A stretch of 64,000 nt of DNA from an uncultured delta proteobacterium. GTDB taxonomy: Bacteria > Desulfobacterota > Binatia > Binatales > Binataceae. The notes beneath the pieces are model-generated. The model had not been told where the DNA came from and made no database searches. It saw only the letters and a list, made by a program, of their open reading frames with translations. How positions within the stretch are numbered: position 1 is the stretch's first letter; every line of letters starts with the position of its first letter. Shown piece after piece: positions 1-64,000 of the stretch. The stretch spans positions 160,754 through 224,753 of the forward strand of contig CAVWLM010000002.1 of the NCBI GenBank assembly GCA_963755905.1, read 5' to 3'. Position numbers and translations under genes: made by a program.

Positions 1-872
1 GCTGCCGATCCCGATGACGCCAATCAGCGCGGCGCTCGAGACCGCGCTGACCCCGAGCTCGCGCGCGAAGGCGGGTAGAAATACAAACGGCACGAAGAGC
101 GGTACCGAACATAGAAACGACGACGCGTAGAGCAGCATGAAAGCCGGCGTCCGCAGCGCTTCTCCAGTGCTGGGACCGCTGCTGCCGCGCGCGATGGGCG
201 GTCGCTTCGCGAGCGTGGCGGAAAGCAAAAGCAGCGAAGCACCCAACACACCGAACAGCTCGTATGTATGGCGCCATCCGTAAAGCGGAATGCACTTTGC
301 CGCGAGCGGCGCACCAACAATCGTGCCGAAGCCGATGCCCGAGACGGCGATGCCCAGCGCCGTGTTGCGCCGGCGCACGAACCATCCGCTGACCACTGCG
401 ACCATCGGCGCGTATCCGCACGCGACTCCGATACCGACGCCCACGCCGTAGGTCAGATAGCTCAGCCACAAATGGTCGATCCGGGAGGTCGATATGAGGC
501 CGGCGCCCACGAAGAGCGCGCCCGCCAGCATCACGGGCCGCGCGCCGATTCGGTCGGAGATGTGCCCGGCCGGAGCGCCCAGGATAAAAAAGATGAACGC
601 GGTAATCGAAAAGATCGCTGAAATTTGCGCACGGCTCGAATGGAACTCGGCGGTTATCGGCGCCACGAAAGCGCCGAAGCTGTAGACCAGCCCGAACATC
701 GTGAACATCGAGACAAACGCCGCGAACGCGATCACCCAGGCACGCGGCGAATCCGGCTCGGTCGGCAGAATGCGATCGAGCGACAGGACTCGATCGAGCG
801 AGAGGATGCGGCCGAACAAGCCGGAAGTTATGGTCAGCGCTTGCGCCCTGTGGATGACGGTTCTCGTGCGCA
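1..872 (-). CDS. MFS transporter (partial; C-terminus lies beyond the window start)
   Basis: Reverse-strand translation from ATG at 872 gives MRTRTVIH...FVSMFTMFGLVYSFGAF...GIGVACGYAPMVAVVSGWF..., multi-TM with MFS-like motifs. The ORF-track entry 24..320(-) is the wrong frame of this gene. Confidence 0.7.
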
Positions 873-1050
873 TCGTTGTGGTCGCGGCGCCGAGGTCAAC
901 AGAGCGCTGCCGGTGGCGCATCCTATTCACGCGGCACGCGAGCGGCAAGCGCGCGTGCGAAGTAGTCGGCGCTGTCGCTCTGATATACAACCCCGCGATA
1001 CCGGCGCCGTGAAAGGAGTCAGTTATGCGAACACTTGATGAATCGCCGGA

Positions 1051-1386
1051 CTACAAGTCGAGATGAAGGCGCATTGCGTCGCCGGTCTTGCGCATGAGCG
1101 CCGGTCCAAGCCGCCCCAGCGCCCCGCCCTTGATGCGCACCTTTGAAATTGTGCGAATCTGTTGCGCCTGCGTCTTCGAAGCTTTGGGCAGCCCGGTATC
1201 CCCGGCCGGTAGTGGAATCTCGAAAGGATATATCTTGCTGATCTGAGAAGTGATTGGCAGCACGGTTATCGTGCTTGCCGCCCGATTGTTCGCCTCAGTG
1301 CTTACGATGAGCACGGGGCGGCGCTTGTTGATTTCGGAGCCGACGGTCGGACTCAGATCAGCGTAGTAAATCTCACCACGTCTCAT
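1051..1386 (-). CDS. MazF/PemK-family endoribonuclease toxin (type II toxin-antitoxin)
   Basis: MRRGEIYYADLSPTVGSEINKRRPVLIVS... matches the PemK/MazF fold signature. The internal Met at 1386 is the likely start, since its ATG overlaps the antitoxin stop. Confidence 0.8.
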   Translation of the reverse strand: MRRGEIYYADLSPTVGSEINKRRPVLIVSTEANNRAASTITVLPITSQISKIYPFEIPLPAGDTGLPKASKTQAQQIRTISKVRIKGGALGRLGPALMRKTGDAMRLHLDL

Positions 1387-1597
1387 CGTCGAGCCCATCC
1401 GATGCGGGACTTTCCCAGGCTTTGTCGCTGCCCATACTTGCCTCGCGATAGGCGGCCTCCAGTTCCCGGCTCCGCAGGAGCTTGACCGCTTCCTCGAAAA
1501 CTTGAGAGCGGCTCCGCAGCGCGTGCTTTTTGCGATAGCTTTCGACAAACCTGACCAGCGAATCAGGAAGCGAAACGGAAAGCTTTGCGACACTCAT
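1373..1597 (-). CDS. Ribbon-helix-helix (CopG/MazE-like) antitoxin
   Basis: 74 aa with an N-terminal KLSVSLPDSLVRFVE RHH motif. The gene ends 14 nt inside the toxin start, the usual TA operon layout. Confidence 0.7.
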   Translation of the reverse strand: MSVAKLSVSLPDSLVRFVESYRKKHALRSRSQVFEEAVKLLRSRELEAAYREASMGSDKAWESPASDGLDDETW

Positions 1598-1839
1598 CGT
1601 GAAATCTGCCCTACCACTCGTACGATTTATGGTAGCAAGATTGGTATGCTCGATTCAATTCGGTCGAGAAAGTCGGATTTTTCGCATCGCTCCTACGTGA
1701 CGCGGCCAAGGCAACCGTCACGCTCGTCCCATCCGGCCACGCCGGGGCTTGGCCTCAAGGTGCGGCACCATGTAATAAAGACGTGGCGCGCAAGGGTCCG
1801 CATTTATTTGAAGTTGCGCCCACGGAGATAGACATTACG

Positions 1840-2841
1840 ATGCGACAGGGAATCACGATCCCGCTGGAAGCGTTTCAGAACCAATACTTCGTCGACCTGG
1901 TGCGTACGGCCGAGCGCTGCGGTTATGACGACGTCTGGTCATTCGAATCCTTTTCGACCGAAGCCTTCGCTCCGCTGGCCGCGGCGGCGATGCTCGCTCC
2001 CAACTTGCGCCTGGGCACCGCGATCGTGCCGGTTTTCACCCGCTCGCCGGCTTTGATCGCGATGTCGGCGGCGACCGTGCAACAACTTTCCGGCGGCCGG
2101 CTCATTCTGGGACTCGGAACTTCGACGCCTGTGATCGTTCAGCAGTGGATGGGCGTGCCGTTCGAGCATCCGCTTACCCGCGTGCGCGAGACGGTCGACG
2201 CAATCCGCAGCGCGTTCAACCGTGACAAGGTTACGGTCAAGGGCAAGACCGTCCAAATCAACGGCTTTCGCATGAACGTCACGCTGGACAAGCCGCCGCC
2301 GATCTATCTCGGCGCGCAGGGAGAGAAGATGCTCCGCCTGGTGGGCGCGATCGGCGACGGCTTGATCACCAATTTCATCACGCCCGAAAGTCTGCCTCCG
2401 ATGATCGAGCACGTGCGAGAGGGTCAACGGGCCGCCGGCAAGGACTCCAGCGCGCCGCTCGAAGTCCTCTGCCGCATCTTTGTCGGAGTCGATGAGGATA
2501 GCGACGCGTTGCGCAACGACCTGCGTCGCCATCTGACCGCCTACATGACCGTGCCCCAGTACAACAATTTCTTCCGCGAGATCGGTTTTGAGCACGAAGC
2601 CGCGACGGCTGCCGAGGCCTGGAATGCCGGCGATCGAAAGGCCGCGCTGGCCGCCGTGCCGGACCGGATGCTCGAGGAGATTTACGTCTTCGGCTCTCTG
2701 GACCGTTGCCGCGCGCGGCTGGCCGAATTTGCCAAGGCCGGCGTTACCGCGACGGCGTTGCAGCCGGAATCGTTCGCGCCCGATCCCAAAGAGCGCCGCG
2801 CCCGGATTCTTCGCGCGATCGAGGGTCTCGCCAACGCCTAG
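1840..2841 (+). CDS. LLM-class F420-dependent oxidoreductase (luciferase-like)
   Basis: TIM-barrel LLM motifs (FDDVWSFESF, AMLAPNLRLGTAIV, LILGLGTS). ORF opens at 1783, but MRQGITIPLE at 1840 is the more likely start. Confidence 0.8.
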   Translation: MRQGITIPLEAFQNQYFVDLVRTAERCGYDDVWSFESFSTEAFAPLAAAAMLAPNLRLGTAIVPVFTRSPALIAMSAATVQQLSGGRLILGLGTSTPVIVQQWMGVPFEHPLTRVRETVDAIRSAFNRDKVTVKGKTVQINGFRMNVTLDKPPPIYLGAQGEKMLRLVGAIGDGLITNFITPESLPPMIEHVREGQRAAGKDSSAPLEVLCRIFVGVDEDSDALRNDLRRHLTAYMTVPQYNNFFREIGFEHEAATAAEAWNAGDRKAALAAVPDRMLEEIYVFGSLDRCRARLAEFAKAGVTATALQPESFAPDPKERRARILRAIEGLANA

Positions 2842-2938
2842 CGCGAATCGGGATACGCTTTCGATCTTTTCGCGCGGCAGGGGACGCGCTAAGTAAGCAG
2901 GTGGGGGACGCCGGGAGAAGTTTCACCGGGAGACCAGG

Positions 2939-3502
2939 ATGGCAGTACGAACGAAGTCGATCAAACCGCCGACCGGAGGTTTCGTCGCCGACGTCAAGAA
3001 GATACGCGAGCGCGCGCGTCGGCACATGCAGTCTGGGGCCGTCACCGAGAGCTATCACGCCGACCGCGCGCAAGTGATCAAGGTGCTTAACGACGTGCTC
3101 GCGACCGAAATTGTCTGCGTGCTGCGCTACAAGTCGCACTTCTATCTTTCCAAGGGGCTTGACGCCGAGCCCGCGCGGGCCGAGTTCCTGCAGCACGCGG
3201 GCGAAGAACAGCAGCATGCGGACTGGGTCGCGGAGCGGATCACGCAGCTCGGCGGCGAGCCCAATTTCGATCCCAAGGGGCTCGCGGAGCGCAGCCATTC
3301 CGAGTACGGACGACATAACAGCCTAACCACGATGATCCAGGAAGATCTGGTTGCCGAGCGCGTCGCGATCGAATCCTACTCCGAGATCGTGCGATGGCTC
3401 GGCAATGACGATATGACCACGCGGCGCATCGTGGAGGACATCCTCAAGGTGGAAGAGGAGCACGCCGACGACATGGCCAATCTGCTCGCCAAGGTCGGTT
3501 AG
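2939..3502 (+). CDS. Ferritin-like diiron protein (bacterioferritin family)
   Basis: EEQQHADWVAERITQLGGEP, VEEEHADDMANLL and LATEIVCVLRYKSHFY match Bfr helix motifs. Confidence 0.6.
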   Translation: MAVRTKSIKPPTGGFVADVKKIRERARRHMQSGAVTESYHADRAQVIKVLNDVLATEIVCVLRYKSHFYLSKGLDAEPARAEFLQHAGEEQQHADWVAERITQLGGEPNFDPKGLAERSHSEYGRHNSLTTMIQEDLVAERVAIESYSEIVRWLGNDDMTTRRIVEDILKVEEEHADDMANLLAKVG

Positions 3503-3525
3503 CGCGCTCGAGGTTTGAGTCAGCG

Positions 3526-4623
3526 ATGAGTCAGATTAGTTCAACCGCAACCGGCGAGCAGCGCGAGCCGCTGGGCCTGGGGCTCTTCATGCCCAATTGC
3601 AGCAACGCATACTCGATCAGCACCTACAAACCGGTGCCCGACGATTGGACCTACGAGTCCAACGCGCAGATCGCGCGAGTTGCCGAGGCCGCCGGCTTCG
3701 ACTTTCTTTTTCCGGTCGCCAAGTGGAAGGGCTACGGCGGTAAGACGGATTTTCTCGGGATCTCGCTGGAGACCATGACCTGGGCGGGCGCGCTGCTCGC
3801 CACAACCCAGCGCATCCAGGTCTTCTCCACCGTGCATGTGCCGATTTTTCATCCATTGGTTGCCGCGAAGATGGGCGCCACGCTCGACCATATCGGCAAG
3901 GGGCGATGGGGTCTCAACGTGGTCAGTGGATGGAGCGAGCGCGAGTTCGGCATGATGGGGATCGAGGTCCTGCCGCATGGCGAACGCTACGAGCGCACCG
4001 CCGCCTATATCGAAATCATCAGGGGTTTGTGGACCAGCGAGCCGGGCACCTTCAACCACGAATCGAAGTGGTACCGGATTCGCGACGGATGGGTGATGCC
4101 GCAGCCGACCCGCAAGCCGCATCCGCCAATCGCCAATGCCGGCGGCTCGGAGGACGCGCGCCAGTTGGTGGCGCGGCTCTGCGACATGGCTTTTGTCTCC
4201 CCGCCGTCGATTGAAGCGAGCGCCGAGGTGACCGCCGATTTTCAAACACGCGCCGCGCGCTATGGACGCAGCGTCAAGTGCTGCTGTTTTCCGTTCGTGG
4301 TTTGGGGCGAGACGGAACGCGAGGCCCTGGATGAACGCCGCCGCATCCTGGAACAGATGGATCGCGAAGCGGCCCAAAACTGGGCCGGCGGTCTTTCCGG
4401 GCAAAGCGGCTCGTTCGACCAGTTCACGCTCGAGATGTTCGCGCTGGGCGGGGGTGGCTTGCCGATCTTCGGTACCCGCGAGCAGGTTGCCGAAAAGCTG
4501 GACCGGCTCTACCGCTTGGGGATGGACGGGCTGCTGATGGTGTTTCTCTCGTACTACGAGGATACGCTGCGCTTCCAGCGCGAGATCATGCCGCTGCTGC
4601 GCCAGCTCGGAACGATTCGCTGA
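3526..4623 (+). CDS. LLM-class flavin-dependent monooxygenase (RutA/SsuD-like)
   Basis: FDFLFPVAKWKGYGGKTDF...GRWGLNVVSGWSEREF resembles pyrimidine monooxygenase RutA. Confidence 0.8.
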   Translation: MSQISSTATGEQREPLGLGLFMPNCSNAYSISTYKPVPDDWTYESNAQIARVAEAAGFDFLFPVAKWKGYGGKTDFLGISLETMTWAGALLATTQRIQVFSTVHVPIFHPLVAAKMGATLDHIGKGRWGLNVVSGWSEREFGMMGIEVLPHGERYERTAAYIEIIRGLWTSEPGTFNHESKWYRIRDGWVMPQPTRKPHPPIANAGGSEDARQLVARLCDMAFVSPPSIEASAEVTADFQTRAARYGRSVKCCCFPFVVWGETEREALDERRRILEQMDREAAQNWAGGLSGQSGSFDQFTLEMFALGGGGLPIFGTREQVAEKLDRLYRLGMDGLLMVFLSYYEDTLRFQREIMPLLRQLGTIR

Positions 4624-4662
4624 GCCGGAAAGACCGGCGCCGAGAAGCTACCGCCGTGGAAG

Positions 4663-6015
4663 CTAGCGCCGTAGCGCACGGACGCTCACGCCTGGCGGTA
4701 TAGCAAGCTCGTGCGCGGCCGTGTCCGGTTCGGCACTGTCGGGAAGGACCATCAGCACCGAATCGACCCGATGAGTTCCGGCCGCAAGATTTTCCCATCC
4801 CGTCACCAGATATCCGATCTGAACAGCGCCGCCGGCGCAATCGGAGGACACCGGGCGCGCAGCGTGCGGAGCCGCGGCTCCGCCGCAATAGTAAAGACGG
4901 CGCCGAAGTGTCGCGAGGTCGGGCGAAGGCGTGAAGGTCTGCATCACGATCTTGCCGCCGCCCTTCAGCGCGAGCCATTTCACCTCCGGCGGATCGCGCA
5001 GGATCTCCGCCGCCGCGGTTGCGCTTCCAACCGCTGGGTCAAACGGCGTCAGCTCCATGTTCGGCCACCACAGCGTGAAGCCGCGTAGTCCGGTGAAATC
5101 GAACAAGATGCGCACGCGCACGTCGCCGAACAGCAGGCGCGGTACCCATAGCACTCGCGCGGTGAACGAATCCTCCGCGTACTCGCGGTAGAAGATCTCC
5201 TCGCTGAGCACGCGCGGCGATTCGATCCCGAAAACCAGCTTGACCGAATGGCTGACCCGGCGGATGACCCGGATCGGCCCGCCGTGCCAGGCCAGCACAT
5301 GGTTGGCTACGCCGCCGGCGTCGAGCCGCAGCTTGAACAACTTGAGCACCCGCGCGGTCAACCGCACCTGCGAACCATCGATGATGCTCGGAGAAAAGTT
5401 GCCGCGGCCGTCCGCGAGCTCGAGCCCGATCGGAAAATCGCCGCGAAAAGTCATCCGGTAGCTCCCGCCCGTGATACTGCTGTGCGCCGGATCGTAGCCG
5501 ACATAGAAGAGGGGGCTCAGATGCGGCGTCGGCACCGCGGTGATATAGGCGTAGCGGCGGTCGCCAGTCGCGGGGTCGAGCGTTTCGATCTCGAATGCAT
5601 CCGAAGGAAGCTCGCGCGACGCCGGCGCGGCGCGATCGCCGAGATCGGAGAGCATCATCGCGATTTCGTCGTTACGGTCGAGGATTCCGGGACGGTCGCC
5701 GGTCAGCGGCTCGGGTCCATCGGGCAGCGCGTAGCGGCCATTGGGCAGCACTTCATCCACCTGAAACGGAATCGGCGCCAGATGTCCGTCATGCGACGCG
5801 AGTACCTCGAGATGGTTCTCGGCGCTGCCGAGAAGCCGCGGTATCGCGGCGCCCTTCAGCACGATGGGGCGCCACGCCGACGGCCCGGAACCGGCGGGAG
5901 TAAAAGGGGCGGCATGGGCCGCGGAAGCGACAGCGAACGCCAACGCGATTGGAATTGCGCGGCCTAGGACGCGCACGCCGCGAAAGCTTCGCGGAACGCC
6001 GATACTGCGCGGCAT
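4663..6015 (-). CDS. Secreted hypothetical protein (cleavable signal peptide)
   Basis: MPRSIGV...AIPIALAFAVASAAHAAP is a signal peptide. No family recognised for the rest. Confidence 0.5.
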   Translation of the reverse strand: MPRSIGVPRSFRGVRVLGRAIPIALAFAVASAAHAAPFTPAGSGPSAWRPIVLKGAAIPRLLGSAENHLEVLASHDGHLAPIPFQVDEVLPNGRYALPDGPEPLTGDRPGILDRNDEIAMMLSDLGDRAAPASRELPSDAFEIETLDPATGDRRYAYITAVPTPHLSPLFYVGYDPAHSSITGGSYRMTFRGDFPIGLELADGRGNFSPSIIDGSQVRLTARVLKLFKLRLDAGGVANHVLAWHGGPIRVIRRVSHSVKLVFGIESPRVLSEEIFYREYAEDSFTARVLWVPRLLFGDVRVRILFDFTGLRGFTLWWPNMELTPFDPAVGSATAAAEILRDPPEVKWLALKGGGKIVMQTFTPSPDLATLRRRLYYCGGAAAPHAARPVSSDCAGGAVQIGYLVTGWENLAAGTHRVDSVLMVLPDSAEPDTAAHELAIPPGVSVRALRR

Positions 6016-6131
6016 GACGCAGTCTTCCATTGAACTCGCGCGCCGCCAATGGGTCGCAAGCGCGGCCGCGCCGGGGTATGCTTTCGAGCGCGGAACACGT
6101 TATCGAATATCCAGAGGCGCAAACGATCACG

Positions 6132-7856
6132 ATGAGCACACGCAAAACAGTCGCGATCGAAAATACGGCGCAGGCCTTTCTCGAAATGCTCGAAGTGCTG
6201 GGCGTGCGCTACCTGATCGGCAATGCGGGCACGGATTTCGCCTCGATCATCGACGCGTTTTCCCGGCGCGCCATCGATCGCAAATCCGCGCCCCGCGCGA
6301 TGATGGTCGCGCACGAGTGTTGCGCCGTCAGCATGGCGCACGGTTACTACCTGGTCACCGGCGAGCCGGCGGTAGCGATGGTTCATACCACGCCCGGCAC
6401 CGCCAACGCGCTCGGCGCGCTGATGAACGCGTTCCGTTCCAACGTGCCGCTGGTGTTATGCGCGGGCCGTACGCCGCTTAGCGAGGCCGGGATGCCCGGC
6501 GCGCGCGACACGCTGATCCACTGGGGCCAGGAATCGTTCGACCAGGGCTCGATCGTGCGCGAGTTCGTCAAATGGGATTACGAGTTGCGCAACTTCGCGC
6601 AGCTCGAGGCCGTGCTGCGCCGCGCGTTCGCGGTGGCGATGGCGGAGCCGCGCGGCCCGGTTTACCTAAGCCTGCCGCGCGAGGTGCTGGCCGAGGCGCA
6701 TAGCGAATTCAGCTACTCTCCCAAGGGCCTCGAGCCGCCGGTTATGCCGTCCGCGCCGTCGCCGGAGGCGCTCGCGGCGATGGCGCGGATGATCGCCGCC
6801 GCCGAACGGCCGCTCATCATCACGCGCATGTTGGGGCGTAACCCGGCGGCCGTTGCGAGCCTTGTCGCGCTGGCCGAGTCGTTCGCGCTGCCGGTGGTCG
6901 AGCATCCCAATCCCGCATACGTCAACTTTCCCAACCGTCATCTGCTGCATCTCGGTTACGATCCCGCGCCCTACCTGGACGACGCCGATCTGATCTTCGT
7001 GATCGATACGGACGTCCCGTGGATTCCGCATCTACGCGGTCCCGCCGCCGGATCGAAGGTGATCCATCTCGGCGTGAATCCGATTTATGACCGCTACCCT
7101 ATATGGGGATTCCAGTCCGACCTTGCCGTGCAGGCCGATTCCGCGGTGGCGCTGCCGATGCTGACCGAGGTGCTGGCCGCGATGCGTGCTCCTCATCGGG
7201 GAGCGATCGAGCGGCGCGCGGCGCGGCTGGCCGAGCAGCATCGTCGCCTGCTGGCGGCCGCGCAGGAGGAAATCGAGGCGGCGGCGCGTCAAGAGCGCGT
7301 GACTCTGGAATGGCTAGCCCATTGCCTGGACCGCGTGCGCGACGATCGGATGGGTTTCATCAATGAGTATGATCTGAGTCTGCGCCACATCGCTCTGGAC
7401 CGTCCCGGCACGCAGTTCGGCCACTCGACCGCGGGTCATCTCGGATGGGGCGTAGGCGCTGCGCTGGGCGTCAAGCTGGGCGCGCCGGACAAGACGGTCG
7501 TCGCGGTAGTCGGCGATGGGAGCTACATATTCAGCGTGCCGAGCGCGTGCCATCTCGCGTCGGCAACGTTGGGCCTGCCTACTTTGACGATTATCGCGAA
7601 CAACGGCGGGTGGGGCGCGGTGCATCGTGCCGTCCAAGGTGTGCATCCCGAAGGATGGTCGATGCGCACCGGCGACATGCCGTTCGTGCGCTTCGGGATG
7701 CAGCCCGCGTATGAAATTTTCGTGCGGGCCTACGGCGGTCACGGGGAGGCGGTGACCGATCCGAAGGAACTGCCCGCGGCCCTGGACCGCGCGCTCCATG
7801 CAGTGCGCGAAGAGCGCCGTCAGGCCGTGCTCAACATCGTCTGCCGCCCGCTATGA
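6132..7856 (+). CDS. Thiamine-diphosphate-dependent decarboxylase, benzoylformate decarboxylase (MdlC)-like
   Basis: YLIGNAGTDF...HTTPGTANALGALMNAFRSNVPLVL...IANNGGWGAV matches the TPP Pyr/PP domains and resembles MdlC. Start taken at MSTRKT (6132). Confidence 0.75.
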   Translation: MSTRKTVAIENTAQAFLEMLEVLGVRYLIGNAGTDFASIIDAFSRRAIDRKSAPRAMMVAHECCAVSMAHGYYLVTGEPAVAMVHTTPGTANALGALMNAFRSNVPLVLCAGRTPLSEAGMPGARDTLIHWGQESFDQGSIVREFVKWDYELRNFAQLEAVLRRAFAVAMAEPRGPVYLSLPREVLAEAHSEFSYSPKGLEPPVMPSAPSPEALAAMARMIAAAERPLIITRMLGRNPAAVASLVALAESFALPVVEHPNPAYVNFPNRHLLHLGYDPAPYLDDADLIFVIDTDVPWIPHLRGPAAGSKVIHLGVNPIYDRYPIWGFQSDLAVQADSAVALPMLTEVLAAMRAPHRGAIERRAARLAEQHRRLLAAAQEEIEAAARQERVTLEWLAHCLDRVRDDRMGFINEYDLSLRHIALDRPGTQFGHSTAGHLGWGVGAALGVKLGAPDKTVVAVVGDGSYIFSVPSACHLASATLGLPTLTIIANNGGWGAVHRAVQGVHPEGWSMRTGDMPFVRFGMQPAYEIFVRAYGGHGEAVTDPKELPAALDRALHAVREERRQAVLNIVCRPL

Positions 7857-7895
7857 TTTAGACCCCTGGATGGAGACGCTACAGGAGGAGCCCGA

Positions 7896-8621
7896 ATGAG
7901 CACGCTCCTGGACTACCGGCGCACGGCCGAAGGGATCGATCCACCTTACGCCCACAACGCTTATGCGAGCACGCACAAAAGAGCGCCGAAGCATCCGCCG
8001 ATTCGGATCGCCCATACGCTCTCCGAGATCACGGGACCGCGTCCAGGCGCCGAGCTGGTGGGCGCGGGAGACGCCGACCTCACACGCTTTGCCGGCGGCG
8101 AGGCGTTGGGCGAGCGCATCGTCGTGACCGGCCGCGTGCTCGACGAGGACGGCCATCCGGTTTCCGGCGCGCTGGTCGAGATCTGGCAGGCCAACTCGGC
8201 CGGCCGCTACGCCCACGATATCGATCAGCACGACGCTCCGCTTGACCCGCATTTTTCAGGAGTCGGCCGCGTGGCGACCGGCGCCGACGGCGCCTACCGC
8301 TTCTTCACCATCAAGCCCGCCGCCTATCCGTGGAAAAATCATTACAACGCGTGGCGCCCGCAGCATATTCATTTCAGCCTTTTCGGCCCCGCTTTCGCGA
8401 CCCGGCTCATTACGCAGATGTATTTCCCGGGCGATCCGCTGCTCGAGATCGATCCGATCTACCAGAGCGTGCCTGATCCGGCGGCGCGCGCGCGACTGAT
8501 CTGCGCCTTTGACATCGAAACAACCATACCGGAGCGCGCGTTGGGCTACCGTTTTGATATCGTGCTGCGCGGCCGCAACGCGACCCCGCAAGAACGCGCG
8601 GACAGCCGAGGCGCGAGATGA
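7896..8621 (+). CDS. pcaH: Protocatechuate 3,4-dioxygenase beta subunit
   Basis: GRVLDEDGHPVSGALVEIWQANSAGRY...RPQHIHFSLF are hallmark intradiol dioxygenase beta-chain motifs. Confidence 0.9.
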   Translation: MSTLLDYRRTAEGIDPPYAHNAYASTHKRAPKHPPIRIAHTLSEITGPRPGAELVGAGDADLTRFAGGEALGERIVVTGRVLDEDGHPVSGALVEIWQANSAGRYAHDIDQHDAPLDPHFSGVGRVATGADGAYRFFTIKPAAYPWKNHYNAWRPQHIHFSLFGPAFATRLITQMYFPGDPLLEIDPIYQSVPDPAARARLICAFDIETTIPERALGYRFDIVLRGRNATPQERADSRGAR

Positions 8622-9223
8622 GTCCCCGGCTAACGCCCTCGCAAACTATCGGCCCGTTTTTTCATCGCGCGCTGATCCACGAAGGGTGGAACGACCTTGT
8701 CGCCCGCGGCGCGGTTGGCGAGCGCATCGTGATCGAGGGGCGCGTGCTCGACGGCGACGGCGCGCCGGTCACCGACGCAATGATCGAGGTATGGCAGGCG
8801 AACGCCGCGGGCCGTTACGATCATCCCGAAGACCTCGAGCGTGATGAGCCGCGCGAAAATGGACGCCCGCCAAGACCGCTCGATCCCAACTTCCACGGGT
8901 TCGGCCGCATCGCAACCGGTCCGGACGGCCGCTTTCGCCTGCGCACCATCAGGCCGGGGCCGGTGCCGGGCGGCGATGGCGCGCCGCAGGCGCCGCATAT
9001 CAACCTGTCCGTCTTCGCGCGTGGGCTCCTGAAGCGGCTCGTCACGCGGATATATTTTCCCGACGAGCCGCTAAATGGGGCCGATCCGCTGCTGAGCGAG
9101 CTACCTGCCGGTCGCCGGGCTACGCTGATCGCGCGCTTCGCGGAAAGCATCGGGGATGAGCGCACCCTGCATTTCGACATCGTGTTGCAGGGCGGCAACG
9201 AGACCGTGTTTCTCGACGTGTAA
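8618..9223 (+). CDS. pcaG: Protocatechuate 3,4-dioxygenase alpha subunit
   Basis: GRVLDGDGAPVTDAMIEVWQANAAGRY. ATGA overlap with pcaH. Confidence 0.9.
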   Translation: MSPRLTPSQTIGPFFHRALIHEGWNDLVARGAVGERIVIEGRVLDGDGAPVTDAMIEVWQANAAGRYDHPEDLERDEPRENGRPPRPLDPNFHGFGRIATGPDGRFRLRTIRPGPVPGGDGAPQAPHINLSVFARGLLKRLVTRIYFPDEPLNGADPLLSELPAGRRATLIARFAESIGDERTLHFDIVLQGGNETVFLDV

Positions 9224-9256
9224 AACGATGCGCTTGCAGTTTCGCGGGCAGAGCCG

Positions 9257-10612
9257 ATGAGCGTCCATCCGGCGGATTCGGAAATCTCCGGAGCGCTCTG
9301 GGGAACAGCCGAGACGCGCGCGCTCTTTTCCGACATGGCGCATCTTCAGTTGATGCTCGACGTCGAGGCCGCGCTCGCGCGGGCCGAAGCGAGCCTCGGC
9401 CTGATCCCGCCGGAAATCGCCGAGACGATCACGAAGGCGGCGCGGGTCGAGAACCTGCGGATCGAGCGAATCGCCGAGGGCACGCGTGCCACCGGCGTGC
9501 CGGTCCCGGCTTTGGTGAGCGAGGTTGGCCGCGTGGCCGGCGAAGAGGCCGCGCGCTACCTGCATCTGGGCGCGACTACGCAGGATATTCTCGATACCGC
9601 GCTCGTGCTTCAGATGCGGAGTGCGCTCAAGTTTTTGCGGCGCGATCTGGTGGCGCTCGCCCGCACACTGGCGGCGCGCGCGAGCGCGTATCGCAACACG
9701 CCGATGGCCGGACGAACGCACCTGCAGCACGCGGTGCCGATAACTTTCGGGCTCAAGTGCGCGGTATGGGCGTCGCCGCTCGCGGCCCATGTCGAGCGGC
9801 TCGATCAGGCGGCGCGCCGTGCTCTCGTGGTGCAATTCGGCGGCGCCGCGGGAACGCTCGCCGCGCTCGGCACGAACGGAGTGGCGGTGACCGAGGCGTT
9901 GGCGTGCGAGCTTGGCCTGGGCGTGCCGGATGTGCCCTGGCATGCCGCGCGCGACACCATGGCGGAAATTGCCGCGCTGCTGGGGTTGGTATGTGGCAGC
10001 CTCTCCAAGTTTGCGTTCGACATCGCGCTGCTGATGCAGGTCGAGGTGGCCGAGGTTTTCGAGCCGCACGCCGCGGGCCGCGGCGGTTCGAGCACGATGC
10101 CGCAAAAGCGCAACCCGGTCGCCGCCGAGTACATCATTGCCGCCGCGCGTGGCGTACATGCGCTGGCGCCCTTGATGCTGACCGCGATGGGGCAGGATCA
10201 CGAGCGCGCCACGGGTCCCTGGCAAAGCGAGGCGCTGGCGCTGCCGCAATGTTTCGTCCTTTGCGCGGGTGCGATGGCGCATGCGCTCACGATCGCCGCG
10301 GGAATGACGATCGACGCGGCGCGGATGCGCCGTAACCTGGACCTTGGCGGCGGGCTGATCATGGCCGAGGCGGTGGCGACCGGACTGATGCCGGTGATGG
10401 GCCGTGCGGCGGCGCATCATGTGCTTCAGCGCGTTTCGGATCGTGCGATCGCCGAGGGCAAACCACTCCGCCAGGCGCTGCGCGACGACGCCGAGGTGCG
10501 GCGCCACCTGAGCGACGAGCAGATCGACGGCTTGACCGATCCGGCGGCTTACCTGGGCTCGGCGGGCGCTTTCGTCGACCGCGTAGTTGCGCGAATCGCG
10601 CGGCTCGGCTGA
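9257..10612 (+). CDS. pcaB: 3-carboxy-cis,cis-muconate cycloisomerase
   Basis: Fumarase/aspartase-family lyase with GSSTMPQKRNP and HLGATTQD. Immediately follows pcaHG. Confidence 0.85.
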   Translation: MSVHPADSEISGALWGTAETRALFSDMAHLQLMLDVEAALARAEASLGLIPPEIAETITKAARVENLRIERIAEGTRATGVPVPALVSEVGRVAGEEAARYLHLGATTQDILDTALVLQMRSALKFLRRDLVALARTLAARASAYRNTPMAGRTHLQHAVPITFGLKCAVWASPLAAHVERLDQAARRALVVQFGGAAGTLAALGTNGVAVTEALACELGLGVPDVPWHAARDTMAEIAALLGLVCGSLSKFAFDIALLMQVEVAEVFEPHAAGRGGSSTMPQKRNPVAAEYIIAAARGVHALAPLMLTAMGQDHERATGPWQSEALALPQCFVLCAGAMAHALTIAAGMTIDAARMRRNLDLGGGLIMAEAVATGLMPVMGRAAAHHVLQRVSDRAIAEGKPLRQALRDDAEVRRHLSDEQIDGLTDPAAYLGSAGAFVDRVVARIARLG

Positions 10613-10616
10613 CGCA

Positions 10617-12068
10617 TCAATGCACCGGCGGGCGTTTGGCGGCCCACGGACGCGCTTGTTCGAGTTGAGCGGCCACTCGCAGCAACGCCGCTTCGTCACC
10701 CAGGCGGCCGGCTATCTGAACCCCGACGGGTAGCCCGCCGGCGCTCCAGTGCAGAGGCAGCGAGATGGCCGGTTGGCCGGTGGTGTTGAAGAGCGGCGTG
10801 AAGGGCGCGTAGGAAAAAACCTGTCGCGTCCATTCCATCGCGGTCATGCCTTTGCGGTGCTGGTCGAGTTCGCCTAGCGGCGCTGGTAGGCGCGCGATTG
10901 TCGGGGTTACGAGCAAGTCCACGTTCTCGAAGAAAGCGCCGACCTGCCGCGACACCAGATTGCCGTGCGCAATCGCGTTGAGCAGGTCAGCGGCGGAGTA
11001 GCGCTTGCCGTCCTCGTAGCAGGCGAGCGTCACTGCTTCGAGGTTGTCGGGCCCCGGTTTGCGCTGGAGCGCCGCCGCCGCGGCGTCGATCGAAGTGACG
11101 GTGAACGCGGTCCAGATGACGTGTACGTTTTCGAGGAACGCGTCCCAGTCGTAGCGTGGGCGATCTTCGATCAGCGTGTGGCCGAGACTTTCGAGCAACC
11201 GTACCGTTTCGTGCACGGCCTTTTCGCATTCCGGGTCGACCTTGTCCCCTGAAGCGGGCGTGGCCGTCCAAGCGACACGCAGGCGCTCCGGCGCGGCCGC
11301 AATCAATTCGCGGTAAGGGCGAGCGGGCGCCACGGAATGGCCTGGCGCTCCCACGTCCGGACCGGCCACCGCGTCGAGCATCGCGGCAGCGTCGCGCACG
11401 CTGCGCGTCAACACGAACTCGCACGCCAGCCCGCAGAGCAGATCGCCATTGTCCGGGCCCGAGGGGATGCGATCGCGCGAGGGCTTGAGTCCGACCAGGC
11501 CGTTGCACGAGGCCGGAATGCGGATCGAGCCGCCGCCGTCGTTGGCGTGGGCGAGGGGCACGACGCGCGCCGCCACCGCCGCGCCCGACCCGCCGCTGGA
11601 GCCGCCGGCGCTGCGTCCGAGGTCCCACGGGTTGTGCACGGGGCCGAAGGCGCGGGTCTCGGTGGTCGGGCTATAGCCGAACTCCGGCGTCTGCGTGGTG
11701 CCCACCAGCACCAGGCCGGCGCGCCTAAAACGCGCCATCAGTTCGGTGTCCGCCGGCGCCACGAAGCCCTGCGTAAATTTCGATCCGCTGTCGCAACGGA
11801 CGCCCTTGGCGTGCAGAATGAGTTCCTTGATCATGAAGGGCACGCCGGTGAACGGACCTCGAGGAAGGCCGGCGCGAATTTCCGCCCCGGCCTCGTTGGG
11901 AAGCGTCTGCAGCACGGCGTTGATTTTGGGATTAATCTTCGCCACCGCCTCGAACGCGGCGGCGGCGAGTTCGTCCGGCGTCACCTCGCCGCGGGCGACC
12001 AGTTCGGCGAGTCCGAGTCCGTCGTGAGAGGCGTAATCGTCGAACGAAATCATGCGCCGGTCCTCCAT
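10617..12068 (-). CDS. Amidase (amidase-signature family)
   Basis: GGSSGGSGAAVAA...GGSIRIPAS is the AS signature region. Convergent with pcaB. Confidence 0.8.
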   Translation of the reverse strand: MEDRRMISFDDYASHDGLGLAELVARGEVTPDELAAAAFEAVAKINPKINAVLQTLPNEAGAEIRAGLPRGPFTGVPFMIKELILHAKGVRCDSGSKFTQGFVAPADTELMARFRRAGLVLVGTTQTPEFGYSPTTETRAFGPVHNPWDLGRSAGGSSGGSGAAVAARVVPLAHANDGGGSIRIPASCNGLVGLKPSRDRIPSGPDNGDLLCGLACEFVLTRSVRDAAAMLDAVAGPDVGAPGHSVAPARPYRELIAAAPERLRVAWTATPASGDKVDPECEKAVHETVRLLESLGHTLIEDRPRYDWDAFLENVHVIWTAFTVTSIDAAAAALQRKPGPDNLEAVTLACYEDGKRYSAADLLNAIAHGNLVSRQVGAFFENVDLLVTPTIARLPAPLGELDQHRKGMTAMEWTRQVFSYAPFTPLFNTTGQPAISLPLHWSAGGLPVGVQIAGRLGDEAALLRVAAQLEQARPWAAKRPPVH

Positions 12069-12436
12069 ACGCGGGCTTTGCCAGCCTGCGTTGGCTGGCT
12101 TCGCCGGCCTTCATTGAGTGGCTTTGGCAGACCGATCCGAGAGTCCACCCGTCCGGTCTTCTTAAAGTCACCGTCGGTATAAATGCCGCGTACCACATTT
12201 CGCTCAAAGCCGGCAAATTCGGGGCGCCGCCAATTGAGCGGCCTGACCAGCATTGCTTTAATGAATGAAGCGTCGGGGGGTGGCGCCAATCTGATCACCT
12301 GGACGAAATAGAAAAGTAACTCGGCGGCAACGTGGGTGTGACCGCAATCGGCCGCGGATATGTTCATGATGCGCGGTGCACGCGTCGTGCGGTTTGGAAA
12401 CCGGTCAGGCGGAGCAATGGAATCGAGGAGAAATAG

Positions 12437-13000
12437 ATGGGGCCGATTGGAGACGCGATCTTTCTGACCAAAGGAGTGGGGCGGCATAGCGAGAAGCTCA
12501 CCTCATTCGAGCTTGCGCTGCGCGACGCCCGTATCGCGGAGTTCAACCTGGTGCGGGTGAGTTCGATTTTTCCTCCAGGATGTAAAGTGATTCCGGTTCA
12601 GGAGGGTCTGAAGCATCTGAAGCCCGGCCAGATCGTTTACGCCGTGATGTACGACAACGCCACCAACGAACCGCATCGCCTGGTGGCGTCATCCGTAGGG
12701 CTCGCGATTCCGGCCGACAAGGATCAGTACGGCTATCTCTCGGAACACAAGAGTTTCGGCGAGACCGACCAGAAGGCGGGCGACTATGCCGAAGACCTCG
12801 CGGCGACGATGCTCGCCACCATCCTGGGCGTCGACTTCGATCCCAACGCGAGTTACGACGAGCGCAAGGATATCTGGAAGGTGTCGGACAAGATCGTCAC
12901 GACCCGCAACGTCACGCAATCGGCGATCGGCGATCGCGAGGGGCTATGGACCTCGGTCGTGGCGGCGGCGGTATTTGTCAACCTGCCGAGGAACAAGTAG
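12437..13000 (+). CDS. pdaD: Pyruvoyl-dependent arginine decarboxylase
   Basis: [18 protein letters not shown] matches the PdaD self-cleavage (Ser-Ser) region. Length ~187 aa fits. Confidence 0.75.
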
Positions 13001-13084
13001 CGCCAAAGCCCTCGCCGGCGCGCCGCGCCCGTATCTGCAGGAGCGACCGCGCCGCGCCAGGTGAGCGCCACGCGGCGGTCGCGT

Positions 13085-13852
13085 TTACAGCTCCATCGGA
13101 TCGCGGAAGTGATCGCGAAAAATTCGGGAGCGATGCTCCAGCAGCAGCGGTGCCAGCGCTTCCTTGATTGCCGGGTCGCTCGCGGTGAAGCCGGGCCTCC
13201 AGGCCTCGGGCATCGGACACTGTTCTTTCGGCAGTGGGTCCAGCAAATTGGCGAAGGACGTCCAGTAGATGTCGAGCGCGCTCAAGGAGTCGCCGACGAA
13301 GTAGTGCACGCCACGCGCGTACTGCGACTCGAGTTGAGCCGCCAGCGCCCTTAGCGATGCGGCGGTACGTTCACCGGCCGCCTTCGCGTCGCCCTCGTTA
13401 TAGCCATACTTGCTGCCCATCAGGCCTATGCCTGCGGGAGGGCTGCCGGATGCGTACGCTGGCGCAAAGAGCTGCAGGCGGCGATTCCAGCCGATACCCT
13501 TTTCTCCGCAGATCTCGTGAGAGAACCCGATCATGAGCGCGCGTTGCGTGGCGTCCGCCGGAATCAACGCGGGCTTGGGCGCCAGGCGCTCGGCCAGGTA
13601 AAGGATGTCGATCCATCGGTGGATAGGCTTTTCCTTGGCCCAAGCCACGATCGGCGCGCTGGCTTCGCCACCCCAGGCTACGATGTCGCCGTTCGGCTGT
13701 CCCGCCTGCCAGGGTGCGGCGAGGTACTCGAGCCCCTTGATTTCGAAGATGGTCTTGGCGGCCTGCCCCCACGGACTGGGCATGCCCTTGACCAGTACGA
13801 TTCGCAAACCCGGGTCGTCGATGATTTCCTCGAAGCTGTGATATTGAAGCAC
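13085..13852 (-). CDS. GST-like fold protein (hypothetical)
   Basis: Thioredoxin-like N-terminus and a helical C-terminus (YFVGDSLSALDIYW). Weak family call. Confidence 0.45.
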   Translation of the reverse strand: MLQYHSFEEIIDDPGLRIVLVKGMPSPWGQAAKTIFEIKGLEYLAAPWQAGQPNGDIVAWGGEASAPIVAWAKEKPIHRWIDILYLAERLAPKPALIPADATQRALMIGFSHEICGEKGIGWNRRLQLFAPAYASGSPPAGIGLMGSKYGYNEGDAKAAGERTAASLRALAAQLESQYARGVHYFVGDSLSALDIYWTSFANLLDPLPKEQCPMPEAWRPGFTASDPAIKEALAPLLLEHRSRIFRDHFRDPMEL

Positions 13853-13880
13853 GGCGTCCCCCCTTGTCCGAAGTAGTTTT

Positions 13881-14570
13881 CTAGCGAGTCAGAATTTTCC
13901 GCGCCATCTCTTCCACCTCGGCGGTGTTTTTGTTCTCCTGCAAGACCAGCGGTTCCGGCACTGCGATACCACGCTGGCATGCCGGACGCGCTTCCAACCG
14001 CGCAAGCCAGGCTTGCAGATTGACCAGGCCTTCGATGTTGACGCCGCTCCATTTGTAGATGCGTACCCAGCACCAGTTGGCGATATCAGCGATGCTATAT
14101 TCGTCGCACAGATATTCGCGGCCCACGAGTTGCCCTTCCAGCACTTCGAACAGGCGGCGGCACTCGTTGTGGTAGCGCTGGATGGCAGACGGAAGCTTTT
14201 CCGGAAAGTAGCGGTAGAACACGTTGGCCTGACCCATCATCGGCCCGATACCGCCCATCTGAAACATCAGCCACTGCGTCACCCGTGACTCGCCTTTTTC
14301 GTCCTTGGGCAGGAGCTTGCCGGTCTTGTGAGCCAGGTACAGCAGGATCGCTCCACTTTCGAATACCTGGAAATCGCCATTGGCGCGGTCGACGATCGCT
14401 GGAATACGGCCGTTGGGATTGATGCGCAGAAACTCTGGCTCTTTCTGGTGCCCCTTGCCCAGGTCGATACGGTGTACGGTATATGGCACCCCGGTCTCTT
14501 CCAGGTATACGGAGACTTTCCAGCCGTTGGGGGTGGACGCGGTGTATAGGTCGATCGACGGCGAACTCAT
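13881..14570 (-). CDS. Glutathione S-transferase (YfcG/YghU Nu-class-like)
   Basis: [20 protein letters not shown]...[11 protein letters not shown]...[11 protein letters not shown]. Confidence 0.8.
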
Positions 14571-14777
14571 CGTGGGTCTCTCCTGGCGGGCGCGTGATGG
14601 CTTGGGGCTTCCTGTCCGTTATCGGGCGCAACCGAGTCTATAACCGATCTCGGAACGATCAGTCAAGAAAGGTCTCGAGCCGCGATCTTGGCGGTGTTTC
14701 TCACACCTTGTTTATTGATGTTCTTGCGTGCGGGAGACCGCGAAAGTAAAATTCCGATTGTTCCAATATGATAGGAA

Positions 14778-15425
14778 ATGGCAGGCGTTAGACAATTCGA
14801 CGTTGACGAGGTTCTTGACCGCGCGATGACGCTGTTCTGGACCCGTGGCTACGAGGCCACGTCGATTCAGGACCTGGTCGAGGCCACCGGCATAAACCGC
14901 GGCAGCCTCTACGCGACCTTCGGCGATAAGCAAGGCGCGTTCCTCGCGGCGGTCGACCACTACCTTGAAGCGGTCGCAAACTCCCTGGTGGCGGAATTGT
15001 CCGACCCCGATCCGCGGCGCGCGATCGAACGAATGCTCGATTCGATTATCCGGCGCAACAGCGATCCGCGATTTCCGCGAGGTTGTCTTATAACCAATAG
15101 CGCGCTCGAATGTCCGTCCAGCGGAGACGCTATCGCCCGCAAGATTATGCACGCAGTCGGGCAGCAGGAATCGGCGATCTACCGCGTTCTGCGCCGGGCT
15201 CAAGATGAAGGTTCGCTGGCCGCGAACCGCGATACGCGGGCACTCGCACGCTTCTTTCTGGGCGTCGCCCAGGGCCTGAACGTGGTGAACAAGGCCGTCG
15301 CGAATCCCGAGATGCTCAAGGACATAGCCAGGACCGCGATGAAGGTTTGGGATGGAAGTGATGTGGCAGCAGGAGACCAGAGGCCGCGGACAAAAAAAGA
15401 TCGGCGCAAAGGCATCTGTCCGTAA
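14778..15425 (+). CDS. TetR/AcrR-family transcriptional regulator
   Basis: N-terminal HTH (TRGYEATSIQDLVEATGINRGSLYATFGDKQ). Confidence 0.85.
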   Translation: MAGVRQFDVDEVLDRAMTLFWTRGYEATSIQDLVEATGINRGSLYATFGDKQGAFLAAVDHYLEAVANSLVAELSDPDPRRAIERMLDSIIRRNSDPRFPRGCLITNSALECPSSGDAIARKIMHAVGQQESAIYRVLRRAQDEGSLAANRDTRALARFFLGVAQGLNVVNKAVANPEMLKDIARTAMKVWDGSDVAAGDQRPRTKKDRRKGICP

Positions 15426-15504
15426 GAGACTCTCCCTCCTCATCGAGACCGGATATATCTCGGTCGTCCGCAAATTCAGATAGACTGCGACTGATGTATG
15501 ACTC

Positions 15505-16902
15505 ATGAAAGCGGATCGGCTTAGCCGCAATGCACTGGGATTACCCCAAATCGTCGCCTCGACGCTGGCAAATATCGCGCCGGCGGTAAGTATCTATTTT
15601 GGTCTCGGAGTTATAGTCGGCGGCGCCGGCGTGGCGGCACCGCTGACGATTATCGTGGCGATGGCAGCGATTCTCTTTCTCAGCAACACGCTCGCGGAAT
15701 TCTCAAAATACAGACCGAGCACAGGATCTTTTGTCACGTTTATCGGCATGGCCTTCGGTCCCAGCGCCGGAGCCGCGGCATCACTATTCACTGTTGTCGG
15801 CTACGCCATAGCGGCGGCGGCGATTGTCGCGATCTCCGGGGGATGGGCGCATGACACGATCAAGCTTTATGCCGGGATCAACATACCGTGGCAATTGCTA
15901 TGTGTCGCCGCGACCGGTTTTTGCGGGTTTCTGGTCGCGCGCGGTGTAAAGATCTCGACCACCTGGGCCGCGATCTTTTTTTATTTCGAGCTCGGCCTCT
16001 TGCTGCTCGGCGCTGTGATCATGCTGGTCGTCAATCGCGAATCGCTTGGCTGGGCGCCGTTTTTGCCCTCCAATCTATCGGGCGGCCTGGCCGGCATGGG
16101 GCTTGGCTTTCCACTCGCCGTGTACTTTTTCGTGGGATGGGAGAACTCCGCGACCCTGGCCGAAGAAACCGAAAATCCCCGCAAGAACATTCCGCGAGCG
16201 TTGGTGATAGGCACACTCGCTATCGGTGTCGTGTATGTATTCCTTACCTATGCCACGGAAATTGCTTTTCATAACGATGCCAGGGCAATCGGCAGTTCCA
16301 CAATTCCGTTTATCGACGCGCTCAGGCGCTCGGCCGCCGGCCTTTTGATTATCGGCTATCTTGCCGGCATGACCAGCATATTCTCTTGCCTGCTTGGACT
16401 AACCAATTCACAGGCGCGGATTCTTTTCAGTGCCGGGCGTGAGGGTTTACTGCCGGTATTCTTCGGTAAAATCCATCCACAGCATAAAACGCCGCACATC
16501 GCGATGTGGGTTTATATCCTTACCGCGCTCGCGATTACCCTGATATTTGGCTGGAACCTCGACCCGGTCGATACCTTTAGTTATACCGGGACGTTAGGTG
16601 CGATCCCGATTATCATAGTGTATCTTGTCACCACTGTTGCGCTGCCGGTTTATATCCTCCGATTTCACAATTCCGAGTTCAGTCTTCTGAGACATTGCGT
16701 AATACCGTTCTGTGGTGTGGTTCTGACCCTCTTCCCGTTGTGGGGACTGGTTCAACCGGGACAACCGTCGCCGTTCAATCTGTTCCCCGCGATGGTTGGA
16801 ATCGGTCTTGTCATATCCATAATTTATGGAATCGCTCTGGCGCGCCGGTTCCCCAATCTTGTCCATAGTATTGGCAGCTACGTCGCTGACGAGGAGTACT
16901 AA
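15505..16902 (+). CDS. APC-family amino acid/polyamine permease
   Basis: 12-TM APC-like protein. FFVGWENSATLAEETENPRKNIPRA matches the consensus amphipathic region. Confidence 0.8.
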   Translation: MKADRLSRNALGLPQIVASTLANIAPAVSIYFGLGVIVGGAGVAAPLTIIVAMAAILFLSNTLAEFSKYRPSTGSFVTFIGMAFGPSAGAAASLFTVVGYAIAAAAIVAISGGWAHDTIKLYAGINIPWQLLCVAATGFCGFLVARGVKISTTWAAIFFYFELGLLLLGAVIMLVVNRESLGWAPFLPSNLSGGLAGMGLGFPLAVYFFVGWENSATLAEETENPRKNIPRALVIGTLAIGVVYVFLTYATEIAFHNDARAIGSSTIPFIDALRRSAAGLLIIGYLAGMTSIFSCLLGLTNSQARILFSAGREGLLPVFFGKIHPQHKTPHIAMWVYILTALAITLIFGWNLDPVDTFSYTGTLGAIPIIIVYLVTTVALPVYILRFHNSEFSLLRHCVIPFCGVVLTLFPLWGLVQPGQPSPFNLFPAMVGIGLVISIIYGIALARRFPNLVHSIGSYVADEEY

Positions 16903-16908
16903 ACAACG

Positions 16909-17688
16909 ATGGTGGTCGCAGCTCTACAGATGCAGCCGGCCGGCTCGGTCGAGGCTAATCTCGCCAAGATAGACAAGGCCGCTAAATCGGCGGCTGCTTT
17001 TGGCGCGGAACTGCTGGTGACGCCGGAGACGGGCATTACCGGGTATGCCATCTGGGACAGGATTCCGCTGCTCGCCGAAGATCGGGAGGGACCTGTCCTT
17101 CAGAGCCTCGATAAAATGTCACGCACATACAATTTAGCGATCGTTGCGGGATTTCCCGAACGAGATCACGATGTCGTCTACAATACAGCCGTCATAGCAC
17201 AACCCGACGGAACCCGGAGCTTCTATCGCAAAAGTCATCTCTTCGGACCTCATGAAAAATCGGCGTTTGCCGCGGCCGGCGACCGTTCACCGATCGTGAG
17301 TTTCAATGGCATGCGAGCCGGCATGCTCATTTGCTACGACGTCGAGTTCCCTGAAATGGTGCGTTCCGCCGTCCTGGCGGGCGCGGAAATGCTGATGGTG
17401 CCTACGGCTTTACCCAAAGCCGCCCCGGCAAATCGTGTTTCGCGATCGATGATTCCCAGCAGGGCTTTGGAAAACCATATCTTTATAATCTATGCGGGCT
17501 TATGTGGAGAGGAAAACGGAACCAGCTATCAAGGTGGTTCGGTAATTGTCGGGCCCGACGGCGAAGATTTAGCCCGTGCGGGCGCCGCTGAGTCGCTTCT
17601 AATCACTGAGATTGACCGACTCAGTTCTGCATTTTTAAACCTAGATCCCTATCTGGATGATCGGCGCCCGACTCTCTATCGCCTATAG
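16909..17688 (+). CDS. Carbon-nitrogen hydrolase (nitrilase superfamily amidohydrolase)
   Basis: ELLVTPETG...ICYDVEFPE (E-K-C catalytic triad context). Confidence 0.85.
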   Translation: MVVAALQMQPAGSVEANLAKIDKAAKSAAAFGAELLVTPETGITGYAIWDRIPLLAEDREGPVLQSLDKMSRTYNLAIVAGFPERDHDVVYNTAVIAQPDGTRSFYRKSHLFGPHEKSAFAAAGDRSPIVSFNGMRAGMLICYDVEFPEMVRSAVLAGAEMLMVPTALPKAAPANRVSRSMIPSRALENHIFIIYAGLCGEENGTSYQGGSVIVGPDGEDLARAGAAESLLITEIDRLSSAFLNLDPYLDDRRPTLYRL

Positions 17689-17809
17689 CGCAAGCCAAGC
17701 CAAGGCATCACCTCGCCGCGATGCAGACGGCAGACCCAACCCTCCGTCTCCCCGTGCTTCAGTCGAGCAGCCGGAGCACGGATCCGAGAAGGCGTCTATC
17801 TCTCTCGAG

Positions 17810-18064
17810 TTATGACTTTAGACGCGGATCGCTGTCCGCGACGCATTGGGTGGCCGAGAGGAACTTGGAGTAGTCAGGTGTAATGCCCGGGGTTTTAATC
17901 ATCGACTGCCTATCGGATTCGCAAGCGGCCGACGATTGGTAATAGGCAATCTTATCCCATTTCGACAGGGCTGCCTGGATGTCGAACTTTCCGACTTGCT
18001 GGTAGGGCGGCGTGATCAAGTACCAGGTAGCCAGCAGCGACGCTGCAGCGAGCGGCTTTTTCAT
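17810..18064 (-). CDS. Small secreted hypothetical protein
   Basis: 84 aa with an N-terminal signal peptide (MKKPLAAASLLATWYL). Confidence 0.4.
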   Translation of the reverse strand: MKKPLAAASLLATWYLITPPYQQVGKFDIQAALSKWDKIAYYQSSAACESDRQSMIKTPGITPDYSKFLSATQCVADSDPRLKS

Positions 18065-18389
18065 GAGACTCTCCTCCGGTTTCCGGCCGGCGTGATCCTA
18101 AGAGCGATGGTTTTCTCAGACCGCAAGTAAAACGAGACGGTTACGACGATGAAGCCACGCAGCAAGGGTCATGCCCGGTAGAAAGTCTTACTGATACTCA
18201 TTCAACAGTATGGTATCACCTACATCTTTTAGCCTAGTTCATTTGGGTTCGTCTGCTTCCATCGAACTGGGATGCTTAAAGTGACATCAGGATGCACGAG
18301 GGATGTGCAGTTACGTGAGGAGCCGGAAGACTATGCAGCGGGCGTTCGTTTTGTGGAGTATCGAATTCCCGCCGTAGCGAGGAGGGCGG

Positions 18390-19010
18390 CTAGCCGTGCT
18401 GGGCTTCCGCTTCGATCAGAATTTCCGCGGCTCGCACCAGCGCTGACGCGCGGCCGGCGGGACGTGCAGCCTCCGAGCAGAATCCCGACCCTTCGAGCAT
18501 TATGCCGAGCTGATCCGCGAGCCGCTCGGGGTCGCGTGCGCCCGCAGCCTTGGCAAGCTCGCGCAGACGGGCGTGGCGCTCGGCCCTGAACTTGACGATG
18601 ACCGCGCGCGCCGGATGCGCCGCCTCGGGAAACTCGGCCAGCGTGTTGCCGAACGGGCATCCACGGAAATCCCCCGAGATGGCGTTGTCCGCGGTCGCGG
18701 CGAACAACGCACGCAACTGTTTAGCCGGTGCGTCGGCATACCGCCTGATCGTCGCGTCCCACCATTGCCAGTATTCGGCGGCCGAGGATTCGAGGTACGC
18801 GCAGACCAGGTCGTCCTTGGAGCGGAAGTGGCGGTAGAAACTCATCTTGGCCACGCCAGAACGGGCGATTAGCGTATCGACACCCACGGCGCGGATGCCT
18901 TCGCGGTAGAAGGAGTCCCGCGCGGTCTGGAGGATGCGTTCGCGGACCGACAGCGGCTTTGCCGGCGCGTTCGGCGATCGCCTGCCTGGGTAATGGGTCT
19001 CGCCTGCCAT
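18390..19010 (-). CDS. TetR-family transcriptional regulator
   Basis: LSVRERILQTARDSFYREGIRAVGVDTLIARSGVAKMSFYRHF is a TetR HTH. Start taken at the internal Met (19010); the 5' extension of the ORF is Arg-rich junk. Confidence 0.8.
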   Translation of the reverse strand: MAGETHYPGRRSPNAPAKPLSVRERILQTARDSFYREGIRAVGVDTLIARSGVAKMSFYRHFRSKDDLVCAYLESSAAEYWQWWDATIRRYADAPAKQLRALFAATADNAISGDFRGCPFGNTLAEFPEAAHPARAVIVKFRAERHARLRELAKAAGARDPERLADQLGIMLEGSGFCSEAARPAGRASALVRAAEILIEAEAQHG

Positions 19011-19068
19011 GATCGTTGTCCTCTTCCGCCGTCCGCTTCGTTGGTGCCGGCAGCGCTTGCGTCGCCAC

Positions 19069-19115
19069 TTGACTGATACAGACAGACCTGTATCATATTG
19101 GACAGACCGGTCTGT
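19069..19115. promoter_or_regulatory. Putative sigma70 promoter (TTGACT-N16-TATCAT) overlapped by two inverted-repeat operator sites
   Basis: GATACAG-N6-CTGTATC at 19075-19094 and the perfect palindrome ACAGACCGGTCTGT at 19102-19115. They sit just upstream of the divergent TetR gene. Confidence 0.4.
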
Positions 19116-19144
19116 ATCAGATCGCCAGAATACATGAACAGGCC

Positions 19145-19429
19145 ATGGAGGAAAAGACAAAGACCATGCTCAACAACACCAAACCTACAACAATCAAAGC
19201 CGGACGGCCTGCAGCGCTACGCCACGCGCGCGGGGCCACGGCACTTCGCTGGCTTCAGGCGAGGCGCGGTCTTTCCACTGACGCACGGAAGGGTTCGCGA
19301 CCCGCGCCGCGGCCGGTGCCCGCCGACCGGATCGGTACGGCCCTCATCTTCCTGCTGAGCGTCGGCCTGGTGAGCGCCGGGGCGCTGATGATCGCGCAAA
19401 TCTGGGCGAACCAAGCTATGATTCGATAA
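19145..19429 (+). CDS. Hypothetical small protein with a C-terminal TM helix
   Basis: Weak ORF-only call; composition is partly Arg/Ala-rich. Confidence 0.2.
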   Translation: MEEKTKTMLNNTKPTTIKAGRPAALRHARGATALRWLQARRGLSTDARKGSRPAPRPVPADRIGTALIFLLSVGLVSAGALMIAQIWANQAMIR

Positions 19430-19591
19430 TAATTGGCAAGCAGGGTTCGGGCGGTCCGCCGCGTGGAATACGCGCGGCGGTCGCGCCTCGCGGATATCCG
19501 GAAAGTTTTGGGGCATCTCGGGTACTAGGACAGCCGCCGCTTTCAAGCGGGCGGCGGCAATCAAACAGGGGTCGAAAGGAGTTCTATAAAA

Positions 19592-20203
19592 ATGAAGCTA
19601 TATTATTCGCCGGGCGCGTGTTCTCTCTCTCCGCATATCGTTTTGCGGGAGGCGGGAATTACGGCCGACCTGGAACAGGTGGATCTCAAGACCAAGAAGA
19701 CCAAGAGCGGCGCCGACTTCACCGCGGTGAATCCGAAAGGGCAGGTGCCGACGCTGGTGCTCGACAGCGGCCAGACGTTAACCGAAGGACCGGCTATCGT
19801 GCAGTACCTGGCCGACCAGAAGCCGCAGTCCGGACTCGCTCCGCAAGCCGGAACCTTCGAGCGCTACCGGCTTCAGGAATGGCTCAATTTCATCACAGCC
19901 GAGCTTCACAAACCTTTCGGCGCGCTCTTCAGTTCGGCGACGCCCGATGACTACAAGCCGGTCGCGAAAGAGACGCTGGCCGCGCGCTTTGCCCATGTCG
20001 ATCGGCATCTCGCGAGCGGCGGTCCCTTCCTGATGGGCGCTCACTTCACGGTGGCGGACGCGTACCTGTTCGTGATGACGCTGTGGGCGAGATTTTTGAA
20101 AATCGATCTCGACCAGTGGACCAAGCTGAAGGCTTTCGCCGAGCAGGTAGCGGCGCGGCCCAAGGTCCACGAGGCGTTGAAGGAAGAGGGGTTGGCCAAG
20201 TAA
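19592..20203 (+). CDS. Glutathione S-transferase (GstA/GstB-like)
   Basis: MKLYYSPGACSLSPHIVLREAG...GQVPTL. Confidence 0.85.
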   Translation: MKLYYSPGACSLSPHIVLREAGITADLEQVDLKTKKTKSGADFTAVNPKGQVPTLVLDSGQTLTEGPAIVQYLADQKPQSGLAPQAGTFERYRLQEWLNFITAELHKPFGALFSSATPDDYKPVAKETLAARFAHVDRHLASGGPFLMGAHFTVADAYLFVMTLWARFLKIDLDQWTKLKAFAEQVAARPKVHEALKEEGLAK

Positions 20204-20225
20204 TTAACGCCGCCGCGTTTTCCGG

Positions 20226-20262
20226 CTGGAGGTCCCGGCTCGCCTGGGTCTCCAGCTTTTTT
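20226..20262 (+). terminator. Rho-independent terminator
   Basis: CTGGAGGTCCCGGCTCGCCTGGGTCTCCAG hairpin followed by TTTTTTT. Confidence 0.6.
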
Positions 20263-20467
20263 TGGCCTGCACGTCTAGCGTCATGCCCGACGCGACGTCA
20301 CGCTAGCGCGAACCGTGTGTCGGCCCCGCGCGGTCGCCGTCGCACGGCCAACGGTGGATTCAGGCCGCTAATAGCCAGTGGCGATGGCCACCACCAGCCA
20401 CGATCGCGGCGATTGCGATAACGCACCACGGGTCGATTCGGCTATAGTTACGCCCGAAGGAGCCCGC

Positions 20468-21646
20468 ATGAGCGCATATCTTTACGAAGTGCTCGAACGC
20501 CTCGTTGGCTTTGATACCGTCAGCTCCAACAGTGACGCGCCGGCGATGGAGTTCCTGGCCGAACGTCTGGGGTCGCATGGCTTCAAGGTTCATCTCCATC
20601 GCATCGAAGTCGCCGGCACGCCGCAGCTCAACCTGGTTGCATGGGCCGGCCCGCCGCTTCCCGACGGCCTGACCATCTCGGGCCATCTCGATACGGTACC
20701 CTACGCGGGGCAGCCGGGATGGAACCGCGACCCGCTCAAGCTCGGAGTTGACGCCGATCGCGTATGGGGCCGCGGCACGACCGACATGAAGGGCTTCCTT
20801 GCCGAGTGCGTCGCGGCGGCCGCCACGCTCGACCTCGCTAAGCTCAAACGTCCTCTAGTTTTCATCTTCACCAGTAACGAGGAAGTCGGATGCCTCGGGG
20901 CCGAGTCCGTTTGCGGCACGCTCGGCTCTATTTTGGGAGAGGTTCCGGCGCCCAAGCTGGTATGGATCGGCGAGCCGACCTCCTGGCAGGTACAGCACGC
21001 CCACAAAAGTATCGTGCTGTTCGACGTGACGGTGCGCGGAGTGGGCGGTCATAGCGGAGCGCCCGAGCAGGGAGTCAGCGCGATCGCGGTGGCCGGCCGC
21101 GCGCTCGAGGCAATCGGGCATCTGCAAGCCGAGCGGCGTACGCCGAGCGACAGGTTCATGAGTACTTTTCCCGACTCGCCCTATGACGTGCTCAACGTCG
21201 GGACCATCGCGGGCGGTATCGCGGCCAACATCATCGCCGAAGAGTGCCGTTTCGCGATCACCTACCGATCGCTGCCCGACGCCGAACCCCTGGAGATCTA
21301 TCGCGAAGTCGAGCGCCGGCTCGCCGCGCTCGACCGTCACGACTACGCCTCGCACAATCATCGCGCGACCATCGAGGTCAGTCCGCCGATGGTGGTGCCG
21401 CCGTTGCTCGCGGCGCGCGGCACCGCGCTCGAGCGCGCGCTGCTCGAGGTGACCGGGACGCATGAGGTCGGCGGCGCGCTGTTCGGAACGGACGGTGGAT
21501 GGTTCTCGCGCTTCGGGATGGTTCCGCTGATCTGCGGACCGGGCGACCTCGAACAGGCGCACAAGCCCAACGAGAACATCCGCCGCGAGGCGCTGGAGAG
21601 CGGCACCGGCAAGATACTCGAGGTCATCGCGCGTTTGATTCAATGA
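20468..21646 (+). CDS. M20-family metallopeptidase (acetylornithine deacetylase ArgE / DapE-like)
   Basis: GHLDTVP...WGRGTTDMKGFLA. Start taken at MSAYLYEVL. Confidence 0.8.
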   Translation: MSAYLYEVLERLVGFDTVSSNSDAPAMEFLAERLGSHGFKVHLHRIEVAGTPQLNLVAWAGPPLPDGLTISGHLDTVPYAGQPGWNRDPLKLGVDADRVWGRGTTDMKGFLAECVAAAATLDLAKLKRPLVFIFTSNEEVGCLGAESVCGTLGSILGEVPAPKLVWIGEPTSWQVQHAHKSIVLFDVTVRGVGGHSGAPEQGVSAIAVAGRALEAIGHLQAERRTPSDRFMSTFPDSPYDVLNVGTIAGGIAANIIAEECRFAITYRSLPDAEPLEIYREVERRLAALDRHDYASHNHRATIEVSPPMVVPPLLAARGTALERALLEVTGTHEVGGALFGTDGGWFSRFGMVPLICGPGDLEQAHKPNENIRREALESGTGKILEVIARLIQ

Positions 21647-21870
21647 TGTTCGCGCCGCGGTGAAGGTCATTGAATCAGCTGGTGAGGGCCGCGGCGCAAC
21701 GAGTCTGCCGCTTCCTGTCATCCTGAGCGAAGCGAAGGATCTACGCGAAGCGATGAATCTTCTTTGCCGGACCTCCCAGGAGATCGTCATGCTGATCGAA
21801 CGTTGCGCGAGATCTTTCGACTCCGGCAGCCTCCGCTCAAGATGACCGAAGAGACTCGTATCTGAGGCGT

Positions 21871-22473
21871 CTATACCGCGAACGTCGCGACCAACTCGCG
21901 CAACCGGTCTTTCGCGCCACTCAGTATCGAAACGCCGTCGCCAAACAACAGGGTGTCGAAATCGATCGACAGCAGGTTCTTCACACTGTCCCGCAGACGC
22001 GCCGGGTCGTCCATCACCTGCTCGCGCAGCAAGCCGCATCGGCCGGGCGGATTTCCAATCACTGCGTCGCCCACGATCAGGATCTTTCGCTCCGGCCAGT
22101 GCAGAGCGATCTCGCCGGGCGACTTGCCGGGCACCGCCACGACGGTGAACGGTCCGACGGTTTCACCCACGTGAAGTTCCTCGTCGAGGATAGCGCCCTG
22201 GCTGCGCGCATGAGCCGCGTCGGCGGGATGAATCGCGATCCGGGCGCCGGTCTGCTCGTGCACGCGATTGGCCGCGCGCACGTGGTTGCGGTTGGTGAGC
22301 AGGACCCGCGCCGGACGGGCGCGGACGATCTCCTCGAAGTCCGCGGCACTTGCCTCGACCGGGTCGATGCAGATATTTCCCTGCGGATGAGCGATCAGCA
22401 GGCCATTGAAGTTGTAGCCGTGGGGCGCGGAGAACCACGACCATGTCCGAATATCGCCCGCAATCGTTTCCAT
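21871..22473 (-). CDS. MBL-fold metallo-hydrolase
   Basis: Metallo-beta-lactamase-like topology (HPADAAH, GDAV). Confidence 0.7.
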   Translation of the reverse strand: METIAGDIRTWSWFSAPHGYNFNGLLIAHPQGNICIDPVEASAADFEEIVRARPARVLLTNRNHVRAANRVHEQTGARIAIHPADAAHARSQGAILDEELHVGETVGPFTVVAVPGKSPGEIALHWPERKILIVGDAVIGNPPGRCGLLREQVMDDPARLRDSVKNLLSIDFDTLLFGDGVSILSGAKDRLRELVATFAV

Positions 22474-22625
22474 CGATGACTTCTCCCGATAACTTCTCCG
22501 ACGGCTGGTCCGATGCTTTTGCGAATCGGCCGGCCGGCGGTTGGTCGTCCCGATTGTAGCGCCACACCCGCGCCGGGTTTCAAGCCGCGCTTGTGCGCCG
22601 GAGGTTACCCAAGAGGTTATACACG

Positions 22626-23171
22626 ATGAGCTACTGCGAAATCGCGCCGGGGCATCCGCTGCACGGTCCCTATCACGACCGCGAGTACGGCTTTCCCACG
22701 CGCGCCGAGGACAAGCTTTTCGAGCGGCTGGTGCTCGAGATCAATCAAGCCGGACTCTCGTGGCTGACCGTTTTACGCAAGCGCGAGGCGTTCTCCAGGG
22801 CCTTCGACGGTTTCGACGTCGATCGCGTGGCCGCGTACGGCGAACGCGAACGCGCGCGCCTCCTGGCCGACGCCGCAATCGTACGCAACCGGCTAAAGGT
22901 CGAAGCCGCGATCGAAAATGCACGCCGAATCGCCGCCCTGCGCGAGAGCCACGGGGGATTTGCGCGATGGCTTAGAACAAATCATCCGCTCGATAAAACG
23001 GAATGGGTGAAGCTGTTCAAGCGTACCTTCGTCTTCACGGGCGGCGAGATAACAGGCGAGTTCCTGATCAGTATCGGCTATCTGCCCGGGGCACACGTCG
23101 AAAGCTGTCCGGTGTACGCGAGGATCGGACGGCTGAATCCGCCTTGGATGCGCGAGAAGGCGAGACAATAA
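22626..23171 (+). CDS. tag: DNA-3-methyladenine glycosylase I
   Basis: CEIAPGHPLHGPYHDREYGFP...LVLEINQAGLSW is the Tag signature. Confidence 0.85.
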   Translation: MSYCEIAPGHPLHGPYHDREYGFPTRAEDKLFERLVLEINQAGLSWLTVLRKREAFSRAFDGFDVDRVAAYGERERARLLADAAIVRNRLKVEAAIENARRIAALRESHGGFARWLRTNHPLDKTEWVKLFKRTFVFTGGEITGEFLISIGYLPGAHVESCPVYARIGRLNPPWMREKARQ

Positions 23172-23189
23172 GGTCTGGACGGGGGGTTC

Positions 23190-23239
23190 TTGACAGCTAG
23201 GCGAGCATAATAGATATTGAGAATCATTCTCAATATCTA
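23190..23239 (+). promoter_or_regulatory. TTGACA -35 box followed by a perfect 29-bp palindrome (candidate operator)
   Basis: TTGACA at 23190-23195. TAGATATTGAGAATCATTCTCAATATCTA at 23211-23239 is a perfect inverted repeat in an AT-rich patch. Confidence 0.4.
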
Positions 23240-23647
23240 GGACGACGCAATTGGAAGAGAAAAAAAACTGTGTACTACGCCGGCTCGCCGGACGGGCGTC
23301 GTTCAGTGCCGATGCCTGCGTCTGCGGAGCGATTCACCTGACGATAGGATTCATCACCTTGCGGGTCGATCCATGCGCATTCCGTGAATTCGCCGCCGTA
23401 GTGATGGAGAGCCTGCGCCACCTCGAAGCCCCGGACTGTCCGACAATTCACTGAGGTTGTTTCCCACCAAGCACGTGGCTTGCGCCGCGAACCGCGGCTC
23501 ATCAAGCTTGCATAGGGCCGAATATCGCGCCGCAACTCGCATGCTTCGCGATGGCCCCGAGTTTTGCGATGTTGTTCCAGACGCCGAGGGCACTATCGAG
23601 AGGGACGGCCGGCAGGCGTGGTTCCGCAAGGGCGACAGGAGCAGGAT

Positions 23648-24523
23648 ATGAAAATCGGAGTCGCAACATTTCTCACCGAACATTCAGGTAATCCCGGCAC
23701 GATCGCGGCCGAGGCCGAGGGCGCCGGCTTCGAATCGTTCTGGGTCGCGGAGCATCTGGTCATCCCGGTCACTTACACGACCTGGTATCAGCGTTCGCCC
23801 GACGGCAAAGTGCCGGAGTCCTACGCCCATCTGGCCGATCCGTTTGTCGCACTGGCGGTGGCCGCGCAGGCGACCTCGCGCATCCGCCTCGGCACCAGCG
23901 TCTGTCTTTTGCCCGAGCGCAATCCGATAGAAACCGCCAAGGCCGCCGCGACGCTCGACCTGTACTCGGGCGGCCGATTGATGCTGGGGGTCGGCGCGGG
24001 CTGGTTTCCCGAGGAAGCCGCGATAATGGGTGTCGATTTCAAGCGCCGTTGGCGTCATCTGCGCGAATCTGTCGAGGCGATACGCGAGCTGTGGACCAAG
24101 CCAGAAGCGAGCTATGAGGGCGAAATCATCAAGTTTCCACCGGTCAGGCTTTTTCCCAAGCCGGTGCAAAAACCCTGTCCACCGATCTTTCTCGGCGCGC
24201 ACGACCCCGCGCGGGCATTGAAACGAGTCGCGCGATGGGCGGACGGATGGATGCCGGGCGGACTCAGCCCGGAACAGGCCGAAAAGTGCATACCGCAGGT
24301 CAAGCGGATGGCGCGCGAAAATGGGCGAGACTCCGAGCGTATGGAGTTTTCGGTGATGCTTGGTATCGGCTCGCAGCAGGCTCCGACGACCGAAGCGCTC
24401 GAGCGCTATGCCGCTGCCGGTATCACGCGGGTGATTATCCTGGCGGCCGAGACCGCCGCGCGCGACGGGGTCGAAGTGGTCAGGGGACTGGCGCCGCTCG
24501 TCGAGCGCGCGGCGCGGATCTGA
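23648..24523 (+). CDS. LLM-class F420-dependent oxidoreductase
   Basis: MKIGVATFLTE...FESFWVAEHL...LGTSVCLLPERNP. Start taken at MKIG (23648). Confidence 0.8.
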   Translation: MKIGVATFLTEHSGNPGTIAAEAEGAGFESFWVAEHLVIPVTYTTWYQRSPDGKVPESYAHLADPFVALAVAAQATSRIRLGTSVCLLPERNPIETAKAAATLDLYSGGRLMLGVGAGWFPEEAAIMGVDFKRRWRHLRESVEAIRELWTKPEASYEGEIIKFPPVRLFPKPVQKPCPPIFLGAHDPARALKRVARWADGWMPGGLSPEQAEKCIPQVKRMARENGRDSERMEFSVMLGIGSQQAPTTEALERYAAAGITRVIILAAETAARDGVEVVRGLAPLVERAARI

Positions 24524-24651
24524 CGCGTGGCCTTTTCGGCGGCCACGCAGGAATTGCCGCACGGGCGGCCTTGTCGCATCATGTAGCCAGTGACATAGTG
24601 CGATGATAAGCATCAGCGCAGTTCAATAAACGCAATTCCGGCATAGCACGC

Positions 24652-24960
24652 TTGATTATCGAAACGATCAAAATCGAATTGAACTCGATAGTAGTAGCGA
24701 CCGCGAACCAGATTTCCTGCGACCTCGAGGGCGACGCCGCGATCCTCAATCTGAAAACCGGCGTATACTATGGACTGGACGATATTGGCGCGTCGATTTG
24801 GCGGATGCTAAACGAGCCGCGTCGCGTCGATGATCTGGTCGACGCATTGCTCGGCGAGTATGAGGTGGACCGCGAGGAATGCCAGCGCGACGTGATCGCG
24901 TTGCTGGGCGAACTTGCCGTGCGCGGACTGGTCGAGGTAAGTGACACGCTCGAAAGTTGA
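24652..24960 (+). CDS. PqqD-family RiPP recognition element (lasso-peptide B1-like)
   Basis: ILNLKTGVYYGLDDIGASIWRMLNEPRRVDDLVDALLGEYEVDREECQRDVIALLGELAVRGLVE is near-consensus PqqD/B1. TTG start. Confidence 0.8.
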   Translation: MIIETIKIELNSIVVATANQISCDLEGDAAILNLKTGVYYGLDDIGASIWRMLNEPRRVDDLVDALLGEYEVDREECQRDVIALLGELAVRGLVEVSDTLES

Positions 24961-25469
24961 CTGCCCTCGGCGTTGTCGCGGGGCTGGACCGTCCCGCCTG
25001 GAAATCCCGTCGAGCGCGAGCGTCCAGGACCACGATGGTACGTCGAGCCGCTAAATTTCTTGGCCTGCCGTTCTCCGACCAGCGGCTGCTTATGCGTGCC
25101 GCGCTGGCGGTCGTCGGTGCAAAGGTCGCTATTAGAACCTTGCGCTTGCCCGCCGCGCGCGCGGCAGTTTTGCGCCTGGAACGCCTGGGATGGTTTGTCA
25201 TCCCGGCGCCCGCGGACCGTATTGTCTGGGCCGTGGCAGCAGCTGGAGGCACCATACCCGGCATGAAGAATTGCCTGGTGCAGGCGGTGGCGGCCGAGGC
25301 GATGCTCATCCGCGCGGGCCATCCGTGCGAATTCCGGATCGGCGCTGCGAAAAGCGGGCCGCACGGCCTGATCGCGCATGCATGGCTGGAGAATGAGGGC
25401 CGGGTTCTTATCGGCGATTTCGAGGTCGATCGCTACGCTCCGCTGATGGCGCGTCGTCCTCAGAATTAA
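24957..25469 (+). CDS. Transglutaminase-like cysteine protease (lasso-peptide B2-like leader peptidase)
   Basis: CLVQAVAAEAMLIRAGHPCEFRIGAAKSGPHGLIAHAWLENEGRVLIGD has the Cys...His...Asp arrangement of lasso B2. Overlaps the B1 stop. Confidence 0.8.
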   Translation: MTALGVVAGLDRPAWKSRRARASRTTMVRRAAKFLGLPFSDQRLLMRAALAVVGAKVAIRTLRLPAARAAVLRLERLGWFVIPAPADRIVWAVAAAGGTIPGMKNCLVQAVAAEAMLIRAGHPCEFRIGAAKSGPHGLIAHAWLENEGRVLIGDFEVDRYAPLMARRPQN

Positions 25470-25637
25470 GCCTGTATTTTCAATGATTTCGTCCTGTTCC
25501 TTGGGCTTATCGTAGAGTGTAGACTCGCCTCCGGATCAAGGGTTGCGGATGTGACGATTCGCGAACTGACCCGCAGGCGGCGCACAATCAAATCCTCCGT
25601 ACAGCCGCGTTCCTCTCGACCAGCGCGATCGCGCTAT

Positions 25638-26630
25638 ATGGCCTATGGGCTCGCGATTGATTCCGATCTGTCGCTGCCCCAGTTGGAAGCGACGCGCGGT
25701 CAATCCTGGCCGTTTCTGCTGGGGAAACTACGTATACGAGTGCGGCGGCAGGAGGCGCGCGAGCCGCAGGAGTGGCTGCTTCAGACCAGCCTCCCCGACG
25801 GGCAGCCGTGGATGTGGGCGGCACGCCAAGAGCGCGGCTTTCTGATCCGCTACTTCGGTCTGGCTGATTTCATAGTGAATTCGAGGGGTACGGAGATCGT
25901 TCTCACGCGCGCCGAACCGGTAAGCTCGAGCGATACCGTGGGCCATCTGCTGCTGGATCATGCGCTTCCGATGGTTTTGGGCCTGCGCGGAATCCCGACG
26001 CTCCATGCCTCCTCGGTGGTGACCCCGCGCGGCGTGTGCGCTTTCGTGGGGACCACCGGAGCCGGCAAATCTACGCTCGCCGCAAGCTTTTCCGCCGCTG
26101 GATATCCAGCCTTGGGCGACGATTGCCTAGCGATAGCGGAGGACGGCGGATTTTTCGCCATCCCGGCATACCCGGGCGTACGCTTATGGATGGATTCCGC
26201 ACGATCATTGTCGACGGAATGGTCCAATGCGCCCACCGTTGCGCATTACACGAACAAGCTGCGTATTTTTGATGCGTCCGCCCTCAAGAACTTCCCCACG
26301 CGGCTCGAACCGCTGGCGGTCATCTATTGCCTCGCGCGCGATACGGCAGGCGTCGATCCAGGCGCGGCGTCGCCCTCGATCGAGCCGATGCAGCCCAAGG
26401 ACGCCTTTCTGGAACTGCTATCTGCCAGCTTCATGCTGGACATCACCGACAGCTCGGTGCTGACCCGCAACCTTCGCTTTATCGAGCGCTTGTTCAAGGT
26501 GGTGGCGGTACGGCGGCTCAAAATTCCCGAGGGATTTTCTTCATTGCCCAAAGTACGCGAGACGGTTTTCAACGACCTTGGTGTGCCGGCTCCCCGCGCC
26601 ACCTTCGGCGCGCCCCTCGGAGCTAGATAG
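25638..26630 (+). CDS. HPr-kinase (HprK C-terminal domain)-like serine kinase
   Basis: HASSVVTPRGVCAFVGTTGAGKSTLAASF is a P-loop in HprK-like context. Start taken at MAYGL; the ORF opens at 25551. Confidence 0.7.
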   Translation: MAYGLAIDSDLSLPQLEATRGQSWPFLLGKLRIRVRRQEAREPQEWLLQTSLPDGQPWMWAARQERGFLIRYFGLADFIVNSRGTEIVLTRAEPVSSSDTVGHLLLDHALPMVLGLRGIPTLHASSVVTPRGVCAFVGTTGAGKSTLAASFSAAGYPALGDDCLAIAEDGGFFAIPAYPGVRLWMDSARSLSTEWSNAPTVAHYTNKLRIFDASALKNFPTRLEPLAVIYCLARDTAGVDPGAASPSIEPMQPKDAFLELLSASFMLDITDSSVLTRNLRFIERLFKVVAVRRLKIPEGFSSLPKVRETVFNDLGVPAPRATFGAPLGAR

Positions 26631-26665
26631 GAGGCGGCCAATCGCGTACGCCCCTGGCGTCGTCG

Positions 26666-27931
26666 ATGCGCGTCATCAACCCGATCGCATCTCTTCTGAA
26701 ATCCGGTTCGGCGGTGAGCCGTGAGGCTGAACTGCTCATCTGTTGCTCGACCTCGGTCGCGACGCCCGAGCGCACGGCGCGTTTGCGCGCGATCGTTCAG
26801 AGCGGCGTCGATTGGCCTCTCGCCACGCGGATGGCGTTGGTACAGGCGGTACTGCCACTCGTCTATCGCTACCTGACTGCGGAGCTTGCCGACGCCTTGC
26901 CGGCCGATGCGGCCACGAACCTGCGCCGGGCTTATCAGGGTAACTCTTTGCGCAACCTCCATCTCGCGCGCGAGCTAATCCGATTGACCGCACTTTTGGA
27001 GCGGGGCGGCGTCGAGACGCTAGCGCTCAAGGGTCCGGCGCTGGCGATGACCGCCTACGGCAGTGTCGCGATGCGGCAGTTCACCGACCTTGACCTGCTG
27101 GTGCGCAAGAGCGCGGTGCCACGCGCGGTCGAACTACTACATAACGAGGGCTACGCGCTCCGCGAGGGGTTCGGCCTGGCTGACCTCGGGCGGCGCGACA
27201 CCTACGAAATTGCGCTCACGCGGGCGGACCGGCTGACCGAAATCGATCTTCACTGGAGACTTATCCTGCCGTATTTTCCGTTTTCGCTCGACAGCGAAGA
27301 TCTGTGGCGGCGTGCCGTGCGGGTGGAGATCGAAGGCGGCGCCGTGCGTACGCTCGCGCCCGCCGATCATCTGCTCTATCTATGCGTGCACGGCGCCAAG
27401 CATGGATGGCAAACGCTCGGCGGGATTTGCGATCTGGCCGGGCTGATTCGCGCTTCGTCGCAGGCATCATCGCAAGCATTCTCAATCGACTGGGATGAGC
27501 TCTCGGCACGCGCCGAGCGAGCCAGTGCGCCGCGGGCGCTGTGGCTCGGCACGCTTCTCGCGCATGAGCTGCTCGACGCCGCGGTGCCGGCCGGCGTGCT
27601 CGCCGCGGCTCGTCGCGAGCCCGCGGTGATCCGCGCCGCGCGCTGTTTCGTCGGTTACGTGAGCGACCCGGGCGACGATGGGCCGGGATTCTACCAGCGA
27701 TGGTCGGTGCCGCTGCGCGTAATCGCGGAACCCGGAGCGCGGCTCCACTACCTGGCGGCTCGCGCGCTGCTGCCGAGCGCCGACGATCGCGAATTTTTGC
27801 GCCTGCCGCCGGTGCTCCATCCCCTGTACTATCTACTGCGTCCGGTCAGGGTGGCTCTAAAGGAGGGTCCCGCCGTCCTACGCAGGCTTATGCGTTCGGC
27901 CCTACGGCCGGCAGATCATTCATCGCGGTGA
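26666..27931 (+). CDS. Nucleotidyltransferase-family protein (uncharacterised NTase, often lasso-cluster associated)
   Basis: Family call by overall similarity (LALKGPALA...FTDLDLLV...LHWRL) plus context. Confidence 0.55.
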   Translation: MRVINPIASLLKSGSAVSREAELLICCSTSVATPERTARLRAIVQSGVDWPLATRMALVQAVLPLVYRYLTAELADALPADAATNLRRAYQGNSLRNLHLARELIRLTALLERGGVETLALKGPALAMTAYGSVAMRQFTDLDLLVRKSAVPRAVELLHNEGYALREGFGLADLGRRDTYEIALTRADRLTEIDLHWRLILPYFPFSLDSEDLWRRAVRVEIEGGAVRTLAPADHLLYLCVHGAKHGWQTLGGICDLAGLIRASSQASSQAFSIDWDELSARAERASAPRALWLGTLLAHELLDAAVPAGVLAAARREPAVIRAARCFVGYVSDPGDDGPGFYQRWSVPLRVIAEPGARLHYLAARALLPSADDREFLRLPPVLHPLYYLLRPVRVALKEGPAVLRRLMRSALRPADHSSR

Positions 27932-29835
27932 GCAAAACCCTCGAAGCTTATATCCGCGCGTTGTTCGAGGTCGGACGAGCTCGAATCGCCGGTGCGATCG
28001 CATTGATGTTTCTTTTTTCGGTCAGCGAGGGTGTCGGGATCGCGCTGCTCCTGCCGATCCTCCAGGCCTCCGGCTTCGACCTCGGCGCGCAGGGCACGGT
28101 TGGGCGCTACGCAAGAGCTTTCGATTCCGCGCTTGACTCTGTCGGCTTCCATCCGAGCCTGCTGTTGCTGCTGATGGTGTTCGCGGGATTGGTCGGGGCG
28201 CGGGCGCTTCTGGGGCGTTGGCAGATAGTCGCGATGGTCTCGGTGCAGCAGAATTTCGGCGCCCGTCTGCGTCAGGGACTGTACCACGCGATCGCCAACG
28301 CCAACTGGCTCGCGCTTTCGCGGATGCGCTCGTCGGACCTGGCTCACGCGCTGACGGCGGAGATAGACCGGGTCGAAGCCGCGACCTTCGAAGTGCTTAG
28401 CCTCGCCTCCTCGGCGCTGCTGTTCCTGCTCTATCTTGCGATCGCGCTTGCGGTCTCGGCGGGGATGACAGCGCTCGCGCTAGGTTGTGGAATCGTCCTT
28501 GTCGCATTGCTGCGCGGACGCGCGGCGCTTCTGCGCGGCGCAGGCGCCGACTTGTCGGAGCGGACCAAGGGACTGTACCGCGCCACGGTCGAGCATCTGC
28601 AGAGTCTCAAGGCAGCCAAAATGTACGGCCTGCAGGAGCGCAATGCCGAATCCTACGCGACGCTCAGCCGCGAGGTCTCCCGAGCCGGCGTCGATATCGA
28701 GCGCCAGCAGGCCGCCACCAACTCGCTCTTCGAGATTGGTTCGGTCGTGATCCTGGCTGCCGTGCTCTACGTCTCGATTCGCGTGCTGGGGGTCGCTCCG
28801 TTCGCGGTGCTGTTGCTGCTGGCGATGTTCGCGCGCGTGATGCCGCGCGTCATTCAATGCCATCAACTGTACCAGGAGTGCATGCATGCGCTGCCCGCGT
28901 TCGAGAACGTAAACGATCTGGCCGGGCGTTGCGCAGCGATGGCCGAGCCGGCGATCGTTCTCGCTCACGCGCTCGAATTTCGAAATTCGCTGAAGCTCGA
29001 GGGTGTCTCGTTCTCGTATCGGCGCGCGAATGACGCCGCATCCGCCAACCAGTCTGACCAATCGAGCCAATCTCCCCAATGGTCTCCCGCTCAATCCAAA
29101 AATCCGCCCGCGGTGCGCGATCTCGACCTGACGGTGCGTCTGGGTGAGGTCGTGGCGCTGGTCGGTCCTTCGGGTGCGGGCAAGAGCACGATTGCCGATT
29201 TGATGACGGGTTTGTTGCCGCCTGATTCGGGAAACGTCACAGTCGACGGCGTTGTGCTGGACGAAACCCGTGCGCGCGCTTGGCGCGAGCAGGTAGGTTA
29301 TGTCTCGCAAGACACCTACCTCTTTCACGACACTGTGCGGGCCAATCTGCTGTGGGCAAGGCCGCAGGCGAGCGAGGCCGAATTGCGCGAGGCGCTCGGC
29401 CTCGCCGCGGCGCAACAATTCGTCGACGCTCTGGCGGAGGGACTCGACACGGTAATCGGCGAGCGGGGCTCGTCGATTTCGCACGGTGAGCGCCAGCGTA
29501 TCGCGCTCGCGCGGGCGCTGTTGCGCCGGCCTCGTTTGCTCATCCTCGACGAGGCGACCAACAGCCTCGACGCGCACAACGAGCAGCGAATCCTTGACGC
29601 GATCGAACGGCTACGTGGCGATCTGACCATCGTGATGATCGCGCATCGGATTGCGGCCGTGCGGCGGGCCGACCGGATCAACGTAGTGGACGGCGGTTCG
29701 ATCGTGGAATCGGGGAGTTGGAATGAACTATGCGCTCGAGAGCATGGGCGCTTTCGAGCGTTATGCGAGAGCCAGGGAATCGCACCCGTGCCGCTGGCCC
29801 CGGCGGCGCCTCCGTCAATAGGCCGTCTGGCATAA
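27928..29835 (+). CDS. ABC transporter, fused permease/ATPase exporter (lasso McjD-like)
   Basis: Six-TM domain followed by an NBD (GPSGAGKST Walker A, ILDEATNSLD Walker B, IAHR H-loop). GTG start overlapping the upstream stop. Confidence 0.8.
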   Translation: MSKTLEAYIRALFEVGRARIAGAIALMFLFSVSEGVGIALLLPILQASGFDLGAQGTVGRYARAFDSALDSVGFHPSLLLLLMVFAGLVGARALLGRWQIVAMVSVQQNFGARLRQGLYHAIANANWLALSRMRSSDLAHALTAEIDRVEAATFEVLSLASSALLFLLYLAIALAVSAGMTALALGCGIVLVALLRGRAALLRGAGADLSERTKGLYRATVEHLQSLKAAKMYGLQERNAESYATLSREVSRAGVDIERQQAATNSLFEIGSVVILAAVLYVSIRVLGVAPFAVLLLLAMFARVMPRVIQCHQLYQECMHALPAFENVNDLAGRCAAMAEPAIVLAHALEFRNSLKLEGVSFSYRRANDAASANQSDQSSQSPQWSPAQSKNPPAVRDLDLTVRLGEVVALVGPSGAGKSTIADLMTGLLPPDSGNVTVDGVVLDETRARAWREQVGYVSQDTYLFHDTVRANLLWARPQASEAELREALGLAAAQQFVDALAEGLDTVIGERGSSISHGERQRIALARALLRRPRLLILDEATNSLDAHNEQRILDAIERLRGDLTIVMIAHRIAAVRRADRINVVDGGSIVESGSWNELCAREHGRFRALCESQGIAPVPLAPAAPPSIGRLA

Positions 29836-29948
29836 GCTGGAAATCCTGATTCCCGAAGCGCGTCGGCATCCAGGCGCGCAATCATTGGAAGAGGCGAGCG
29901 GAGTCTTTTCGGCCAATCAGTCCTTTATCCGGTCGGAGCGGCTGTCGC

Positions 29949-31370
29949 TTAGCCCAGGTGCGGTACCGATCCGGGTGCCGCCTCGAGCACGGCCGCACGC
30001 CACTCGCGCTTGATCGGCAGGATCGGTGGCATCGGCGCAAAATCCGGCTCCGGCGTAGGCGCGGCGATCGAATCGATGTTCAAGGTGCGCGAAGCTTTCC
30101 GCATGAAGAGATTATAGATCAGCCATTGCGCGCGATGCCGCCTGCCGCGCAACGGAAATCGGCTGGCCATCGAAGACGCCGAATAAAAATTTGCGTAAGC
30201 GCGCTCCAGGCCGATACGAAGCTCGTCCGCCGACATCTGCGCCGGCTGAAATACGACGTGGCCTTGATCGTACATCGTCCAGTCGAAGGAAACGATTCGG
30301 TTCGCCTTCTTCATCTCGTACCAGGTGAGCGTGCCCGGATAGGGCGTGAGCGCCGAATAGGCACAGGCATCGAATTTGGCGCCGACATTGAAGGCGACCG
30401 TTTCGTCGAAGACCGATCGATCGTCGCCGTCGAAGCCATACATGAACAACCCGAATACCATGATCCCGTATGAATGCACTTTCTCGACCAACGCGGCGAA
30501 GGTCTCGGGCCGATTGACGTGCTTGTGTACGCTTTCGAGCGTCGCGCGTGCGATCGACTCGAAGCCGATGCTCAACATCGTGCAACCGCTTTCGGCGGCG
30601 AGCTCGAGCATGCGATCGTCCTGCGCCAGTTTAGAGGTGACGCCGGCTTGCCATTGGATGCCGCGTCCTTTCAGCGCACGCATCACTTCCTTGGGACGCT
30701 CCGAGGTGCCGAAAAAGTCAGCGTCGTTGATCGAGACCGTGCGCGAGCCGCAGTTCTCCATCTCGTAAATGACCTCATCGACCGGCCGATAGCGGAATTT
30801 CAGGCCGTTCATGAGCGGTTCGGCGCAGAAAGTGCAGCCCTGGTGGCAGCCGCGCGAAGTCTGAACAAAGGTGCGGTTCACGTAACGGTTCTTTTTCAGC
30901 AAATCGTAACGCGGCATCGGCATCCCGGCCATCGGATGCAACGTATCCGACTTATACGTGCCTCGCATCGAGTGCTGCTCGAGGTCATCGAGCAGCTTTC
31001 CGATAACGAACTCGACCTCGCCGATAACGACGGCATCGCAATGCTTCAGCGCTTCCTGCGGCATGAAGCTTGGATGCACACCGCCCATCGCGACGGGCAC
31101 GCCTTTGGCGCGGAATCGGTCCGCGATTTCATAGCCGCGATTGACGTAACTGGTCATCGCGGAAATCCCGACGAGGTCCGCTTTCAAATCGAAATCGATC
31201 GTTTCGATGTTTTCGTCCGTAAGCACCACTTCGTACTGGTCCCGCGGAATGGACGCGGCGACCGCGAGTAAGCCTGCGAGCGGAGAATAGAGTGCGCGGT
31301 TCATGTATACCGGCCGAGTGGTAACAGAATCGGTCTTCGGATTAATAAGATGAATGATGCGAGTGCGCAC
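29949..31370 (-). CDS. B12-binding domain radical SAM protein
   Basis: N-terminal B12-binding region (DLVGISAMTSY) and SRGCHQGCTFCAE, a CxxxCxxC motif. GTG start with a GGAGA RBS. Confidence 0.8.
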   Translation of the reverse strand: MRTRIIHLINPKTDSVTTRPVYMNRALYSPLAGLLAVAASIPRDQYEVVLTDENIETIDFDLKADLVGISAMTSYVNRGYEIADRFRAKGVPVAMGGVHPSFMPQEALKHCDAVVIGEVEFVIGKLLDDLEQHSMRGTYKSDTLHPMAGMPMPRYDLLKKNRYVNRTFVQTSRGCHQGCTFCAEPLMNGLKFRYRPVDEVIYEMENCGSRTVSINDADFFGTSERPKEVMRALKGRGIQWQAGVTSKLAQDDRMLELAAESGCTMLSIGFESIARATLESVHKHVNRPETFAALVEKVHSYGIMVFGLFMYGFDGDDRSVFDETVAFNVGAKFDACAYSALTPYPGTLTWYEMKKANRIVSFDWTMYDQGHVVFQPAQMSADELRIGLERAYANFYSASSMASRFPLRGRRHRAQWLIYNLFMRKASRTLNIDSIAAPTPEPDFAPMPPILPIKREWRAAVLEAAPGSVPHLG

Positions 31371-31933
31371 TAGGTTCTCCTGTACTTACTATCCGAAGTT
31401 ATAGCCACTAGCGGGTATCGATAATTGCAGAGAAAAAGACCCATCGCTTCGGTTGCCCAGACTCTCACTCCCAAAGAATCCATCGAGGACGTATGAGAAT
31501 TTATCAGATTGCCAGTCGGTCCGATACCGAGCGCTCGAAGTGTGAAGCCTGGAAGCTTTAGGGGACGACGATCAGGCGAGCGATAAATATGCGACGTTCG
31601 GATAATTTGACAGTTATCCGTGAAGTGTCCATGAACAGTCCGGATTCCGGCACTACCTTAACGCGCTTCAAAGCGTATGGAAGGAAGAATTTTATACCCG
31701 GAATTAATTACACGGGGAGCATCAATTGCGGGTCGCCCGTAGTTGAGAAAAGGGCGCAAGTTCCATCTCCCACAGAACAAATACGCGCTGGCACAGTGTG
31801 TGCGTTCTCACCGAAACGAACGTCGAGTCACTACGAATCATCGGGTGACAAGCCAGGCGATTTGTCTGCATCCGCTTTAATCGAATCGGATGCGGAAAGT
31901 TTGTTCAGAATCCGCGGTTAGCCGCGGGAGGAG

Positions 31934-32158
31934 ATGAGACCGATGAAATATCCAAACAGGTTCGTTCGAATTCTTTTAAGCGCAACCGTATGTTTCGCGA
32001 TGGCAGGATGCTTTTCCTACAGCAAAGAGGAAAGCACCGCGGTTCCGACCGTCGAGACGCCTGCGACGACCTCGTCGACTACGACTACAACCACGGTTCC
32101 GGACACCAGTACGACGATAGAGAAGCGTACTACCACGACATTTCCCAGCAATCCGTAG
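31934..32158 (+). CDS. Small Thr-rich lipoprotein
   Basis: Lipobox FAMAGC followed by TTSSTTTTTTVPDTSTT. GGGAGGAG RBS. Confidence 0.5.
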   Translation: MRPMKYPNRFVRILLSATVCFAMAGCFSYSKEESTAVPTVETPATTSSTTTTTTVPDTSTTIEKRTTTTFPSNP

Positions 32159-32257
32159 CTCGTCGCTGGAATGTGAGCGAGCGGCACTTGCTGGATATCG
32201 AGGCCGAGCATCGCGTTGGTGTTACAGGTGCGCGGCGCTTTGCGGGAGTGAAGTGAG

Positions 32258-32683
32258 ATGAGGGATACCAGCAATCACAGTTGGCAGCGATCGCTTGCGG
32301 TACGGCTGATACTCGGCGGGATGGGCGTCAGCGGGATGACCGTCACTATGGTGAGCGCGCGTGCCATAGCCCAGACGACCGTGAACAGCGAGAGTATGCA
32401 TCAAGAGAACCTGTCAGCGCATAGCGTCGAGAGTCATCACTATGCCTCGCCGGCGGATCGCGCGCGGGATGCGCTGTTGATTGTGAAGGTCAAGGCCGCG
32501 ATTGCCGATGAGGGGCTGGCTGATAACTATCCGCTGACCGTCGACGCCGATCATGGGAGAGTGACTCTTACTGGCGTCCTCGCTTCTCCCCAGGACGTGC
32601 GGCGCGCGGTCACCCTGGTGGCCAGGATTGACGGCGTGACGGGCGTGAACAACCGGCTAACGTGGCAGAAAGGTCCGCAGTGA
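32258..32683 (+). CDS. BON-domain protein (OsmY-like)
   Basis: VKAAIADEGLADNYPLTVDADHGRVTLTGVLASPQDVRRAVTLVARIDGVTGVNNRL is a BON domain. Confidence 0.7.
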   Translation: MRDTSNHSWQRSLAVRLILGGMGVSGMTVTMVSARAIAQTTVNSESMHQENLSAHSVESHHYASPADRARDALLIVKVKAAIADEGLADNYPLTVDADHGRVTLTGVLASPQDVRRAVTLVARIDGVTGVNNRLTWQKGPQ

Positions 32684-32754
32684 CGTCCAGGAACAAACGC
32701 GCAAGAGATCAGCTAATCCGAGCGAGCGGTTGCCGCTCGGCTAAGGAGAGTCCA

Positions 32755-33108
32755 ATGAAATCCCCAATTCTCAAGGTTCTGTCGGCGGCCCTCGGTCTAA
32801 GTGCTTTGCTGGCGGCAGGATGCGTCAGCCATGAGGAGAAGACCACGGCCTATGTACCGCCCGCTCCGGTGGCGGTTGTACCGGCGCCAACCGTGGTGGT
32901 GACCGCGCCGCGGCCCGCCCCGGCGAGCGTCCAGCCTGACGTCAGCTCCACCAGTCAGACCACCGAAACATACAACGCCACAAGCTCCGACAACGCGTCC
33001 AATCCCAGTGGCGACAGCACCACAACCAGCTATCGGCAGCACAGTGAGTCGAGCACGGTTAAAACAGTGCCGGTTCCTCCTCCGCCTTCGGTCACCACAA
33101 TTTACTAG
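32755..33108 (+). CDS. Ser/Thr/Pro-rich lipoprotein
   Basis: MKSPILKVLSAALGLSALLAAGC lipobox. AAGGAGAG RBS. Confidence 0.55.
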   Translation: MKSPILKVLSAALGLSALLAAGCVSHEEKTTAYVPPAPVAVVPAPTVVVTAPRPAPASVQPDVSSTSQTTETYNATSSDNASNPSGDSTTTSYRQHSESSTVKTVPVPPPPSVTTIY

Positions 33109-33388
33109 AAGCGCGAACAGGCCTAATCCCCGGCGCAGTGAACAAGACGCTGCGTTACGATCCGTCGGTTGCGACGTGGCGCCGGATGGTCCGGCGTCAT
33201 GTCACGCTCGATGGCGTCGATTTGCGCTCGGCCGGCTTGAAGCGCGAATCGCATTGGAAGATTTGATAACCTGCTTTTCGGATTTGAGGATCGACAGGAG
33301 CCGCAACATTTCCTTCCGTCGAACACCTCATTTCGTGGGCCCCAGGAGCTTTGGGTCCGAGCTCGATCTGGGAATTGCAGGTAACGGC

Positions 33389-34075
33389 ATGCGCGCCGCG
33401 GAACGCGATAAGTTGTTGTTGACTCTGGCGATCACTTCGGGTTCCGCCGACGGATGGAGCTACATGGGACTGGGGCATGCCTTTGTAGCTAATATGACCG
33501 GAAATACGGTGCTGCTGGGTATCGCGACATTCGGTGAACGTCTCAATCTATTACCTCCGTTGATTTCGCTGGTGTGCTACGCAGCCGGAGTCGCTATCGG
33601 ATCCTTGGTCACTCGCAAGGTAAAGCAGAGTTCGATCTGGTCGAAGTCCATTTCCCTGGTCCTGTTTTTTGAATTTCTTCTGTTGGTCGCGGCAGAGGCA
33701 ACATGGATCAGATCCGGAGGAAGGCCGAATCCGATGACGAAAGCCCTGCTGCTCGGCGACGTTGCCACAGCCATTGGACTTCAGAGCGGCGCTATGTTGC
33801 CGCTTAAGCTGCCAGGCATCATTACCACTTACATCACAGGCACCTGGACCACGCTGGTGAGCGGCCTTGTGTTGATGGGCAGCGGACAGGAACGTGTGCA
33901 CGGTAACCAGGCCGCCTTCGAGGATCGTCTCATAATTCAGATTGTATTCCTGGTCATTTACTTCTTATCGGCGGTGGCGACAGGATGGATCTTCCGTTAT
34001 AAGCCGGAGTTAGTAGGGGTAATAGCCTCGACTCCGATCCTGGTCGTCGTGGCTTACGGAGCGTTGCGGAATTAG
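33389..34075 (+). CDS. DUF1275 (YoaK-like) membrane protein
   Basis: Multi-TM. GWSYMGLGHAFVANMTGNTVLLGIA matches the DUF1275 N-terminus. Confidence 0.6.
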   Translation: MRAAERDKLLLTLAITSGSADGWSYMGLGHAFVANMTGNTVLLGIATFGERLNLLPPLISLVCYAAGVAIGSLVTRKVKQSSIWSKSISLVLFFEFLLLVAAEATWIRSGGRPNPMTKALLLGDVATAIGLQSGAMLPLKLPGIITTYITGTWTTLVSGLVLMGSGQERVHGNQAAFEDRLIIQIVFLVIYFLSAVATGWIFRYKPELVGVIASTPILVVVAYGALRN

Positions 34076-34247
34076 CTTGTGACTCGAGCGTTCCAGCCGC
34101 TCTTTCCTCGCACGATGCCTCCGCGGCTTGCCCCCTTGCGCGGCTAGATTCCGTCTTTGCGCGACACCTCGTCGCTCCAGCTTCGCGATGAAGGACTGAG
34201 AGGGACTCGACTCTGGCTCATCCGCGGATCGTTAGGCGGGCCGCGAC

Positions 34248-35432
34248 TTGACGTCGAGTTCGATGAGCGGCTACGAATCGGATGTTTTGAAAGTCAGCAA
34301 AGACATTCCGGAGCAATCGACCGGCTGCCATCGGAATTCGGAGCGATATTTCAAGCCCCTGATGTATCTGCTTGCCGCGTTGGCGGCATACGTGAGTGGG
34401 GCCAACATGCATTTGGGCTACGCCTATGCAGCGGATGCACCCGCGCAGGCTGGCCTGACCGTGCCCCAGGTCAATTCGCTACTGACCCCACCCGGTCGGG
34501 ACGGCGAGAAGGTCCCGATCCAGGTCGCGTTGGACGTTATCAATTTGTCCGACATAGATGAGGTCACTCAGCGTTTCAGGGTCGTAGCCTACCTGCTGGC
34601 TAAATGGACGGATCCCCGCCTCGCGTTCACTCCAAAGGCCGCATGGGAGAAATTTCGAGTTTATCACCCTGACGAAGTATGGACGCCGCATTTCGATTTC
34701 GCCAACGGCGTCGTGCCGCACTCCGCGTCTGACGTCACCCTGCGGGTCTTTCCCGATGGGACGGTCAAATATTTCGAACGTTCCAGCGCCGAGCTTTCCA
34801 ATAGTTTTCATCTTCGCCGTTTTCCATTCGATCGGCAGCGCCTGGAAATACTTATTCATCCGCCGCTCAGCGAAGCCGCGCTGGTACATTTCCTCGGCAC
34901 AGCCAATGGACCGTCGATTAGTGTGGAGAGACGAGTCTATTCGTCTCTGGCGGAATGGGCGATCGTAGGAATCCTGGCAAATGCCGAACTAATTCCCGTA
35001 TTCGGCACGGACACCACAAGCCAGATGCGATTCACAATCCAGGTCAAACGAAAGTTCAACTTCTATATATGGAAGGTATTCTTCCCCTTGCTACTCATGG
35101 TGCTCCTTTCGTGGACAGTCTTCTGGATCGACAGCTCGGAGCTAAGCAGTCAGGTTACTATCTCGGTCACGACGGTTCTCACCGTTATCGCCTTCGCATT
35201 TGCGATCTCGACCAACTTGCCGAAGGTTCCATACCTGACCTTTATCGACGTGTTTTTCTTGAGCTGCTACGTGTTTGTCTTTATCACAGCCATCGAACTC
35301 ACCCTGGTACACCTCGCCGGTCGGAGCAAACGCGACAAGATGGGAGAAGCTATTCGGCGCTTCAGCAGGATCGGCTTGCCCGTGCTATTCGTCCTCACCA
35401 ACCTGCTGACGATCGCGGTCTACTTCGGTTAG
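34248..35432 (+). CDS. Pentameric ligand-gated ion channel (prokaryotic Cys-loop receptor family)
   Basis: Extracellular LBD motifs (VINLSDIDEVTQRFRVVAYLLAKWTDPRL) followed by four TM helices. A probable signal peptide starts at M 34362. Confidence 0.75.
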   Translation: MTSSSMSGYESDVLKVSKDIPEQSTGCHRNSERYFKPLMYLLAALAAYVSGANMHLGYAYAADAPAQAGLTVPQVNSLLTPPGRDGEKVPIQVALDVINLSDIDEVTQRFRVVAYLLAKWTDPRLAFTPKAAWEKFRVYHPDEVWTPHFDFANGVVPHSASDVTLRVFPDGTVKYFERSSAELSNSFHLRRFPFDRQRLEILIHPPLSEAALVHFLGTANGPSISVERRVYSSLAEWAIVGILANAELIPVFGTDTTSQMRFTIQVKRKFNFYIWKVFFPLLLMVLLSWTVFWIDSSELSSQVTISVTTVLTVIAFAFAISTNLPKVPYLTFIDVFFLSCYVFVFITAIELTLVHLAGRSKRDKMGEAIRRFSRIGLPVLFVLTNLLTIAVYFG

Positions 35433-35680
35433 TTGCGACGCGCACGGCGCGCTGGCTTCGCGAACAAGGAGGAACGCTATGAGGCCGCGGATCGGCATCA
35501 AAAGACTGACCCGCGCGATCGAAGCTGAGGTGAGAGGAATGAGGTCGTCGGCGTCTCGGGCGAATATTAGTTGAGAGCGATGCACCGTCGTTGCATTACG
35601 CCATACCAAGTGATTGATCAGGGTGGGGATCAAGCCGAAAAGACTTCGCAATGCTCGAACACGTTGGGGGGAGAACGCGT

Positions 35681-36832
35681 ATGCGCCCGTGCATAATCAT
35701 ACCAGGGATTCAGGGTTCCGCACTACAGAATGTGTATCCGCTCTCGCCGCTAACGACCTGGTCTACTTTGACTATCGTCGGGGAAAAGTTCGCAGCGCCT
35801 GATTTCGACAGTCTAGCGCTCGATGACGCTGCGATGGCGGACCGTGATGAGCACGTCGTCAGCCGACCGTCACAATTGCTCGAAATCGCGTACGGACCGC
35901 TGACCCAGGCGCTTCAAGGACGGCTGGACGTGCCGGCGTATCTGTTTCCATATGACTGGCGCTATTCGATCGCGCAGAGCGCGCAGGCGCTGGTTCAATA
36001 TGTCAACCGTTTGAAGTTAAAGTCGATGCCGTCAGTTCAAAAATGGGACGGCCTGTTTGATTTCGCGGTTCACAGCATGGGAGGCCTTGTTCTGAGGGCT
36101 TTTCTGGACGCCTGGCAAAGATCGGGCGCAGCGCCGTTACCCATCGGACAGATCTGTTTTATAGCAACGCCGCATCTCGGCGCGCTCGACGCGGCCGTGG
36201 CGCTGATCAGCGGTGAGACGCCATTGTTCGGCGGCTACAAAGAATTGCGAAAGCTCGCAAGGACTTTCCCCGCAGTATATGAGCTTCTACCTCGTTTTCC
36301 CAATGCGATAGTGCGAGCCGGAGCGCCGATCGATATCTTCGACGTGAAGAACTGGCAAAAGAATACCGTGGATCCTGACGTCGGCAATAGTGGATTCGAC
36401 GTTGAACCGGTTCATCTAATCGCCGCGAAAAGAGTCCTGACAACGCTGCCACTGCCGAGTGACCCGCCGTTCAAGATTCTTCCCGGCGATCAGCTTGTGA
36501 TCTTCGGTAATAAACCCAACGCGGTAATGGTTGAGGTCCAGGTGGGACCGGCCCCGGACTGCTGGTACGACTTCGATGGTGCGACCAAGGGCGCCGGCGA
36601 CGATGTGGTGCCAGTGCAGTCGGCGCGGCTCGCGGGTGTATCGTCGGTGGAGATTCAGGAAGACGATGTTTCTTATTTCCACCCGGTCGAGCGCGGTATG
36701 GCCTCATCCGATATGCACGCGTTTCTTCCTGCGCTCGACGAGGTCGCGACGATCGTCGCGCGATTCTTTCAGGGAGAGCGGGGGCTGGACCTGCTGCCCA
36801 AAGGCCTGCCGAGCTCTAGATTCCATCCCTGA
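35681..36832 (+). CDS. Alpha/beta-hydrolase lipase (LCAT/PGAP1-like)
   Basis: AVHSMGG is a GxSxG nucleophile elbow. Confidence 0.55.
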   Translation: MRPCIIIPGIQGSALQNVYPLSPLTTWSTLTIVGEKFAAPDFDSLALDDAAMADRDEHVVSRPSQLLEIAYGPLTQALQGRLDVPAYLFPYDWRYSIAQSAQALVQYVNRLKLKSMPSVQKWDGLFDFAVHSMGGLVLRAFLDAWQRSGAAPLPIGQICFIATPHLGALDAAVALISGETPLFGGYKELRKLARTFPAVYELLPRFPNAIVRAGAPIDIFDVKNWQKNTVDPDVGNSGFDVEPVHLIAAKRVLTTLPLPSDPPFKILPGDQLVIFGNKPNAVMVEVQVGPAPDCWYDFDGATKGAGDDVVPVQSARLAGVSSVEIQEDDVSYFHPVERGMASSDMHAFLPALDEVATIVARFFQGERGLDLLPKGLPSSRFHP

Positions 36833-37381
36833 CGCTGGGACTTTGCCGCTCTACAAGGAGCAAGAGCCGATAGCCCGGACCGCAGATCTCTCCTAACTCG
36901 AGCACGTGTTCTTGAATCTCGCCTGAGCGCGGAGCCATCGAAATCTGGCACCGCGACTATAACTTTGCGACCGCATGGCAGTCTCGGCGCCTTCACGCCA
37001 AACGAGTTCGCGATGCTCCAGGGACACGAACTACAACCTCGAGTTTTCAATATAGACGAGCGACCCGGCCTCTAAAGTCATACGAACTTTCTGATTGTCT
37101 TCGGAGCATATGAATAAGGTAGGAGTCAAAAAGGTCTATTTGGCGACAAGGCGTAAAATAGGAGGTTTTAATTCTTTATTTAAGAGTGAAACCTGCAAAA
37201 ATGTCAAACGTACTAAGGTGAGCAAAAATGAGCGAGCCATAGAAGATCAGCTGAATACGGATGACCACTGATAGAGGTGGGCTTTGTGACGACTTGAGTC
37301 GCAGACATTCGGTACGGCTCAGTCCAAAGGGTCTGTCTCAACACCGCAGACCAACCACCTCAAAATTAAGGCGTAGTCCCG

Positions 37382-38470
37382 ATGATTTACGAGGGACGAA
37401 TTCCATCGTTGGACGGTCTGCGTGGTATAGCCGCGATAGCGGTGGTTGGCTTCCATTACAACATCTTCTTTCTACCGCAGGCTCGGCTGCCGTTTGTCGG
37501 TCGGGGATATCTCGCAGTCGATTTCTTCTTCCTGCTCAGCGGCTTCGTGTTGGCACACGTCTATGGACGTGAGCTTGCGTCCGATTGGCGGTCGCATTGG
37601 CAAAAATTCGCGATGGCGCGTTTTGCCCGCATCTACCCCCTATTCGCCCTTACAACGATAGTTATGGCGACGATTCACCTGTCCGGCGCACCGCTAAGGC
37701 TGGTTTTGTTTTCCGGCCGGTCGCTGATGCTTCAACCATTTCTACTGCAACAATGGTCTGGCCTAAGTTGGAACTACCCATCCTGGTCAATCAGCACCGA
37801 AGCCGAAGCCTACGTCTTTTTCGTCATCTTTGCCGGCCTGCTCGTCAAGGGAAAACATCCAGGCCTGATCGGTGTATGCTGTGTCGTCATTTTGACTACG
37901 CTTTGCATCACTAAGGACGGAGATCTGAATCTCTACAGCGGAATTCCCGCTCTGCTCCGCACACTAGTCGAATTTTCGTTTGGGGTTCTTCTTTATCGCG
38001 CCCATTCGAACTACAAGGGATTCGCGGCCGGATGGGTAGGAATTCTCGCTATTCTGTTCTTCGGCTTGGCAATGAAAACGAAACTGGATTTCTTAGCCTT
38101 GGGTGCGTTTGCCAGTCTCATTTACTATAGCGTCAACGCGACCGACGGGTTTGCAAGGCTGCTAAACTCTCGTCCCTCAGTGGCCCTCGGCAACTGGTCG
38201 TATTCAATTTATCTTTGGCACGCGCCAATCCAATACGCTGTCATGGTCGTATTTGCCGCCAGTGGCTATCCGGTTAGCAATCTCAACGTTTCAAGTGCAA
38301 GATTGTTGGCATTGGCGACGATTTTGGTTGTTGTGCGGCTGTCGGCTTACAGCTACCGATCCTTTGAGGCTCCAGCACGTCGCTTTTTAACGCAATCGCT
38401 AACGAGAACCTCGTCCGGAGTGCTGACGCCGATGCAAACCGATCAGATGAACCGCTACCCGCTTCGATAA
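37382..38470 (+). CDS. Acyltransferase family 3 (OafA/YrhL-like O-acyltransferase)
   Basis: LDGLRGIAAIAVVGFH...LAVDFFFLLSGFVL is the AT3 signature; about 10 TM helices. Confidence 0.8.
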   Translation: MIYEGRIPSLDGLRGIAAIAVVGFHYNIFFLPQARLPFVGRGYLAVDFFFLLSGFVLAHVYGRELASDWRSHWQKFAMARFARIYPLFALTTIVMATIHLSGAPLRLVLFSGRSLMLQPFLLQQWSGLSWNYPSWSISTEAEAYVFFVIFAGLLVKGKHPGLIGVCCVVILTTLCITKDGDLNLYSGIPALLRTLVEFSFGVLLYRAHSNYKGFAAGWVGILAILFFGLAMKTKLDFLALGAFASLIYYSVNATDGFARLLNSRPSVALGNWSYSIYLWHAPIQYAVMVVFAASGYPVSNLNVSSARLLALATILVVVRLSAYSYRSFEAPARRFLTQSLTRTSSGVLTPMQTDQMNRYPLR

Positions 38471-38539
38471 CGGCCTAAGCGGGCCATGATGTAACTTCGA
38501 CCATCGACGACGAGAGCAAGGAGGGTCCAGGAATGAAGA

Positions 38540-39399
38540 TTACGACGGTTGGTGGCGGCGCCATGGCGAACCCGGCTTTGACCGCGGTATTGGGACGCTT
38601 GCCAACTATCATCGATGCTAACGAGACGCTGCCGATCTTGCCCACGACGACCACCGTGGTGAGCGCCGCCAGCGCCAGCCAGTGCTTTCCCAGCAGTTAC
38701 GGATCGACGAGCATCCCGACCGAGACGAAAAAGATCGCGGCGAAAATGTCGCGCACCGGCTCGATCAAGTGCTCAACTTGCACTCCCTGTCCCGACTCGG
38801 CAACCAGCGAGCCGGCCAGAAATGCGCCGAGCGCGACCGTGTTAGCCCGCCCGTTCGGCGATCGTCGCGAAGGCGAAGCACAGCCCCAGGCTCGCAATCA
38901 AGAGCGCTTCCGGCCGATTGAACCGCGCGATCCCACGCACCACGAAAGGGACGGTGATCAATCCGACCGCAATCAGCACAACTACAAATGAACTCAGGAG
39001 GCCCGCGGTGATCGAGAACGCGTGAAGCGACTCTCTAGTCCCGTTAGACATAGTAATCAGCACCGCCAGCAGTAAGATCGCGACCACGTCCTCGCACAGC
39101 ACTATGCCGAAGACCAGCTCGCGCACGCTGGGGTCCACCTTCACCTCTTCGAAGGCCTTGGCCACGATGACGGCCCCGGAAATCGAGACCATCGCGCCAG
39201 TCAACAGGCTTTCCCACGGGGTCCAGCCCATCAGGCGCCCCACCAGATGGCCGAGCCAGACCATCGAAACGACCTGAACCACGGCGACCAATCCGGCGGT
39301 GGGAGCAAGGCGTATCAGCCGACTAAACCTGAACTCCAGGCCGATCGCGAAAACCAGCAGGATGACACCAAGATCCGAGACGAGCTGGACCCGTTCCAT
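38540..39399 (-). pseudogene. Decayed cation:proton antiporter (CPA2/Kef-type) remnant
   Basis: Kef-like TM segments (LVFAIGLEF..., AAIFFVSVGMLVDP | LLGKHWLALAAL...) are spread across three reading frames. The gene is truncated at both ends. Confidence 0.55.
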
Positions 39400-39439
39400 G
39401 TTGGCGTACACCCCGGGCACATGTGGCCCGACCACAATC

Positions 39440-39600
39440 CCGCATGGCCTACGGTATTCGTTCGCGTCTGCCCTGATCGCAGCAGGCAGGCGGGTCACCG
39501 AAGTGCAATCCATCCTCGGACATAGCTCTCCCGCAATCACGCCTGGGGGTTTATGCGCACTGGTTCCGAGCCACCAAACCACCGCGATGGATACCGTCGT
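39440..39600 (+). pseudogene. Tyrosine-recombinase (phage-type integrase) C-terminal remnant
   Basis: LRYSFASALIAAGRRVTEVQSILGHSSPAIT matches the integrase box II region. The catalytic Tyr context is degenerate and there is no intact upstream domain. Confidence 0.45.
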
Positions 39601-39735
39601 CCGGTCTCTTCTTTTCCCGGATTCGGCACGGAGGCAAAAAGTGGGCACTAGAACGACGACACCGGCCAACGTTCAACCTCCTAGCCGACTGCGCGCATCT
39701 CATAAACTTGCGAAATGACTGCGGAATTTTCAAGT

Positions 39736-39816
39736 TGCGAGAGGGGGGACTTGAACCCCCACGCCTTGCGGCACCGGATCCTAAGTCCGGCGCGTCTGCC
39801 ATTCCGCCACTCTCGC
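39736..39816 (-). tRNA. tRNA-Leu (anticodon UAG)
   Basis: Cloverleaf folded by hand: GCGAGAG acceptor, anticodon loop CTTAGGA, long variable arm, GGGGG-TTCAAGT-CCCCC T-arm. Closely resembles E. coli tRNA-Leu. Confidence 0.85.
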
Positions 39817-39857
39817 GCAGATGAGAACTTATTGTAGATCTCCGCTGGTATCGATAC

Positions 39858-41390
39858 CTAGTTCGAGACAGCTTTGAATAGTACGGCAAGGTCATGCCGT
39901 ACAATCTTGCCCATTGCATTTTTGGGCAACGAGGAAGTGATCCGAATCACTTTCGGAACTTTGAAGTCGGCCAGGCGTGAGCGGCAGAAGGCTTCGATCT
40001 CGTTCTCGTTGGCGGAGCTTTTGAGTACTACCGCCGCCCATACCTCCTCGCCGTACTTAGTGTCCGAGACTCCAAAGACTGCCGCCTCGGCCACCGCGGG
40101 ATGCTCCAGCAGGACAGCTTCCACTTCCTTTGGTGAAATTTTTTCTCCGCCCCGGTTGATCATCTCCTTGATGCGTCCGGTCAGGCTGAGGTAGCCGGCA
40201 TTATCAAGAACTCCGATGTCGCCGGTGCGAAACCAGCCTTCGACAAAGGCGGCGGCATTAGCTTCGGGATTATCGCGATAGCCGTGCATCACGCTGGGGC
40301 CGCGGATGACCACTTCGCCCGCAGTGTTCGCGGGAAGCTGTTTGCCTGCTTCGTCGATGGTTGCGATCTCGACCCCTGTTGCGAGTCCAACGGTCCCGGA
40401 CTTATGCGGGTGGGGCGGGAGAGGATTGGAGGCCGCCTGATGCGCCGTCTCGGTCATCCCGTATGCTTCCAGCACCGGGGCGCCAAAGCGTTTCTCGAGA
40501 TTCGCAAGAACAACGGGCGCGAGCGCCGCGGAACAGGAGCGGATGAATCGCGGGCCATGATCTGGCGCGCCGTCGCCATCCGCCCGCAACAGAAGCACCT
40601 GATGAATGGTCGGCACTGCCGTAAACCAGGTGGCATGATGCTCGCGGAAAAGCGGCCAGAAACCTGAAGCGGCAAAACGTGGTGGCACGATCAGTGTGCC
40701 TCCCGAAGCCAGCGTGGACAACGCGGCCCCAATCAGCCCGTGGCCGTGAAAGAGCGGCATGACCACCAGGCTGCGATCTTCGGGCTGCAAGGCGTAGTGG
40801 GCGGCAATAGTTGTCGCCGAGCAAGAGACGTTGCGGTGTGTAAGCGGAACGCCTTTTGGCTGCCCCGTAGTACCACTGGTGTACATCAGCAGCGCTACAT
40901 CGTCAGGCTTCGGGGCTTCGGCGTTTAACCGCGAGGAAGCCGCCAGGTTTACCAGCTCCACGACCCCGGTAGGCGCCAGACGTGGCTGCCATACCGGCAG
41001 CGACAGGGCGGCTGCCGCTTCCGCCGCCCCGGAATCACTGTTTTCGGCAACGACCGCTTTGGCTTGTCCGGCGGCAATCAGATAGCGCAATTCGGCACCT
41101 TTGTTTGCCGGGTTTATCGGCGCCGCCACCAGCCGCGCCCGCGTCAGCGCGAGAAAGATGACCAGGAACTCGACGCCGTTCGGCAGTACCATCACGACCA
41201 CATCGCCAGCCTTGAGACCGGCGCCGACGAATTGCGACGCAAGTCTCTCAATCTGATCGGCCAGTGATTTGTAGCTGACGACGAGTCCGGGAGCCGGTGC
41301 TATGATTGCGGCCGCGGAAGACTCGGGTTCCGTCAGCAACTGCTCGAGAGTCGTGCGTAACTCCATACTCGGGTCGGGTTCCTCCTTCAA
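39858..41390 (-). CDS. AMP-dependent synthetase/ligase (acyl-CoA synthetase family)
   Basis: YTSGTTGQPKGV AMP-binding motif. Ends 4 nt downstream of oxc. Confidence 0.8.
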   Translation of the reverse strand: MKEEPDPSMELRTTLEQLLTEPESSAAAIIAPAPGLVVSYKSLADQIERLASQFVGAGLKAGDVVVMVLPNGVEFLVIFLALTRARLVAAPINPANKGAELRYLIAAGQAKAVVAENSDSGAAEAAAALSLPVWQPRLAPTGVVELVNLAASSRLNAEAPKPDDVALLMYTSGTTGQPKGVPLTHRNVSCSATTIAAHYALQPEDRSLVVMPLFHGHGLIGAALSTLASGGTLIVPPRFAASGFWPLFREHHATWFTAVPTIHQVLLLRADGDGAPDHGPRFIRSCSAALAPVVLANLEKRFGAPVLEAYGMTETAHQAASNPLPPHPHKSGTVGLATGVEIATIDEAGKQLPANTAGEVVIRGPSVMHGYRDNPEANAAAFVEGWFRTGDIGVLDNAGYLSLTGRIKEMINRGGEKISPKEVEAVLLEHPAVAEAAVFGVSDTKYGEEVWAAVVLKSSANENEIEAFCRSRLADFKVPKVIRITSSLPKNAMGKIVRHDLAVLFKAVSN

Positions 41391-41394
41391 TTAC

Positions 41395-43107
41395 TCACTT
41401 CTTCGATACGACGCCGCTTTTGGGGTTGAGATTGCCGATATGGCCGCTTTCCGTGCCCACTTTCGGATCGATTACACAATTGATCAGCGCGGGTTTGCCA
41501 GAAGCCAGCGCGTCGGCGAGAGCGTTGGTGAGATTCTGCGGATTATCGACGTAATGACCAATGCCGCCAAAGGCTTCGATGAGTTTTTCGTAGTGCGCCT
41601 GCTTCATCAGGATTGTCGGCGCCGGGTCGCTGTCGCCGCCACGATTGACATCGTCGCCGCGGTAAATCCCGCCATTGTTGAAGACGATAACGACGACCGG
41701 CAGTTGATAGCGGCAAATGGTTTCGATTTCCATGCCGCTAAAGCCAAAGGCGCTGTCGCCCTCGATAGCCACTACTGGCTCACCGCTTACAACCGCTGCC
41801 CCGATCGCGTAGCCCATTCCAATACCCATTACGCCCCATGTCCCACTGTCCAGGCGCTTGCGTGGCAGCCGCATGTCGATGACATTGCGCGCGATGTCGA
41901 GGGTGTTTGCACCCTCGTTGACAAGATAGACCTCCGGCTTGTCGGCAAGCACGCCACGGATGGCGTTAAGAGCGCTGTAGAAGCCCATCGGATGAGGATT
42001 GGCCGCGAGCAGGGTTTTCATGCGCTCCTGGTTGTGCCGTTTGCGCTGCGCAAGTTCCTCCAGCCATTTAGGGTCAGGCTTGATCCGCCCGGGTTTGAGC
42101 ACCGCCAAAAGACTAGCCATGCAGGATGCGATATCTCCCACCACCGGCGCGGCTATGGGACGATTGCTATCCATTTCGGCCGGCATGATATCAATTTGAA
42201 CGAATTGCGCCGCAGATGAGAATTGGGGACTGTTGCCATGATTGAGAAGCCAGTTCAGCCGCGCGCCAATCAGCATCACAAGGTCGGCCTCGGCGAGCGC
42301 GAAAGATCGAGCGGCCGCGGCGGACTGCGAATGATCATCGGCCAGCAATCCCTTGGCCATCGACATCGGAATGAAAGGGATTCCGGTCTTCTCGATAAAC
42401 GAGCGAATGTCCGTGTCCGCCTGGGCATACGCAGCCCCCTTGCCCAGAATGATCAGCGGCCGTTTGGCCTGTCCGAGCAGGTCCAGCGCCCGCTCGATCG
42501 AATCGGACGCCGGGATCTGTCGGGGCGCCGGGTCGATGACGCGCACCAACGACCGCGCAGCGGTCTCGGCGTCGAGGGTCGCGCCTAAGACACTAGCTGG
42601 AAGATCGAGATAGACGCCGCCTGGACGTCCGGAGACCGCGGCACGGATCGCGCGCGCGACACCAATTCCGATGTCCTCGGGCCGATTGATCCGGTATGCA
42701 GCCTTCGCATACGGCTTGGCCGCGTTCATCTGATCGAGCTCTTCATAGTCGCCCTGCTGGAGATCGACGATGGCCCGATCGCTCGACCCACTTATCTGGA
42801 TCATGGGGAAGCTGTTGGTGGTGGCGTTTGCCAGCGCCACCATGCCGTTAAGAAAGCCGGGAGCGGAGACGGTCAGGCAAATACCGGGTTTCTGAGTAAG
42901 GTAGCCGGCGATCGCCGCCGCGTTTCCCGCGGATTGTTCGTGACGAAAGCCGATATAGCGAATGCCCTCGGCCTGAGCCAGCCGGGCCAGGTCCGTTATC
43001 GGGATGCCCGCCACGCCAAAGATCGTATCCAGACCGTTTAGCTTCATGGCCTCGATCACCAGATGGAAGCCATCGGTGATCGAGGGGGAGTTCGTTTCGT
43101 TCGGCAT
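41395..43107 (-). CDS. oxc: Oxalyl-CoA decarboxylase (TPP-dependent)
   Basis: Near-colinear identity blocks with Oxalobacter Oxc: [85 protein letters not shown]. Confidence 0.9.
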   Translation of the reverse strand: [570 protein letters not shown]

Positions 43108-43223
43108 GTGAATCGCCCTCGTGATTATAGGAATTTCGCCGGTATGCGCCGCCAAAGAACTATCCGAGGCCGGTCGCGAGCCCGGCCCGTGCGCGAGACG
43201 GCCGCGGAGGATTTGGTCGGCGC

Positions 43224-44476
43224 TCAGACGACCTTGTCGTTGTGCATCCTGCCGATATCCTCGGTGCTGTATCCCAGATTTCTCAGCACCTCGTCCGTAT
43301 GCTCGCCCAGCAGCGGGGCGCCAGTGATCTCCGGTTTAAAGCTGGAAAACTTGATGGGGCTGCCGACCGTCAGATAGTTGCCGCGTTCCTCCTGCTGCAC
43401 CTCAACCACCGTACCGCTCGCGCGCAGGGCAGGATCGTTGTCGATTTCCTTCATCGATAGGACGGGCCGCACGGCACGCCGAACTTACGCAGGATGCTCG
43501 ACCGCTTCAAACTTGGTCTTGTCGGCGAGCAACTTTTCGATCTCGGCGAAAATCTCGAAGATGTGGGGCTGCCGCGCGCGAGGCAGTAGCGTAGGCGGGA
43601 TCGTTCGCCCATTGCGGCTTGCCTATCGCCTCGCAGGTCGGCCCCCAATTCTGTTCCTGAATCGTGAAATAGATGTAGGCGTTCGGATCCGTTTCCCAGC
43701 CCTTGCATTTGAGTATCCAGCCTGGCTGTCCGCCGCCGCCGGCGTTCCCGCCGCGCGGTACCACGTCGGTAAATTTCCCGTTCGGATACTGCGGATACTC
43801 TTCGAGGTAGCCGACGTGGTCCAAACGTTCCTGATCGCGCAACTTGACGCGGCACAGATTCAGCACCGCGTCCTGCATCGACACGGAGACTTTCTGGCCT
43901 TTGCCGGTCTTTTCGCGGCCGATCAGCGCGGTCAGGATGCCGATCGCCAGATGCATTCCGGTGTTGCTATCGCCAAGCGCCGCCGCGCTGACCGTCGGCG
44001 GGCCGTCCCAGAATCCAGTGGTCGAGGCGGCGCCGCCGGCGCACTGCGCCACGTTTTCGTAAACCTTGAGGTCCGCGTAAGGCGAGCCCTCGCTGAAGCC
44101 CTTGATCGAGCCGAAAATGATCCGTGGGTTGAGTTCCTGAATACGTTCCCAGGTGAAGCCCATCCGGTCCATCGCACCGGGCGCGAAATTCTCGACCAGG
44201 ACGTCGGCCTCGCGAATAAGCTTCTCCATGATCGCCTTGCCTTCCGCGGTCTTGGTATTCAGGGTCAGCGACTTCTTGTTGCTGTTGAGCATCGATGAAG
44301 TACAGCGCATCCAAATTGGGGACGTCCCGCAGTTGGCGGCGCGTAACATCTCCGACACCGGGCCGTTCGACTTTCAGCACTTCGGCGCCGAACCACGCCA
44401 ACAGTTGCGTACATGCCGGCCCGGCCTGCACGCCCGTGAAGTCAATCACTTTGATTCCCGCCAATGGCAGCGCCAT
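43224..44476 (-). pseudogene. frc: Formyl-CoA:oxalate CoA-transferase, interrupted by two single-nucleotide frameshifts
   Basis: Three consecutive ORFs in different frames are colinear with Frc: [41 protein letters not shown]...[24 protein letters not shown], and [25 protein letters not shown]. The shifts map near 44297 (+1) and 43485 (-1). Confidence 0.7.
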
Positions 44477-44713
44477 GCTCGAATGCTCCTCGCAACGTGC
44501 GAAATGGAAGTACAACCCTTCGGGCCGCTGGCCCGCTGATCCTGTCAGCCCTACGTTGCGCCTTGTTGGTCAGTCAATAGTGAGTTGTACCGACAGTAGG
44601 TGCATAAAAATTGCATGAATCTGTCTGGCACGCTAGAAGCGAAGTCGGCGGGCTATCGTGGTTCCAGGCAACTTTAAGATGGGGACGCCCAGCAGAACCA
44701 TGGCTGCCGAGGA

Positions 44714-45388
44714 TTGACGACGATGCCGCGCCCTGAGTTTTTCGGAAAGCTAGGTCTGTTCGTCGTCAGCGAGTTCCTGGATCTCGCGACTTGCGGGCGG
44801 CTCCGATCGGAGATACTCGAGGCCGCTTCGCGCAAAGGGAAAATTCTCGCAAAGACGCGCGAGTTCGAGGTTGACGACTCTATTCGCCGAGTGTTGTGCT
44901 CGGACGTTCCGAAGTCCACGGAGATCCTTGTCGAAGCACGGCTGGCACAACTGAAGCCGCAACTGGAAGAGCATTTTCAAACGTCATTGACCGGTTGCGA
45001 CGGTCCTTATTTTTTTAGGTATGGACCGGAGGACTTCTACAAACCGCATCGCGACGTCGTGCCCGATTCTCCCGCCGAGGTCGAAAACCGGCGAGTCTCA
45101 GTGATCGTCTTCCTGAACGCACAAGGCGAGGATTCGTCCGCCGAAGACTGCTATGGCGGAGGCGCTTTGACTTTCTACGGTCTGATCCAGGGCGCCCAGT
45201 GGGAGAACTGTGGGTTCCCGCTCGAGGCCACGCCCGGCCTGTTGGTCGCATTTCGTCCAGGCATTCTTCACGAGGTCAGCCCAGTCGCCTACGGTCAACG
45301 GTTCACGATCGCGGCGTGGTTCACCGGCGGATCGTCCGCGGAATTTCCGCGGAATCTTCCGCCGCCGGTCCACACGGCTCCGAATTGA
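44714..45388 (+). CDS. 2OG-Fe(II) oxygenase (prolyl 4-hydroxylase-like)
   Basis: HRD...VSVIVFLN...H spacing typical of P4Hc-type dioxygenases. Confidence 0.7.
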   Translation: MTTMPRPEFFGKLGLFVVSEFLDLATCGRLRSEILEAASRKGKILAKTREFEVDDSIRRVLCSDVPKSTEILVEARLAQLKPQLEEHFQTSLTGCDGPYFFRYGPEDFYKPHRDVVPDSPAEVENRRVSVIVFLNAQGEDSSAEDCYGGGALTFYGLIQGAQWENCGFPLEATPGLLVAFRPGILHEVSPVAYGQRFTIAAWFTGGSSAEFPRNLPPPVHTAPN

Positions 45389-45527
45389 AAGTCCGTGCCC
45401 AGGTCCGCAAGCGCAGCAATCGAGCCGTGAAGGGTAAGGCTAAAACGCCGAGACAGCGAAAGCGACAATGACCCGCCCGACGACCTGTACTCGGACGTCG
45501 AACAAATAGGAATTCAGGACTGGAAAT

Positions 45528-48401
45528 TCAGGCGCCGAGTGGGAAGTTGCCGGCCGTGTGTATCGGACGCTGCCGCCCACTGTCGGTGGCTGTGCTTGGG
45601 TAAGGATCGATGGAACCCTGCGTCACGCGCAGGCGCTCACGGAGTTTGTCGGCGAGCCCGCGCACGTAAGGCTCGCGGAACATCGGCTGGCCGTGAAATC
45701 CCTCGACGTCGACGATTTCGAGGCCGCCGGCTGCGAGCTCACCCCATCCGAGCAATGGATCGGTCTCGTAGATCTCGCTAGACGGTTGCGCGGGCACTCG
45801 GAACAATGTGATCGGGCGCGGATAGGGGAGCGGATGATAGTGTCGCTTGGCCGCGAAAGCCACGTTAAGAAACGACAGGTACAGGCTTTCCTGCGAAACT
45901 GGACGCCCGGCTAGTCTGCGCCAGCAAGTATCCATTCGCCGCGCCCAAATCCTGAACATCTCGCGACGCATCTCGGACCATCGACGATCCGGCGGCTGTG
46001 GAAAAGGGTTGCCGAGGCGGCGAAACAGACGAAATCGCGCGGGCGCTTCGCGGCGGAGCCTCGGATATCCGGGTGCGCGCGTATCGAATAGAGCCAGCAG
46101 GCCAACTTCCTGTCCAGCTCGCACCAATTGTTGCGCGATCTCGAACGCCACGATACCTCCGTACGAGGATCCGCCGAGAAAATACGGTCCGCGAGGCTGT
46201 AGCGCTCGCATCTCTCGCACGAAGTACGCGGCGAGCGAATCCACCGTGCGTAGCGGCGGATGCTGGCCGTCCTGTCCCGGCGGCTGCAAGCCATAAAAAG
46301 GCTGATCGAGCCCCAGATGACGCGGCAGTTCGGAGAGCGAGAGCACGTCGGTGCCGGCGCCCGCCGCGCAAAAGAACCCGGGCCGGTCGCCGTGCGGTTG
46401 CAGTGCCACAATCGCTGGCCACGCCGGCGACCAACTCGCGTCGCGCAGGACCTCGGCCTGTCGCGCCACGTTCGGAGCCTCGAGCAATAGCGAAATCGGC
46501 AGCCGGCGTCCGCAGACGCTTTCGATCCTGCCGACCAACTCCAGAGCGAGAATCGAGTCTCCCCCGAGCTCGAAGAAGTCGTCGCGGACGCCGACCGGCT
46601 GAAGCTTGAGCACGTCTTCCCATATCGCCGCCAGGCATAACTCGAGGCGGTCGCGCGGCGGATGCGCGCCGGAACGCGCCGGCTCCGGATTGGGCAGCGC
46701 GTCGCGGTCGACCTTTCCATTGGATGTGAGCGGTAGAGAATCGACGCACACGAACACCGAAGGGACCATCGAGGCTGGGAGCGTGCGCCCAAGCTGGCCG
46801 CGCAGCGCCGCGGGCGAGGCCGAGCCCACCACGTAGGCCACCAGACGAGTTTCCCCCCAACGGTCGGGCCGGCCTACTACCGCGGCCTCGCGAATTTCGG
46901 GATTCGTCAGCAGCGCCGCTTCGACCTCGGCGGTCTCGACTGATTGACCGCGGACCTTCACCATCGATTCGCGCCGGCCCAGATGGACTAGACATCCGTC
47001 GGGCAGGATCATTCCGCGGTCGCCTGTGCGGAACATCCGCCTCCCGTCGGGACAGGTCGAGAGCGCGGCGGCAGTGAGTTCGGGATTGTGCCAATACCCG
47101 CAGAAAAGATAGTCGCTCCTGATCGCGAGGTCGCCCGCGCGGCCATCTGTCAGCTCGCGGCCTTCTTCGTCCAGCACGACGATTTCCGTATCCGCCAATT
47201 CATAGCCGACCGGAATTACCGATCCGTCGAACGTGGAAGCCTCGTCGATGAAGAACATTCGGATGCTGTTCATTTCAGTGGCGCCGAGGCTCGCGCACAA
47301 AATGCTCGTCCTGGGCAGATGTCGGCGGAAAAGCTCGACATCTCTGAGCGTGGTCGCCTCGCCGCCCAGCTTGACCAGGCGCAGAGACGGCATCGACGCA
47401 TCTTCCGGCAGCGAAGCCACGAGGCGCCTGAATACCGTCGGCACCGAATGGTAGAGCGTAATTTCTTCGCTTGCGATCCAGGAGCCCAGGTCGGCGAATC
47501 CCCGCGCACGCAGATCGAAAGGATGCAACGAGGCGCCGTTCAGCAGCGCGCCGAAGATATCCGACACCGAGGCCCCGACCTCGTACACAGGCAGCAGGGC
47601 ATGACGGTCGGTGGCGTCGAGGTGCACGCCGTTGGTGTACTTCATAATGTTGTGCAGGACGTTGCGATGACTCTGCACGACACCCTTGGGTTTCCCCGTG
47701 GATCCCGAGGTGTAGAGGATGTACGCGATCGCGCCGGGCGAAATTGGCAGGCCGAGGTTTTCTGTGGAGAGCCGGTTTCCGATTCCGTCGATTGAAATGA
47801 TCGTGATAGGGCCGGCCTCTTCCGGAGGAATTCCGGTCGATTCGTGCGCAATCTCCCGCGCTGTCGCGGCGTTGAGATCGTTGGTGAGGATCGTTTCGGC
47901 GCCGCAATCCTTCAGGATAGCGGCGAGCCGTGCGGCCGGATGGGCCGAGCTCATCGGGACGTAGCATCGCCCGGCCTTGAGCACACCGAGCATCGCGGCT
48001 ATCTCCGGCGCTCCGTGTTCGAACAGGAGCGCGACAGGGGTGCCGTTTGACGATCGCGCATCTGATAGCAAGGCGCGGCCGATACAATTCGCCCGGGCGT
48101 TCAGCTCGCCGTAGCTCCATTCATGTGCGCTGTCGCGAATTGCCAGTGCGCCCGCCCGCCGCGCCACCTGGTCCTCGAAGCGGGCGGCGATCGATTGCTC
48201 GACCGCGCTCCGGTCGAAAGGCGTGAACGCATTGCACGGCCCTGGGCATCGACGCGCATGTGCGCGCGAAGGGTCGGCTGTGGCTCGCAAGGAATCGGCA
48301 GTGGCTTCGGATGAATCGAGCATGTTTGGCGAAGCAGGGCCGCGAAGATTGGCCTTCGCTTGCAGTAAAATAGCCGTTTCCCTTAGCAGTGCAAGCGACA
48401 A
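45528..48401 (-). CDS. Single-module non-ribosomal peptide synthetase (A-PCP-TE)
   Basis: Adenylation core motifs (YTSGSTGKPKGV), PCP motif DDFFELGGDSILAL, C-terminal thioesterase GGSSYGG. Confidence 0.8.
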   Translation of the reverse strand: MSLALLRETAILLQAKANLRGPASPNMLDSSEATADSLRATADPSRAHARRCPGPCNAFTPFDRSAVEQSIAARFEDQVARRAGALAIRDSAHEWSYGELNARANCIGRALLSDARSSNGTPVALLFEHGAPEIAAMLGVLKAGRCYVPMSSAHPAARLAAILKDCGAETILTNDLNAATAREIAHESTGIPPEEAGPITIISIDGIGNRLSTENLGLPISPGAIAYILYTSGSTGKPKGVVQSHRNVLHNIMKYTNGVHLDATDRHALLPVYEVGASVSDIFGALLNGASLHPFDLRARGFADLGSWIASEEITLYHSVPTVFRRLVASLPEDASMPSLRLVKLGGEATTLRDVELFRRHLPRTSILCASLGATEMNSIRMFFIDEASTFDGSVIPVGYELADTEIVVLDEEGRELTDGRAGDLAIRSDYLFCGYWHNPELTAAALSTCPDGRRMFRTGDRGMILPDGCLVHLGRRESMVKVRGQSVETAEVEAALLTNPEIREAAVVGRPDRWGETRLVAYVVGSASPAALRGQLGRTLPASMVPSVFVCVDSLPLTSNGKVDRDALPNPEPARSGAHPPRDRLELCLAAIWEDVLKLQPVGVRDDFFELGGDSILALELVGRIESVCGRRLPISLLLEAPNVARQAEVLRDASWSPAWPAIVALQPHGDRPGFFCAAGAGTDVLSLSELPRHLGLDQPFYGLQPPGQDGQHPPLRTVDSLAAYFVREMRALQPRGPYFLGGSSYGGIVAFEIAQQLVRAGQEVGLLALFDTRAPGYPRLRREAPARFRLFRRLGNPFPQPPDRRWSEMRREMFRIWARRMDTCWRRLAGRPVSQESLYLSFLNVAFAAKRHYHPLPYPRPITLFRVPAQPSSEIYETDPLLGWGELAAGGLEIVDVEGFHGQPMFREPYVRGLADKLRERLRVTQGSIDPYPSTATDSGRQRPIHTAGNFPLGA

Positions 48402-48502
48402 TTCGCCGCCGGCTCACCGGTCGCGGATGAGAAGGCGAAATGCTAATATCGGTGGGTTCGAGCTTAGGCCAATCAGGTTGGCGAAAAGGACCAAAAGGTT
48501 AA

Positions 48503-49621
48503 GTGCGTAAACAGATCACCCCCATTACGACTCCCACGACGGCGGTGCGGCCAAGCGGTTGTATCTTTTTGGCAGCGGCGCTGATCGCCTCCACCACGGC
48601 CCTGGCCGCTTTTGTGCTCGCGCTTACGCTCCCGGCGCGTGCCGCCGCGGCAACCGACTCGGGTCCGATTCTCGCGGAAATCGGCAATCACAAGATCACT
48701 CAGCAGGAAGTCGATGCCAAGATAAAACTCGAGCTATATGACGCCCGCAAAGCGGCGGTCGACGAGCTGGTGGACGACTACCTGCTCCAGCAGGCCGCCA
48801 AGAAGGAAAAGCTGAGCGTTGCCGATTACGTCAAGCGCGAAGTCGACGACAAAGCGGCGGCCGACGTTGACGACGCGACAGCCAAGAAGTTTTACGATGA
48901 CAACAAGGACAAGATTCCGGCCCTCAAAGAGGCCGGGTCATACGACAAGATCAAGGATCGCCTGATCGCGGCGCTGCGCCAGCGCGACGCCCAGCAGCAA
49001 CACGAGCAGCTTCTTGCCCGGTTGCGCAAGGACGCCGGCGCCAAGATCCTGCTCACTCCGCCACGGATCGCCGTCAACCTCGGCGCCGCCAGCCATCCCA
49101 CGCTCGGTCCCAAGGATGCTCCGGTAACGATGATCGAGTTCGCCGACTTCCAATGCCCGTTCTGCAAGCGTTCCGAGGACGCGGTCAGGGCCGTACATGA
49201 CAAGTACGGCGATCGCGTGCGCCTGGTGTTCATGGATTTTCCGCTGAGCTTCCATCCGCATGCGATGCCTGCGGCCAACGCCGCGCGTTGCGCCGCCGCG
49301 CAGGACAAGTTCTGGCAGTATCATGACGCGCTGTTCGCCGATCAGTCCAAGCTTGAGCCCGCCGATCTGAAGGCGACCGCTAAGACGCTCGGACTCGACA
49401 CCGCCAAGTTCGACGCCTGCTTCGACAAGAACCAGTACAGCCAGGCGATCCAGAAGGACGTGGATGAGGGCCGCAAGTTGAACGTGACCGGCACGCCGAC
49501 TTTCTTCATCGACGGGCGCGAGATCGTCGGGGCCGAGCCGACCGAGAATTTCGAAAGTGTGATTGATCAGGAACTCGCAAAGAACGGCGACCACAACAAG
49601 AAAACCGCCGCCGCCGAGTAA
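48503..49621 (+). CDS. DsbA-family thiol:disulfide oxidoreductase with N-terminal chaperone-like domain
   Basis: Signal/anchor N-terminus. FADFQCPFCKR is a CxxC thioredoxin-fold active site. Confidence 0.75.
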   Translation: MRKQITPITTPTTAVRPSGCIFLAAALIASTTALAAFVLALTLPARAAAATDSGPILAEIGNHKITQQEVDAKIKLELYDARKAAVDELVDDYLLQQAAKKEKLSVADYVKREVDDKAAADVDDATAKKFYDDNKDKIPALKEAGSYDKIKDRLIAALRQRDAQQQHEQLLARLRKDAGAKILLTPPRIAVNLGAASHPTLGPKDAPVTMIEFADFQCPFCKRSEDAVRAVHDKYGDRVRLVFMDFPLSFHPHAMPAANAARCAAAQDKFWQYHDALFADQSKLEPADLKATAKTLGLDTAKFDACFDKNQYSQAIQKDVDEGRKLNVTGTPTFFIDGREIVGAEPTENFESVIDQELAKNGDHNKKTAAAE

Positions 49622-49667
49622 AAGGTGGACTGACCGTAGCATCCTGCTCTGACGACAGGAGCCTGGA

Positions 49668-49700
49668 CCGCCGGCCGTACCTCGGCCGGCGGTTTTTGTT
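49668..49700. terminator. Bidirectional rho-independent terminator between convergent genes
   Basis: CCGCCGGCCG-tacctc-GGCCGGCGG followed by TTTTTGTTT. Confidence 0.5.
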
Positions 49701-49725
49701 TGGACTTGAAGCGCGAAGGTCGATT

Positions 49726-51036
49726 TCAATACGGATAGAACACGAAGAATAACGTTGACAGGATATTCAGCGCCCACAAACCGGGCCGGATATCGCGACC
49801 TCGTCCCGCCGCGACCTTGAACCACGGATACAGGACGAAGCCGGCCGTTACGCCGACCCCGATGTTATAGGTGAAGCTCATCAGCGCGATTATCGCGAAG
49901 GCCGGCATCAGTTCGGTGTAGTCGTCGAAATCGATCTTCCTGATGGGCGCGATCATCATCGCACCAACGATGACCAGCGCCGGGCCGTAGGCCTGCGGTG
50001 GAATTGCCGTTACTGTCGGCGCGAAGAATAGCGACACACCGAACAGCGCCGCCGTTACTACTGCAGTCATCCCGGTACGCCCGCCGACGCTCACGCCGGC
50101 CGCCGACTCGACGTATGCGCCGGCGGTGGTTGTGCCGACCAGGGCCGCGAACGTGGTCGCAAGGGCGTCGGCCATCATCGGCCGCTCGATCTGCGGCAGA
50201 TGGCCGTGCTCGTCGAGCAGGCCGGCGCGCTCCGAGACGCCCACCAGCGTGCCCAGCGTATCCACCAGCGCCATCACGAAGATCGTCAGCAGCACGCCGA
50301 AGAAGCCCCAGCCGAACGCCGCTCTGAAATCGAGCTTGAACAGAATCGGGGCGGGGCTGGGCGGCGCGCTAACCCATCGATGGGGCATGCTCGCGACGCC
50401 GAACGCGAACGCCGCGGCCGAGGCCATGAGGATTCCAATCAGGATCGCGCCGGGCACGCGCCACAGCGTAAGCATCGCGATAGCGACGAAGCCGAAGATT
50501 GCCACCATAGCCGGCGCCGAGTTGAGCGCCCCGATCCTGACCGGGGCGCCGGCGATTCCGAGCGTCACGATACCCGCCTCGTTGAGCCCAATGAAGGCGA
50601 GGAACAGCCCGATGCCCGCCGCGAAGCTGAAGCGCAGTCCCGGCGGCACCGCCTCCATCATCCATTGCCGCACGCGCGCGGCCGTCAGCAGCGTGAACAG
50701 GACTCCCGCGATGAACACCGCGCCCAGCGCGGTTTGCCACCGAAAGCCAAGCACACGCACCACCGTAAAAGCGACGAAGGCGTTTTCGCCCATGTACGGC
50801 GCGATCGCGAACGGCCGGTTGGCGTAAAGTCCCATCACCAGCGTGCCGAACATTGCGGTCATGACGGTCGCGACCATCGAAGGGCCCTCCGGGATGCCCG
50901 CCGCCTTCAAAATCGCCGGGTTGACCGCGACGATGTATGCCATCGTGACAAAGGTGGTGACGCCGCCCAGGACCTCGCGGCGCAGATTGGTGCCGGCGCG
51001 CTCGAAGCCGAAGAACGCGGCGAGTCTATGCTCCAT
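49726..51036 (-). CDS. NCS2-family purine permease (AzgA-like guanine/hypoxanthine permease)
   Basis: 12-TM protein. REVLGGVTTFVTMAYIVAVNPAIL is the AzgA-like N-terminus. Start taken at MEHRL (51036). Confidence 0.8.
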   Translation of the reverse strand: MEHRLAAFFGFERAGTNLRREVLGGVTTFVTMAYIVAVNPAILKAAGIPEGPSMVATVMTAMFGTLVMGLYANRPFAIAPYMGENAFVAFTVVRVLGFRWQTALGAVFIAGVLFTLLTAARVRQWMMEAVPPGLRFSFAAGIGLFLAFIGLNEAGIVTLGIAGAPVRIGALNSAPAMVAIFGFVAIAMLTLWRVPGAILIGILMASAAAFAFGVASMPHRWVSAPPSPAPILFKLDFRAAFGWGFFGVLLTIFVMALVDTLGTLVGVSERAGLLDEHGHLPQIERPMMADALATTFAALVGTTTAGAYVESAAGVSVGGRTGMTAVVTAALFGVSLFFAPTVTAIPPQAYGPALVIVGAMMIAPIRKIDFDDYTELMPAFAIIALMSFTYNIGVGVTAGFVLYPWFKVAAGRGRDIRPGLWALNILSTLFFVFYPY

Positions 51037-51172
51037 CGATGGCGACCCTTCCTCGCGCGTCGGCGGCCTGCCGTGCCGGGCGCGCTCGTATAGATATCCG
51101 GCGCGGCGCATACGCATCAACGCTGGCAGCAAGTCAGGGATGGTGCGAAAATCGCGTACTGGAGAAATCCTG

Positions 51173-52006
51173 ATGGAGAATCCCAAGCCGGTAGCCAAGC
51201 CCTCAAACCCCACCCGTGTCGCCGTGAAGAAAGCGCCGCGCACGCTCTGCGTCGACGTTGGCGGCACTGGTATCAAGGCCCAGTTGCTCGACGAACGCGG
51301 CCATCCGTTGACCGATCGCGCGCGTACCCTGACGCCACCACATGCGACGCCGCGTCAGGTGGTCGCCATCATCCGTAAGCTGGCCAAGGGCGCGGGCGAG
51401 TTCGATCGGGTCTCAGTGGGCTTTCCGGGCGTCACCAAGAATGGCCTCATCTATACCGCGGCCAATCTGGGAAAGGGTTGGAACAATTTTCCACTCGAGC
51501 AAAAGCTCAGGCACGTGCTCGGACGCCCCGTCCGCGTCGCCAACGATGCCGACGTGCAGGGATTGGGCTCGGTCTCCGGTCACGGTGTCGAACTGCTCAT
51601 TACGCTCGGGACCGGCGTGGGATCCGTGATTTTCGTCAACGGCAACCGCATCCACCTGGAACTGGGGCATCATCCTTTCCACAAGGGCAGAACGTACGAG
51701 GACGAGCTGGGCCATCGAATGTTGGTCAAGAAGGGCAAGAAGTGGTGGAACAAACGGTTGCGCGAGGCGATCGAGGATCTGCAGATCGCGTTCAATTACG
51801 ATCGGCTTTTCATCGGGGGCGGCGACAGCAAGTTCATTCGCTTTGAGCCGCCCGAGGGCGTGAAGATCGTCGGCAACGAGGAGGGACTGCTCGGCGGAAT
51901 CAAGCTGTGGCAGGACGTGGATGCGAAACGGACTCCCGCGGCGGGCCCGGAAGAGCCGAGGCTTGTCAAGAATAGCCGCAAGCGACCCATCGAGGGAAAA
52001 GCATAA
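51173..52006 (+). CDS. ppgK: Polyphosphate glucokinase (ROK family)
   Basis: LCVDVGGTGIKAQLLD, ITLGTGVGSVIFVNG and LFIGGGDSKF are colinear with PPGK. Start taken at MENPKP; the ORF-track entry 50843 is a 5' over-extension. Confidence 0.75.
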   Translation: MENPKPVAKPSNPTRVAVKKAPRTLCVDVGGTGIKAQLLDERGHPLTDRARTLTPPHATPRQVVAIIRKLAKGAGEFDRVSVGFPGVTKNGLIYTAANLGKGWNNFPLEQKLRHVLGRPVRVANDADVQGLGSVSGHGVELLITLGTGVGSVIFVNGNRIHLELGHHPFHKGRTYEDELGHRMLVKKGKKWWNKRLREAIEDLQIAFNYDRLFIGGGDSKFIRFEPPEGVKIVGNEEGLLGGIKLWQDVDAKRTPAAGPEEPRLVKNSRKRPIEGKA

Positions 52007-52022
52007 AACATAGGGAGGGCGT

Positions 52023-52451
52023 GTGATGCCTCGTGGAAGCATGAATCACCTGGCGCTGTCCGCAAGTGATCTGGAACGCTCGGCCGCATTTTATGATCGC
52101 GTGCTCGGCTTTCTCGGTTACAAGCGCGTAGAGGTGGCGCAGACGACGCAGCAACTGATGAAGACGCGGTTGTTCGCGTGGGCCGGCCCCCATGGTTCAG
52201 TCACGTTGCGTCCGGCCAAGGAGGAGTCCGCGTCGCGCAAACACGACCGCGGCGCGCCGGGGCTGAATCACTTTGCCTTCAACGCCGAGGGACGCGATGA
52301 CGTCGATCGGATGCACGAGTTCCTCAAGAGCATCGGGGCGGAAATCCTTGACGCACCCGCGGAGTATCCCTACGGGCAGGGTTATTATGCGGTCTATTTC
52401 ACCGATCCCGACGGCGTCAAATTCGAGTTCGTGCACTGGCCGAGAACCTAA
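52023..52451 (+). CDS. VOC-family (glyoxalase/bleomycin-resistance fold) protein
   Basis: MNHLALSASDLERSAAFYDRVLGF...GLNHFAF. Confidence 0.7.
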   Translation: MMPRGSMNHLALSASDLERSAAFYDRVLGFLGYKRVEVAQTTQQLMKTRLFAWAGPHGSVTLRPAKEESASRKHDRGAPGLNHFAFNAEGRDDVDRMHEFLKSIGAEILDAPAEYPYGQGYYAVYFTDPDGVKFEFVHWPRT

Positions 52452-52563
52452 AAACGCACGAGTCGCCCCGCAAACTTGACTTGTACAGAGAGCCCTAAGT
52501 ATAAATCGAGGGCTTGTATTTGTTTCGATCGGCGCGGAGTGAAACGTTCTGCGGGAGGAGCGG

Positions 52564-53772
52564 ATGGTAACGGGTTTACGGCGGCGACTATTTAGACTGG
52601 CCCCATTGTTTCTCCTGCTGAGCGGGCCCGCTTTCGCTCAGGTCCCCAGCACCCCGACTCTTCAGTTTCCATACACCCAGCCTCCCGCCGAGGGCGTTGG
52701 CGTCAGCAAGATGCCCGCGCCTAATCCGCACTGGGTGATAGTCAACGCTCCGCTTTACGGCAATTTCATCGTATCGCAGGTTTACGTGATCGACGGCGAT
52801 TCGAGAAAAATTCTCGGCATGCTGACGACCGGAATGATCGCGACGGTGGCCCTGTCGCCCGACCATAGCCGCATTTTCACCGGCGACACGTTTTTCTCGC
52901 GTGGTACGCGCGGCAGCCGCACCGACGTCATAACCGTTTACGACACCTCCAACCTCGAGCCGGTGGGTGAGATCGTAATTCCCCCGAAACGTCAGCTTGC
53001 TGCCCCCGACAATTTGCAGCTCAGCGCAACCTCCGACGGACACCTGTTGCTGGTCGCCAATATGACGCCTGCGACCTCGGTGACCGTGATCGATATCGCG
53101 TCGTCCAAGGTGCTAGGCGAGATCCCGATAACCGGATGCGCGGAATTTCAGCTTACCGGCAACCGGCAATTCGCCTCACTGTGCGGCGACGGATCGCTCA
53201 TGGTGACGAACTTCGACGACACGGGTAAATTGCTCACTCAAAAGCGCAGCCCCGTGTTCTTCGAACCCGAGAAGGACCCGGTCTACGGCGCGCCGGCGAT
53301 TATCAAGAGCGAGAACTACTACGTGACCTATCACGGAGTTGTGCATCCGGTTGACCTCTCGACCGATCCGCCGACTCCGGGCACGACGTGGTCCTTGACT
53401 ACCGACCAGGAGCGAGAGGCGGGATGGAGACCGGGCGGCAGCCAGCCAATCTGGGGACATGCCTCGGACGGTCTCCTCTATGCCCTGATGCATCAGGGCG
53501 GCGAGTGGACGCATAAGCAGGCCGGTAACGAGATCTGGGTTTTCAACGCGAAGGACGGCAAGCGAACCGAGCGCCTGTCGCTTCCCGAACCGGCGGCCGC
53601 GATTTTCGTAACGCCTGATGACAAGCCGCTGATTTTCGCCGCGACGCCCACCGACGTCCTGCAAATGGGAGCGCCGCCGTGGTCGCTCCAGATATTGTCG
53701 GCGGAAAGCGGCAGGTACCTGGGCAAAGTCGACCAGTTGGGAGGTATCCCGTCCAACATGTTCGGCCTGTAA
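52564..53772 (+). CDS. TTQ-dependent amine dehydrogenase heavy (large, beta-propeller) subunit
   Basis: Signal peptide, then blocks colinear with MauB (EAGWRPGGSQPIWGH, GEWTHKQAGNEIWVFNAKDGKRT). Confidence 0.75.
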   Translation: MVTGLRRRLFRLAPLFLLLSGPAFAQVPSTPTLQFPYTQPPAEGVGVSKMPAPNPHWVIVNAPLYGNFIVSQVYVIDGDSRKILGMLTTGMIATVALSPDHSRIFTGDTFFSRGTRGSRTDVITVYDTSNLEPVGEIVIPPKRQLAAPDNLQLSATSDGHLLLVANMTPATSVTVIDIASSKVLGEIPITGCAEFQLTGNRQFASLCGDGSLMVTNFDDTGKLLTQKRSPVFFEPEKDPVYGAPAIIKSENYYVTYHGVVHPVDLSTDPPTPGTTWSLTTDQEREAGWRPGGSQPIWGHASDGLLYALMHQGGEWTHKQAGNEIWVFNAKDGKRTERLSLPEPAAAIFVTPDDKPLIFAATPTDVLQMGAPPWSLQILSAESGRYLGKVDQLGGIPSNMFGL

Positions 53773-53803
53773 TGGACGGTGTGTAATTTGAGGAGAATCG
53801 AGA

Positions 53804-54313
53804 ATGGATGACCTGGTAGAACGACTGGCGCGCAAGCTTGCGGCGCATACCTCCCGCCGGCGGCTGCTGGGGATGCTCGGAACGGCCTTGCTGGGCGGGG
53901 TGGCGCTGCCGCTGCTGCCCGTGCATCGCATCGCGAGCGCGGCCGAAGCGGCGGACTCGGCTGGCGAGCCTGGCGATCAAATGAGCTGCGACTACTGGCG
54001 GTATTGCGGTTTCGACGGGAATCTTTGCGGATGCTGCGGTGGAACTCTCACCGAATGCCCGGCGGGATCGATCATGTCGCCCACGGGATGGGTCGGCACC
54101 TGCCGGCATCCGGTCGATGGCAAAGATTACATCATCGCGTACCGCGATTGCTGCGGAAAGGAATATTGCGGCCGCTGTGCCTGTCACGGAGATAAGGGCG
54201 ATTTGCCGATCTATCGCACGCAACTCGATAATGAAGTGCTCTGGTGCTTCGGCGTCAAGAGTGGATGGGCGGTGAATTGCACCACGGCGGTCAACCTGGG
54301 CGTCAAGTCGTAA
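53804..54313 (+). CDS. mauA: TTQ-dependent amine dehydrogenase light (small) subunit
   Basis: Tat signal (SRRRLLGML). CDYWRYCGFDGNLCGCCGG...YIIAYRDCCGKEYCGRCAC is near-identical to the MauA TTQ/Cys core. Confidence 0.85.
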   Translation: MDDLVERLARKLAAHTSRRRLLGMLGTALLGGVALPLLPVHRIASAAEAADSAGEPGDQMSCDYWRYCGFDGNLCGCCGGTLTECPAGSIMSPTGWVGTCRHPVDGKDYIIAYRDCCGKEYCGRCACHGDKGDLPIYRTQLDNEVLWCFGVKSGWAVNCTTAVNLGVKS

Positions 54314-54653
54314 CCTCGGTCGAGTCGTGAGGGATTGGCGCGGCGCGGCCTGAAGACCGGCGTGCCCCCGGACGGCGGGTAGGACACGGCTCGCGAGACT
54401 GCGCGGGCCGTTTTCGTTGGGCTGGATGAGAATACCGCCCAGGATGATTGCTTGCGGCGCCGACAGGCCGAGGCGTCCGGTAAAAATGACAAACTCACGG
54501 TCGGCCGCCAGGGCACATTGTTAGAGGACATCGCGCGGCATCGGCCGCCCTCGTGCCAGCCGCGCATCGCGCTTATCAACGTAACTGCGACAAAGGCACT
54601 TTCCGTGCGACGCGACCCCCGCTAACGTAAGAGTGCCCCTGGGAACAATTCAC

Positions 54654-54743
54654 GGAGGGGTGGCCGAGCGGTTGAAGGCACCGGTCTTGAAAACCGGCAG
54701 CGGCGGAAGTCGCTCGTGGGTTCGAATCCCACCCCCTCCGCCA
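54654..54743 (+). tRNA. tRNA-Ser (anticodon UGA), CCA encoded
   Basis: GGAGGGG acceptor, anticodon loop CTTGAAA, long variable arm, GTGGG-TTCGAAT-CCCAC T-arm, terminal CCA. Confidence 0.9.
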
Positions 54744-54992
54744 AGGATTGCGCGAAGCCGTGAAATTTTGCGTAACGTCCGCCAGATTCATGCGTATGGA
54801 GCGTTTTGCGAGTTAAAGAACCAGCAGGGAGATGCCATCCGGAACATACCCGCACCGCTAACTCGGATTCGCTCTGTTTCGATTGAGCATTCACTTGTCC
54901 GTAGCCGCGAGAACGCACAGACTAAGTGCAACGCGGATAACATCCACAGACTGTCGATGGCGGCCTTGTGCAGAGCCGCAGAGGACTAGCGA

Positions 54993-56729
54993 ATGCCCAG
55001 GTTCGACACGGTCGTAAGAAACGGAATGATCATCGACGGCACCCGCGCGCCGCGCTTTTTCGGTGATGTAGGAATCAAGGATGGCAGAATTGCCGAGATC
55101 GGCAAGCTCGAAGCCCACGACGGCGTGCGAGAGATTGACGCTGCCGGACTGATTGTCGCACCGGGGTTTATCGATCTGCACACTCACTACGACGCGCAGG
55201 TTTTCTGGGATCCGCATTGCTCGATTTCGGGATGGCACGGCGTGACCTCGGTCGCGATCGGAAATTGCGGCTTCGGCTTCGCGCCCGTTCGGCCCGAGCA
55301 GCGCGAACGCGCGATGCTTACGATGACTCGCCTGGAGAGCATTCCGTACGTCTCAATGAAGGCCGGTATGCCCTGGGATTGGGTGACGTTTCCGCAGTTT
55401 CTCGACAGCCTGGAGCGTCAGCCCAAGGGCGTCAATCTGCTGCCCTGTGTCCCCCTCGGGCCGCTCATCACGTGGGTGATGGGAAGTCCGGAGGAGGCCA
55501 AGCATCGGCCGCCCACCGCCGCCGAAGAGCGTGAGATAGTTCGCCTTTTCAGCGAGGCCATGGACGCCGGCGCCTGCGGCTGGTCGGCGCAGCGCCTGCA
55601 CCCCGACGGTCCGGTTTGCCTACAGCGCGACTATGACGGCACGCCGATGGTCACCGACGTCATGGGCGATGAAACCTGCCGCAATCTGGCTCGCGAGCTC
55701 GGTCAGCGTAATTCGGGTTTCATGCAACTGTCGATGGCCACGGCGGATCCTTTTCACGACCTGAAAGAACTCGAGGCGCTCGCCGAACTGAGCCGGCGCC
55801 CCCTGATCTACCAGGCGCTCGTTGCATTCGACCGCCAACCGGAAATCCATCGGTTCCTGATCGCATGGTTCGACCACTGCCATGCCCGGGGATTGCGCGT
55901 CTACCCGCAGGCTCATACCAATACAACCAGTTTTACCTTTACCCTTGCGGACTGGAACCTGTTTGATGACTCCGAGGCCTGGCGCGAGGCGACCCTGGGC
56001 ACCACTCAGGAGCGGTTGACGAAACTGAGCGATCCGCGACGCCGCGCGAAACTCAAAGACTACGCCAACGGCCAGCGGATGGTGACCGGCGATCTGGAGA
56101 ATTTCGTCATCCAGAAGGTTTACACGCCTCGCTTCAAGCACCTGGAAGGTATGACCCTTAAGGACGCGTGCGAGAAGATGGAGGAGCATATCGTCGATGC
56201 GATGCTGGAGATCGCGGTTGCCGATGAGCTGCGCACGGTGTTCGACGCGCCTCCGCCGCATACTCGCCTCGATTTGCTGAAGGAAATCGTCAACTACCCG
56301 TATACCATTCCTGGCCTGTCCGACGGCGGGGCGCACACCAAGTTTTTCTGTGGCGGACGCTATCCAACCGAATTTTTGACCTCATTCACTCGCGACCAGA
56401 ACATGCTGAGCCTGGAAGAGGCGCACTGGAAACTGAGCGCGTGGCCGGCGATATGCGCGGGAGTTTCGGACCGTGGCGTGCTGCGCGAGGGATATGCCGC
56501 CGATATCGTCATGTACGACTACGACAGTTTGGGGATGGACCCGAGCGTGATCGTGCACGACCTTCCCGGCGGCGAATGGCGGCGCGTGCAACGGGCCCGA
56601 GGCTACCGCTACATCATGGTAAACGGCGAGGTCACGATCGTCGACGGACAACCGACGGAACACTCACCCGGGTTGCTGCTGCGGCACGGAAATGGCTGGA
56701 ACAGGCCGCAGATGCGGCGCGCAATCTGA
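54993..56729 (+). CDS. N-acyl-D-amino-acid deacylase (D-aminoacylase) family amidohydrolase
   Basis: APGFIDLHTHYD...GNCGFGFAP. Confidence 0.8.
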   Translation: MPRFDTVVRNGMIIDGTRAPRFFGDVGIKDGRIAEIGKLEAHDGVREIDAAGLIVAPGFIDLHTHYDAQVFWDPHCSISGWHGVTSVAIGNCGFGFAPVRPEQRERAMLTMTRLESIPYVSMKAGMPWDWVTFPQFLDSLERQPKGVNLLPCVPLGPLITWVMGSPEEAKHRPPTAAEEREIVRLFSEAMDAGACGWSAQRLHPDGPVCLQRDYDGTPMVTDVMGDETCRNLARELGQRNSGFMQLSMATADPFHDLKELEALAELSRRPLIYQALVAFDRQPEIHRFLIAWFDHCHARGLRVYPQAHTNTTSFTFTLADWNLFDDSEAWREATLGTTQERLTKLSDPRRRAKLKDYANGQRMVTGDLENFVIQKVYTPRFKHLEGMTLKDACEKMEEHIVDAMLEIAVADELRTVFDAPPPHTRLDLLKEIVNYPYTIPGLSDGGAHTKFFCGGRYPTEFLTSFTRDQNMLSLEEAHWKLSAWPAICAGVSDRGVLREGYAADIVMYDYDSLGMDPSVIVHDLPGGEWRRVQRARGYRYIMVNGEVTIVDGQPTEHSPGLLLRHGNGWNRPQMRRAI

Positions 56730-56734
56730 ATGGG

Positions 56735-57358
56735 CTATTCGCGGGTGCTGAGGAGCGCGTTGACCGAATTGGTCTCGCTTCGCAGGAACAGTACGTGACA
56801 AGAGTTTTCCAAGAGGTGCGTCAGGTATAGGCATTCATCCAACGTCTCTGCCAGGGCGAAGGTGCCGTGACCGCGTACCGCGACGATTTTACTCTCCGCT
56901 AAGGCGCGCGCGATGCTCGCCGGGTTTTCGCCCAGTCTTTCCTGGTCCTGTGATTCCAGCACGGGAGTCCGGCCGAGCACGTCCTTGGCTTCGTTGTAGG
57001 TTGGCGGGATCGTTTCGGCGCACACCAGACTGGCGGCGACGGTATAGATTGGATGACAATGAAGAATCGCGCCTCGTCCGTTTGCCGCCTGTCTGTAGAT
57101 TCCGCGGTGAACGTAGAATTCGCAGGAAGCCTCGCCACGGTCACTCTCGAATGAATTGACAACGATCAGGTCCGAGTAGGGATTGAGACTCCTCAGCGAT
57201 CGGCCGCTTTTTGTGATGAGGATATTGTCCGTGGGCAGAAGGACCGAAACGTTGCCGGACCTCAATGAGTTCAAGCCGAGCTCCCAGGTCGCCTGTGCGG
57301 CATTGACGATCTCACTTCGTGTCGTCGATGAGTCCTCGTACACGGCGGTGTCCTCCAT
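56735..57358 (-). CDS. Class II aldolase/adducin-family protein
   Basis: LHCHPIYTVAAS...VRGHGTFA. Confidence 0.7.
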   Translation of the reverse strand: MEDTAVYEDSSTTRSEIVNAAQATWELGLNSLRSGNVSVLLPTDNILITKSGRSLRSLNPYSDLIVVNSFESDRGEASCEFYVHRGIYRQAANGRGAILHCHPIYTVAASLVCAETIPPTYNEAKDVLGRTPVLESQDQERLGENPASIARALAESKIVAVRGHGTFALAETLDECLYLTHLLENSCHVLFLRSETNSVNALLSTRE

Positions 57359-57840
57359 TGAGGTAGGAGCAACCTGTGCTTAGCGTTTGGCGGGTTTGGG
57401 GGTCCGTACGCAGAAGCAGCCGGCTTTCGTACCTTTGGAGGGCAACTTAGTATGCTCTTCCGCCTAGGTCAACGCGCTCTAGGGGCACGAGTCTCAGTCG
57501 CGTCGAAACGTGAGAGGGGCGAACGGGTTTTCGGCTCCCGTCGGACTCCGAGCCCCCAATGGCCGCGAGCCCGGGGCGCCCGTCTCTGGCCCGCCGAGAG
57601 CGCCGCCACCACGTTAGAGGGGATGATTCGGATGCCGTGCGCCTGGCAGTCTGTCAGCTTCGGGTATTGCCGTAAAAGGAGCTATGATGGCATCGTTGGA
57701 TTCGACCTCGGATTCAGGAGATTAGCTGGCAGGCCTGCCATCGTCGCGCTAACCGCTTAAGCGACGCGCGGAAAGCGCGTATGAAACCACCGCGCGCCGC
57801 GAACCAAAGGTCGTCGGCGGCAAAGGATACATCGGACCGG

Positions 57841-58302
57841 ATGAAACGCTCACTATTGCTATCAGCAGTGCTCGCGCTATCGCTCGCAGTTCCGTTCGCG
57901 TCGTCCCGGGCCGCCGGCCCGAGCAGTGGAATTCGCGTGGTGGTGCAGGGTTTGCGCAATGACCAGGGCCGCGTCGGATGTTCTCTTTTCAAGGGTCCAG
58001 ACGGCTTCCCACGCGACAAGGATAAGCAGTTCCGTGGTATGTGGACCAAGAAGCATAACCATGTGGCCGTGTGCGACTTCCCCGGCGTTCCCGCCGGGAC
58101 CTACGCGGCCACCGTCCTCGACGACACCAACATGAATGGCAAGATGGATTTCAATTTCATAGGTTTCCCGACGAAGGGCTACGGATTCTCGAACGACGCG
58201 AAGGCGACGCTCTCGGCGCCATCGTTCGATGCGGCGAGCTTCAAATATACCGGCGAAGGCTCGCTGCCGGTGATCATCAATATAGTTTACCGGACCAACT
58301 GA
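57841..58302 (+). CDS. DUF2141-domain secreted protein
   Basis: Signal peptide. GxRVVVQGLRNDQGRV...DDTNMNGKMDFNFIGFPTKGYGFSN. Confidence 0.55.
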   Translation: MKRSLLLSAVLALSLAVPFASSRAAGPSSGIRVVVQGLRNDQGRVGCSLFKGPDGFPRDKDKQFRGMWTKKHNHVAVCDFPGVPAGTYAATVLDDTNMNGKMDFNFIGFPTKGYGFSNDAKATLSAPSFDAASFKYTGEGSLPVIINIVYRTN

Positions 58303-58364
58303 GGCATGGCGCTGATCCGGATCGGATATAAAAGGTCGAGCTCTCGAATCCGAAAGAGTGGCCT

Positions 58365-58787
58365 ATGAGAATCGAACTGGCTCAGTTGCGGAATTTCGCG
58401 GAGAGGTATACCGCGGCGTGGTGTAGTAAAGATCCCGCGAGCGTGGCGGCGTTCTATTCGCCGAATGGCTCGCTCAACGTCAACGGCGGGGCTCCCGCTG
58501 TGGGGCGCGTAGCGATCGGAGAGGTTGCTCGGGGCTTCATGAGCGCCTTTCCGGATATAGTGGTGACCATGGACAGCGTCGTCGTTCAGGGCGACCGCGC
58601 CATTTACCATTGGACTCTAACCGGTACCAACACCGGGCCTGGCGGGACCGGGAAGCGAGTTCGCATCAGCGGGTTCGAGGACTGGGAGATCGGTGGCGAC
58701 GGGCTAATCGCGGAGTCACAAGGTCACTTTGACGATACTGAGTATCAGCGCCAGCTCAAACATGGCGCCGAGGAATCGCAGAAGTGA
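58365..58787 (+). CDS. SnoaL-like / NTF2-fold (ester-cyclase-like) protein
   Basis: LRNFAERYTAAWCSKDPASVAAFYSPNG. Confidence 0.6.
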   Translation: MRIELAQLRNFAERYTAAWCSKDPASVAAFYSPNGSLNVNGGAPAVGRVAIGEVARGFMSAFPDIVVTMDSVVVQGDRAIYHWTLTGTNTGPGGTGKRVRISGFEDWEIGGDGLIAESQGHFDDTEYQRQLKHGAEESQK

Positions 58788-58865
58788 TTTGAGGGGGCAT
58801 GCCACCGCGAACGCGCGTACCTTCTGACTATTGGACTCGGGCTGGTTCTTTTCGCGGGCGGCAAA

Positions 58866-59915
58866 TCAGCGCATTGGTTCGACGACGGTTTCGTGGAAGC
58901 GGCGGAAGTTATCGATCGCGCGTCCGTTACCCAGGGGCCACAGCACTATCTCATCCGCGCCCGCTCGGAACGTTTCTTCAACCTTCTGCCGCACCAGGTC
59001 GGGTGGTCCGCTGACGGCCATGGCCGCGATCATCGCGGAATTGACGAAGCGTGAGAAACGCTCCGGGATGCCGATGAAGTAGCGATCGTATAGCTGGAGA
59101 TGACGGGGCTCGGGTATCTTGTCCACTTCGTCGGCGAAGGCGGCCAGATACTCCGGCATTTCCGACCGTGCGCCGCGGAAGTTGTCCAGCGCATACCGCA
59201 GAAACGCGAGAATCTGCGGACCCAATGCTTCGCGCGCGCTCGATGAATCCGGCGCCTCGCCCGGTCCGGTCACGTATGCGCCGAGCATCGCCACGATCTT
59301 GAACGGTTCACCGACGCCCGCCGCGGCACGCCCCGCGCGAGCATTGTCGACCGACTTTTTCAGTTCCAGTCCGATCGCTGCCGACGCGATTAGCCCATCT
59401 CCCAGTTCGCCCGCCATCGCGGTCGTCTTCGGTCCTGTCGCACCCACGTAGAACGGAATGTGCGGCGTCAGCCTTATGAAGCCGTCCGCCTGATGCACCA
59501 GGCGGACTTTGCTGGAGCGCGCACCCTCATGGTAAGTGGCTATGCCGCCGCGCAAAAGGTCCCGGATCGTTTCGCATTCGCGCCGGAATTCCGACATCGA
59601 CACAGGCGGCATCCCCATTACGCGTCGCGCGGTGTTGCCCGTGGCAAATCCCAGTATGGTTCTCCCCGGCGCAAGCTCATTGATGGTCGCGATCGAATGC
59701 GCGGTAACCGGCGCGATTCGGTTCTGCGCCACCGAAACCGCCGTGCCCAGCGTGAGCCGGCTCGTGTGGAACGCCGCCAGGGCCATCGTCGCGTAGACGT
59801 CCGAATAGACCATCGGCGAGTCGTAAAGCCAACAGCTATCGAAGCCGATGGCCTCGAGCTCGCGTGATTCCTTGTAGATATCGATATAGGCCGGAAAGGC
59901 TACACCAAATCTCAT
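58866..59915 (-). CDS. LLM-class F420/flavin-dependent oxidoreductase
   Basis: MRFGVAFP...TLGTAVSV...ILGFATG. Confidence 0.8.
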   Translation of the reverse strand: MRFGVAFPAYIDIYKESRELEAIGFDSCWLYDSPMVYSDVYATMALAAFHTSRLTLGTAVSVAQNRIAPVTAHSIATINELAPGRTILGFATGNTARRVMGMPPVSMSEFRRECETIRDLLRGGIATYHEGARSSKVRLVHQADGFIRLTPHIPFYVGATGPKTTAMAGELGDGLIASAAIGLELKKSVDNARAGRAAAGVGEPFKIVAMLGAYVTGPGEAPDSSSAREALGPQILAFLRYALDNFRGARSEMPEYLAAFADEVDKIPEPRHLQLYDRYFIGIPERFSRFVNSAMIAAMAVSGPPDLVRQKVEETFRAGADEIVLWPLGNGRAIDNFRRFHETVVEPMR

Positions 59916-59931
59916 TACTTACTTCCTGCCA

Positions 59932-60945
59932 TCACAAGCGAGGTATTACCCTTTCTCCGAAGACGCGGATCGATTCGAGAGTCTCCTGATGAGAGGGGCC
60001 GCCGGGTTGGCGGAACCGGACGATGAGGTAGTCTGGCTTGATCACTTCGCGCCACATCTGAAGCTGTTCGAGGCATTCGTCGGGCGAACCGACGATGAGC
60101 CGGTCTTTGGCGGCCTTGGCGAACGTCAACTCCTCGGCACGCTTGACGTCCTTCAAGTACTCGTCAGGCAGGTAACTGTTGTTTTCGAAGTAGAAGCGAT
60201 GCGTAACCATGGTGGGACCACTCACCGCCTCGGCGGCGGCGAAGCTGGGCGCCACGATCGCGTCGCGCATCAGGCAGATATATGGCTTGCGCCCGTTTTT
60301 CGCGGCAGCCTCCCTATAGGTTTCGGCGAATTGCCTGATTATGGGAAGTGATTGAACCGGGTCGGCGATCCATCCGTCAGCCAGCCGGGCGGCGCGGCGC
60401 AGCCCGACCGCGGTCCATGAAGCCATCCAGATTGGAGGACCCGCGGGAAGCATCGGTCTAAGCGTAACCAGGGCGTCGTTGAGCTGAAAATGTTTGCCGC
60501 TGAAGTCGAAGCGCTTGCCGGTCCAGCATCGGCGGATGATCTCGATCGATTCCGTGGTGCGAGTGGCGCGTTCTTCGACCGGGATGCCGAACGCGGAGAA
60601 ATCATTCGGTTGATAGCCGACGCCGACACTGAGCACCAGGCGTCCCTTGGTTGCCAGATCGATCAGCGCGCAATCTTCGGCGACGTGCACCGGATGATGC
60701 AGCGGCATCAGAAGCACGCAGGTGCCGACTCGCAGCCGCTTGGTGCGCGCTCCGATAAGCGCCGCCATCAGCAACGGTGACGGGACGTAGCCGTCGGGCT
60801 GCTGATGATGTTCGCTGATGAAGCATCCGTCCCATCCCGCGGACTCGGCCGCCGCAGCTTCGGCGAACACCTCCTCCAGCAAACGAGCCATGTTCTTGCC
60901 GTCGGGCGGGTCCTGAGTGCAGGGGAAATATCCAACCGGGAGCAC
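59932..60945 (-). CDS. LLM-class flavin-dependent oxidoreductase
   Basis: Start reassigned to GTG at 60945, 5 nt after an AAGGAG RBS (VLPVGYF...). The long 5' extension of the ORF is Arg-rich junk. Confidence 0.7.
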   Translation of the reverse strand: MLPVGYFPCTQDPPDGKNMARLLEEVFAEAAAAESAGWDGCFISEHHQQPDGYVPSPLLMAALIGARTKRLRVGTCVLLMPLHHPVHVAEDCALIDLATKGRLVLSVGVGYQPNDFSAFGIPVEERATRTTESIEIIRRCWTGKRFDFSGKHFQLNDALVTLRPMLPAGPPIWMASWTAVGLRRAARLADGWIADPVQSLPIIRQFAETYREAAAKNGRKPYICLMRDAIVAPSFAAAEAVSGPTMVTHRFYFENNSYLPDEYLKDVKRAEELTFAKAAKDRLIVGSPDECLEQLQMWREVIKPDYLIVRFRQPGGPSHQETLESIRVFGERVIPRL

Positions 60946-61007
60946 GTAAACTCCTTTCGAGATTCGGCGCTTAGCTGGCGAGAACTCCGCTCTTGCTGGC
61001 CGGCTCG

Positions 61008-61631
61008 CTACTCTTCGAACGCCTTGTTGAAGCCGTAGCCGACCATCTGCGCGTGAAAGCCGGCGACGTCGTGCGAGAGAATCAGGAGGTCGCTTTTCTT
61101 GCCGGAGCGATCTTTCACATGGTCGCGCAGCAGCGCTTCGGGCCGGAATCCCATGCTCTGAAAAGTGGAGATCGCTCCTTTTTGATCGACCGTCATCTGG
61201 GCGATCATCTTTTCGATCCCCTGTCCCAGAGCGATCGCAAAGGCCTCCTGGGTAAGCAAGCGGCCCAATCCCTTGCCGCGCATCTTCGGCGAAACCAGGA
61301 CGCGAAGCTCCGCCACGTGGGGTGACCACGAGAGTTCTCCGCGGTCGACGGTGGCGTAGCCGACGACCGTGCCGTCGTGCTCGGCGAGGATGCTGCTGAT
61401 GCGTCCGCGTTCGATTCCATTGAGCCACACGTCGATCGCTTCCGGCCTGGTGATATCGCGGCGCAGGAATAGAAGATCGTGCTCGGGAAGCGAGCGGGCG
61501 AACGACAGCGCGTTCTCCCGATCGGCGTCGGTCATTTTGCGCAGGTTGACGGCGAAGCCGTTCAGGGAAACCTCGCGAGGGTACCTGCGCGGAGTTTCGC
61601 CCTTGTCATGTGTCGCAGTGTTTTGCGTCAT
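61008..61631 (-). CDS. GNAT-family N-acetyltransferase
   Basis: RGKGLGRLLTQEA is acetyl-CoA-binding motif A. The ATG overlaps the phaC stop (ATGA). Confidence 0.7.
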   Translation of the reverse strand: MTQNTATHDKGETPRRYPREVSLNGFAVNLRKMTDADRENALSFARSLPEHDLLFLRRDITRPEAIDVWLNGIERGRISSILAEHDGTVVGYATVDRGELSWSPHVAELRVLVSPKMRGKGLGRLLTQEAFAIALGQGIEKMIAQMTVDQKGAISTFQSMGFRPEALLRDHVKDRSGKKSDLLILSHDVAGFHAQMVGYGFNKAFEE

Positions 61632-62713
61632 ATGGATCGCTCCGAAAGCCAGCGGTCGACCGCGGGCCACAGCCGGTTTTTCGCGTTAGGCCCCGCCAAT
61701 ACGCTCACGTGTCCGCCCTTCAATACGATCTCTTCCTTATCCTTGCTGCCTACCAGCGAAAGCAGATCCTTCGCCGATTCCAACGGCACTATATGGTCGT
61801 GTTCGGCCATGACCGCCAGAAGGGGCACGCGCACCGTGTCGAGTTTCACCGCGCGCCCCCGCAGGACCATCTGGCCGTCGTAAAGTTTGTTCTCCCATAG
61901 AACTTCCTTGTGGTACTGGCGGAAGCACTCGCCGGCGAACGGGATCTGATCGTTCGCCCAGCGATCGATCATGCGGTACGACTTCACGAAGGCATCGTTC
62001 CAGATGTTGTCCCACAGGCGGATTTGCGAGGCGATCTTCGCTGCCGGCTTCAACATATCGAAGGCGCTGATGAGCATTTCGGGTGGGACGTTGCCCAGCG
62101 TATCGACGATTCGATCCACGTCGAAGTAGCGAGGGTCGGTCCATTGGCGGAACATCTTCATCCCGGTGGAATCGATGGGCGTCGTCAGGCAAATGAGGTT
62201 TTTCAAGGGCCCGTCGGGATGCGCCGCCGCGTACATCAGCGACAGTTGTCCTCCCATGCAGTAGCCGAAAACGGAAAGGTCCGGCTCGCCGCTGTCGGCG
62301 CCGATTCGCCTGATGCATTCGGGGAGGAAATCCAGCACGTAGTTCTCGATTCGGAGCCGGGAGTCTTCCGGCCGCGGCACGCCCCAGTCGATCATGTAGA
62401 CGTCGTAGCCTTGCTTGAGCAGGAACTCGACCAGGCTCTGGCTGGGAGCGAGGTCGAAAATGTATGGCTTGCACAACAGCGACATCACGAGAACCACGGG
62501 CACCCGATAGACCTCGGAAGCGAGCGGCCGGTAGTGGTACAACCTGAGCGTGCCGCTGGAGTAAATCGCGTCTTTGGGGGTCAAGCCGGTCGGCGGATCG
62601 CTTGTCGTGAAATAATTGAGCCCCTTGATGTTCCGAAGGAATGCCCGTTCGACTTCGGCTCGAACCTGATCGGCTACCGTCGGGGTTTCGGACTGCTGAG
62701 TGGCAGTGCTCAT
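61628..62713 (-). CDS. phaC: Class III poly(3-hydroxyalkanoate) synthase, catalytic subunit
   Basis: About 360 aa. Lipase-box GYCMGG (G-x-C-x-G) and VLVMSLLCKPYIFDL. Confidence 0.85.
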   Translation of the reverse strand: MSTATQQSETPTVADQVRAEVERAFLRNIKGLNYFTTSDPPTGLTPKDAIYSSGTLRLYHYRPLASEVYRVPVVLVMSLLCKPYIFDLAPSQSLVEFLLKQGYDVYMIDWGVPRPEDSRLRIENYVLDFLPECIRRIGADSGEPDLSVFGYCMGGQLSLMYAAAHPDGPLKNLICLTTPIDSTGMKMFRQWTDPRYFDVDRIVDTLGNVPPEMLISAFDMLKPAAKIASQIRLWDNIWNDAFVKSYRMIDRWANDQIPFAGECFRQYHKEVLWENKLYDGQMVLRGRAVKLDTVRVPLLAVMAEHDHIVPLESAKDLLSLVGSKDKEEIVLKGGHVSVLAGPNAKNRLWPAVDRWLSERSI

Positions 62714-63123
62714 GATTTTTCACCCGCTGGTTTTTTGGTACGTGGAGGCCGAGGAGTTGAATCCGCCGCCTCGCCCGCGCCGTCTTTCCCGCCGAATGAC
62801 CGCACGGTGGCGGCTTCAATCGCCGCCAGTCGTTCCTCGATAGCGGTCAGGCGGCCGCCAAGTTCGAGGACGTCGCTGCGCGTCGGCAGATTGAGCGAGG
62901 TGAGGTACCGCTCCACCGTCTCTCCCAGCTTCTTTTGCATCTGCATGAAGAGGTTGGTGAATTGGCCAAGGAACCGGCCGAACTGGTCGGTCCCCATCAC
63001 TCCGTTGAGGAAGCTGTTCCATTGGCGCTCGGATTCGTTGAGCCACTCGCGCCAGGAGGAGAAAGGATCAGAACCAGGGTTCCGCTGCTGTTCGGCCACG
63101 CTCGTTCCCTCCTCTGTATTCAA
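62710..63123 (-). CDS. Short PhaE-like subunit of class III PHA synthase (putative)
   Basis: 137 aa. LNLPTRSDVLEL matches the conserved PhaE C-terminal motif LNLPTRSEVDE. Translationally coupled to phaC. Confidence 0.5.
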   Translation of the reverse strand: MNTEEGTSVAEQQRNPGSDPFSSWREWLNESERQWNSFLNGVMGTDQFGRFLGQFTNLFMQMQKKLGETVERYLTSLNLPTRSDVLELGGRLTAIEERLAAIEAATVRSFGGKDGAGEAADSTPRPPRTKKPAGEKS

Positions 63124-63290
63124 GACGCCTAGTCGCGTTTCGCGCTTGAGTCAAACGAGTCGGAAGTAGCGATCGCGACAAACGGCTGGAACTGGCTTCG
63201 CGGGCGCTTCCGCCGGGTTGACGCTACCGTCTATCTTCGCAAAATATTCTGCACTACCCTCTCGGGTGGAATCGGCTGAAGGAGATCGCG

Positions 63291-64000
63291 ATGAGAAGAG
63301 TCAGCAAGAATGTCTATACGGAAGTCTACTTCTGGGGCTGCAATCCCGGCTTCGTCGAAACCAGTGACGGCGTGGTCATGATCGATTCGCCTCAGCAGCC
63401 AATCGACGCCGTACGATGGCGCGAGATGTTGCAGGAGAAGGGCCGCATCCATCATCTGATCAACACCGAACCGCATGCCGACCACACCCTGGGTAACGCG
63501 TATTTCCCCGACGTCGAGATAATCGGCCACGTCAAGCTGCAGGCTTGTTTCGATCAGTACCTGAACATGATGTACACGCCGGAAGTGCGCCTGGAACGGA
63601 TGAAAACGGAAGATCCCGACAGCGTCTTCCTGATGGGCCATCCGGACTATCCCGCATCCAACGGGCCGAAGCGGATTTTCAACGACGAACTGACGCTGCA
63701 CGTCGGGAATCACACGATAAAGATCATCCACATGCCCGGGCATACCGCGCCGCAGACCTCGGTCTACCTGCCGGAAGAGGGCGTGGTCTTCACCGGCGAC
63801 AACGTCTTCCAGAAATGCAAGACCTTCGTCCAGGAAGCCGACCCGTGGGAATGGCTTGGAGCGCTCAAGCGTATCGAGGCGCTCGACGTTGAAACGATCG
63901 TTCCGGGACACGGCGAACCGTGCGACAAAAGCTACCTCAGGCGACAGGCGGAAATTATCGAGAACTGGGTCGAACTGGTCGAGGGTTTCGTGCGCCGGGG
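63291..64000 (+). CDS. MBL-fold metallo-hydrolase (partial; runs off the window end)
   Basis: HLINTEPHADHT (HxHxDH) and PGHGEP. AAGGAG RBS. Confidence 0.7.
   Translation, partial: MRRVSKNVYTEVYFWGCNPGFVETSDGVVMIDSPQQPIDAVRWREMLQEKGRIHHLINTEPHADHTLGNAYFPDVEIIGHVKLQACFDQYLNMMYTPEVRLERMKTEDPDSVFLMGHPDYPASNGPKRIFNDELTLHVGNHTIKIIHMPGHTAPQTSVYLPEEGVVFTGDNVFQKCKTFVQEADPWEWLGALKRIEALDVETIVPGHGEPCDKSYLRRQAEIIENWVELVEGFVRR

Follow-up and report, generated by a model that had tools for sequence, protein, structure and literature searches.

Five lasso-peptide genes without a cyclase or precursor: probably the retained accessory half of a system divided between two loci, from a relative of the Binataceae

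The question raised by this locus is why a set of five co-directional lasso-peptide genes, B1-B2-K-N-D, is found without the cyclase gene (C) and the precursor gene (A) in the stretch of 64 kb analysed here, called the window. The original prediction had placed these genes at 24652-29835, where we found them as well, and had left two readings, either a RiPP pathway working without a lasso cyclase or a decaying lasso cluster. Our best explanation, to which we give a probability of roughly 60%, is that the locus represents the accessory half, still retained, of a lasso-peptide system that is divided between two loci in a relative of the Binataceae, probably kept because a second lasso locus has the cyclase and the precursor and lacks the protease, the nucleotidyltransferase, and the exporter.

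The domain searches upheld the PqqD, lasso B2, and NTP_transf_5 assignments, and the 128-nt gap 5' of B1 and the 168-nt gap 5' of the kinase ATG both match their earlier description. The genes of the locus and its neighbours are as follows:

23648 to 24523, forward strand: LLM/F420-dependent oxidoreductase (PF00296, E 8.8e-60; TIGR03619, 259.9 bits)
24652 to 24960, forward strand: B1, PqqD-type RRE, leader-peptide binding (PF05402 PqqD, E 4.6e-21)
25035 to 25469, forward strand: B2, transglutaminase-like Cys leader peptidase (PF13471, E 3.7e-17)
25551 or 25638 to 26630, forward strand: K, lasso-type peptide kinase with HPrK/PEPCK-like P-loop fold
26666 to 27931, forward strand: N, PsmN-like NTP_transf_5 nucleotidyltransferase (PF14907, E 1.5e-62)
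27928 to 29835, forward strand: D, half-size ABC exporter, transmembrane domain then nucleotide-binding domain (PF00664 and PF00005)
29949 to 31370, reverse strand: B12-binding radical SAM gene, a neighbour only (PF04055 and PF02310)

B1 scored 75.8 bits against the lasso PqqD model NF033536 (cutoff 80), and B2 scored 68 bits against the lasso B2 model NF033537, exceeding its cutoff of 33. Loss of the catalytic Cys or His of B2 had been put forward as the mark of a decayed locus, and no such sign of decay was seen, with the Cys (GMKNCLVQA), His (AHAWLE), and Asp (IGDFE) all conserved. The start of K is uncertain, being either the GTG at 25551 or the ATG at 25638, where the sister strain has GTG, and its one match by sequence is a weak one to TIGR04352 (E 3e-4). 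The label of HPr-kinase-like protein stands, based on the residues H123, K144, D161, and D162, which are invariant in 19 homologues and are the same four residue types as the His-Lys-Asp-Asp motif of PadeK-type kinases (PMC9266682), on the predicted fold (AlphaFold model with pLDDT 85.9, matching ATP-PEPCK at E 2e-7 and HprK/P at E 2e-4), and on the position of the K gene directly 3' of the precursor gene in 45 loci. In N, conservation across 64 homologues is at least 95% at G123, R137, D141, and D143, and we equate its DxD pair (D141/D143) with D134/D136 of PsmN (PMC6993621). The best PDB relatives of D are ABCB-type exporters; the call of a “McjD-like ABC exporter” holds for the exporter, and its McjD-like part found no specific support, D being a generic ABCB-type protein.

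The absence of C and A from the locus and its flanks was borne out, with neither gene nor remnant found in 64 kb by these searches: the ten longest plausible ORFs of the window, all of at least 450 aa, contain no Asn_synthase domain; tblastn with the orthologous cyclase over the whole 64-kb window gave nothing better than E 0.1; and a precursor HMM derived from 45 loci of related type, with positive controls at ~E 1e-19, had its best match in the six-frame translation of the window at E > 7.

The suggested check of synteny in public genomes revealed complete clusters at the orthologous chromosomal site in related Binataceae (L003, L005-L008, L009, L010, and L013), with the gene order LLM-B1-MT-B1'-U589-B2-C-A-K-N-D, where D was found in L009, L010, and L013, and also in every short form. 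Compared with the full type (L010, L003, L006, L009, and L013), the window locus has the same neighbourhood, orthologous B1, B2, K, N, and D proteins with 71-88% identity, and the same conserved spacer and hairpin 5' of K, but it lacks MT, B1', U589, C, and A, and deletion has replaced the end of its B2. The window B1 is 84-88% identical to full-cluster B1, and identities to L003 are 85, 77, 74, and 73% for B1, B2 (over residues 1-139), K, and N, respectively. Two scars were located:

24961 to 25034, forward strand: deletion scar 1, B1 stop codon joined to the terminal ~60 nt of what was once the U589-B2 spacer
25452 to 25637, forward strand: deletion scar 2 and the kept former A-K intergenic region, from junction alignments

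Deletion 1 took out MT, B1' (the second PqqD gene), and U589; its scar was mapped by aligning it to the corresponding spacers between U589 and B2 in L010, L003, and L006, and the same junction recurs in L004, L091, and L014. Deletion 2 extends between the 3' end of B2 and the final codons of A, so that C and A are gone, the last ~6 codons of B2 are replaced, and the B2 tail is fused to TAAGCC, the few terminal nucleotides left from the precursor gene. The distance from HAWLE to YxAYGL is 258-264 nt in the window, L004, L091, L119, and L014, compared with ~2,560-2,594 nt in the full clusters, and the hairpin at 25541-25568 is conserved with compensatory changes in 13 loci. Both junctions are common to the window, L004/L119, L091, and L014, which include at least three diverged lineages, and these alignments show that the window locus is, as read from its sequence, a complete lasso cluster reduced by two deletions to B1-B2-K-N-D.

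The window, L004, and L091, three lineages with common deletion junctions, each have the five ORFs intact. In the pairs that contain the window, dS is ~0.55-0.65 and every bootstrap upper bound of dN/dS is at most 0.35, and the dN/dS range in short forms equals that of full-cluster pairs. Between the short-form lineages, dN/dS is 0.10-0.12 for B1, 0.17-0.20 for B2, 0.14-0.26 for K, and 0.14-0.18 for D, with N at 0.17-0.20 for window-L004 and window-L091 and at 0.43 for L004-L091; where strains differ more strongly, in a patch covering B2, K, and N, dN/dS is still just 0.11-0.27. These ratios show, at the level of codon comparison, purifying selection on the five genes since the deletion.

The partner locus exists. 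In a sister assembly, where the corresponding locus (L124) is 99.46% identical to window positions 15638-36630, one contig of 1,757,358 bp carries L124 together with P0173 and a second locus, L123, at a distance of ~0.87 Mb, with the gene order B1'-C-methyltransferase-A-K2 and with B2, N, and D all absent from the 10 kb to each side. P0251, a cyclase ORF that shares a 90% cluster with P0173, lies on a 1,654,264-bp contig. One recorded contig alone has the window's exact kinase and is large enough to contain the window, and it is of this same length, from which we infer the contig of P0251 to be the source contig of the window. The original prediction had stated that this would be an ordinary split lasso cluster if the contig carried C and a precursor at another place, and these two findings are of exactly that kind. 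The precursor of L123 matches the HMM at E 6.7e-18, and it reads MTKSMAKRAKQETRKPGEQAVKKSYVAPRLVEYGNVAKLTS/SNGSAIPFDTRTTRMTSLVCL, where Thr occupies position −2 and the ring is predicted to join Ser1 and Asp9; the leader motif KK.Y..P.L.EYG.VAKLT is common to both precursor families. A contig from JGI sample 3300079084 (L125) has an intact 649-aa cyclase in the same gene order as L123, and the same sample has a contig with the short form of the window and its exact kinase; exact matches to the precursor and methyltransferase sequences are on record at NCBI as well. Both long assemblies have a frameshift in the partner cyclase, following residue ~130 in L123 and residue ~282 in P0251, and we read these frameshifts as probable assembly errors, with real pseudogenes as the alternative, because their positions differ and the independently assembled L125 is intact. 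Among the ~93 partner-type B2 family members listed, none lies on the 1,757,358-bp or the 1,654,264-bp contig; the material inspected comprises the 64-kb window, loci of ~21 kb, and lengths taken from the protein index, and another B2 or another complete lasso cluster may lie elsewhere in the genome. B2 is absent within 10 kb in 9 of 80 related loci, and a precedent for sharing is found in L010, where a B1-C-MT-A cassette that has no B2, K, N, or D of its own directly follows the D gene of a full cluster.

The complementary gene content of both loci, together with the selection on the short form, suggests that they would work together in trans. In such a system, the B1 and B2 proteins of the window would bind and then cut the leader of the partner precursor, the remote cyclase would then close the macrolactam, K and/or K2 would phosphorylate the peptide, N would modify it, and D would export it; which kinase acts and the final chemistry of the product are points that we infer. 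A locus devoid of B2 need not rely on a remote B2, because pseudomycoidin can form without B1 and B2 (PMC6993621). The partner has its own B1' and K2, and only B2, N, and D are strictly complementary, which leaves the selection on the window B1 and K incompletely explained.

Another explanation for the kept genes, which we regard as unlikely, is that the bacterium is a non-producer that keeps its protection, with D, and perhaps K and N, pumping out or neutralising the lasso peptides of full-cluster Binataceae. The clade has lost C and A in at least three or four independent events (window type, L109/L117, L012, and L111/L114), K was kept after every loss, N was kept wherever the region 3' of K is readable, except in L111, and D was kept in the window-type form and in L012; moreover, the dN/dS of D (0.14) is among the lowest of the five genes, and soil and peat metagenomes contain full and short forms alike, all of which would suit such a role. 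However, B1 and B2 have no immunity role and yet are constrained as in full clusters (dN/dS 0.10-0.20), the lasso kinases studied to date act on linear precursors and not on threaded peptides (PMC9266682), and a partner that lacks exactly B2, N, and D provides a simpler explanation.

The erosion of the cluster to a functionless remnant, with genes intact only through the recency of the deletions, is already disfavoured and in our opinion quite improbable. Erosion does occur among the relatives, as seen in the truncated B2 and the MT and U589 fragments of L012, the joining of B1 to K in L111 and L114, and the frameshifted B2 and N of L014; the frameshifts of the partner cyclase in two assemblies also speak for this reading. 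Nevertheless, the lineages with common junctions have diverged to the dS given above with intact ORFs and a dN/dS well below 1, which holds even in the divergent B2-K-N patch, and the catalytic residues are conserved (Cys/His/Asp of B2, H-K-D-D of K, and DxD of N), so the decaying cluster of the original prediction is not what we find. Its other reading, a cyclase-independent route in which a linear peptide would undergo leader removal, phosphorylation, glycosylation or nucleotidylation, and export without any macrolactam, has in its favour five genes under selection without a cyclase in cis and K-type kinases acting on linear precursors (PMC9266682), but it is very improbable, with no candidate precursor in 64 kb, a locus demonstrably derived from a complete, canonical lasso cluster, a precursor with its cyclase on the same chromosome, and a cyclase adjoining K in almost all of the 80 kinase-family genome loci wherever the sequence permits the check.

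Returning to the two-locus system, all of its enzymes are known, and what is unusual is their unclustered arrangement and the repeated independent loss of C and A. The pseudomycoidin cluster of Bacillus pseudomycoides DSM 12442 (psmC, A, K, B1, B2, N, D; PMC6993621) shares with the window the split B1/B2, the HPrK-like kinase, the NTP_transf_5 protein (PsmN), and the ABC exporter, as well as the D-D pair of the kinase metal site and the DxD of N. It differs in being self-contained, whereas the window locus lacks C and A, and in belonging to another host phylum; in addition, the window kinase is recognisable by motif and fold alone, and the partner precursor ends in ...VCL, without the C-terminal Ser that PsmK phosphorylates. 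The paeninodin cluster of Paenibacillus dendritiformis C454, described with the ThcoK and SyanK kinases (Zhu et al. 2016, as reviewed in PMC9266682), also has a His-Lys-Asp-Asp kinase next to the precursor gene, and this kinase acts on the linear precursor ahead of the B2 and C steps (PMC9266682); in contrast to the window, it is a complete cluster without an N gene, and its defining C-terminal Ser is missing in the Binataceae and Nitrospira precursors found. Maturation steps encoded far from the precursor gene are known from the citrulassin PAD (PMC8498205) and from unclustered lanthipeptide proteases (PMC8960859), although in those cases one tailoring enzyme or a general protease is all that is encoded remotely, whereas the remote part here would comprise the class-defining B2 together with N and D, as the visible remnant of a second cluster. 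A PqqD-family protein with an HprK-related kinase is likewise found in the “HPr-rel-A system” of TIGRFAMs (TIGR04352, kinase A; TIGR04353, PqqD-related chaperone), membership of which was rejected at 19.8 bits for the kinase (cutoff 200) and 19.2 for the PqqD protein (cutoff 35).

With regard to the neighbours, the B12-radical SAM gene, which had been proposed as a possible tailoring enzyme, does not belong to the system: no diverged relative has it, L004, L091, and L119 lack it 3' of D, a search with it found no copy in the 88 related loci, and it is present only in the window's own species (L090 and L124). The LLM gene lies directly 5' of B1 in all close relatives, full and short forms included, and also in the distant loci L015, L032, and L081; with a dN/dS of 0.10, it is a conserved neighbour of B1 that is possibly associated with the cluster.

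The locus at window 24652-29835 proved by profile matches to consist of five tightly packed, co-directional genes, as the original prediction had it:

24652-24960, + strand: B1, PqqD-type RRE (PF05402, E 4.6e-21, 75.4 bits; NF033536 lasso PqqD, 75.8 bits, just below the cutoff of 80)
25035-25469, + strand: B2, Cys leader protease (PF13471; NF033537, 68.2 bits, above the cutoff of 33)
between B2 and N, + strand: K, kinase of 330-359 aa (only a weak HprK-related match, TIGR04352, E 3e-4)
26666-27931, + strand: N, nucleotidyltransferase (PF14907 NTP_transf_5, E 1.5e-62, 211.9 bits)
27928-29835, + strand: D, half-size ABC exporter

By PF05402, B1 provides the locus with an RRE of the PqqD family, and an alignment with the B2 proteins of full clusters showed that the Cys-His-Asp triad of the B2 protease is kept in conserved columns. 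As to whether the exporter D is kin to McjD in particular or to ABCB exporters at large, it matched only generic ABC exporter families (best HepA and MsbA, none reaching its cutoff), and its best 60 PDB matches were ABCB-type transporters; its genomic association with lasso clusters is clear from related loci. Sequence searches of the PDB with B2 and K gave nothing informative, an Rfam scan of window 23000-32000 gave nothing meaningful (best E 0.96), and in a promoter/terminator scan shuffled sequence gave at least as many sites. Upstream of the five genes is an F420/LLM oxidoreductase, and downstream a convergent B12-radical SAM gene; the latter had been put forward as a possible tailoring enzyme, a role that we rule out given that the gene is confined to the window's own species: three related loci (L004, L091, and L119) lack it downstream of D, and none of the 88 related loci that were searched with it has it.

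The HPr-kinase-like label given to K was upheld by its motif and its predicted fold. Residues H123, K144, D161, and D162, invariant among 19 homologues, are of the same four types as those in the His-Lys-Asp-Asp motif known from the lasso kinases PadeK and ThcoK (PMC9266682). The AlphaFold model of K (pLDDT 85.9, pTM 0.86) has its matches among ATP-dependent PEP carboxykinases (E 2e-7) and HprK/P (E 2e-4), which puts K in the PEPCK/HprK P-loop fold. Most homologues of K come from Binataceae, Nitrospira, Entotheonella, and related MAGs. The assignment of N to the nucleotidyltransferases likewise stands, on its strong PF14907 match and on the Asp pair D141 and D143, which is kept, is at least 95% conserved among homologues, and may be equated with the catalytic pair D134/D136 of PsmN (PMC6993621). 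The gene set matches that of the paeninodin and pseudomycoidin kinase/nucleotidyltransferase lasso clusters (PMC9266682, PMC6993621, PMC8498205), and the enzymes and chemistry are all of known kinds. Membership of the TIGRFAMs HPr-rel-A system was rejected on score: TIGR04352 (cutoff 200) gave 19.8 bits and TIGR04353 (PqqD-rel-X; cutoff 35) gave 19.2 bits.

The locus has B1 and B2 and, for want of a cyclase (C) and a precursor (A), does not qualify as a self-contained lasso cluster. The absence of C, as predicted, was borne out in that no PF00733 Asn_synthase domain was present in the ten longest plausible window ORFs (at least 450 aa), tblastn with the orthologous C of the related L003 cluster against the 64-kb window gave no match better than E 0.1, and our own C HMM found no match in the window. 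The methyltransferase (MT), U589, and precursor of that cluster likewise gave nothing by tblastn in the 64 kb. The best match of an HMM built from 45 precursors of related loci (controls score about 1e-19) to the six-frame translation of the window had an E value above 7. The 128-nt and 168-nt gaps were also confirmed as claimed, with no plausible small ORF inside, and none of the gap ORFs of at least 20 aa fits a precursor with Thr at leader position -2, a core starting with G, A, S, or C, and D/E at position 7-9. A precursor hidden in the gaps is ruled out, the 168-nt gap being the conserved former A-K spacer, and so is a precursor fused to the N-terminus of K, given that the apparent extension stems from start-codon uncertainty; a conserved motif, R/F-H-Y-x-AYGL, precedes the K ATG. 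At window 25541-25568, in this former precursor-kinase spacer, we observed a conserved hairpin (consensus GCTCGCGG-loop-CCGCGAGC) that shows compensatory changes at several pairs among 13 loci, matched no Rfam family, is kept despite the loss of the precursor gene, and holds within its loop a candidate GTG start of K (25551).

Close relatives share with the window the neighbouring adenine glycosylase, cupredoxin, haem-binding protein, and LLM genes, and carry at the corresponding site a complete cluster with the order LLM-B1-MT-B1'-U589-B2-C-A-K-N-(D). The window proteins are 85% (B1), 77% (B2), 74% (K), and 73% (N) identical to those of L003, and in nearly all of the 80 genome loci K has C as its immediate upstream neighbour, wherever the sequence suffices to check. 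Among the GTDB species representatives, which do not include the source genome, the best match was 78%. U589, a 589-aa protein encoded between B1' and B2 in the full clusters (L003 5060-6829), has no Pfam match.

The short form B1-B2-K-N-D of the window retains the junctions of two deletions. At the first, the 74-nt B1-B2 spacer is made up of the B1 stop codon and the terminal ~60 nt left from the spacer between U589 and B2; at the second, the B2 tail (...YAPLMARRPQN) reads into the final nucleotides of the lost precursor gene, and the ~190-nt A-K spacer with its hairpin is retained. In alignments both junctions are common to the window, L004/L119, L091, and L014, and therefore each deletion occurred once, in their common ancestor. 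Close relatives have lost C and A at least three further times with different breakpoints each time, so that this loss is recurrent in the clade: L109 (313-774) and L117 (7071-7532) run from codon ~7 of C into the leader region of A, L012 (9416-10015) runs from mid-B2 into the core region of A, and L111 (6869-8401) and L114 (2-1429) have B1 joined straight to K. K was retained in every one of these losses, the window type included.

Given the shared junctions, the divergence among the short forms (dS ~0.55-0.65 in pairs including the window) accrued after C and A had been lost. The window, L004, and L091 each keep the five ORFs intact, with pairwise dN/dS values of 0.10-0.12 for B1, 0.17-0.20 for B2, 0.14-0.26 for K, 0.17-0.20 for N (0.43 for L004-L091), and 0.14-0.18 for D; every bootstrap upper bound for the window-including pairs is at most 0.35, and full-cluster pairs lie in the same range. 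These substitution patterns point to purifying selection on the short form, and the decaying cluster offered as one option by the original prediction was not borne out.

A search with the cyclase of a second cassette found in another relative (L010) led to the partner locus. Its match P0173 lies on ENA ERZ25039484 contig_3828 (1,757,358 bp), which also holds L124, a short form 99.46% identical to window 15638-36630, and the two loci are ~0.87 Mb apart. In the partner locus, L123, B1' and a once-frameshifted C are accompanied by a PrmA/PRMT-like methyltransferase, the 62-aa precursor MTKSMAKRAKQETRKPGEQAVKKSYVAPRLVEYGNVAKLTS|SNGSAIPFDTRTTRMTSLVCL (HMM E 6.7e-18; predicted ring Ser1-Asp9), and a second kinase, K2, whose gene is intact; the 10 kb to each side contain no B2, N, or D. 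A second assembly probably agrees: P0251 (NCBI and ENA), from the 90% cluster of P0173, lies on a 1,654,264-bp contig, and the window's exact kinase, P0001, is recorded on a contig of that length, presumably the same one; among the contigs recorded with P0001, only that one could span a 64-kb window. In a third, JGI sample 3300079084, another member of the same cluster, P0248, is an intact 649-aa cyclase in a locus (L125) with the gene order of L123, and a contig of the same sample carries the short form together with the exact kinase P0001. The exact partner precursor and methyltransferase sequences are also recorded from NCBI.

The partner cyclase is frameshifted at ~9781 (codon ~130) in L123 and after residue ~282 in P0251 (also placed after ~260 of 306); P0251 reads through the L123 site and breaks elsewhere, so that both frameshifts in these two megabase-scale assemblies, as judged against the intact L125, are probably assembly indels, a caution against pseudogene calls from such MAGs. 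In other genomes this type of cyclase comes with a particular B2 type; a profile of the latter gave ~93 family members, and none of those listed is on the 1,757,358-bp or the 1,654,264-bp contig.

The 45 precursors carry the leader motif KKPY..P.L.EYG..AKLT and a core that begins with G, A, or S and has D/E at about 8-9, and the motif is nearly alike in the lost (full-type) precursor and the partner precursor. The C-terminus reads ...HG(Q/E/M/S)G in full-type precursors and ...CL in many related ones, in the latter usually after Ser/Thr, as in L032, L054, L060, L063-L065, L076, L077, L079, L080, L082, L083, L085, and L123, all from partner-type and Nitrospira clusters; the C-terminal Cys of these precursors is possibly modified. 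Paeninodin and pseudomycoidin precursors have a defining C-terminal Ser, whereas we found no conserved C-terminal Ser phosphate acceptor in the partner precursor (ending ...TSLVCL) or in the full-type ones. In partner-type loci of 16 other genomes, a 288-aa minus-strand ORF without a Pfam match (X288; L123 14205-15071) follows K.

On the replicon of the sister short form, a cyclase gene and a precursor thus occur at a distance, in a locus with no B2, N, or D inside 10 kb (L123 and L124, with P0251 and L125 in agreement), which is what the original prediction had named as evidence against itself; its gene set stands, while neither the cyclase-free pathway nor the decaying cluster that it proposed does. 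The window and partner loci are complementary in gene content, and the best explanation, in our view, is a split lasso system in which the window locus would act in trans, supplying B2, N, and D plus its own B1 and kinase, while the partner would supply C, A, MT, B1', and K2, and in which the window B1 and B2 would recognise the leader motif of the partner precursor. Within a genome view that covers the 64-kb window and individual related loci, the indirect pointers to co-operation are the complementary gene content, the purifying selection, the common leader motif, and the absence of a listed partner-type B2 from both contigs. Against it count the partner's own B1' and K2 and the fact that pseudomycoidin can be made without B1 and B2 (PMC6993621).

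Among the rivals, a non-producer that keeps the locus for export or immunity would agree with the recurrent loss of C and A and the low dN/dS of D, and has against it the constraint on B1 and B2 and a partner locus that lacks just B2, N, and D. A functionless remnant would agree with the differently eroded relatives, and it runs against five intact ORFs with dN/dS values like those of full clusters. A cyclase-independent pathway draws on the lack of C in the window, and the partner cyclase speaks against it.

The split lasso system would have consequences for the finding and the making of such peptides. Lasso genome-mining tools generally seek B, C, and precursor in close proximity, so that both halves would be discarded, this one for having no C or A and the other for having no B2, and heterologous expression of the Binataceae peptide (core SNGSAIPFDTRTTRMTSLVCL) would require genes of both loci. 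If the loci co-operate, the class-defining lasso leader peptidase would be encoded hundreds of kilobases away from the peptide it cuts, and an eroded cluster would be seen to persist through accessory genes shared with another cluster. Remote RiPP genes have precedents in the citrulassin PAD (PMC8498205) and in unclustered lanthipeptide proteases (PMC8960859); our literature searches found no report of a remote lasso B2 inside the remnant of a second cluster and no papers on lasso peptides in Binatota.

In L010 (14484-19275) a second cassette, B1-C-MT-A, stands directly after D of the full cluster, followed by a 288-aa minus-strand ORF and without B2, K, N, or D of its own; from its gene order this is a natural case of one accessory set apparently serving two cyclase-precursor pairs, shared in cis. 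It is conceivable, though we consider it rather unlikely, that B1-B2-K-N-D is a trans-acting maturation/export platform for remote B1'-C-MT-A cassettes, perhaps Binataceae-wide; were this true, Binataceae lasso biosynthesis would routinely be spread across several loci, and the repeated C and A deletions would mean a product switch and not a loss of production. In a bolder version still, B1-B2-K-N-D might have acquired a cyclase-free role, in linear phospho-modified peptides or in neutralising foreign lasso peptides.

As to strain variation, B2, K, and the 5' portion of N account for 82 of the 105 mismatches between the window and the 99.46% identical sister assembly. Comparing window 25035-27100 with L124 9398-11470, the divergence is ~4.5% in B2, ~4.4% in K, and ~1.4% in that portion of N, whereas the flanking genes differ by 0.1-0.35%; the patch has dN/dS 0.11-0.27 and a 6-nt in-frame indel in K, and looks like an allele imported by homologous recombination. 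L014 has frameshifts in B2 and N.

Elsewhere in the window we also observed the following genes:

45528-48401, - strand: stand-alone NRPS-like protein with adenylation, carrier, and thioesterase domains
34248-35432, + strand: homologue of prokaryotic pentameric ligand-gated ion channels
1783-2841, 3526-4623, 58866-59915, and 59932-61428: four further luciferase-like monooxygenase paralogues

Follow-up and report, generated by a model that had tools for sequence, protein, structure and literature searches.

In phage lambda, the int gene is read toward attP, and the genes for integrase and excisionase lie beside the att site. Decayed islands and cryptic prophage remnants also occur at tRNA genes, an example being the leuX islands of Escherichia coli. 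The Islander database collects tDNA genomic islands, demanding through its filters both a displaced tRNA fragment and an intact integrase; 2083 of its 3919 islands belong to an "anticodon-centred" attP class and 159 of the 3919 to a rare "5′ tDNA fragment" class (Hudson, Lau and Williams, Nucleic Acids Res 2015; PMC4383910).

Here we analyse the interval between an ABC transporter gene and a tRNA-Leu(TAG) gene in a 64-kb stretch of DNA, referred to as the window (Table 1). The flagged 9.9 kb is composite, and about two thirds of it belongs to the remains of mobile DNA. We interpret the locus as the immobile remains of a decayed island at a tRNA gene that is a hot spot of integration, and put the probability of this account, taken in full, at roughly 0.65.

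As in Islander islands, a tyrosine-integrase gene adjoins the tRNA 3′ end and the content varies between strains; relatives of the window show the regenerated tRNA and the displaced fragment, extending between the anticodon loop and the 3′ end, that mark the anticodon-centred class. Unlike those islands, the window has neither a displaced tRNA fragment nor an intact integrase; it would fail the Islander filters and is a remnant rather than an island that can be mapped. The likeness to lambda-type modules lies in the HTH_17, HTH_3 and integrase genes of three relatives (L164, L208 and L209), which are read toward the att/tRNA end, and in the integrase fragment of the window, which has this orientation at about equal distance to the tRNA. 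The differences are that no phage structural genes are seen near the intact integrases and that excisionase and regulator genes are wholly absent from the window. With the leuX islands, the locus shares a lower-GC accessory region adjacent to tRNA-Leu, a truncated integrase, pseudogenes, possible IS debris and variation between strains, whereas it differs in phylum (Binatota), in isoacceptor (TAG), in its small size and in the lack of an obvious coherent cargo function.

Table 1. Features of the interval between the ABC transporter and tRNA-Leu genes and of its flanks, numbered from the first base of the window
Feature	Position	Strand	Basis
ABC transporter, conserved left anchor of the slot	27928-29835	+	Pfam ABC_membrane + ABC_tran
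Lineage-specific indel: rSAM gene and 0.5-kb AT-rich spacer (GC 0.49-0.52)	29836-31880		Absent from L211/L212
B12-binding radical SAM (rSAM) enzyme	29949-31370	-	Pfam
Lipoprotein	31934-32158	+	Lipoprotein-type signal peptide
BON-domain protein	32258-32683	+	Pfam
Lipoprotein	32752-33108	+	Lipoprotein-type signal peptide
Variable segment adjoining tRNA-Leu 3′ end, 6.6 kb	33110-39735		L211/L212 homology ends; GC 0.53-0.57
DUF1275 membrane protein	33386-34075 (inside 33008-34075)	+	Pfam PF06912, E = 7.6e-27
Prokaryotic pentameric ligand-gated ion channel (pLGIC)	34263-35432 (inside 34248-35432)	+	Pfam Neur_chan_LBD + Neur_chan_memb
LCAT-like lipase/acyltransferase	35681-36832 (inside 35651-36832)	+	Pfam PF02450, E = 1.9e-11
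Candidate IS transposase C-terminus relic (rve_3-like)	36900-37030	+	Two frames, hand-spliced
Acyltransferase-3 family membrane O-acyltransferase	37382-38470	+	Pfam PF01757 (Acyl_transf_3), E = 5.4e-26
CPA2-type Na+/H+ exchanger pseudogene	38535-39410	-	Pfam PF00999, two pieces
Tyrosine integrase C-terminal remnant	39428-39718 (about)	+	Pfam PF00589; tblastn with L164 integrase
tRNA-Leu(TAG), attachment-site gene	39736-39816	-	ARAGORN; Rfam RF00005, 60.3 bits
Second lineage-specific block, 5′ side of tRNA	39818-48416		Comparison with L215, L087, L131

The tRNA-Leu integration site and its integrase remnant

The ABC transporter gene is the last of a conserved PqqD/transglutaminase/NTP-transferase/ABC cluster and is convergent with tRNA-Leu. 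The interval that separates them is hypervariable, its length ranging from 28 bp to at least 4 kb among relatives, compared with 9.9 kb here; the distance from the ABC stop to the tRNA 3′ end is 28 bp-2.2 kb in 11 distant relatives, one further distant locus being without a clean ABC-tRNA gap. An intact target tRNA gene stands at one end of the interval with its 3′ end facing inwards, as had been read from the sequence. Strain L081, which is 98.9% identical, departs from the window precisely at the first base of this 3′ end, 39736. The proposal that the tRNA 3′ end is an integration site is borne out by the relatives. In L164, L208 and L209, an intact, homologous integrase of 421 aa ends ~20 nt short of this tRNA 3′ end in convergent orientation, accompanied by the HTH_3 gene and the excisionase-like HTH_17 gene. 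In three others, the 51 nt of the tRNA 3′ half recur as a perfect direct repeat, situated 1.29 kb from the full tRNA in L102 and 51 bp past the ABC stop in L213 and L214. The att sequence occurs in no phage or provirus contig.

The C-terminal integrase fragment noticed in the sequence-only reading was confirmed with the intact L164 integrase as tblastn query, residues 331-405 aligning with E = 1e-17. The remnant comprises the last ~90 of ~421 codons, out of frame, with 17 nt between its stop codon and the tRNA 3′ end. It spans positions 126-162 of 172 in the Phage_integrase model, scoring 26.8 bits, just below the cut-off of 27.1 bits. It shares 73-86% identity with the integrases of L164 and L208 and <30% with those of the L212/L213 type. 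The catalytic Tyr motif (LGVYAHW) sits in an out-of-frame patch at 39540-39578, and a complete catalytic domain (R..K..HxxR..H..Y) in one frame is not present; neither are other integrase pieces found in the window, and there is no intact integrase inside the segment.

A direct repeat of the tRNA 3′ end had been proposed at ~29-32 kb. No such repeat exists there or elsewhere in the 64 kb: the window contains no copy of a tRNA 30-mer with up to 3 mismatches, nowhere does it match the tRNA 3′ half exactly in direct orientation over ≥11 nt, and a blastn-short search with the tRNA sequence gave no match above chance. The few short tRNA matches are inverted or lie at the tRNA 5′ edge. Identical tests recovered the 51-nt repeats of L102, L213 and L214. 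Because no displaced direct tRNA fragment is found at the far end, the boundary of the element is not precisely mappable, and with neither an integrase nor a second att site the segment is unable to excise.

The integrase fragment meets the antiporter fragment head to head at 39410-39428. We take this junction to be a deletion scar, which implies that part of the original element has gone, its far end included. The two Na_H_Exchanger pieces match model positions 25-227 and 232-334 of 375 (105 and 52 bits), positions 1-24 and 335-375 being missing at the two ends; there is a premature in-frame stop at 38697-38699, and no full-length domain in an open frame is present. This gene had been described as frameshifted and truncated. 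The truncation stands; the frameshift is a single extra T at 38842, a 1-nt insertion private to this assembly that four further assemblies from this population lack. Where the assemblies cover them (L205 and L210 fully, L206 and L207 partly), the stop and the two truncations are identical.

Boundaries of the variable segment

The arrangement is 99.3-99.9% identical in those four same-population assemblies (L205, L206, L207 and L210), one of which is a 1.76-Mb long-read contig across both junctions. We conclude that the arrangement is real and stable.

The entire interval had been taken as one island of 9.9 kb (29.9-39.8 kb), inserted at tRNA-Leu as a unit with its integrase decaying afterwards. 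In keeping with this, the entire DNA between the ABC stop and the tRNA is additional when compared with L215 and the distant relatives, the GC content falls right behind the ABC gene, and the half-tRNA of L213 and L214 is placed just past the ABC stop, the position expected. L215 aligns collinearly with both flanks of the window and carries 715 bp, with one hydrolase gene, 3′ of the tRNA and 118 bp between the tRNA 5′ end and a DsbA-like gene. Comparison with L211 and L212, which are ~80-89% identical to the window across 19-30 kb, contradicts the single island. Both remain collinear until the ABC gene ends, where their alignments leap from ~29800-29825 to 31880/31917, skipping the rSAM block (29.8-31.9 kb). 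They rejoin the window with the lipoprotein-BON-lipoprotein trio (31.88-33.12 kb), which is in the same place after the ABC gene at 73-78% nucleotide identity. Homology then ends at 33116 for L211 and at 33104 for L212, with other genes beyond; L212 has PGPGW, Usp and KatG genes in place of the variable segment. This pattern marks the BON trio as older shared context and the rSAM block as a separate indel, and it restricts the tRNA-linked segment to 33.1-39.7 kb. Further points against a single insertion are the host-level third-position GC (GC3) of the rSAM, BON and antiporter genes, the absent att repeat and the several internal truncation junctions, which indicate several events. Overall, we regard insertion as one unit as improbable.

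The segment at 33.1-39.7 kb is missing from L211, L212, L215 and 80 loci with a matching tRNA, as in islands by the Islander definition. In the comparison with relatives called for at the outset, this segment is absent from the locus elsewhere, but the stretch at 31.9-33.1 kb is present in L211 and L212.

Content and origin of the segment

All the genes named from the sequence were recovered by Pfam, the two lipoproteins by their signal peptides. DUF1275 is called as a protein of 228 aa in L205 and L210, and the pLGIC as one of 389 aa in L205. The exact acyltransferase protein is found on three further contigs (L205-L207), in the same arrangement where they cover it. Around the candidate IS relic is an AT-rich spacer, with a GC content of 0.455 at 37.0-37.4 kb. 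The hand-spliced 65-aa translation of the relic matches PF13683 with E = 4.9e-4 and 20.2 bits, under the 26.5-bit cut-off, and the unspliced frames of 36900-37030 give no transposase-domain match; the match is a weak hint that this may be an IS scrap. The cargo as a whole has no obvious coherent function.

A GC fall from ~67% to 55-60% had been noted. The drop is genuine and begins directly after the ABC gene, with values of 0.64-0.67 at 27-30 kb versus 0.50-0.61 at 30-40 kb in 1-kb windows, but the appropriate baseline is ~0.61, not 0.67: 30-39 kb lies at 0.53-0.58 against a window mean of 0.61, and the right flank has just 0.59-0.62. In 2-kb windows, the minimum (0.533, at 36.5-38.5 kb) has z = -2.4 relative to the mean of 0.612. 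The dip at 30-40 kb is modest. A further one of similar size, at 15-18.5 kb, is without a mobile-element signature, and the highest z for tetranucleotide distance is only 2.1. Codon usage is more selective. Against a host GC3 of 0.747 ± 0.051, low values (z = -1.3 to -3.1) are confined to DUF1275 (0.61, z = -2.7), the pLGIC (0.68), the lipase (0.64) and the acyltransferase (0.59, z = -3.1, the lowest of the segment), and these are the lowest in the window except for one other patch. The rSAM gene (0.74), the antiporter fragment (0.74) and BON (0.73) are host-like.

These data bear on whether foreign DNA need be invoked at all. Several cargo proteins are membrane proteins, and the lower GC of the rSAM gene arises at the first and second codon positions and not at the third, as would be expected if the amino-acid composition of membrane proteins and weak expression had lowered the GC content and the adjacency to the tRNA were coincidental. 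The four cargo genes, however, drop at the third position, they are absent at the locus in every sampled relative, and the junction holds a remnant homologous to intact, tRNA-Leu-specific integrases. GC3 and synteny contradict a wholly native origin, which we consider highly improbable.

A more serious question is whether anything beyond the 0.3-kb integrase scrap is mobile. The element and its far att site might have been almost entirely deleted, and 33.1-39.4 kb might consist of ordinary accessory genes brought beside the tRNA by deletion, rearrangement or IS activity. The integrase-antiporter fusion is a deletion junction, and with its host-like GC3 the antiporter could be a native gene placed beside the integrase by deletion; in that case, the integrase-bearing element may never have included the genes to its left. 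The possible IS relic at ~36.9-37.0 kb fits such a history, as do the plainly non-mobile genes (OmpA-like lipoprotein, KatG, Usp, hydrolase) housed in the slot of relatives. Moreover, the cargo has nothing in common with that beside the intact integrases of L208 and L209, which makes its tie to that type of element circumstantial. Set against this are the GC3 of the four intact genes and their restricted distribution: no homologues occupy the slot among 217 fetched loci besides the four same-population assemblies, and by tblastn the cargo is absent from the remaining related loci, including 80 with an identical tRNA 3′ half, apart from distant DUF1275 homologues (34-36% aa identity) at unrelated positions in two loci. 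Likewise, the GC content of the elements at tRNA-Leu falls to 0.49-0.61 in L213 and L214, so that acquisition on such an element is the simplest source. We therefore regard restriction of the mobile DNA to the integrase scrap as doubtful.

For the decayed island remnant that we favour, the following course of events may be envisaged. The window derives from the genome of a Candidatus Binataceae soil bacterium, its best genome matches being Binataceae MAGs, and in this group the gap between ABC and tRNA-Leu(TAG) is a recurrent landing site for integrative elements, a tyrosine integrase recombining in the anticodon loop and duplicating the tRNA 3′ 51 nt. At least one L164/L208-type element would have inserted in this lineage, with its integrase against the tRNA 3′ end. 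Later deletions would have taken ~330 integrase codons, the excisionase/regulator module and the far att copy, the leftovers becoming fused to the truncated antiporter gene. The 6.6 kb at 33.1-39.7 kb would be the fixed residue, holding four intact low-GC3 genes, a possible IS scrap and two pseudogenes; the rSAM block (29.8-31.9 kb) is an independent indel and the BON trio older slot content common to sister lineages. The analysis shows the hot spot itself, the homology and geometry of the integrase, the lack of an att repeat, the limits set by the relatives and the GC3 pattern. We infer both the order of these events and the arrival of the four cargo genes on the integrase-borne element, not by another route. 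Of the original idea of a tRNA-integrated element with a decayed integrase, the hot spot, the geometry and the remnant survive; the single unit and the att repeat do not.

Implications for Binatota genomes

Variability is evident on both sides of the tRNA, the 5′ side lying outside the present finding. The second block there encodes an oxalate-CoA ligase, an oxalyl-CoA decarboxylase, a CoA-transferase, a 2OG oxygenase and an NRPS-like enzyme; the DsbA-like gene follows from 48417 onward, and the layout of L087 and L131 resembles that of L215. In L212, another integrase, of an unrelated family, lies just upstream of the complete tRNA and co-oriented with it, and the layout is similar in L113, L162 and L163. 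It is conceivable, if rather unlikely, that the Binataceae tRNA-Leu(TAG) gene is an unusually busy, two-sided hot spot for at least two unrelated integrase families, upstream islands perhaps regenerating the tRNA from its 5′ side, as in the rare "5′ tDNA fragment" class of Islander. If true, the 8.6-kb oxalate-catabolism/NRPS-like block could have come in the same way.

The locus is an ordinary kind of genome scar, of little consequence beyond annotation. For annotation, the analysis sorts recent accessory cargo (DUF1275, pLGIC, lipase and acyltransferase) from conserved context; the rSAM gene should not be counted in the island nor, without further evidence, in the neighbouring RiPP-like cluster. 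In Binatota, an uncultured soil phylum that has received little study, it also flags the tRNA-Leu(TAG) gene as a hot spot of integration, and the intact integrase/att pair of the relatives, with its 51-nt core, could aid the mapping of islands in the genomes of this phylum.

Gene content and composition beside tRNA-Leu

The interval between the end of an ABC-transporter gene and the 3' end of a convergent tRNA-Leu(TAG), here termed the slot, had been described in the sequence-only reading as one lower-GC island (29900-39816) closed by an integrase remnant, a decayed antiporter gene and the tRNA. The observation of these genes is confirmed, Pfam bearing out the list, and the tRNA is the sole match to any Rfam family in 27-49 kb.

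Features of the slot and its flanks in window positions
Feature	Position	Strand	GC3	Support or remark
Conserved cluster: PqqD-like, transglutaminase-like (Transglut_core3), 359-aa protein, NTP_transf_5, ABC transporter	24652-29835
ABC transporter	27928-29835	+
B12-binding radical SAM (rSAM) enzyme	29949-31370	-	0.74	Pfam
Two small lipoprotein genes				either side of BON gene
BON protein	32258-32683		0.73	Pfam
DUF1275			0.61	Pfam
Pentameric ligand-gated ion channel (pLGIC)			0.68	Pfam
LCAT-like lipase			0.64	Pfam
Acyltransferase-3			0.59	Pfam
Na+/H+ exchanger (antiporter), two pieces		-	0.74 (antiporter piece)	Pfam, HMM positions 25-227 and 232-334 of 375
Phage_integrase match, short				Pfam, 26.8 bits, just below the 27.1-bit cut-off
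tRNA-Leu(TAG)	39736-39816	-		ARAGORN and Rfam; 3' end faces left
5'-side block: oxalate-CoA ligase, oxalyl-CoA decarboxylase, CoA-transferase, 2OG-Fe(II) oxygenase, NRPS-like A-T-TE enzyme	39818-48416
DsbA-like gene	48503-49621

The mean GC of the window is 61.2%. In 1-kb windows the values are 0.64-0.67 at 27-30 kb, 0.50-0.61 at 30-40 kb and 0.59-0.62 further right, and the lowest 2-kb window, 36.5-38.5 kb, has a GC of 0.533 (z = -2.4). The drop in GC previously claimed is therefore present across 30-40 kb, but at the third codon position it is restricted to four genes, those for DUF1275, the pLGIC, the lipase and the acyltransferase (the cargo), when compared with a host GC3 of 0.747 ± 0.051, taken from 39 other genes of the window; the values for the rSAM, BON and antiporter sequences are host-like. 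The make-up of the cargo, with two membrane proteins, an ion channel and two lipid- or acyl-modifying enzymes, suggests no single function.

The antiporter had been called frameshifted and truncated. Both truncations, together with a premature stop at 38697-38699, are identical across the assemblies covering the region. The frameshift is a single extra T at 38842, present in the window assembly and in none of four same-population assemblies (L205, L206, L207 and L210), and represents a private mutation or else an error in the consensus.

The spacer between the lipase and acyltransferase genes (36833-37400) is AT-rich, with GC down to 0.455. At ~36.9-37.0 kb it contains a weak rve_3-like scrap below the Pfam cut-off, split over two frames (…IEIWHRDYNF… / …RPHGSLGAFTPNEFA…), whose sequence suggests the C-terminus of a dead IS transposase. 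A cytochrome-P450 C-terminal fragment suspected at ~33.19-33.37 kb was dropped for want of Pfam support. A second low-GC dip (GC 0.55), unrelated to the island, spans 15000-18500, where genes for an amino-acid permease (GC3 0.63) and a carbon-nitrogen hydrolase (GC3 0.58) adjoin that of a TetR regulator; no mobile-element signature was seen there.

Comparison of the slot with related loci

The nearest genomes are Candidatus Binataceae MAGs. The window arrangement recurs at 99.3-99.9% identity in the four same-population assemblies, among them L205, a 1.76-Mb long-read contig spanning both tRNA junctions, and it is therefore not an assembly chimera. In 11 of the distant relatives, whose ABC protein is ~52% identical, the distance from the ABC stop codon to the tRNA 3' end is 28 bp to 2.2 kb, and the gap is empty or holds an OmpA-like lipoprotein, either alone or with one other gene. 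At the nucleotide level relative L215 is 76-84% identical to the window, with which it is collinear on either flank of the tRNA, in the order 25476-29812, one hydrolase gene, tRNA and then, 118 bp on, 48417 onward; the excess of the window over this locus is 9.9 kb on the 3' side of the tRNA and 8.6 kb on the 5' side.

The closest informative relatives, L211 and L212, are ~80-89% identical to the window across 19383-29825. They are collinear with it to the end of the ABC gene, lack 29836-31880 (the rSAM gene and an AT-rich spacer), resume with the lipoprotein-BON-lipoprotein trio (31880-33116) and diverge at ~33110, beyond which L212 carries PGPGW, Usp and KatG (4 kb) and then tRNA-Leu. This comparison resolves the 9.9 kb into three parts. 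The rSAM block is a separate indel, the BON trio is older content, common to sister lineages and host-like in GC3, and 33.1-39.7 kb is the truly tRNA-linked variable segment, with which the low-GC3 stretch coincides exactly. The single 9.9-kb island of the sequence-only reading is thus contradicted both by L211 and L212 and by GC3. Across 217 fetched loci, same-population assemblies aside, the slot contains no homologue of any of the four cargo genes, nor of the antiporter; the only other matches, in two loci, are to distantly related DUF1275 genes whose positions are unrelated. A comparison through the oxalate-CoA ligase beside the tRNA in GTDB genomes was uninformative for the island, the gene order being permuted and no relative having tRNA-Leu after the ligase, as was contig L084.

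Lineage-specific DNA is present 5' of tRNA-Leu as well. The 5'-side block is missing in L215, L087 and L131, where the DsbA-like gene lies ~120-260 bp from the tRNA, and L103 and L126 have only its NRPS-like gene. The alignment of strain L081 (98.9% identical) runs leftwards from 50766 and stops precisely at the final base of the tRNA, 39736, beyond which the strain carries unrelated sequence. Its 45-nt tail (11031-11075) is absent from the window. The tail is similar to the first part of an adenosine-specific-kinase-like gene that follows tRNA-Leu in L127 and L134 and has no homologue in the window. The short-read contigs L081, L082, L210 and L001 terminate at or near tRNA-Leu, which is consistent with strain heterogeneity at this position. 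On the other side of the slot, the conserved cluster ending in the ABC transporter, present also in L211-L215, looks like lasso-peptide/RiPP maturation and export machinery; its 359-aa protein gives only a faint AAA_18 match (E = 0.006, below cut-off), and no asparagine-synthase-like cyclase was recognised in a scan of ~20-41 kb of the window.

Integration at the tRNA-Leu 3' end

A metagenome collection was scanned with the 3' 50 nt of the tRNA, yielding 80 loci from relatives. In L102 the full tRNA is accompanied, at a distance of 1.29 kb, by a perfect 51-nt duplicate of its 3' half that reaches from the 3' end as far as the anticodon loop. In L213 and L214, the same half-copy lies 51 bp past the ABC stop codon, and beyond it come at least 10 kb of lower-GC (0.49-0.61) element DNA. 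At this locus (11950-12000 and beyond) the two contigs are 98.5% identical from the ABC gene through the 51-nt half-tRNA to ~760 bp into the element DNA, past which their content differs, implying different or mosaic elements at one site in near-identical strains. We conclude that elements do integrate at the tRNA-Leu 3' end and that the slot is a hot spot.

The direct repeat of the tRNA-Leu 3' end that the sequence-only reading had proposed to seek is absent from the whole 64-kb window, no copy exceeding chance whether sought by 30-mer matching that tolerated up to 3 mismatches, by exact matches of 11 nt or longer, or by blastn-short. Other flanking repeats in 29.7-39.9 kb are short two-copy matches judged to be chance, the longest being 28 nt at 82% identity, at 34993 in the pLGIC gene and 39614 in the C-terminal tail of the integrase fragment, neither copy in the tRNA. 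A phage origin was rejected, the att 30-mer having no match in a viral contig collection.

The window integrase fragment aligns to residues 331-405 of the integrase of L164 (E = 1e-17), with its Tyr motif in a shifted frame at 39540-39578, and no further integrase pieces were found in the 64-kb window with the L164 protein as query. In L164 an intact 421-aa tyrosine integrase, convergent with the tRNA, stops 20 nt short of the tRNA 3' end and is preceded by an HTH_17 excisionase-like gene and an HTH_3 gene; the longer contigs L208 and L209, found through this integrase, have the same module in the same geometry. With the L164/L208 family the fragment shares 73-86% identity; L212 and L213 have integrases of a second type, to which it is unrelated (<30% identity). 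At 39410-39428 the integrase piece meets the 5'-truncated end of the antiporter gene on the opposite strand, and this junction is a deletion scar. An L164-type integrase formerly abutted the window tRNA-Leu; ~330 of its N-terminal codons have been lost, as have its partner genes and the att copy at the far end.

Relatives L212 (17702-18862), L113 (~1645-2910), L162 and L163 have an integrase gene directly 5' of a complete tRNA-Leu, in the same orientation as the tRNA. Such loci may represent rare islands that regenerate the tRNA from the 5' side.

Origin and standing of the remnant

The more serious alternative is that only the 0.3-kb integrase scrap derives from an element, a deletion having placed ordinary accessory genes beside it. 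The host-like antiporter fits this account, as does the window cargo, which has no similarity to that of the intact elements in L208 and L209; the low GC3 of the cargo genes and their absence from all sampled relatives argue against it. In the scheme that we consider most likely, one or more L164-type elements would have delivered the four low-GC3 genes, repeated integrations at the intact tRNA would have moved the older BON trio further from the tRNA, and deletions, perhaps also an IS, would have trimmed the remaining DNA. Lacking both an integrase and a second att site, the remnant is immobile.

The 51-nt half-tRNA copies in L102, L213 and L214 match what Islander (PMC4383910) describes as the anticodon-centred att class among tDNA islands. 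The sequence beside tRNA-Leu corresponds in its behaviour to a classical tRNA-gene island and the products of its decay, but differs from a mappable one in lacking the two defining features, a displaced tRNA fragment and an integrase gene, and is therefore filed as a remnant at a known type of site rather than as a strict island. Site and remnant are of a known kind, found here in an under-studied phylum.

What the first reader, a model, noticed from the sequence alone, without database searches (positions are those of the whole stretch)
29949..31370. B12-binding radical SAM gene convergent with the RiPP exporter, at the start of a lower-GC stretch
B12-rSAM enzymes act as C-methyltransferases on several RiPP classes. 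This one ends about 110 nt from the ABC exporter stop on the opposite strand. Its GC content (~58-60%) is lower than the RiPP genes (~65%+). It may therefore be RiPP tailoring, or it may be the first gene of the adjacent island, for example a hopanoid or other methylase.
Basis: inference. Interest (0 to 1): 0.5.

Follow-up and report, generated by a model that had tools for sequence, protein, structure and literature searches.

The report
Orphan B12-type radical SAM gene insertion
The gene is a real B12-domain radical SAM enzyme, but it is a single gene inserted next to the peptide cluster rather than part of it, and it belongs to a tightly conserved soil-bacterial family of unknown function.

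Summary
The ORF at 29949-31370 (-) is real: 473 aa, a B12-binding-like domain, a radical SAM core, and CX3CX2C at C175/C179/C182. It lies 113 nt from the ABC exporter stop, convergent with it.

It is not RiPP tailoring:
- None of 80 genomes with an orthologue (82-92% aa identity) has B1, B2, kinase, nucleotidyltransferase or ABC genes within 10 kb.
- Among 53 loci related to the lasso-like cluster, only the same strain carries the rSAM.
- Two syntenic Binataceae relatives (81-89% nt identity) run from the ABC gene straight into the small-ORF/BON operon. The rSAM and about 430 nt of flank therefore form a roughly 1.9-kb single-gene indel.

It is also not HpnP (no DUF4070), HpnR, HpnJ, BchE, TsrM or a PoyC-type enzyme. 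All of those models score far below their cut-offs.

The family is a stand-alone gene with no conserved neighbour. It is under strong purifying selection (dN/dS about 0.08) and is shared between Binataceae and Alphaproteobacteria at a dS of only 0.5-1.25, which implies horizontal transfer. In 37 of 80 loci it is preceded by an EcfG-type promoter, GGAAC-N16/17-YRTT.

The closest solved folds are AprD4 and MgmA. The function is unknown. My best guess is a stress-induced radical modification of a common cellular substrate, possibly a lipid.

The parts
29949..31370 (-). Coding sequence of the 473-aa B12-binding-domain radical SAM protein. It has an N-terminal Rossmann-like domain at residues ~4-140, a radical SAM barrel at ~165-340 with C175/C179/C182, and a C-terminal helical region.
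   Evidence: The AlphaFold model has pLDDT 92.4. An identical protein sits in the same context in two other assemblies, L081 and L106.
31371..31385 (-). Translation-initiation region (cAGGAGaaccta before the GTG). This is the only non-coding sequence conserved with orthologues.
   Evidence: blastn homology to 80 loci starts 10-15 nt before the start codon and ends within a few nt of the stop. An alignment of start regions shows a conserved GGAG with an AATTTC-like spacer.
29796..31690 (.). Segment of about 1.9 kb that is present in the window but missing at the same junction in the syntenic Binataceae relatives L103 and L111. It is a single-gene indel made of the rSAM CDS, 113 nt downstream and about 320 nt upstream. 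No terminal repeats or target-site duplication were found.
   Evidence: Window 20405-29795 matches L103 2096-13091 at 81-89% nt identity, and 31917-33104 matches L103 13498-14830. Short matches at 31695-31712, 31789-31810 and 31923-31977 fix the right boundary. L111 shows the same order, ABC then small ORF then BON. Repeat scan.
29836..29948 (.). 113-nt spacer between the convergent stop codons of the ABC exporter gene and the rSAM gene. No terminator-like hairpin was detected.
31371..31690 (-). Upstream non-coding region specific to the window copy. It is AT-richer (the whole 31371-31989 interval is 49% GC). It has one sigma-70-like match at 31631-31602, no EcfG-type motif and no Rfam match.
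27928..29835 (+). Left boundary, not part of the unit: the ABC exporter gene of the cyclase-less lasso-like cluster (B1 24652-24960, B2 24957-25469, HprK-like 25551-26630, NTP_transf_5 26666-27931).
   Evidence: The cluster is conserved without the rSAM in relatives.
31990..32683 (+). Right boundary, not part of the unit: the small ORF (88 aa as called) and the BON-domain gene. In L103 and L111 these directly follow the ABC gene.

Best explanation
The gene encodes a soluble, stand-alone class-B-type radical SAM enzyme: an N-terminal cobalamin-binding-like Rossmann domain, a [4Fe-4S]/SAM barrel, and a short C-terminal helical domain. It is a functionally self-sufficient single-gene unit.

In this Binataceae genome it was inserted, most parsimoniously by horizontal transfer, between the ABC exporter of a lasso-like cluster and a small-ORF/BON operon. 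It has no functional tie to either.

Shown here: domain architecture, the cluster-binding cysteines, the indel, the absence of any conserved partner gene, strong purifying selection, cross-phylum sharing, and an ECF (EcfG-type) promoter in about half of the mostly alphaproteobacterial orthologues.

Inferred: the enzyme reductively cleaves SAM to a 5'-deoxyadenosyl radical and modifies an unactivated carbon. Methylation is likely if cobalamin is bound; otherwise a rearrangement or dehydration like that of AprD4. The substrate would be one that every host already makes, because the gene travels alone. Expression would be turned on under general stress. My preferred but weakly supported substrate class is a membrane lipid or isoprenoid (about 0.25). 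RNA, protein or small-metabolite substrates remain open.
For: Architecture.

Not co-inherited with anything:
- None of 21 window neighbour proteins recurs syntenically beside the gene in 80 orthologue loci. Only two gave hits, both at about 30-33% identity to paralogues: LLM in 1 locus and the AMP-ligase in 15.
- The largest neighbour cluster is present in 16 of 80 loci.
- 99 non-redundant flanking proteins hit 110 Pfam families, none in more than 3.
- DNA homology is confined to the CDS plus the RBS.

Indel.

Not an assembly artefact: the same junction is seen in three assemblies, the window, L081 and L106.

Host is Binataceae: named homologues of NTP_transf_5 at 74-78% identity are all Binataceae.

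rSAM orthologues at 82-92% identity occur in Pseudolabrys, Bradyrhizobium (including cultured B. erythrophlei, WP_079607601.1), Roseiarcus, Methylovirgula, Reyranella, Binataceae and WPS-2.

Selection: dN/dS median 0.079 with dS 0.5-1.25.

Promoter: GGAAC-N15-18-YRTT lies 53-79 nt upstream in 37 of 80 loci. Controls gave 0 on the reverse strand, a mean of 0.68 in shuffles, and about 1% of random windows. The published EcfG consensus is GGAAC-N16-CGTT (PMC3892343).

Lipid hint:
- The best NCBIfam matches are HpnJ and the 'lipid biosynthesis B12/rSAM' model.
- A 37%-identical relative sits inside a squalene-hopene cyclase cluster.
- Relatives at 33-38% identity lie in multi-rSAM clusters with GH3; the plasmid copy also carries PAP2 and desaturase genes.
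Against: - No experiment and no partner gene point to a substrate. The lipid idea rests on distant relatives at 33-38% identity, and on one SHC-linked organism only.
- Other relatives at similar distance have unrelated contexts.
- The window copy itself lacks the EcfG-type motif, and Binatia have no described EcfG system, so the stress regulation may not hold in this genome.
- Deletion in L103 and L111, rather than insertion in the window lineage, is not formally excluded.
- Some taxon labels of MAGs are unreliable. L029, labelled 'Phycisphaerales', shares synteny with alphaproteobacterial loci.
Confidence: 0.7

Rival explanations
1. RiPP tailoring enzyme. Under this reading the B12-rSAM C-methylates (or otherwise modifies) the peptide made by the adjacent B1/B2/kinase/nucleotidyltransferase/ABC cluster.
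For: Physical adjacency, 113 nt from the exporter gene. B12-rSAMs do methylate RiPPs in other systems (established knowledge: PoyC, TsrM, ApyD). Weak hits to ApyD and rSAM_ocin_1.
Against: - 0 of 80 orthologue loci have any cluster gene within 10 kb.
- Of 53 loci related to the cluster, only the identical strain (L106) has the rSAM. Eight or more loci with over 1.5 kb beyond the ABC gene lack it.
- L103 and L111 keep the cluster and lack the gene.
- The orientation is convergent.
- ApyD scores 52 bits against a cut-off of 750, rSAM_ocin_1 31 against 282, and TsrM 25.5 against 500.
- The cluster also lacks a lasso cyclase.
Confidence: 0.03
2. Orthologue of a known hopanoid or bacteriochlorophyll B12-rSAM: HpnP (C-2 methylase), HpnR (C-3 methylase), HpnJ or BchE.
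For: The taxon range (Xanthobacteraceae, Beijerinckiaceae, Reyranella, Acidobacteriota, Desulfobacterota-like) resembles that reported for HpnP (bioRxiv 10.1101/2025.07.29.667474). hpnP of R. palustris is EcfG-regulated (Kulkarni 2013, cited in PMC4263297), and this family often has an EcfG-type promoter. The best NCBIfam hit is HpnJ.
Against: - 68 of 68 benchmark HpnPs carry PF13282 (DUF4070) and 14 of 14 HpnRs reach TIGR04367. The query has no DUF4070 hit even at E<=10 and scores 67 bits against the HpnR cut-off of 650.
- HpnJ scores 94 bits against 578, and BchE 75 against 481.
- Proteins with the HpnP architecture (529-538 aa, full DUF4070) are only 26-28% identical to the query.
- No hopanoid gene lies near it in B. 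erythrophlei or recurs in the 80 loci.
Confidence: 0.03
3. New type of lipid or isoprenoid-modifying rSAM (for example a hopanoid or acyl-chain methylase) induced by stress. This is the substrate-specific version of the best explanation.
For: lipid-linked relatives; stress promoter; hosts are acid-soil and peat bacteria.
Against: The support comes from relatives at 33-38% identity only. The family itself never sits near lipid genes. The protein has no membrane segment; the maximum Kyte-Doolittle score over 19 residues is 1.3.
Confidence: 0.25
4. Cobalamin-independent radical enzyme of the AprD4 type (dehydratase or rearrangement) acting on a soluble metabolite.
Against: Identity is only 20-21%. 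AprD4 works with a partner reductase inside a biosynthetic cluster (my own knowledge), whereas this gene has no partner. NF033070 (AprD4) scores 49 bits against a cut-off of 500. The Pfam B12-binding domain is above its threshold.
Confidence: 0.15
5. Macromolecule-modifying enzyme (protein, rRNA or tRNA), possibly conferring a selectable trait such as resistance. That would explain spread as a single gene.
For: A stand-alone gene spreading by HGT under strong constraint. Structural neighbours include MgmA (a protein methylase), RimO and MiaB.
Against: There is no TRAM or other nucleic-acid-binding domain. MiaB/RimO models score about 24 bits against cut-offs above 250. No close homologue occurs on plasmids; the best is 37% identical. 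No mobile-element flanks were found.
Confidence: 0.15

Closest known systems
AprD4 (radical SAM 1,2-diol dehydratase of apramycin biosynthesis, PDB 6fd2)
   Different: Identity is only 20-21%, and the score against the AprD4 family model is 49 bits against a cut-off of 500. AprD4 lies in an aminoglycoside gene cluster with a partner enzyme, whereas this gene is always alone.
MgmA (cobalamin-dependent MCR glutamine C-methyltransferase, PDB 9ccb; TIGR04014)
   Different: TIGR04014 scores 61 bits against a cut-off of 360. MgmA is archaeal and specific to methanogens, while this family lives in aerobic soil bacteria.
HpnJ (hopanoid-associated B12-rSAM, TIGR03471)
   Same: It gives the best NCBIfam score (94 bits, residues 169-398) and has the same length class, 472 versus 473 aa.
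   Different: The score is far below the equivalog cut-off of 578. No hpn genes are nearby.
HpnP (hopanoid C-2 methylase; B12-binding + rSAM + DUF4070)
   Same: Both are B12-rSAMs with a similar taxon range. Both often have an EcfG-type promoter.
   Different: This protein lacks DUF4070, is about 55-65 residues shorter, and is only 26-28% identical to proteins with the HpnP architecture.
RiPP B12-rSAM C-methyltransferases (PoyC-type TIGR03975, ApyD, TsrM)
   Different: All models score far below their cut-offs. There is no co-occurrence with RiPP genes in relatives.

Membership tests
Radical SAM superfamily, class-B-like (B12-binding-domain) architecture | CX3CX2C motif for the [4Fe-4S] cluster within a Radical_SAM (PF04055) core | tested here: met
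   C175-x3-C179-x2-C182, invariant in 80 orthologues and in 49 distant relatives. PF04055 scores 56.9 bits against a cut-off of 29.5.
Radical SAM superfamily, class-B-like (B12-binding-domain) architecture | N-terminal Rossmann-like B12-binding domain (PF02310) | tested here: met
Radical SAM superfamily, class-B-like (B12-binding-domain) architecture | Actual binding of cobalamin and methyl transfer | not testable with these tools
   The closest fold, AprD4, has the domain but does not use cobalamin (my own knowledge). Settling this needs cofactor analysis of purified protein.
HpnP (hopanoid C-2 methylase) | C-terminal DUF4070 (PF13282), present in 68 of 68 benchmark HpnPs | tested here: not met
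   No PF13282 hit even at E<=10. Benchmark table.
HpnP (hopanoid C-2 methylase) | Match to IPR034530 / grouping with verified HpnPs in a tree | not tested
   InterPro/SFLD models and verified sequences (ACF02765, AND88218, ACC78835) were not available. As a proxy, proteins with the HpnP architecture (L094, L095) are 26-28% identical to the query.
HpnR (hopanoid C-3 methylase) | Score at or above the TIGR04367 cut-off, reached by 14 of 14 benchmark HpnRs | tested here: not met
   67.3 bits against a cut-off of 650. Benchmark.
HpnJ | Score at or above the TIGR03471 cut-off, and location in an hpn cluster | tested here: not met
   93.8 bits against 577.6. No hpn genes in the flanks.
BchE (anaerobic Mg-protoporphyrin monomethyl ester cyclase) | Score at or above the TIGR02026 cut-off | tested here: not met
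   75.1 bits against 481.
RiPP maturation B12-rSAM methyltransferases (TIGR03975, ApyD NF050148, TsrM TIGR04428) | Score at or above the family cut-off | tested here: not met
   31 bits against 282, 52 against 750, and 25.5 against 500.
Component of the adjacent lasso-like gene cluster | Co-occurrence with B1/B2/kinase/NTP_transf_5/ABC genes in related genomes | tested here: not met
   0 of 80 rSAM loci carry cluster genes. Only 1 of 53 cluster loci carries the rSAM, and that locus is the same strain. The syntenic relatives L103 and L111 lack it.
Alphaproteobacterial general stress (EcfG) regulon | GGAAC-N16/17-CGTT-type promoter upstream | tested here: inconclusive
   Met in 37 of 80 orthologue loci with the relaxed motif (-10 element YRTT) and in 7 of 80 with the strict motif. 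Not met in the window copy. Dependence on EcfG has not been measured.

The most novel reading that the evidence does not exclude
The family may be a horizontally mobile, single-gene, stress-induced (EcfG-driven) B12-radical SAM enzyme that installs a not-yet-assigned modification, such as a new methylation, on a membrane lipid or hopanoid. That lipid would be shared by acid-soil Alphaproteobacteria, Binatia and other phyla. If so, this is a new lipid-tailoring enzyme class, relevant to the interpretation of soil lipid biomarkers.
Probability: 0.15. Interest if true: 0.7.

Novelty: new member of a known kind. Interest (0 to 1): 0.4.

Why it matters
For this window, the result removes a false link. 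The lasso-like cluster should not be predicted to make a C-methylated product on the strength of this neighbour.

More generally, the analysis defines a very tight, widespread B12-rSAM family with these properties:
- It is present in at least 196 species-level genomes.
- Members share 82-92% identity across phyla.
- It has no curated family model and no known function.
- It moves as a single gene.
- In Alphaproteobacteria it appears wired to the general stress response.

A cultured carrier exists (Bradyrhizobium erythrophlei), so the function can be tested directly.

Tried and rejected
- Rfam scan of 22-40 kb at E<=1: only tRNA-Leu, with no riboswitch or leader upstream of the gene.
- Terminator and promoter scan of 29.6-32.3 kb: nothing above shuffle expectation.
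- Direct or inverted repeats flanking the inserted segment, and att-like repeats of the tRNA: none convincing.
- Plasmid collection: no close homologue, best 37% identity, so there is no evidence for plasmid carriage.
- The afdb50 fold library was unavailable, so UniProt-named structural neighbours could not be obtained.
- Literature searches for hpnP primers, for the B. erythrophlei accession, and for an EcfG-regulated rSAM other than hpnP found nothing usable.
- The hopanoid preprint's supplements contain no sequences, so a direct alignment to verified HpnP was not possible.
- Contexts of outgroup relatives are heterogeneous: one SHC cluster, multi-rSAM/GH3 clusters, and several unrelated settings. 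They give only a weak functional hint.
- The idea that the low GC marks the gene as compositionally foreign was rejected, because its GC3 equals that of the host genes.
- The idea that it belongs to a tRNA-linked island was rejected. The ancestral BON operon lies between the gene and the variable 33-39.7 kb stretch, and no integrase or att repeat was found.
Full report
**Observation.** The ORF at 29949-31370 on the minus strand is real. It encodes 473 aa from a GTG start preceded by GGAG. Its codon-position GC is 0.58/0.43/0.74. Pfam finds a B12-binding domain (residues 30-120) and a Radical_SAM core (170-326), both above their gathering scores. The cluster motif C175-x3-C179-x2-C182 is present. 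The gene is convergent with an ABC exporter gene that ends at 29835, leaving 113 nt between the stops. Its GC is 58.6%, against 62-66% for most genes of the neighbouring cluster. However, GC3 (0.74) is the same as in those genes. In 54 host loci the family is about 2 GC points below its surroundings while GC3 is equal or higher. The low GC is therefore a property of the protein's composition, not a mark of foreign codon usage.

**Surroundings.** Upstream on the plus strand lie, in order:
- an F420-type LLM oxidoreductase;
- a PqqD-like B1 (24652-24960);
- a transglutaminase-like B2 (24957-25469);
- an HprK-like protein (25551-26630);
- an NTP_transf_5 protein (26666-27931);
- the ABC exporter.

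No asparagine-synthase-type lasso cyclase exists anywhere in the window. On the other side of the rSAM lie a small ORF, a BON-domain gene, a 117-148-aa ORF (32662/32755-33108), then DUF1275, a pentameric ligand-gated channel, an LCAT-like protein and an acyltransferase_3. These last genes have lower GC3 and run up to a tRNA-Leu at 39736-39816.

**Is it one of the known B12-rSAM families?** No NCBIfam equivalog is reached:

| Model | Score (bits) | Cut-off (bits) |
|---|---|---|
| HpnJ | 94 | 578 |
| 'lipid biosynthesis B12/rSAM' | 78 | 360 |
| BchE | 75 | 481 |
| HpnR | 67 | 650 |
| ApyD | 52 | 750 |
| PoyC-type rSAM_ocin_1 | 31 | 282 |
| TsrM | 25.5 | 500 |

NCBIfam has no HpnP model, so I used a published benchmark. 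In it, all 68 reference HpnPs carry Pfam DUF4070 and all 14 HpnRs reach TIGR04367 (bioRxiv 10.1101/2025.07.29.667474, Table S2). The query has no DUF4070 hit even at E<=10. Two proteins with the HpnP architecture, from Bradyrhizobium and Chroococcidiopsis plasmids (538 and 529 aa, with full DUF4070), are only 26-28% identical to it.

**Relatives and their contexts.** The protein belongs to a strikingly tight family. The best 120 database clusters are all 84-100% identical. One genome per species yields 196 carriers, and the best 80 are 82-92% identical. They are mostly Pseudolabrys and other Xanthobacteraceae, plus Bradyrhizobium, Roseiarcus, Methylovirgula, Reyranella, Binataceae, 'delta proteobacterium' MAGs and one WPS-2 MAG. 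A cultured carrier is Bradyrhizobium erythrophlei (WP_079607601.1, generic PGAP name). In the library clustered at 50% identity the next full-length relatives are 63% and 46% identical, followed by a broad group at 35-41%. None of 49 such relatives reaches a named NCBIfam either.

Four results show that the gene has no conserved partner:
- None of 21 window neighbour proteins recurs syntenically next to the gene in the 80 loci. Only two gave hits, both at about 30-33% identity to paralogues: LLM in 1 locus and the AMP-ligase in 15.
- De-novo clustering of all flanking ORFs finds no neighbour in more than 16 of 80 loci. Those few reflect synteny within Pseudolabrys sub-clades.
- The 99 non-redundant immediate neighbours hit 110 different Pfam families, none in more than three.
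- Nucleotide homology between loci begins 10-15 nt before the start codon and ends at the stop.

The conserved unit is therefore the CDS plus its ribosome-binding site. There is no conserved small ORF that could be a precursor peptide.

**The gene is an indel at this site.** Homologues of the neighbouring NTP_transf_5 gene that carry a name are all 'Candidatus Binataceae', at 74-78% identity. The host is therefore a Binataceae bacterium. A relative, L103, is colinear with the window at 81-89% nucleotide identity from 20405 to 29795 and again from 31917 to 33104. In L103 the ABC stop is followed after 392 nt by the small ORF and the BON gene, with no rSAM. A second relative, L111, shows the same arrangement. 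Short matches at 31695-31712, 31789-31810 and 31923-31977 show that the right third of the window's intergenic region is the ancestral promoter region of the BON operon. The extra segment thus spans about 29796-31690. It holds the rSAM, 113 nt downstream and about 320 nt upstream.

No terminal repeats or target duplication flank the segment. The same junction occurs in two further independent assemblies of the same strain, L081 and L106, so it is not a chimeric assembly.

In the reciprocal survey of 53 loci related to the lasso-like cluster, the rSAM appears only in L106. This holds even though at least eight loci extend more than 1.5 kb beyond the ABC gene. Other Binataceae versions of the cluster do contain a lasso cyclase and a PRMT-like methyltransferase, but never a B12-rSAM.

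**Evolutionary behaviour.** Against 41 gap-free orthologues, dN/dS has a median of 0.079, with dS only 0.5-1.25. In a neighbour-joining tree the window copy groups with the 'delta proteobacterium' MAGs, a WPS-2 contig and one Beijerinckiaceae MAG. All of them lie inside a shallow star-like clade dominated by Alphaproteobacteria. By contrast, the neighbouring NTP_transf_5 gene decays from 82% to below 45% identity within its first 100 database hits. No alphaproteobacterial name appears among the named hits. Together with the indel, this indicates transfer between phyla followed by strong purifying selection. I found no vehicle: no plasmid copies and no conserved flanks.

**Regulation.** In 37 of 80 loci a GGAAC-N15-18-YRTT motif (mostly N16/17) lies 53-79 nt upstream of the start. 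Controls gave none on the opposite strand, a mean of 0.68 in shuffles and about 1% of random windows. This matches the alphaproteobacterial EcfG general-stress promoter, GGAAC-N16-CGTT (PMC3892343). The -10 element here is more often CATT than CGTT, and another ECF sigma factor cannot be excluded. The window copy lacks the motif and has only a weak sigma-70-like match.

**Structure.** An AlphaFold model built on 50 sequences is confident (pLDDT 92.4, pTM 0.91). The best solved matches are:

The fold is therefore class-B-like. But the nearest neighbour is not a methylase and does not use cobalamin (my own knowledge), so the chemistry cannot be read from the fold. No transmembrane segment is predicted. 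Apart from the three cluster cysteines, C207 and C263 are invariant in the family, but there is no second cluster motif.

**Hints to substrate.** Contexts of the outgroup are mixed:
- One 37%-identical relative lies inside a hopanoid cluster: an HpnA-like epimerase, TetR, the rSAM, squalene-hopene cyclase, DUF116 and a Dxs-IspH fusion.
- Relatives at 33-38% identity lie in multi-B12-rSAM clusters with GH3; the plasmid copy also carries PAP2 and desaturase genes.
- Others are solitary or sit next to unrelated genes.

Together with the HpnJ and 'lipid rSAM' best matches, this makes a lipid or isoprenoid substrate the single most likely class. The probability is still low, about 0.25.

**Conclusion.** The RiPP reading is not supported, and neither are the specific hopanoid or bacteriochlorophyll methylase identities. 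The gene is a horizontally acquired, self-contained member of an uncharacterised and unusually conserved B12-domain radical SAM family. Because it travels alone, it most likely acts on a substrate that all its hosts already make. In Alphaproteobacteria it is probably switched on by the general stress response. It is a new member of a known kind, of moderate interest. The main value for this window is to uncouple it from the lasso-like cluster.

Noticed in passing
window 24652-29835; L103, L104, L105, L108, L110, L111, L113, L115, L116, L120, L122-L124, L126, L130, L134, L137: The lasso-like cluster (B1, B2, HprK-like, NTP_transf_5, ABC) has no asparagine-synthase-type cyclase in the window, or anywhere else in the 64 kb. 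Many Binataceae relatives carry the cyclase between B2 and the HprK-like gene, some with a PRMT-like methyltransferase. The window, L103, L108 and L111 go directly from B2 to the HprK-like gene. This looks like a cyclase-less sub-clade whose product, if any, cannot be a lasso peptide.
   Followed up: partly
L089-L091, rSAM at 6001-7383, SHC at ~7450-9424: P0133, a B12-rSAM 37% identical to the target, sits inside a hopanoid-type cluster: an HpnA-like epimerase, TetR, the rSAM, squalene-hopene cyclase, DUF116 and a Dxs-IspH fusion. It reaches none of the HpnJ, HpnR or other NCBIfam cut-offs and has only a partial DUF4070. It may be an undescribed hopanoid-associated rSAM.
   Followed up: partly
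L084 (Citrobacter portucalensis plasmid NZ_CP134684, 51.4-63.5 kb); L100/L101: Clusters of four to five tandem B12-rSAM genes together with a GH3-family protein. In the IncF plasmid the cluster also holds an N-acetyltransferase, a PAP2 phosphatase and a fatty-acid desaturase. This looks like an unusual lipid-tailoring cassette, here on a mobilizable enterobacterial plasmid.
   Followed up: no
window 33100-39700: A stretch with lower GC3 (0.59-0.68) encodes DUF1275, a pentameric ligand-gated ion channel homologue, an LCAT-like lipase or acyltransferase, an acyltransferase_3 and a shortened Na+/H+ exchanger. It is not syntenic with L103 or L111 and ends at tRNA-Leu (39736-39816, minus strand). 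No integrase or att repeat was found.
   Followed up: partly
L004, L009, L011, L013, L015, L022, L028 and others, 53-79 nt upstream of the rSAM start: An ECF/EcfG-type promoter, GGAAC-N16/17-(C/T)(A/G)TT, lies at a fixed distance in 37 of 80 orthologue loci. The -10 element is mostly CATTG rather than the textbook CGTT.
   Followed up: yes
L029 (labelled Phycisphaerales) versus L030, L004, L009, L022: The 'Phycisphaerales' contig shares gene order and a nearly identical rSAM with alphaproteobacterial loci, so it is probably a mis-binned contig. Taxon labels of some MAG-derived loci should be treated with caution.
   Followed up: no
window 31917-32260 versus L103 13498-13745: The small ORF upstream of the BON gene is called in different frames and lengths in the two relatives: 88 aa from 31990 in the window strain, and 73 aa from an ATG equivalent to window ~31944 in L103. 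The aligned DNA differs in length by 6 nt. The true small ORF is uncertain.
   Followed up: no
window 45528-48401 (-): A stand-alone protein with an adenylation domain, a carrier protein domain and a thioesterase domain (AMP-binding, PP-binding, Thioesterase; 957 aa). It is a single-module NRPS-like enzyme.
   Followed up: no

What the first reader, a model, noticed from the sequence alone, without database searches (positions are those of the whole stretch)
34248..35432. Prokaryotic pentameric ligand-gated ion channel in an envelope-protein neighbourhood
Bacterial Cys-loop-family channels (GLIC/ELIC relatives) are uncommon. This one keeps a full extracellular ligand-binding domain with a signal peptide plus four TM helices. 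It sits between a DUF1275 membrane protein and a BON-domain protein upstream and a secreted LCAT-like lipase downstream, inside the putative island. The ligand is unknown.
Basis: partly seen in the sequence, partly recalled or inferred. Interest (0 to 1): 0.5.

Follow-up and report, generated by a model that had tools for sequence, protein, structure and literature searches.

The report
GLIC-like bacterial pentameric channel gene
This gene encodes a genuine bacterial relative of animal neurotransmitter-gated ion channels, from an uncultured soil bacterium (Binataceae); it is an uncharacterised member of a known family, lacks the acid-sensing residues of its best-studied relative GLIC, and has no conserved link to its neighbouring genes.

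Summary

The proposed link to BON, DUF1275 and LCAT-like neighbours is not supported. Of 87 homologue loci, only the 99.5%-identical strain contig keeps those neighbours. The 'secreted' lipase has no signal peptide. The island idea is partly supported: low GC, a tRNA-Leu and an integrase fragment, but no att repeat.

The clade lacks GLIC's proton-sensing residues (E35→Q, E26→N, H235→V, E222→S, E243→S). Its M1-M2 linker has the length of anion-selective receptors but a neutral S-S-Q filter. Gating stimulus and ion selectivity therefore remain open. Verdict: new member of a known kind, moderate interest.

The parts
34248..35432 (+). Complete pLGIC ORF (394 aa from TTG 34248; probable true start ATG 34263, giving 389 aa; stop included)
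34263..34430 (+). N-terminal leader: unconserved, low-confidence stretch, then a Sec-type signal peptide (basic R29/R33/K36, hydrophobic L38-V49, A-Y-A|A cleavage motif after A61; 394-aa numbering)
   Evidence: sequence; hydrophobicity maximum MYLLAALAAYV; same layout in homologues; AF2 helix 27-50 with low pLDDT around it. No signal-peptide predictor was available.
34431..35051 (+). Extracellular (periplasmic) beta-sandwich ligand-binding domain, aa 62-268. Short GLIC-like loop C, no cysteines, six histidines.
34821..34832 (+). Pro-loop signature F192-P193-F194-D195 (equivalent to GLIC Y119-P120-F121-D122); no flanking cysteines
   Evidence: F 116/116, P 116/116, F 115/116, D 115/116 in the family
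35058..35126 (+). M1 helix (aa 271-293) with conserved P280 and W289; pre-M1 R268 lies just upstream
35127..35213 (+). M1-M2 linker and pore-lining M2 (aa 294-322): I-D(-7')-S-S-E(-4')-L-S(-2')-S(-1')-Q(0')-V-T(2')...T(6')..L(9')...A(13')..F(16')..S(19'). The linker is 2 residues longer than in GLIC and ELIC and equals GlyR and GluCl.
   Evidence: reference sequences validated
35241..35324 (+). M3 helix (aa 332-359), with E350 and H355 equivalent to GLIC E272 and H277
35334..35426 (+). M4 helix (aa 363-393). The M3-M4 loop is only about 3 residues, so there is no intracellular domain.
32258..32683 (+). Context only: BON-domain protein (weak OsmY-like match). Not associated with the channel in other genomes.
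33389..34075 (+). Context only: DUF1275 membrane protein (228 aa as called in L001). Not associated with the channel elsewhere.
35681..36832 (+). Context only: LCAT-like alpha/beta hydrolase with no N-terminal signal peptide. Not associated with the channel elsewhere.
39431..39541 (+). Context: C-terminal fragment of a tyrosine recombinase (phage integrase family), only profile positions 126-162 of 172
   Evidence: E 5e-6, 26.8 bits, cut-off 27.1
39736..39816 (-). Context: tRNA-Leu(TAG), the probable right-hand boundary of the low-GC segment that holds the channel gene

Best explanation
[quoted passage not shown] Shown: it has a Sec-type leader, a periplasm-facing beta-sandwich domain, the F-P-F-D Pro-loop, the conserved ECD-TMD coupling triad (E105 / D195 / R268, equivalent to GLIC D32 / D122 / R192), four TM helices with M1 Pro and M2 Leu 9', and no intracellular domain. 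It belongs to a well-populated, uncharacterised clade that is found almost entirely in Binataceae MAGs. Those MAGs often carry this type in variable genomic contexts plus a second paralogue fixed next to fumarase. In this window the gene sits in a low-GC segment bounded by tRNA-Leu and an integrase remnant, and it has no conserved gene partner. Inferred: five subunits form a homopentamer in the inner membrane, and a periplasmic stimulus acting on the ECD is relayed through the Pro-loop, pre-M1 and M2-M3 interface to open the hydrophobic Leu 9' / Phe 16' gate. The stimulus is not sensed the way GLIC senses protons, because the residues implicated in GLIC proton activation are replaced clade-wide. 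Because loop C is short, there is no aromatic cage, and the ECD is His-rich with His/Arg alternation at three positions, I judge a small inorganic stimulus most likely: periplasmic pH acting through histidines, or a metal or other cation at the conserved D150 / H204 / E227 / R178 / Y115 pocket. A neurotransmitter-like amine seems less likely. Ion selectivity is undetermined. My guess is weakly selective or cation-permeable through the conserved acidic residues at -4' and -7'.
Against: No functional data exist for any member of this clade. Pentamer formation, gating and conduction are inferred from homology only. The stimulus proposal rests on residue conservation without coordinates or a pentamer model. 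About a third of family members do keep Glu at the E35 position, so GLIC-like proton sensing is not excluded for them. Between the two sequenced strains the gene shows 4 nonsynonymous to 1 synonymous change, versus 10 to 26 in its neighbours (Fisher p=0.039). This could mean relaxed constraint on this particular copy, though the sample is tiny. The exact start codon and signal-peptide cleavage site are not established.
Confidence: 0.8

Rival explanations
1. The channel is one component of an envelope-stress or lipid-remodelling module, together with the adjacent BON-domain protein, lipoprotein, DUF1275 membrane protein, LCAT-like lipase and acyltransferase.
For: All six genes lie on the + strand between about 32.0 and 38.5 kb, and most encode membrane or periplasmic proteins. 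The arrangement is retained in a second metagenome contig.
Against: That second contig is the same species (99.5% identity over 15.5 kb). None of the neighbours has a homologue within +/-10 kb of the channel in the 86 other loci (tblastn E<=1e-5). Homologues at 75-80% identity sit next to TetR/hydrolase genes, RND/copper oxidase genes or tRNA synthetase genes. Intergenic gaps are about 190-550 bp. The lipase has no signal peptide.
Confidence: 0.05
2. It is a functional orthologue of GLIC: a cation-selective channel opened by extracellular acidification through the same sensors.
For: GLIC is the closest solved and characterised relative. Loop C is short and there is no intracellular domain. The coupling triad, E272 and H277 equivalents are conserved. 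Several close homologues come from palsa, peat and other soil metagenomes.
Against: The key sensor E35 is Gln. E26 is Asn in 116/116 and H235 is Val in 111/116. The selectivity-filter residue E222 is Ser, and E243 is Ser. In GLIC these positions control proton activation (PMC5760087). The M1-M2 linker is 2 residues longer than in GLIC. Identity is only about 31%.
Confidence: 0.15
3. It is an anion-permeable (or charge-unselective) bacterial pLGIC. The pore entrance is built like that of GlyR, GABA-A and GluCl rather than like the characterised cation-selective bacterial channels.
Confidence: 0.15
4. This copy is a decaying passenger gene on a degraded island, no longer under selection.
For: The island shows decay: an integrase fragment and a truncated or broken Na+/H+ exchanger. 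The strain comparison gives 4 nonsynonymous to 1 synonymous change in the gene versus 10 to 26 in its neighbours, p=0.039.
Against: The ORF is intact and full length, and every family-invariant residue is retained. The four substitutions are conservative (K/R, F/I, F/L, H/R) and lie in the ECD. Five differences are too few for a dN/dS estimate.
Confidence: 0.07
5. It is an unrelated four-TM membrane protein that only superficially resembles a pLGIC.
For: None found.
Confidence: 0.01

Closest known systems
GLIC (Gloeobacter violaceus proton-gated ion channel, Glr4197; e.g. PDB 3EAM, 4HFI)
   Different: Residues implicated in GLIC proton activation are replaced: E35->Q, E26->N, H235->V, E222->S, E243->S. 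So are carboxylate-site residues: R77->D, N152->E, E181->T, R85->H. The M1-M2 linker is 2 residues longer. Position 16' is Phe, as in ELIC, instead of Ile. The ECD has six histidines instead of one.
ELIC (Dickeya/Erwinia chrysanthemi amine/GABA-gated channel; PDB 2VL0, 2YN6)
   Different: Loop C is 10 residues shorter. The aromatic-cage residues F133, Y175 and F188 have no aromatic equivalents in the query. The amine-binding E131 is His (H204). ELIC has Glu at -1' and Arg at 0', whereas this protein has Ser and Gln. The roles assigned to the ELIC residues come from my own knowledge of the ELIC literature and were not checked here.
sTeLIC and DeCLIC (other structurally characterised prokaryotic pLGICs; PDB 6FL9, 6V4A)
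   Different: Lower identity (20% and 24%). DeCLIC has an extra N-terminal domain that is absent here. No residue-level comparison was made.
Anion-selective Cys-loop receptors (GlyR a1, GABA-A b3, GluCl a)
   Different: No Cys-loop disulfide (the ECD has no Cys). No P-A-R motif (S-S-Q instead). No intracellular domain. Bacterial origin.

Membership tests
pLGIC / Pro-loop receptor superfamily | Extracellular beta-sandwich ligand-binding domain (Pfam Neur_chan_LBD) | tested here: met
pLGIC / Pro-loop receptor superfamily | Pro-loop (beta6-beta7) with conserved aromatic-Pro-aromatic-Asp | tested here: met
   F192-P193-F194-D195; 115-116 of 116 in the family
pLGIC / Pro-loop receptor superfamily | Four TM helices M1-M4 with the M1 kink Pro and the M2 9' Leu gate | tested here: met
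   Pfam Neur_chan_memb E 2.3e-14; helices 266-288, 291-316, 327-354, 358-388 in 389-aa numbering; P280 and L311 116/116
pLGIC / Pro-loop receptor superfamily | ECD-TMD coupling residues (beta1-beta2 acid, Pro-loop Asp, pre-M1 Arg, M2-M3 Pro) | tested here: met
   E105, D195, R268, P325 conserved
pLGIC / Pro-loop receptor superfamily | Assembly as a pentamer around a central pore; stimulus-gated ion conduction | not testable with these tools
   Only a monomer model could be built. Needs biochemistry and electrophysiology.
NCBIfam curated subfamilies TIGR00860 (LIC) and NF033918 (LGIC_1) | Whole-protein score above the curated cut-off | tested here: not met
   170.4 bits vs cut-off 280.2, and 154.9 bits vs cut-off 500. 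The protein is homologous but outside both curated subfamilies.
GLIC-type proton-gated channel | Key proton sensor E35 (beta1-beta2 loop) | tested here: not met
   Q108 in the query; family Q 79 / E 34. Role of E35 from PMC5760087.
GLIC-type proton-gated channel | H235 (M2 11') and E243 (19'), E26 | tested here: not met
   V313 (V 111/116), S321 (S 72 / Q 40), N99 (N 116/116)
GLIC-type proton-gated channel | E222 (-2') cation selectivity filter | tested here: not met
   S300; family S 75 / N 29 / G 8. The nearest acidic residue is at -4'.
GLIC-type proton-gated channel | Activation by extracellular acidification | not testable with these tools
   Needs electrophysiology.
ELIC-type amine-gated channel | Aromatic cage (F133, Y175, F188, Y38) and E131 for the agonist amine; long loop C | tested here: not met
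   P206, T254, T257 and H204. Only the Y38 equivalent (Y115) is kept. Loop C is 10 residues shorter.
Anion-selective Cys-loop receptor pore | Longer M1-M2 linker relative to cationic channels | tested here: met
   Spacing 45 = GlyR and GluCl; 44 in a7; 43 in GLIC and ELIC
Anion-selective Cys-loop receptor pore | P(-2')-A(-1')-R(0') motif and Cys-loop disulfide | tested here: not met
   S-S-Q; no cysteine in the ECD (sequence)
tRNA-associated genomic island | Adjacent tRNA gene and deviating base composition | tested here: met
   tRNA-Leu 39736-39816; GC 0.558 over 30.2-38.6 kb vs 0.620 elsewhere
tRNA-associated genomic island | Intact integrase and flanking att direct repeats | tested here: not met
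   Only a 37-residue integrase fragment, 26.8 bits vs cut-off 27.1. No second copy of the tRNA 3' end.
Conserved gene neighbourhood / operon with BON, DUF1275, LCAT-like genes | Co-occurrence of the neighbours with channel homologues in other genomes | tested here: not met
   0 of the 86 loci other than L001, the same-species contig

The most novel reading that the evidence does not exclude
This Binataceae clade could be the first bacterial pLGIC type whose pore entrance follows the anion-channel blueprint: a GlyR/GluCl-length M1-M2 linker and a neutral Ser-Ser-Gln filter with no -1'/-2' Glu. Its gating may also depend on titratable histidines or a metal-type D/H/E pocket rather than on GLIC's carboxylate sensors. 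If so, it would be a prokaryotic channel with different charge selectivity and a new sensing mode, and a compact structural model for anion-type pores.
Probability: 0.12. Interest if true: 0.65.

Novelty: new member of a known kind. Interest (0 to 1): 0.33.

Why it matters
Prokaryotic pLGICs (GLIC, ELIC, sTeLIC, DeCLIC) have served as structural models for human neurotransmitter receptors, yet no in vivo role is known for any of them (PMC4795631). This clade is abundant in an uncultured soil phylum and is compact, with no intracellular domain. It combines a GLIC-like scaffold with a different set of candidate sensor residues and an anion-type linker length. It could therefore be a useful new model for testing what sets gating stimulus and charge selectivity. 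The finding itself is otherwise ordinary: it is a correctly recognised homologue, and the genomic neighbourhood that made it look special is not conserved.

Tried and rejected
1. Exact-sequence look-up of the 394-aa ORF product found nothing, because databases call the ATG 15 nt downstream; P0001 was used instead.
2. The promoter and terminator scan of 31.3-37.5 kb gave counts no higher than in shuffles (3 vs 3.4; 5 vs 6.2), so it says nothing about transcription units.
3. The search for an att-like repeat of the tRNA-Leu 3' end gave only the tRNA itself. Direct repeats across 26.0-39.8 kb were only short two-copy chance matches.
4. An empty-site comparison for the island was inconclusive. Related Binataceae contigs keep the frc-oxc-AMP-ligase block, but each has different genes after it and no tRNA, so no clean insertion boundary could be defined.
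5. The search for any recurrent neighbour of the query's own clade found only sub-clade synteny of 5-6 loci and nothing shared with the window. The strong synteny (fumarase, ferredoxin, MutS2, AsmA) belongs to a different paralogue clade.
6. The first structure job failed and was repeated successfully. Model coordinates are not exposed, so pore geometry and pocket distances could not be measured.
7. Very long multi-copy hits in the representative library (P0246 and others) look like merged tandem gene models and were not pursued.
8. The lower GC of the gene is not in itself evidence of transfer. The closest homologues are also about 4-5 GC points below their flanks in unrelated contexts.

Full report
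OBSERVATION. A 99%-identical metagenomic protein (P0001, 389 aa) is called from the ATG at 34263, which is the more likely start. [quoted passage not shown] Against all PDB sequences the best matches are GLIC entries, at E about 2e-45, covering query 81-394 and GLIC 8-316 with few gaps. BLASTP gives 30.7% identity to GLIC (160 bits) and 25.5% to ELIC (105 bits).

The N-terminus has an unconserved stretch. It is followed by basic residues (R29, R33, K36), a hydrophobic core (L38-V49) and an A-Y-A|A site after residue 61. Homologues share this layout although their called starts vary. No dedicated signal-peptide predictor was available, so the cleavage site is an inference.

FAMILY ANATOMY. I aligned 116 homologues with GLIC, whose sequence was checked against the alignment, and with ELIC, validated as identical to PDB 2YN6.

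- The superfamily core is essentially invariant: the Pro-loop F192-P193-F194-D195, W237, pre-M1 R268, Y273, M1 P280, W289, Leu 9' (L311), P325-K326, Y329, E350 and H355. The GLIC D32 position is Glu (E105) throughout.
- The residues that mutational mapping implicates in GLIC proton activation (PMC5760087, read) are replaced across the clade. E26 is Asn (116/116). The key sensor E35 is Gln in the query (Q 79 / E 34 in the family). H235 is Val (111/116). E222 is Ser/Asn/Gly. E243 is Ser/Gln.
- GLIC's carboxylate-site residues also differ: R77→D/E, N152→E, E181→I/T/V, R85→H/R.
- Relative to ELIC, loop C is 10 residues shorter and the aromatic-cage positions F133, Y175 and F188 are P206, T254 and T257 in the query. 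ELIC E131 is a nearly invariant His (H204, in an I-H-P motif). The loop D Tyr (Y115) is invariant.
- The query ECD holds six histidines against one in GLIC. At three positions (148, 158, 188) the family alternates between His and Arg, and the query's closest relatives mostly carry His at all three.

PORE. The spacing from the M1 proline to the M2-M3 proline is 45 residues. This equals GlyR alpha1 and GluCl; it is 44 in alpha7 nAChR and 43 in GLIC and ELIC. The GlyR, GluCl and alpha7 segments were recalled from memory and then validated against PDB entries. In prime numbering the query reads D(-7') S S E(-4') L S(-2') S(-1') Q(0') V T(2') ... T(6') .. L(9') ... A(13') .. F(16') .. S(19').

Family-wide, the acidic residues at -4' and -7' are conserved (115/116 each), -1' and -2' are never acidic, and 0' is Gln (114/116). 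The pore therefore fits neither the cationic G-E-[K/R] signature nor the anionic P-A-R signature. Jaiteh et al. 2016 already note that this motif is variable in prokaryotes and does not predict selectivity, and that a basic 0' residue is present in 79% of sequences (PMC4795631). I therefore treat selectivity as open. The anion-type reading is a minority possibility.

WHO CARRIES IT. Named homologues are almost all Candidatus Binataceae. A scan of GTDB species representatives returned 80 loci, nearly all Binataceae MAGs or 'uncultured delta proteobacterium' MAGs, and many MAGs contributed two loci. The best hit there is only 76% identical. The oxalyl-CoA decarboxylase flanking the island has its nearest named homologues (80-86%) in Binataceae. 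The window is 99.5% identical over 15.5 kb to one ENA soil-metagenome contig, L001.

In a library of 1.84 billion 50%-identity representatives, 12,818 proteins match at E<=1e-3, 4,102 at E<=1e-10 and 341 at E<=1e-30. The superfamily is a tiny fraction of proteins but not a rarity, and this clade is well populated. NCBIfam's two curated pLGIC subfamily models match below their cut-offs, which is consistent with an undescribed subfamily.

NEIGHBOURHOOD. tblastn of the ABC exporter, radical-SAM, BON, lipoprotein, DUF1275, LCAT-like, acyltransferase and Na+/H+ exchanger proteins was run against 87 homologue loci with up to 10 kb of flank on each side. All except the ABC exporter were found only in L001; the ABC exporter also had weak matches (31-42% identity) in six other loci.

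Homologues of 75-80% identity lie among TetR/hydrolase genes, between an RND pump and a multicopper oxidase, or beside tRNA synthetases. Within the query's own clade only small sub-clades share local synteny. A more distant paralogue clade (about 40-47% identity) is fixed immediately downstream of class II fumarase in 47 loci. It co-exists in the same MAGs with the query-type copy.

Intergenic gaps around the gene are about 190 and 250 bp, and the consensus promoter and terminator scans were uninformative. The LCAT-like protein begins MRPCIIIPGIQGS, with no hydrophobic leader, so 'secreted' is not supported.

ISLAND. The segment from about 30.2 to 38.6 kb has GC 0.558 against 0.620 for the rest of the window. 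It ends near a tRNA-Leu (39736-39816, minus strand), preceded by a 37-residue C-terminal integrase fragment (26.8 bits, cut-off 27.1) and a truncated Na+/H+ exchanger. No att-like repeat was found. Related genomes keep the frc-oxc-ligase block but diverge immediately after it and have no tRNA there. A degraded tRNA-linked island is plausible but not demonstrated. The channel gene's own low GC is a trait of its clade in any context.

MECHANISM. Shown: all the sequence and fold determinants of a pLGIC subunit are present. Inferred from the family: five subunits form a homopentamer in the inner membrane with the ECD in the periplasm, and a stimulus in the ECD is coupled through E105, D195, R268 and the M2-M3 loop to open the Leu 9' / Phe 16' gate.

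The stimulus cannot be read from sequence. GLIC's sensors are absent, ELIC's aromatic cage is absent and loop C is short. A conserved polar set (D150, H204, R178/E177, E227, Y115) occupies the positions of loops A, B, E, F and D, and histidines alternate with arginines at three positions. On that basis I favour a small inorganic stimulus (pH through histidines, or a metal or other cation) over an organic amine, with low confidence. No physiological role can be assigned, as is the case for every prokaryotic pLGIC.

A strain comparison shows 4 nonsynonymous to 1 synonymous difference in the gene, all in the ECD, against 10 to 26 in nine neighbouring genes (Fisher p=0.039). This is a weak hint of relaxed or diversifying selection.

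VERDICT. The identification as a bacterial pLGIC is right. The suggested functional tie to the neighbours is not supported, and the island is only partly supported. This is a new, uncharacterised member (clade) of a known kind. It is of moderate interest, mainly as a possible new model channel with a different sensor set and an unusual selectivity-filter region.

Noticed in passing
window 24652-31370: A RiPP/lasso-peptide-like gene set lies just left of the low-GC segment: PqqD (24652-24960), transglutaminase-core3 (25035-25469), a 330-aa unknown, NTP_transf_5 (26666-27931), an ABC exporter (27928-29835) and a B12-binding radical SAM gene on the opposite strand (29949-31370).
   Followed up: no
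L008 1522-3852; L006/L007 6849-9071: Tandem pairs of this channel type occur. L008 has two full-length copies 16 bp apart. In L006/L007 the upstream copy is split into separate LBD (232 aa) and TMD (114 aa) ORFs. These could be heteromers, or a decaying duplicate.
   Followed up: partly
L030-L087 (47 loci), channel at about 10001-11000, fumarase at about 8400-9970: A second paralogue clade (about 40-47% identity) is fixed immediately downstream of class II fumarase, with ferredoxin, MutS2 and AsmA nearby. It co-exists with the query-type copy in the same MAGs. Fumarate and other dicarboxylates modulate GLIC according to the abstract of bioRxiv 10.1101/2023.03.03.530963 (listed); the coincidence was not examined.
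   Followed up: partly
L005 179-15871: A 77%-identical homologue (P0004) lies between an RND efflux system (CzcB-like adaptor plus two ACR_tran genes) and a multicopper oxidase, haem-binding and cupredoxin genes, a setting that looks like metal resistance. This is a single case.
   Followed up: no
window 38842-39816: A truncated or frameshifted Na+/H+ exchanger (38842-39444, minus strand; two ORFs in L001) abuts an integrase C-terminal fragment (39431-39541) and tRNA-Leu(TAG) (39736-39816, minus strand). The L001 contig ends inside this tRNA.
   Followed up: partly
window 34263-35432 vs L001 10001-11170: Between the two strains the channel gene has 4 nonsynonymous changes (K88R, F127I, F136L, H214R, all in the ECD) and 1 synonymous change. 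Nine neighbouring genes together have 10 nonsynonymous and 26 synonymous changes (Fisher p=0.039).
   Followed up: partly
window 32755-33108: The ORF between the BON and DUF1275 genes starts MKSPILKVLSAALGLSALLAAGC, a lipobox-type lipoprotein signal, followed by a Pro/Ser/Thr-rich sequence. It has no Pfam or NCBIfam match.
   Followed up: no
L088 13372-17006: In a related Binataceae genome the position after the frc-oxc-AMP-ligase block holds a 627-aa unknown protein and a 536-aa TIR-domain protein. This suggests the site is a variable, possibly defence-associated, hotspot.
   Followed up: no
proteins P0246, P0163, P0156, P0205 (representative library): Very long proteins (853-2451 aa) have several pLGIC LBD/TMD stretches. 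They are most likely merged tandem gene models rather than natural concatemers.
   Followed up: partly
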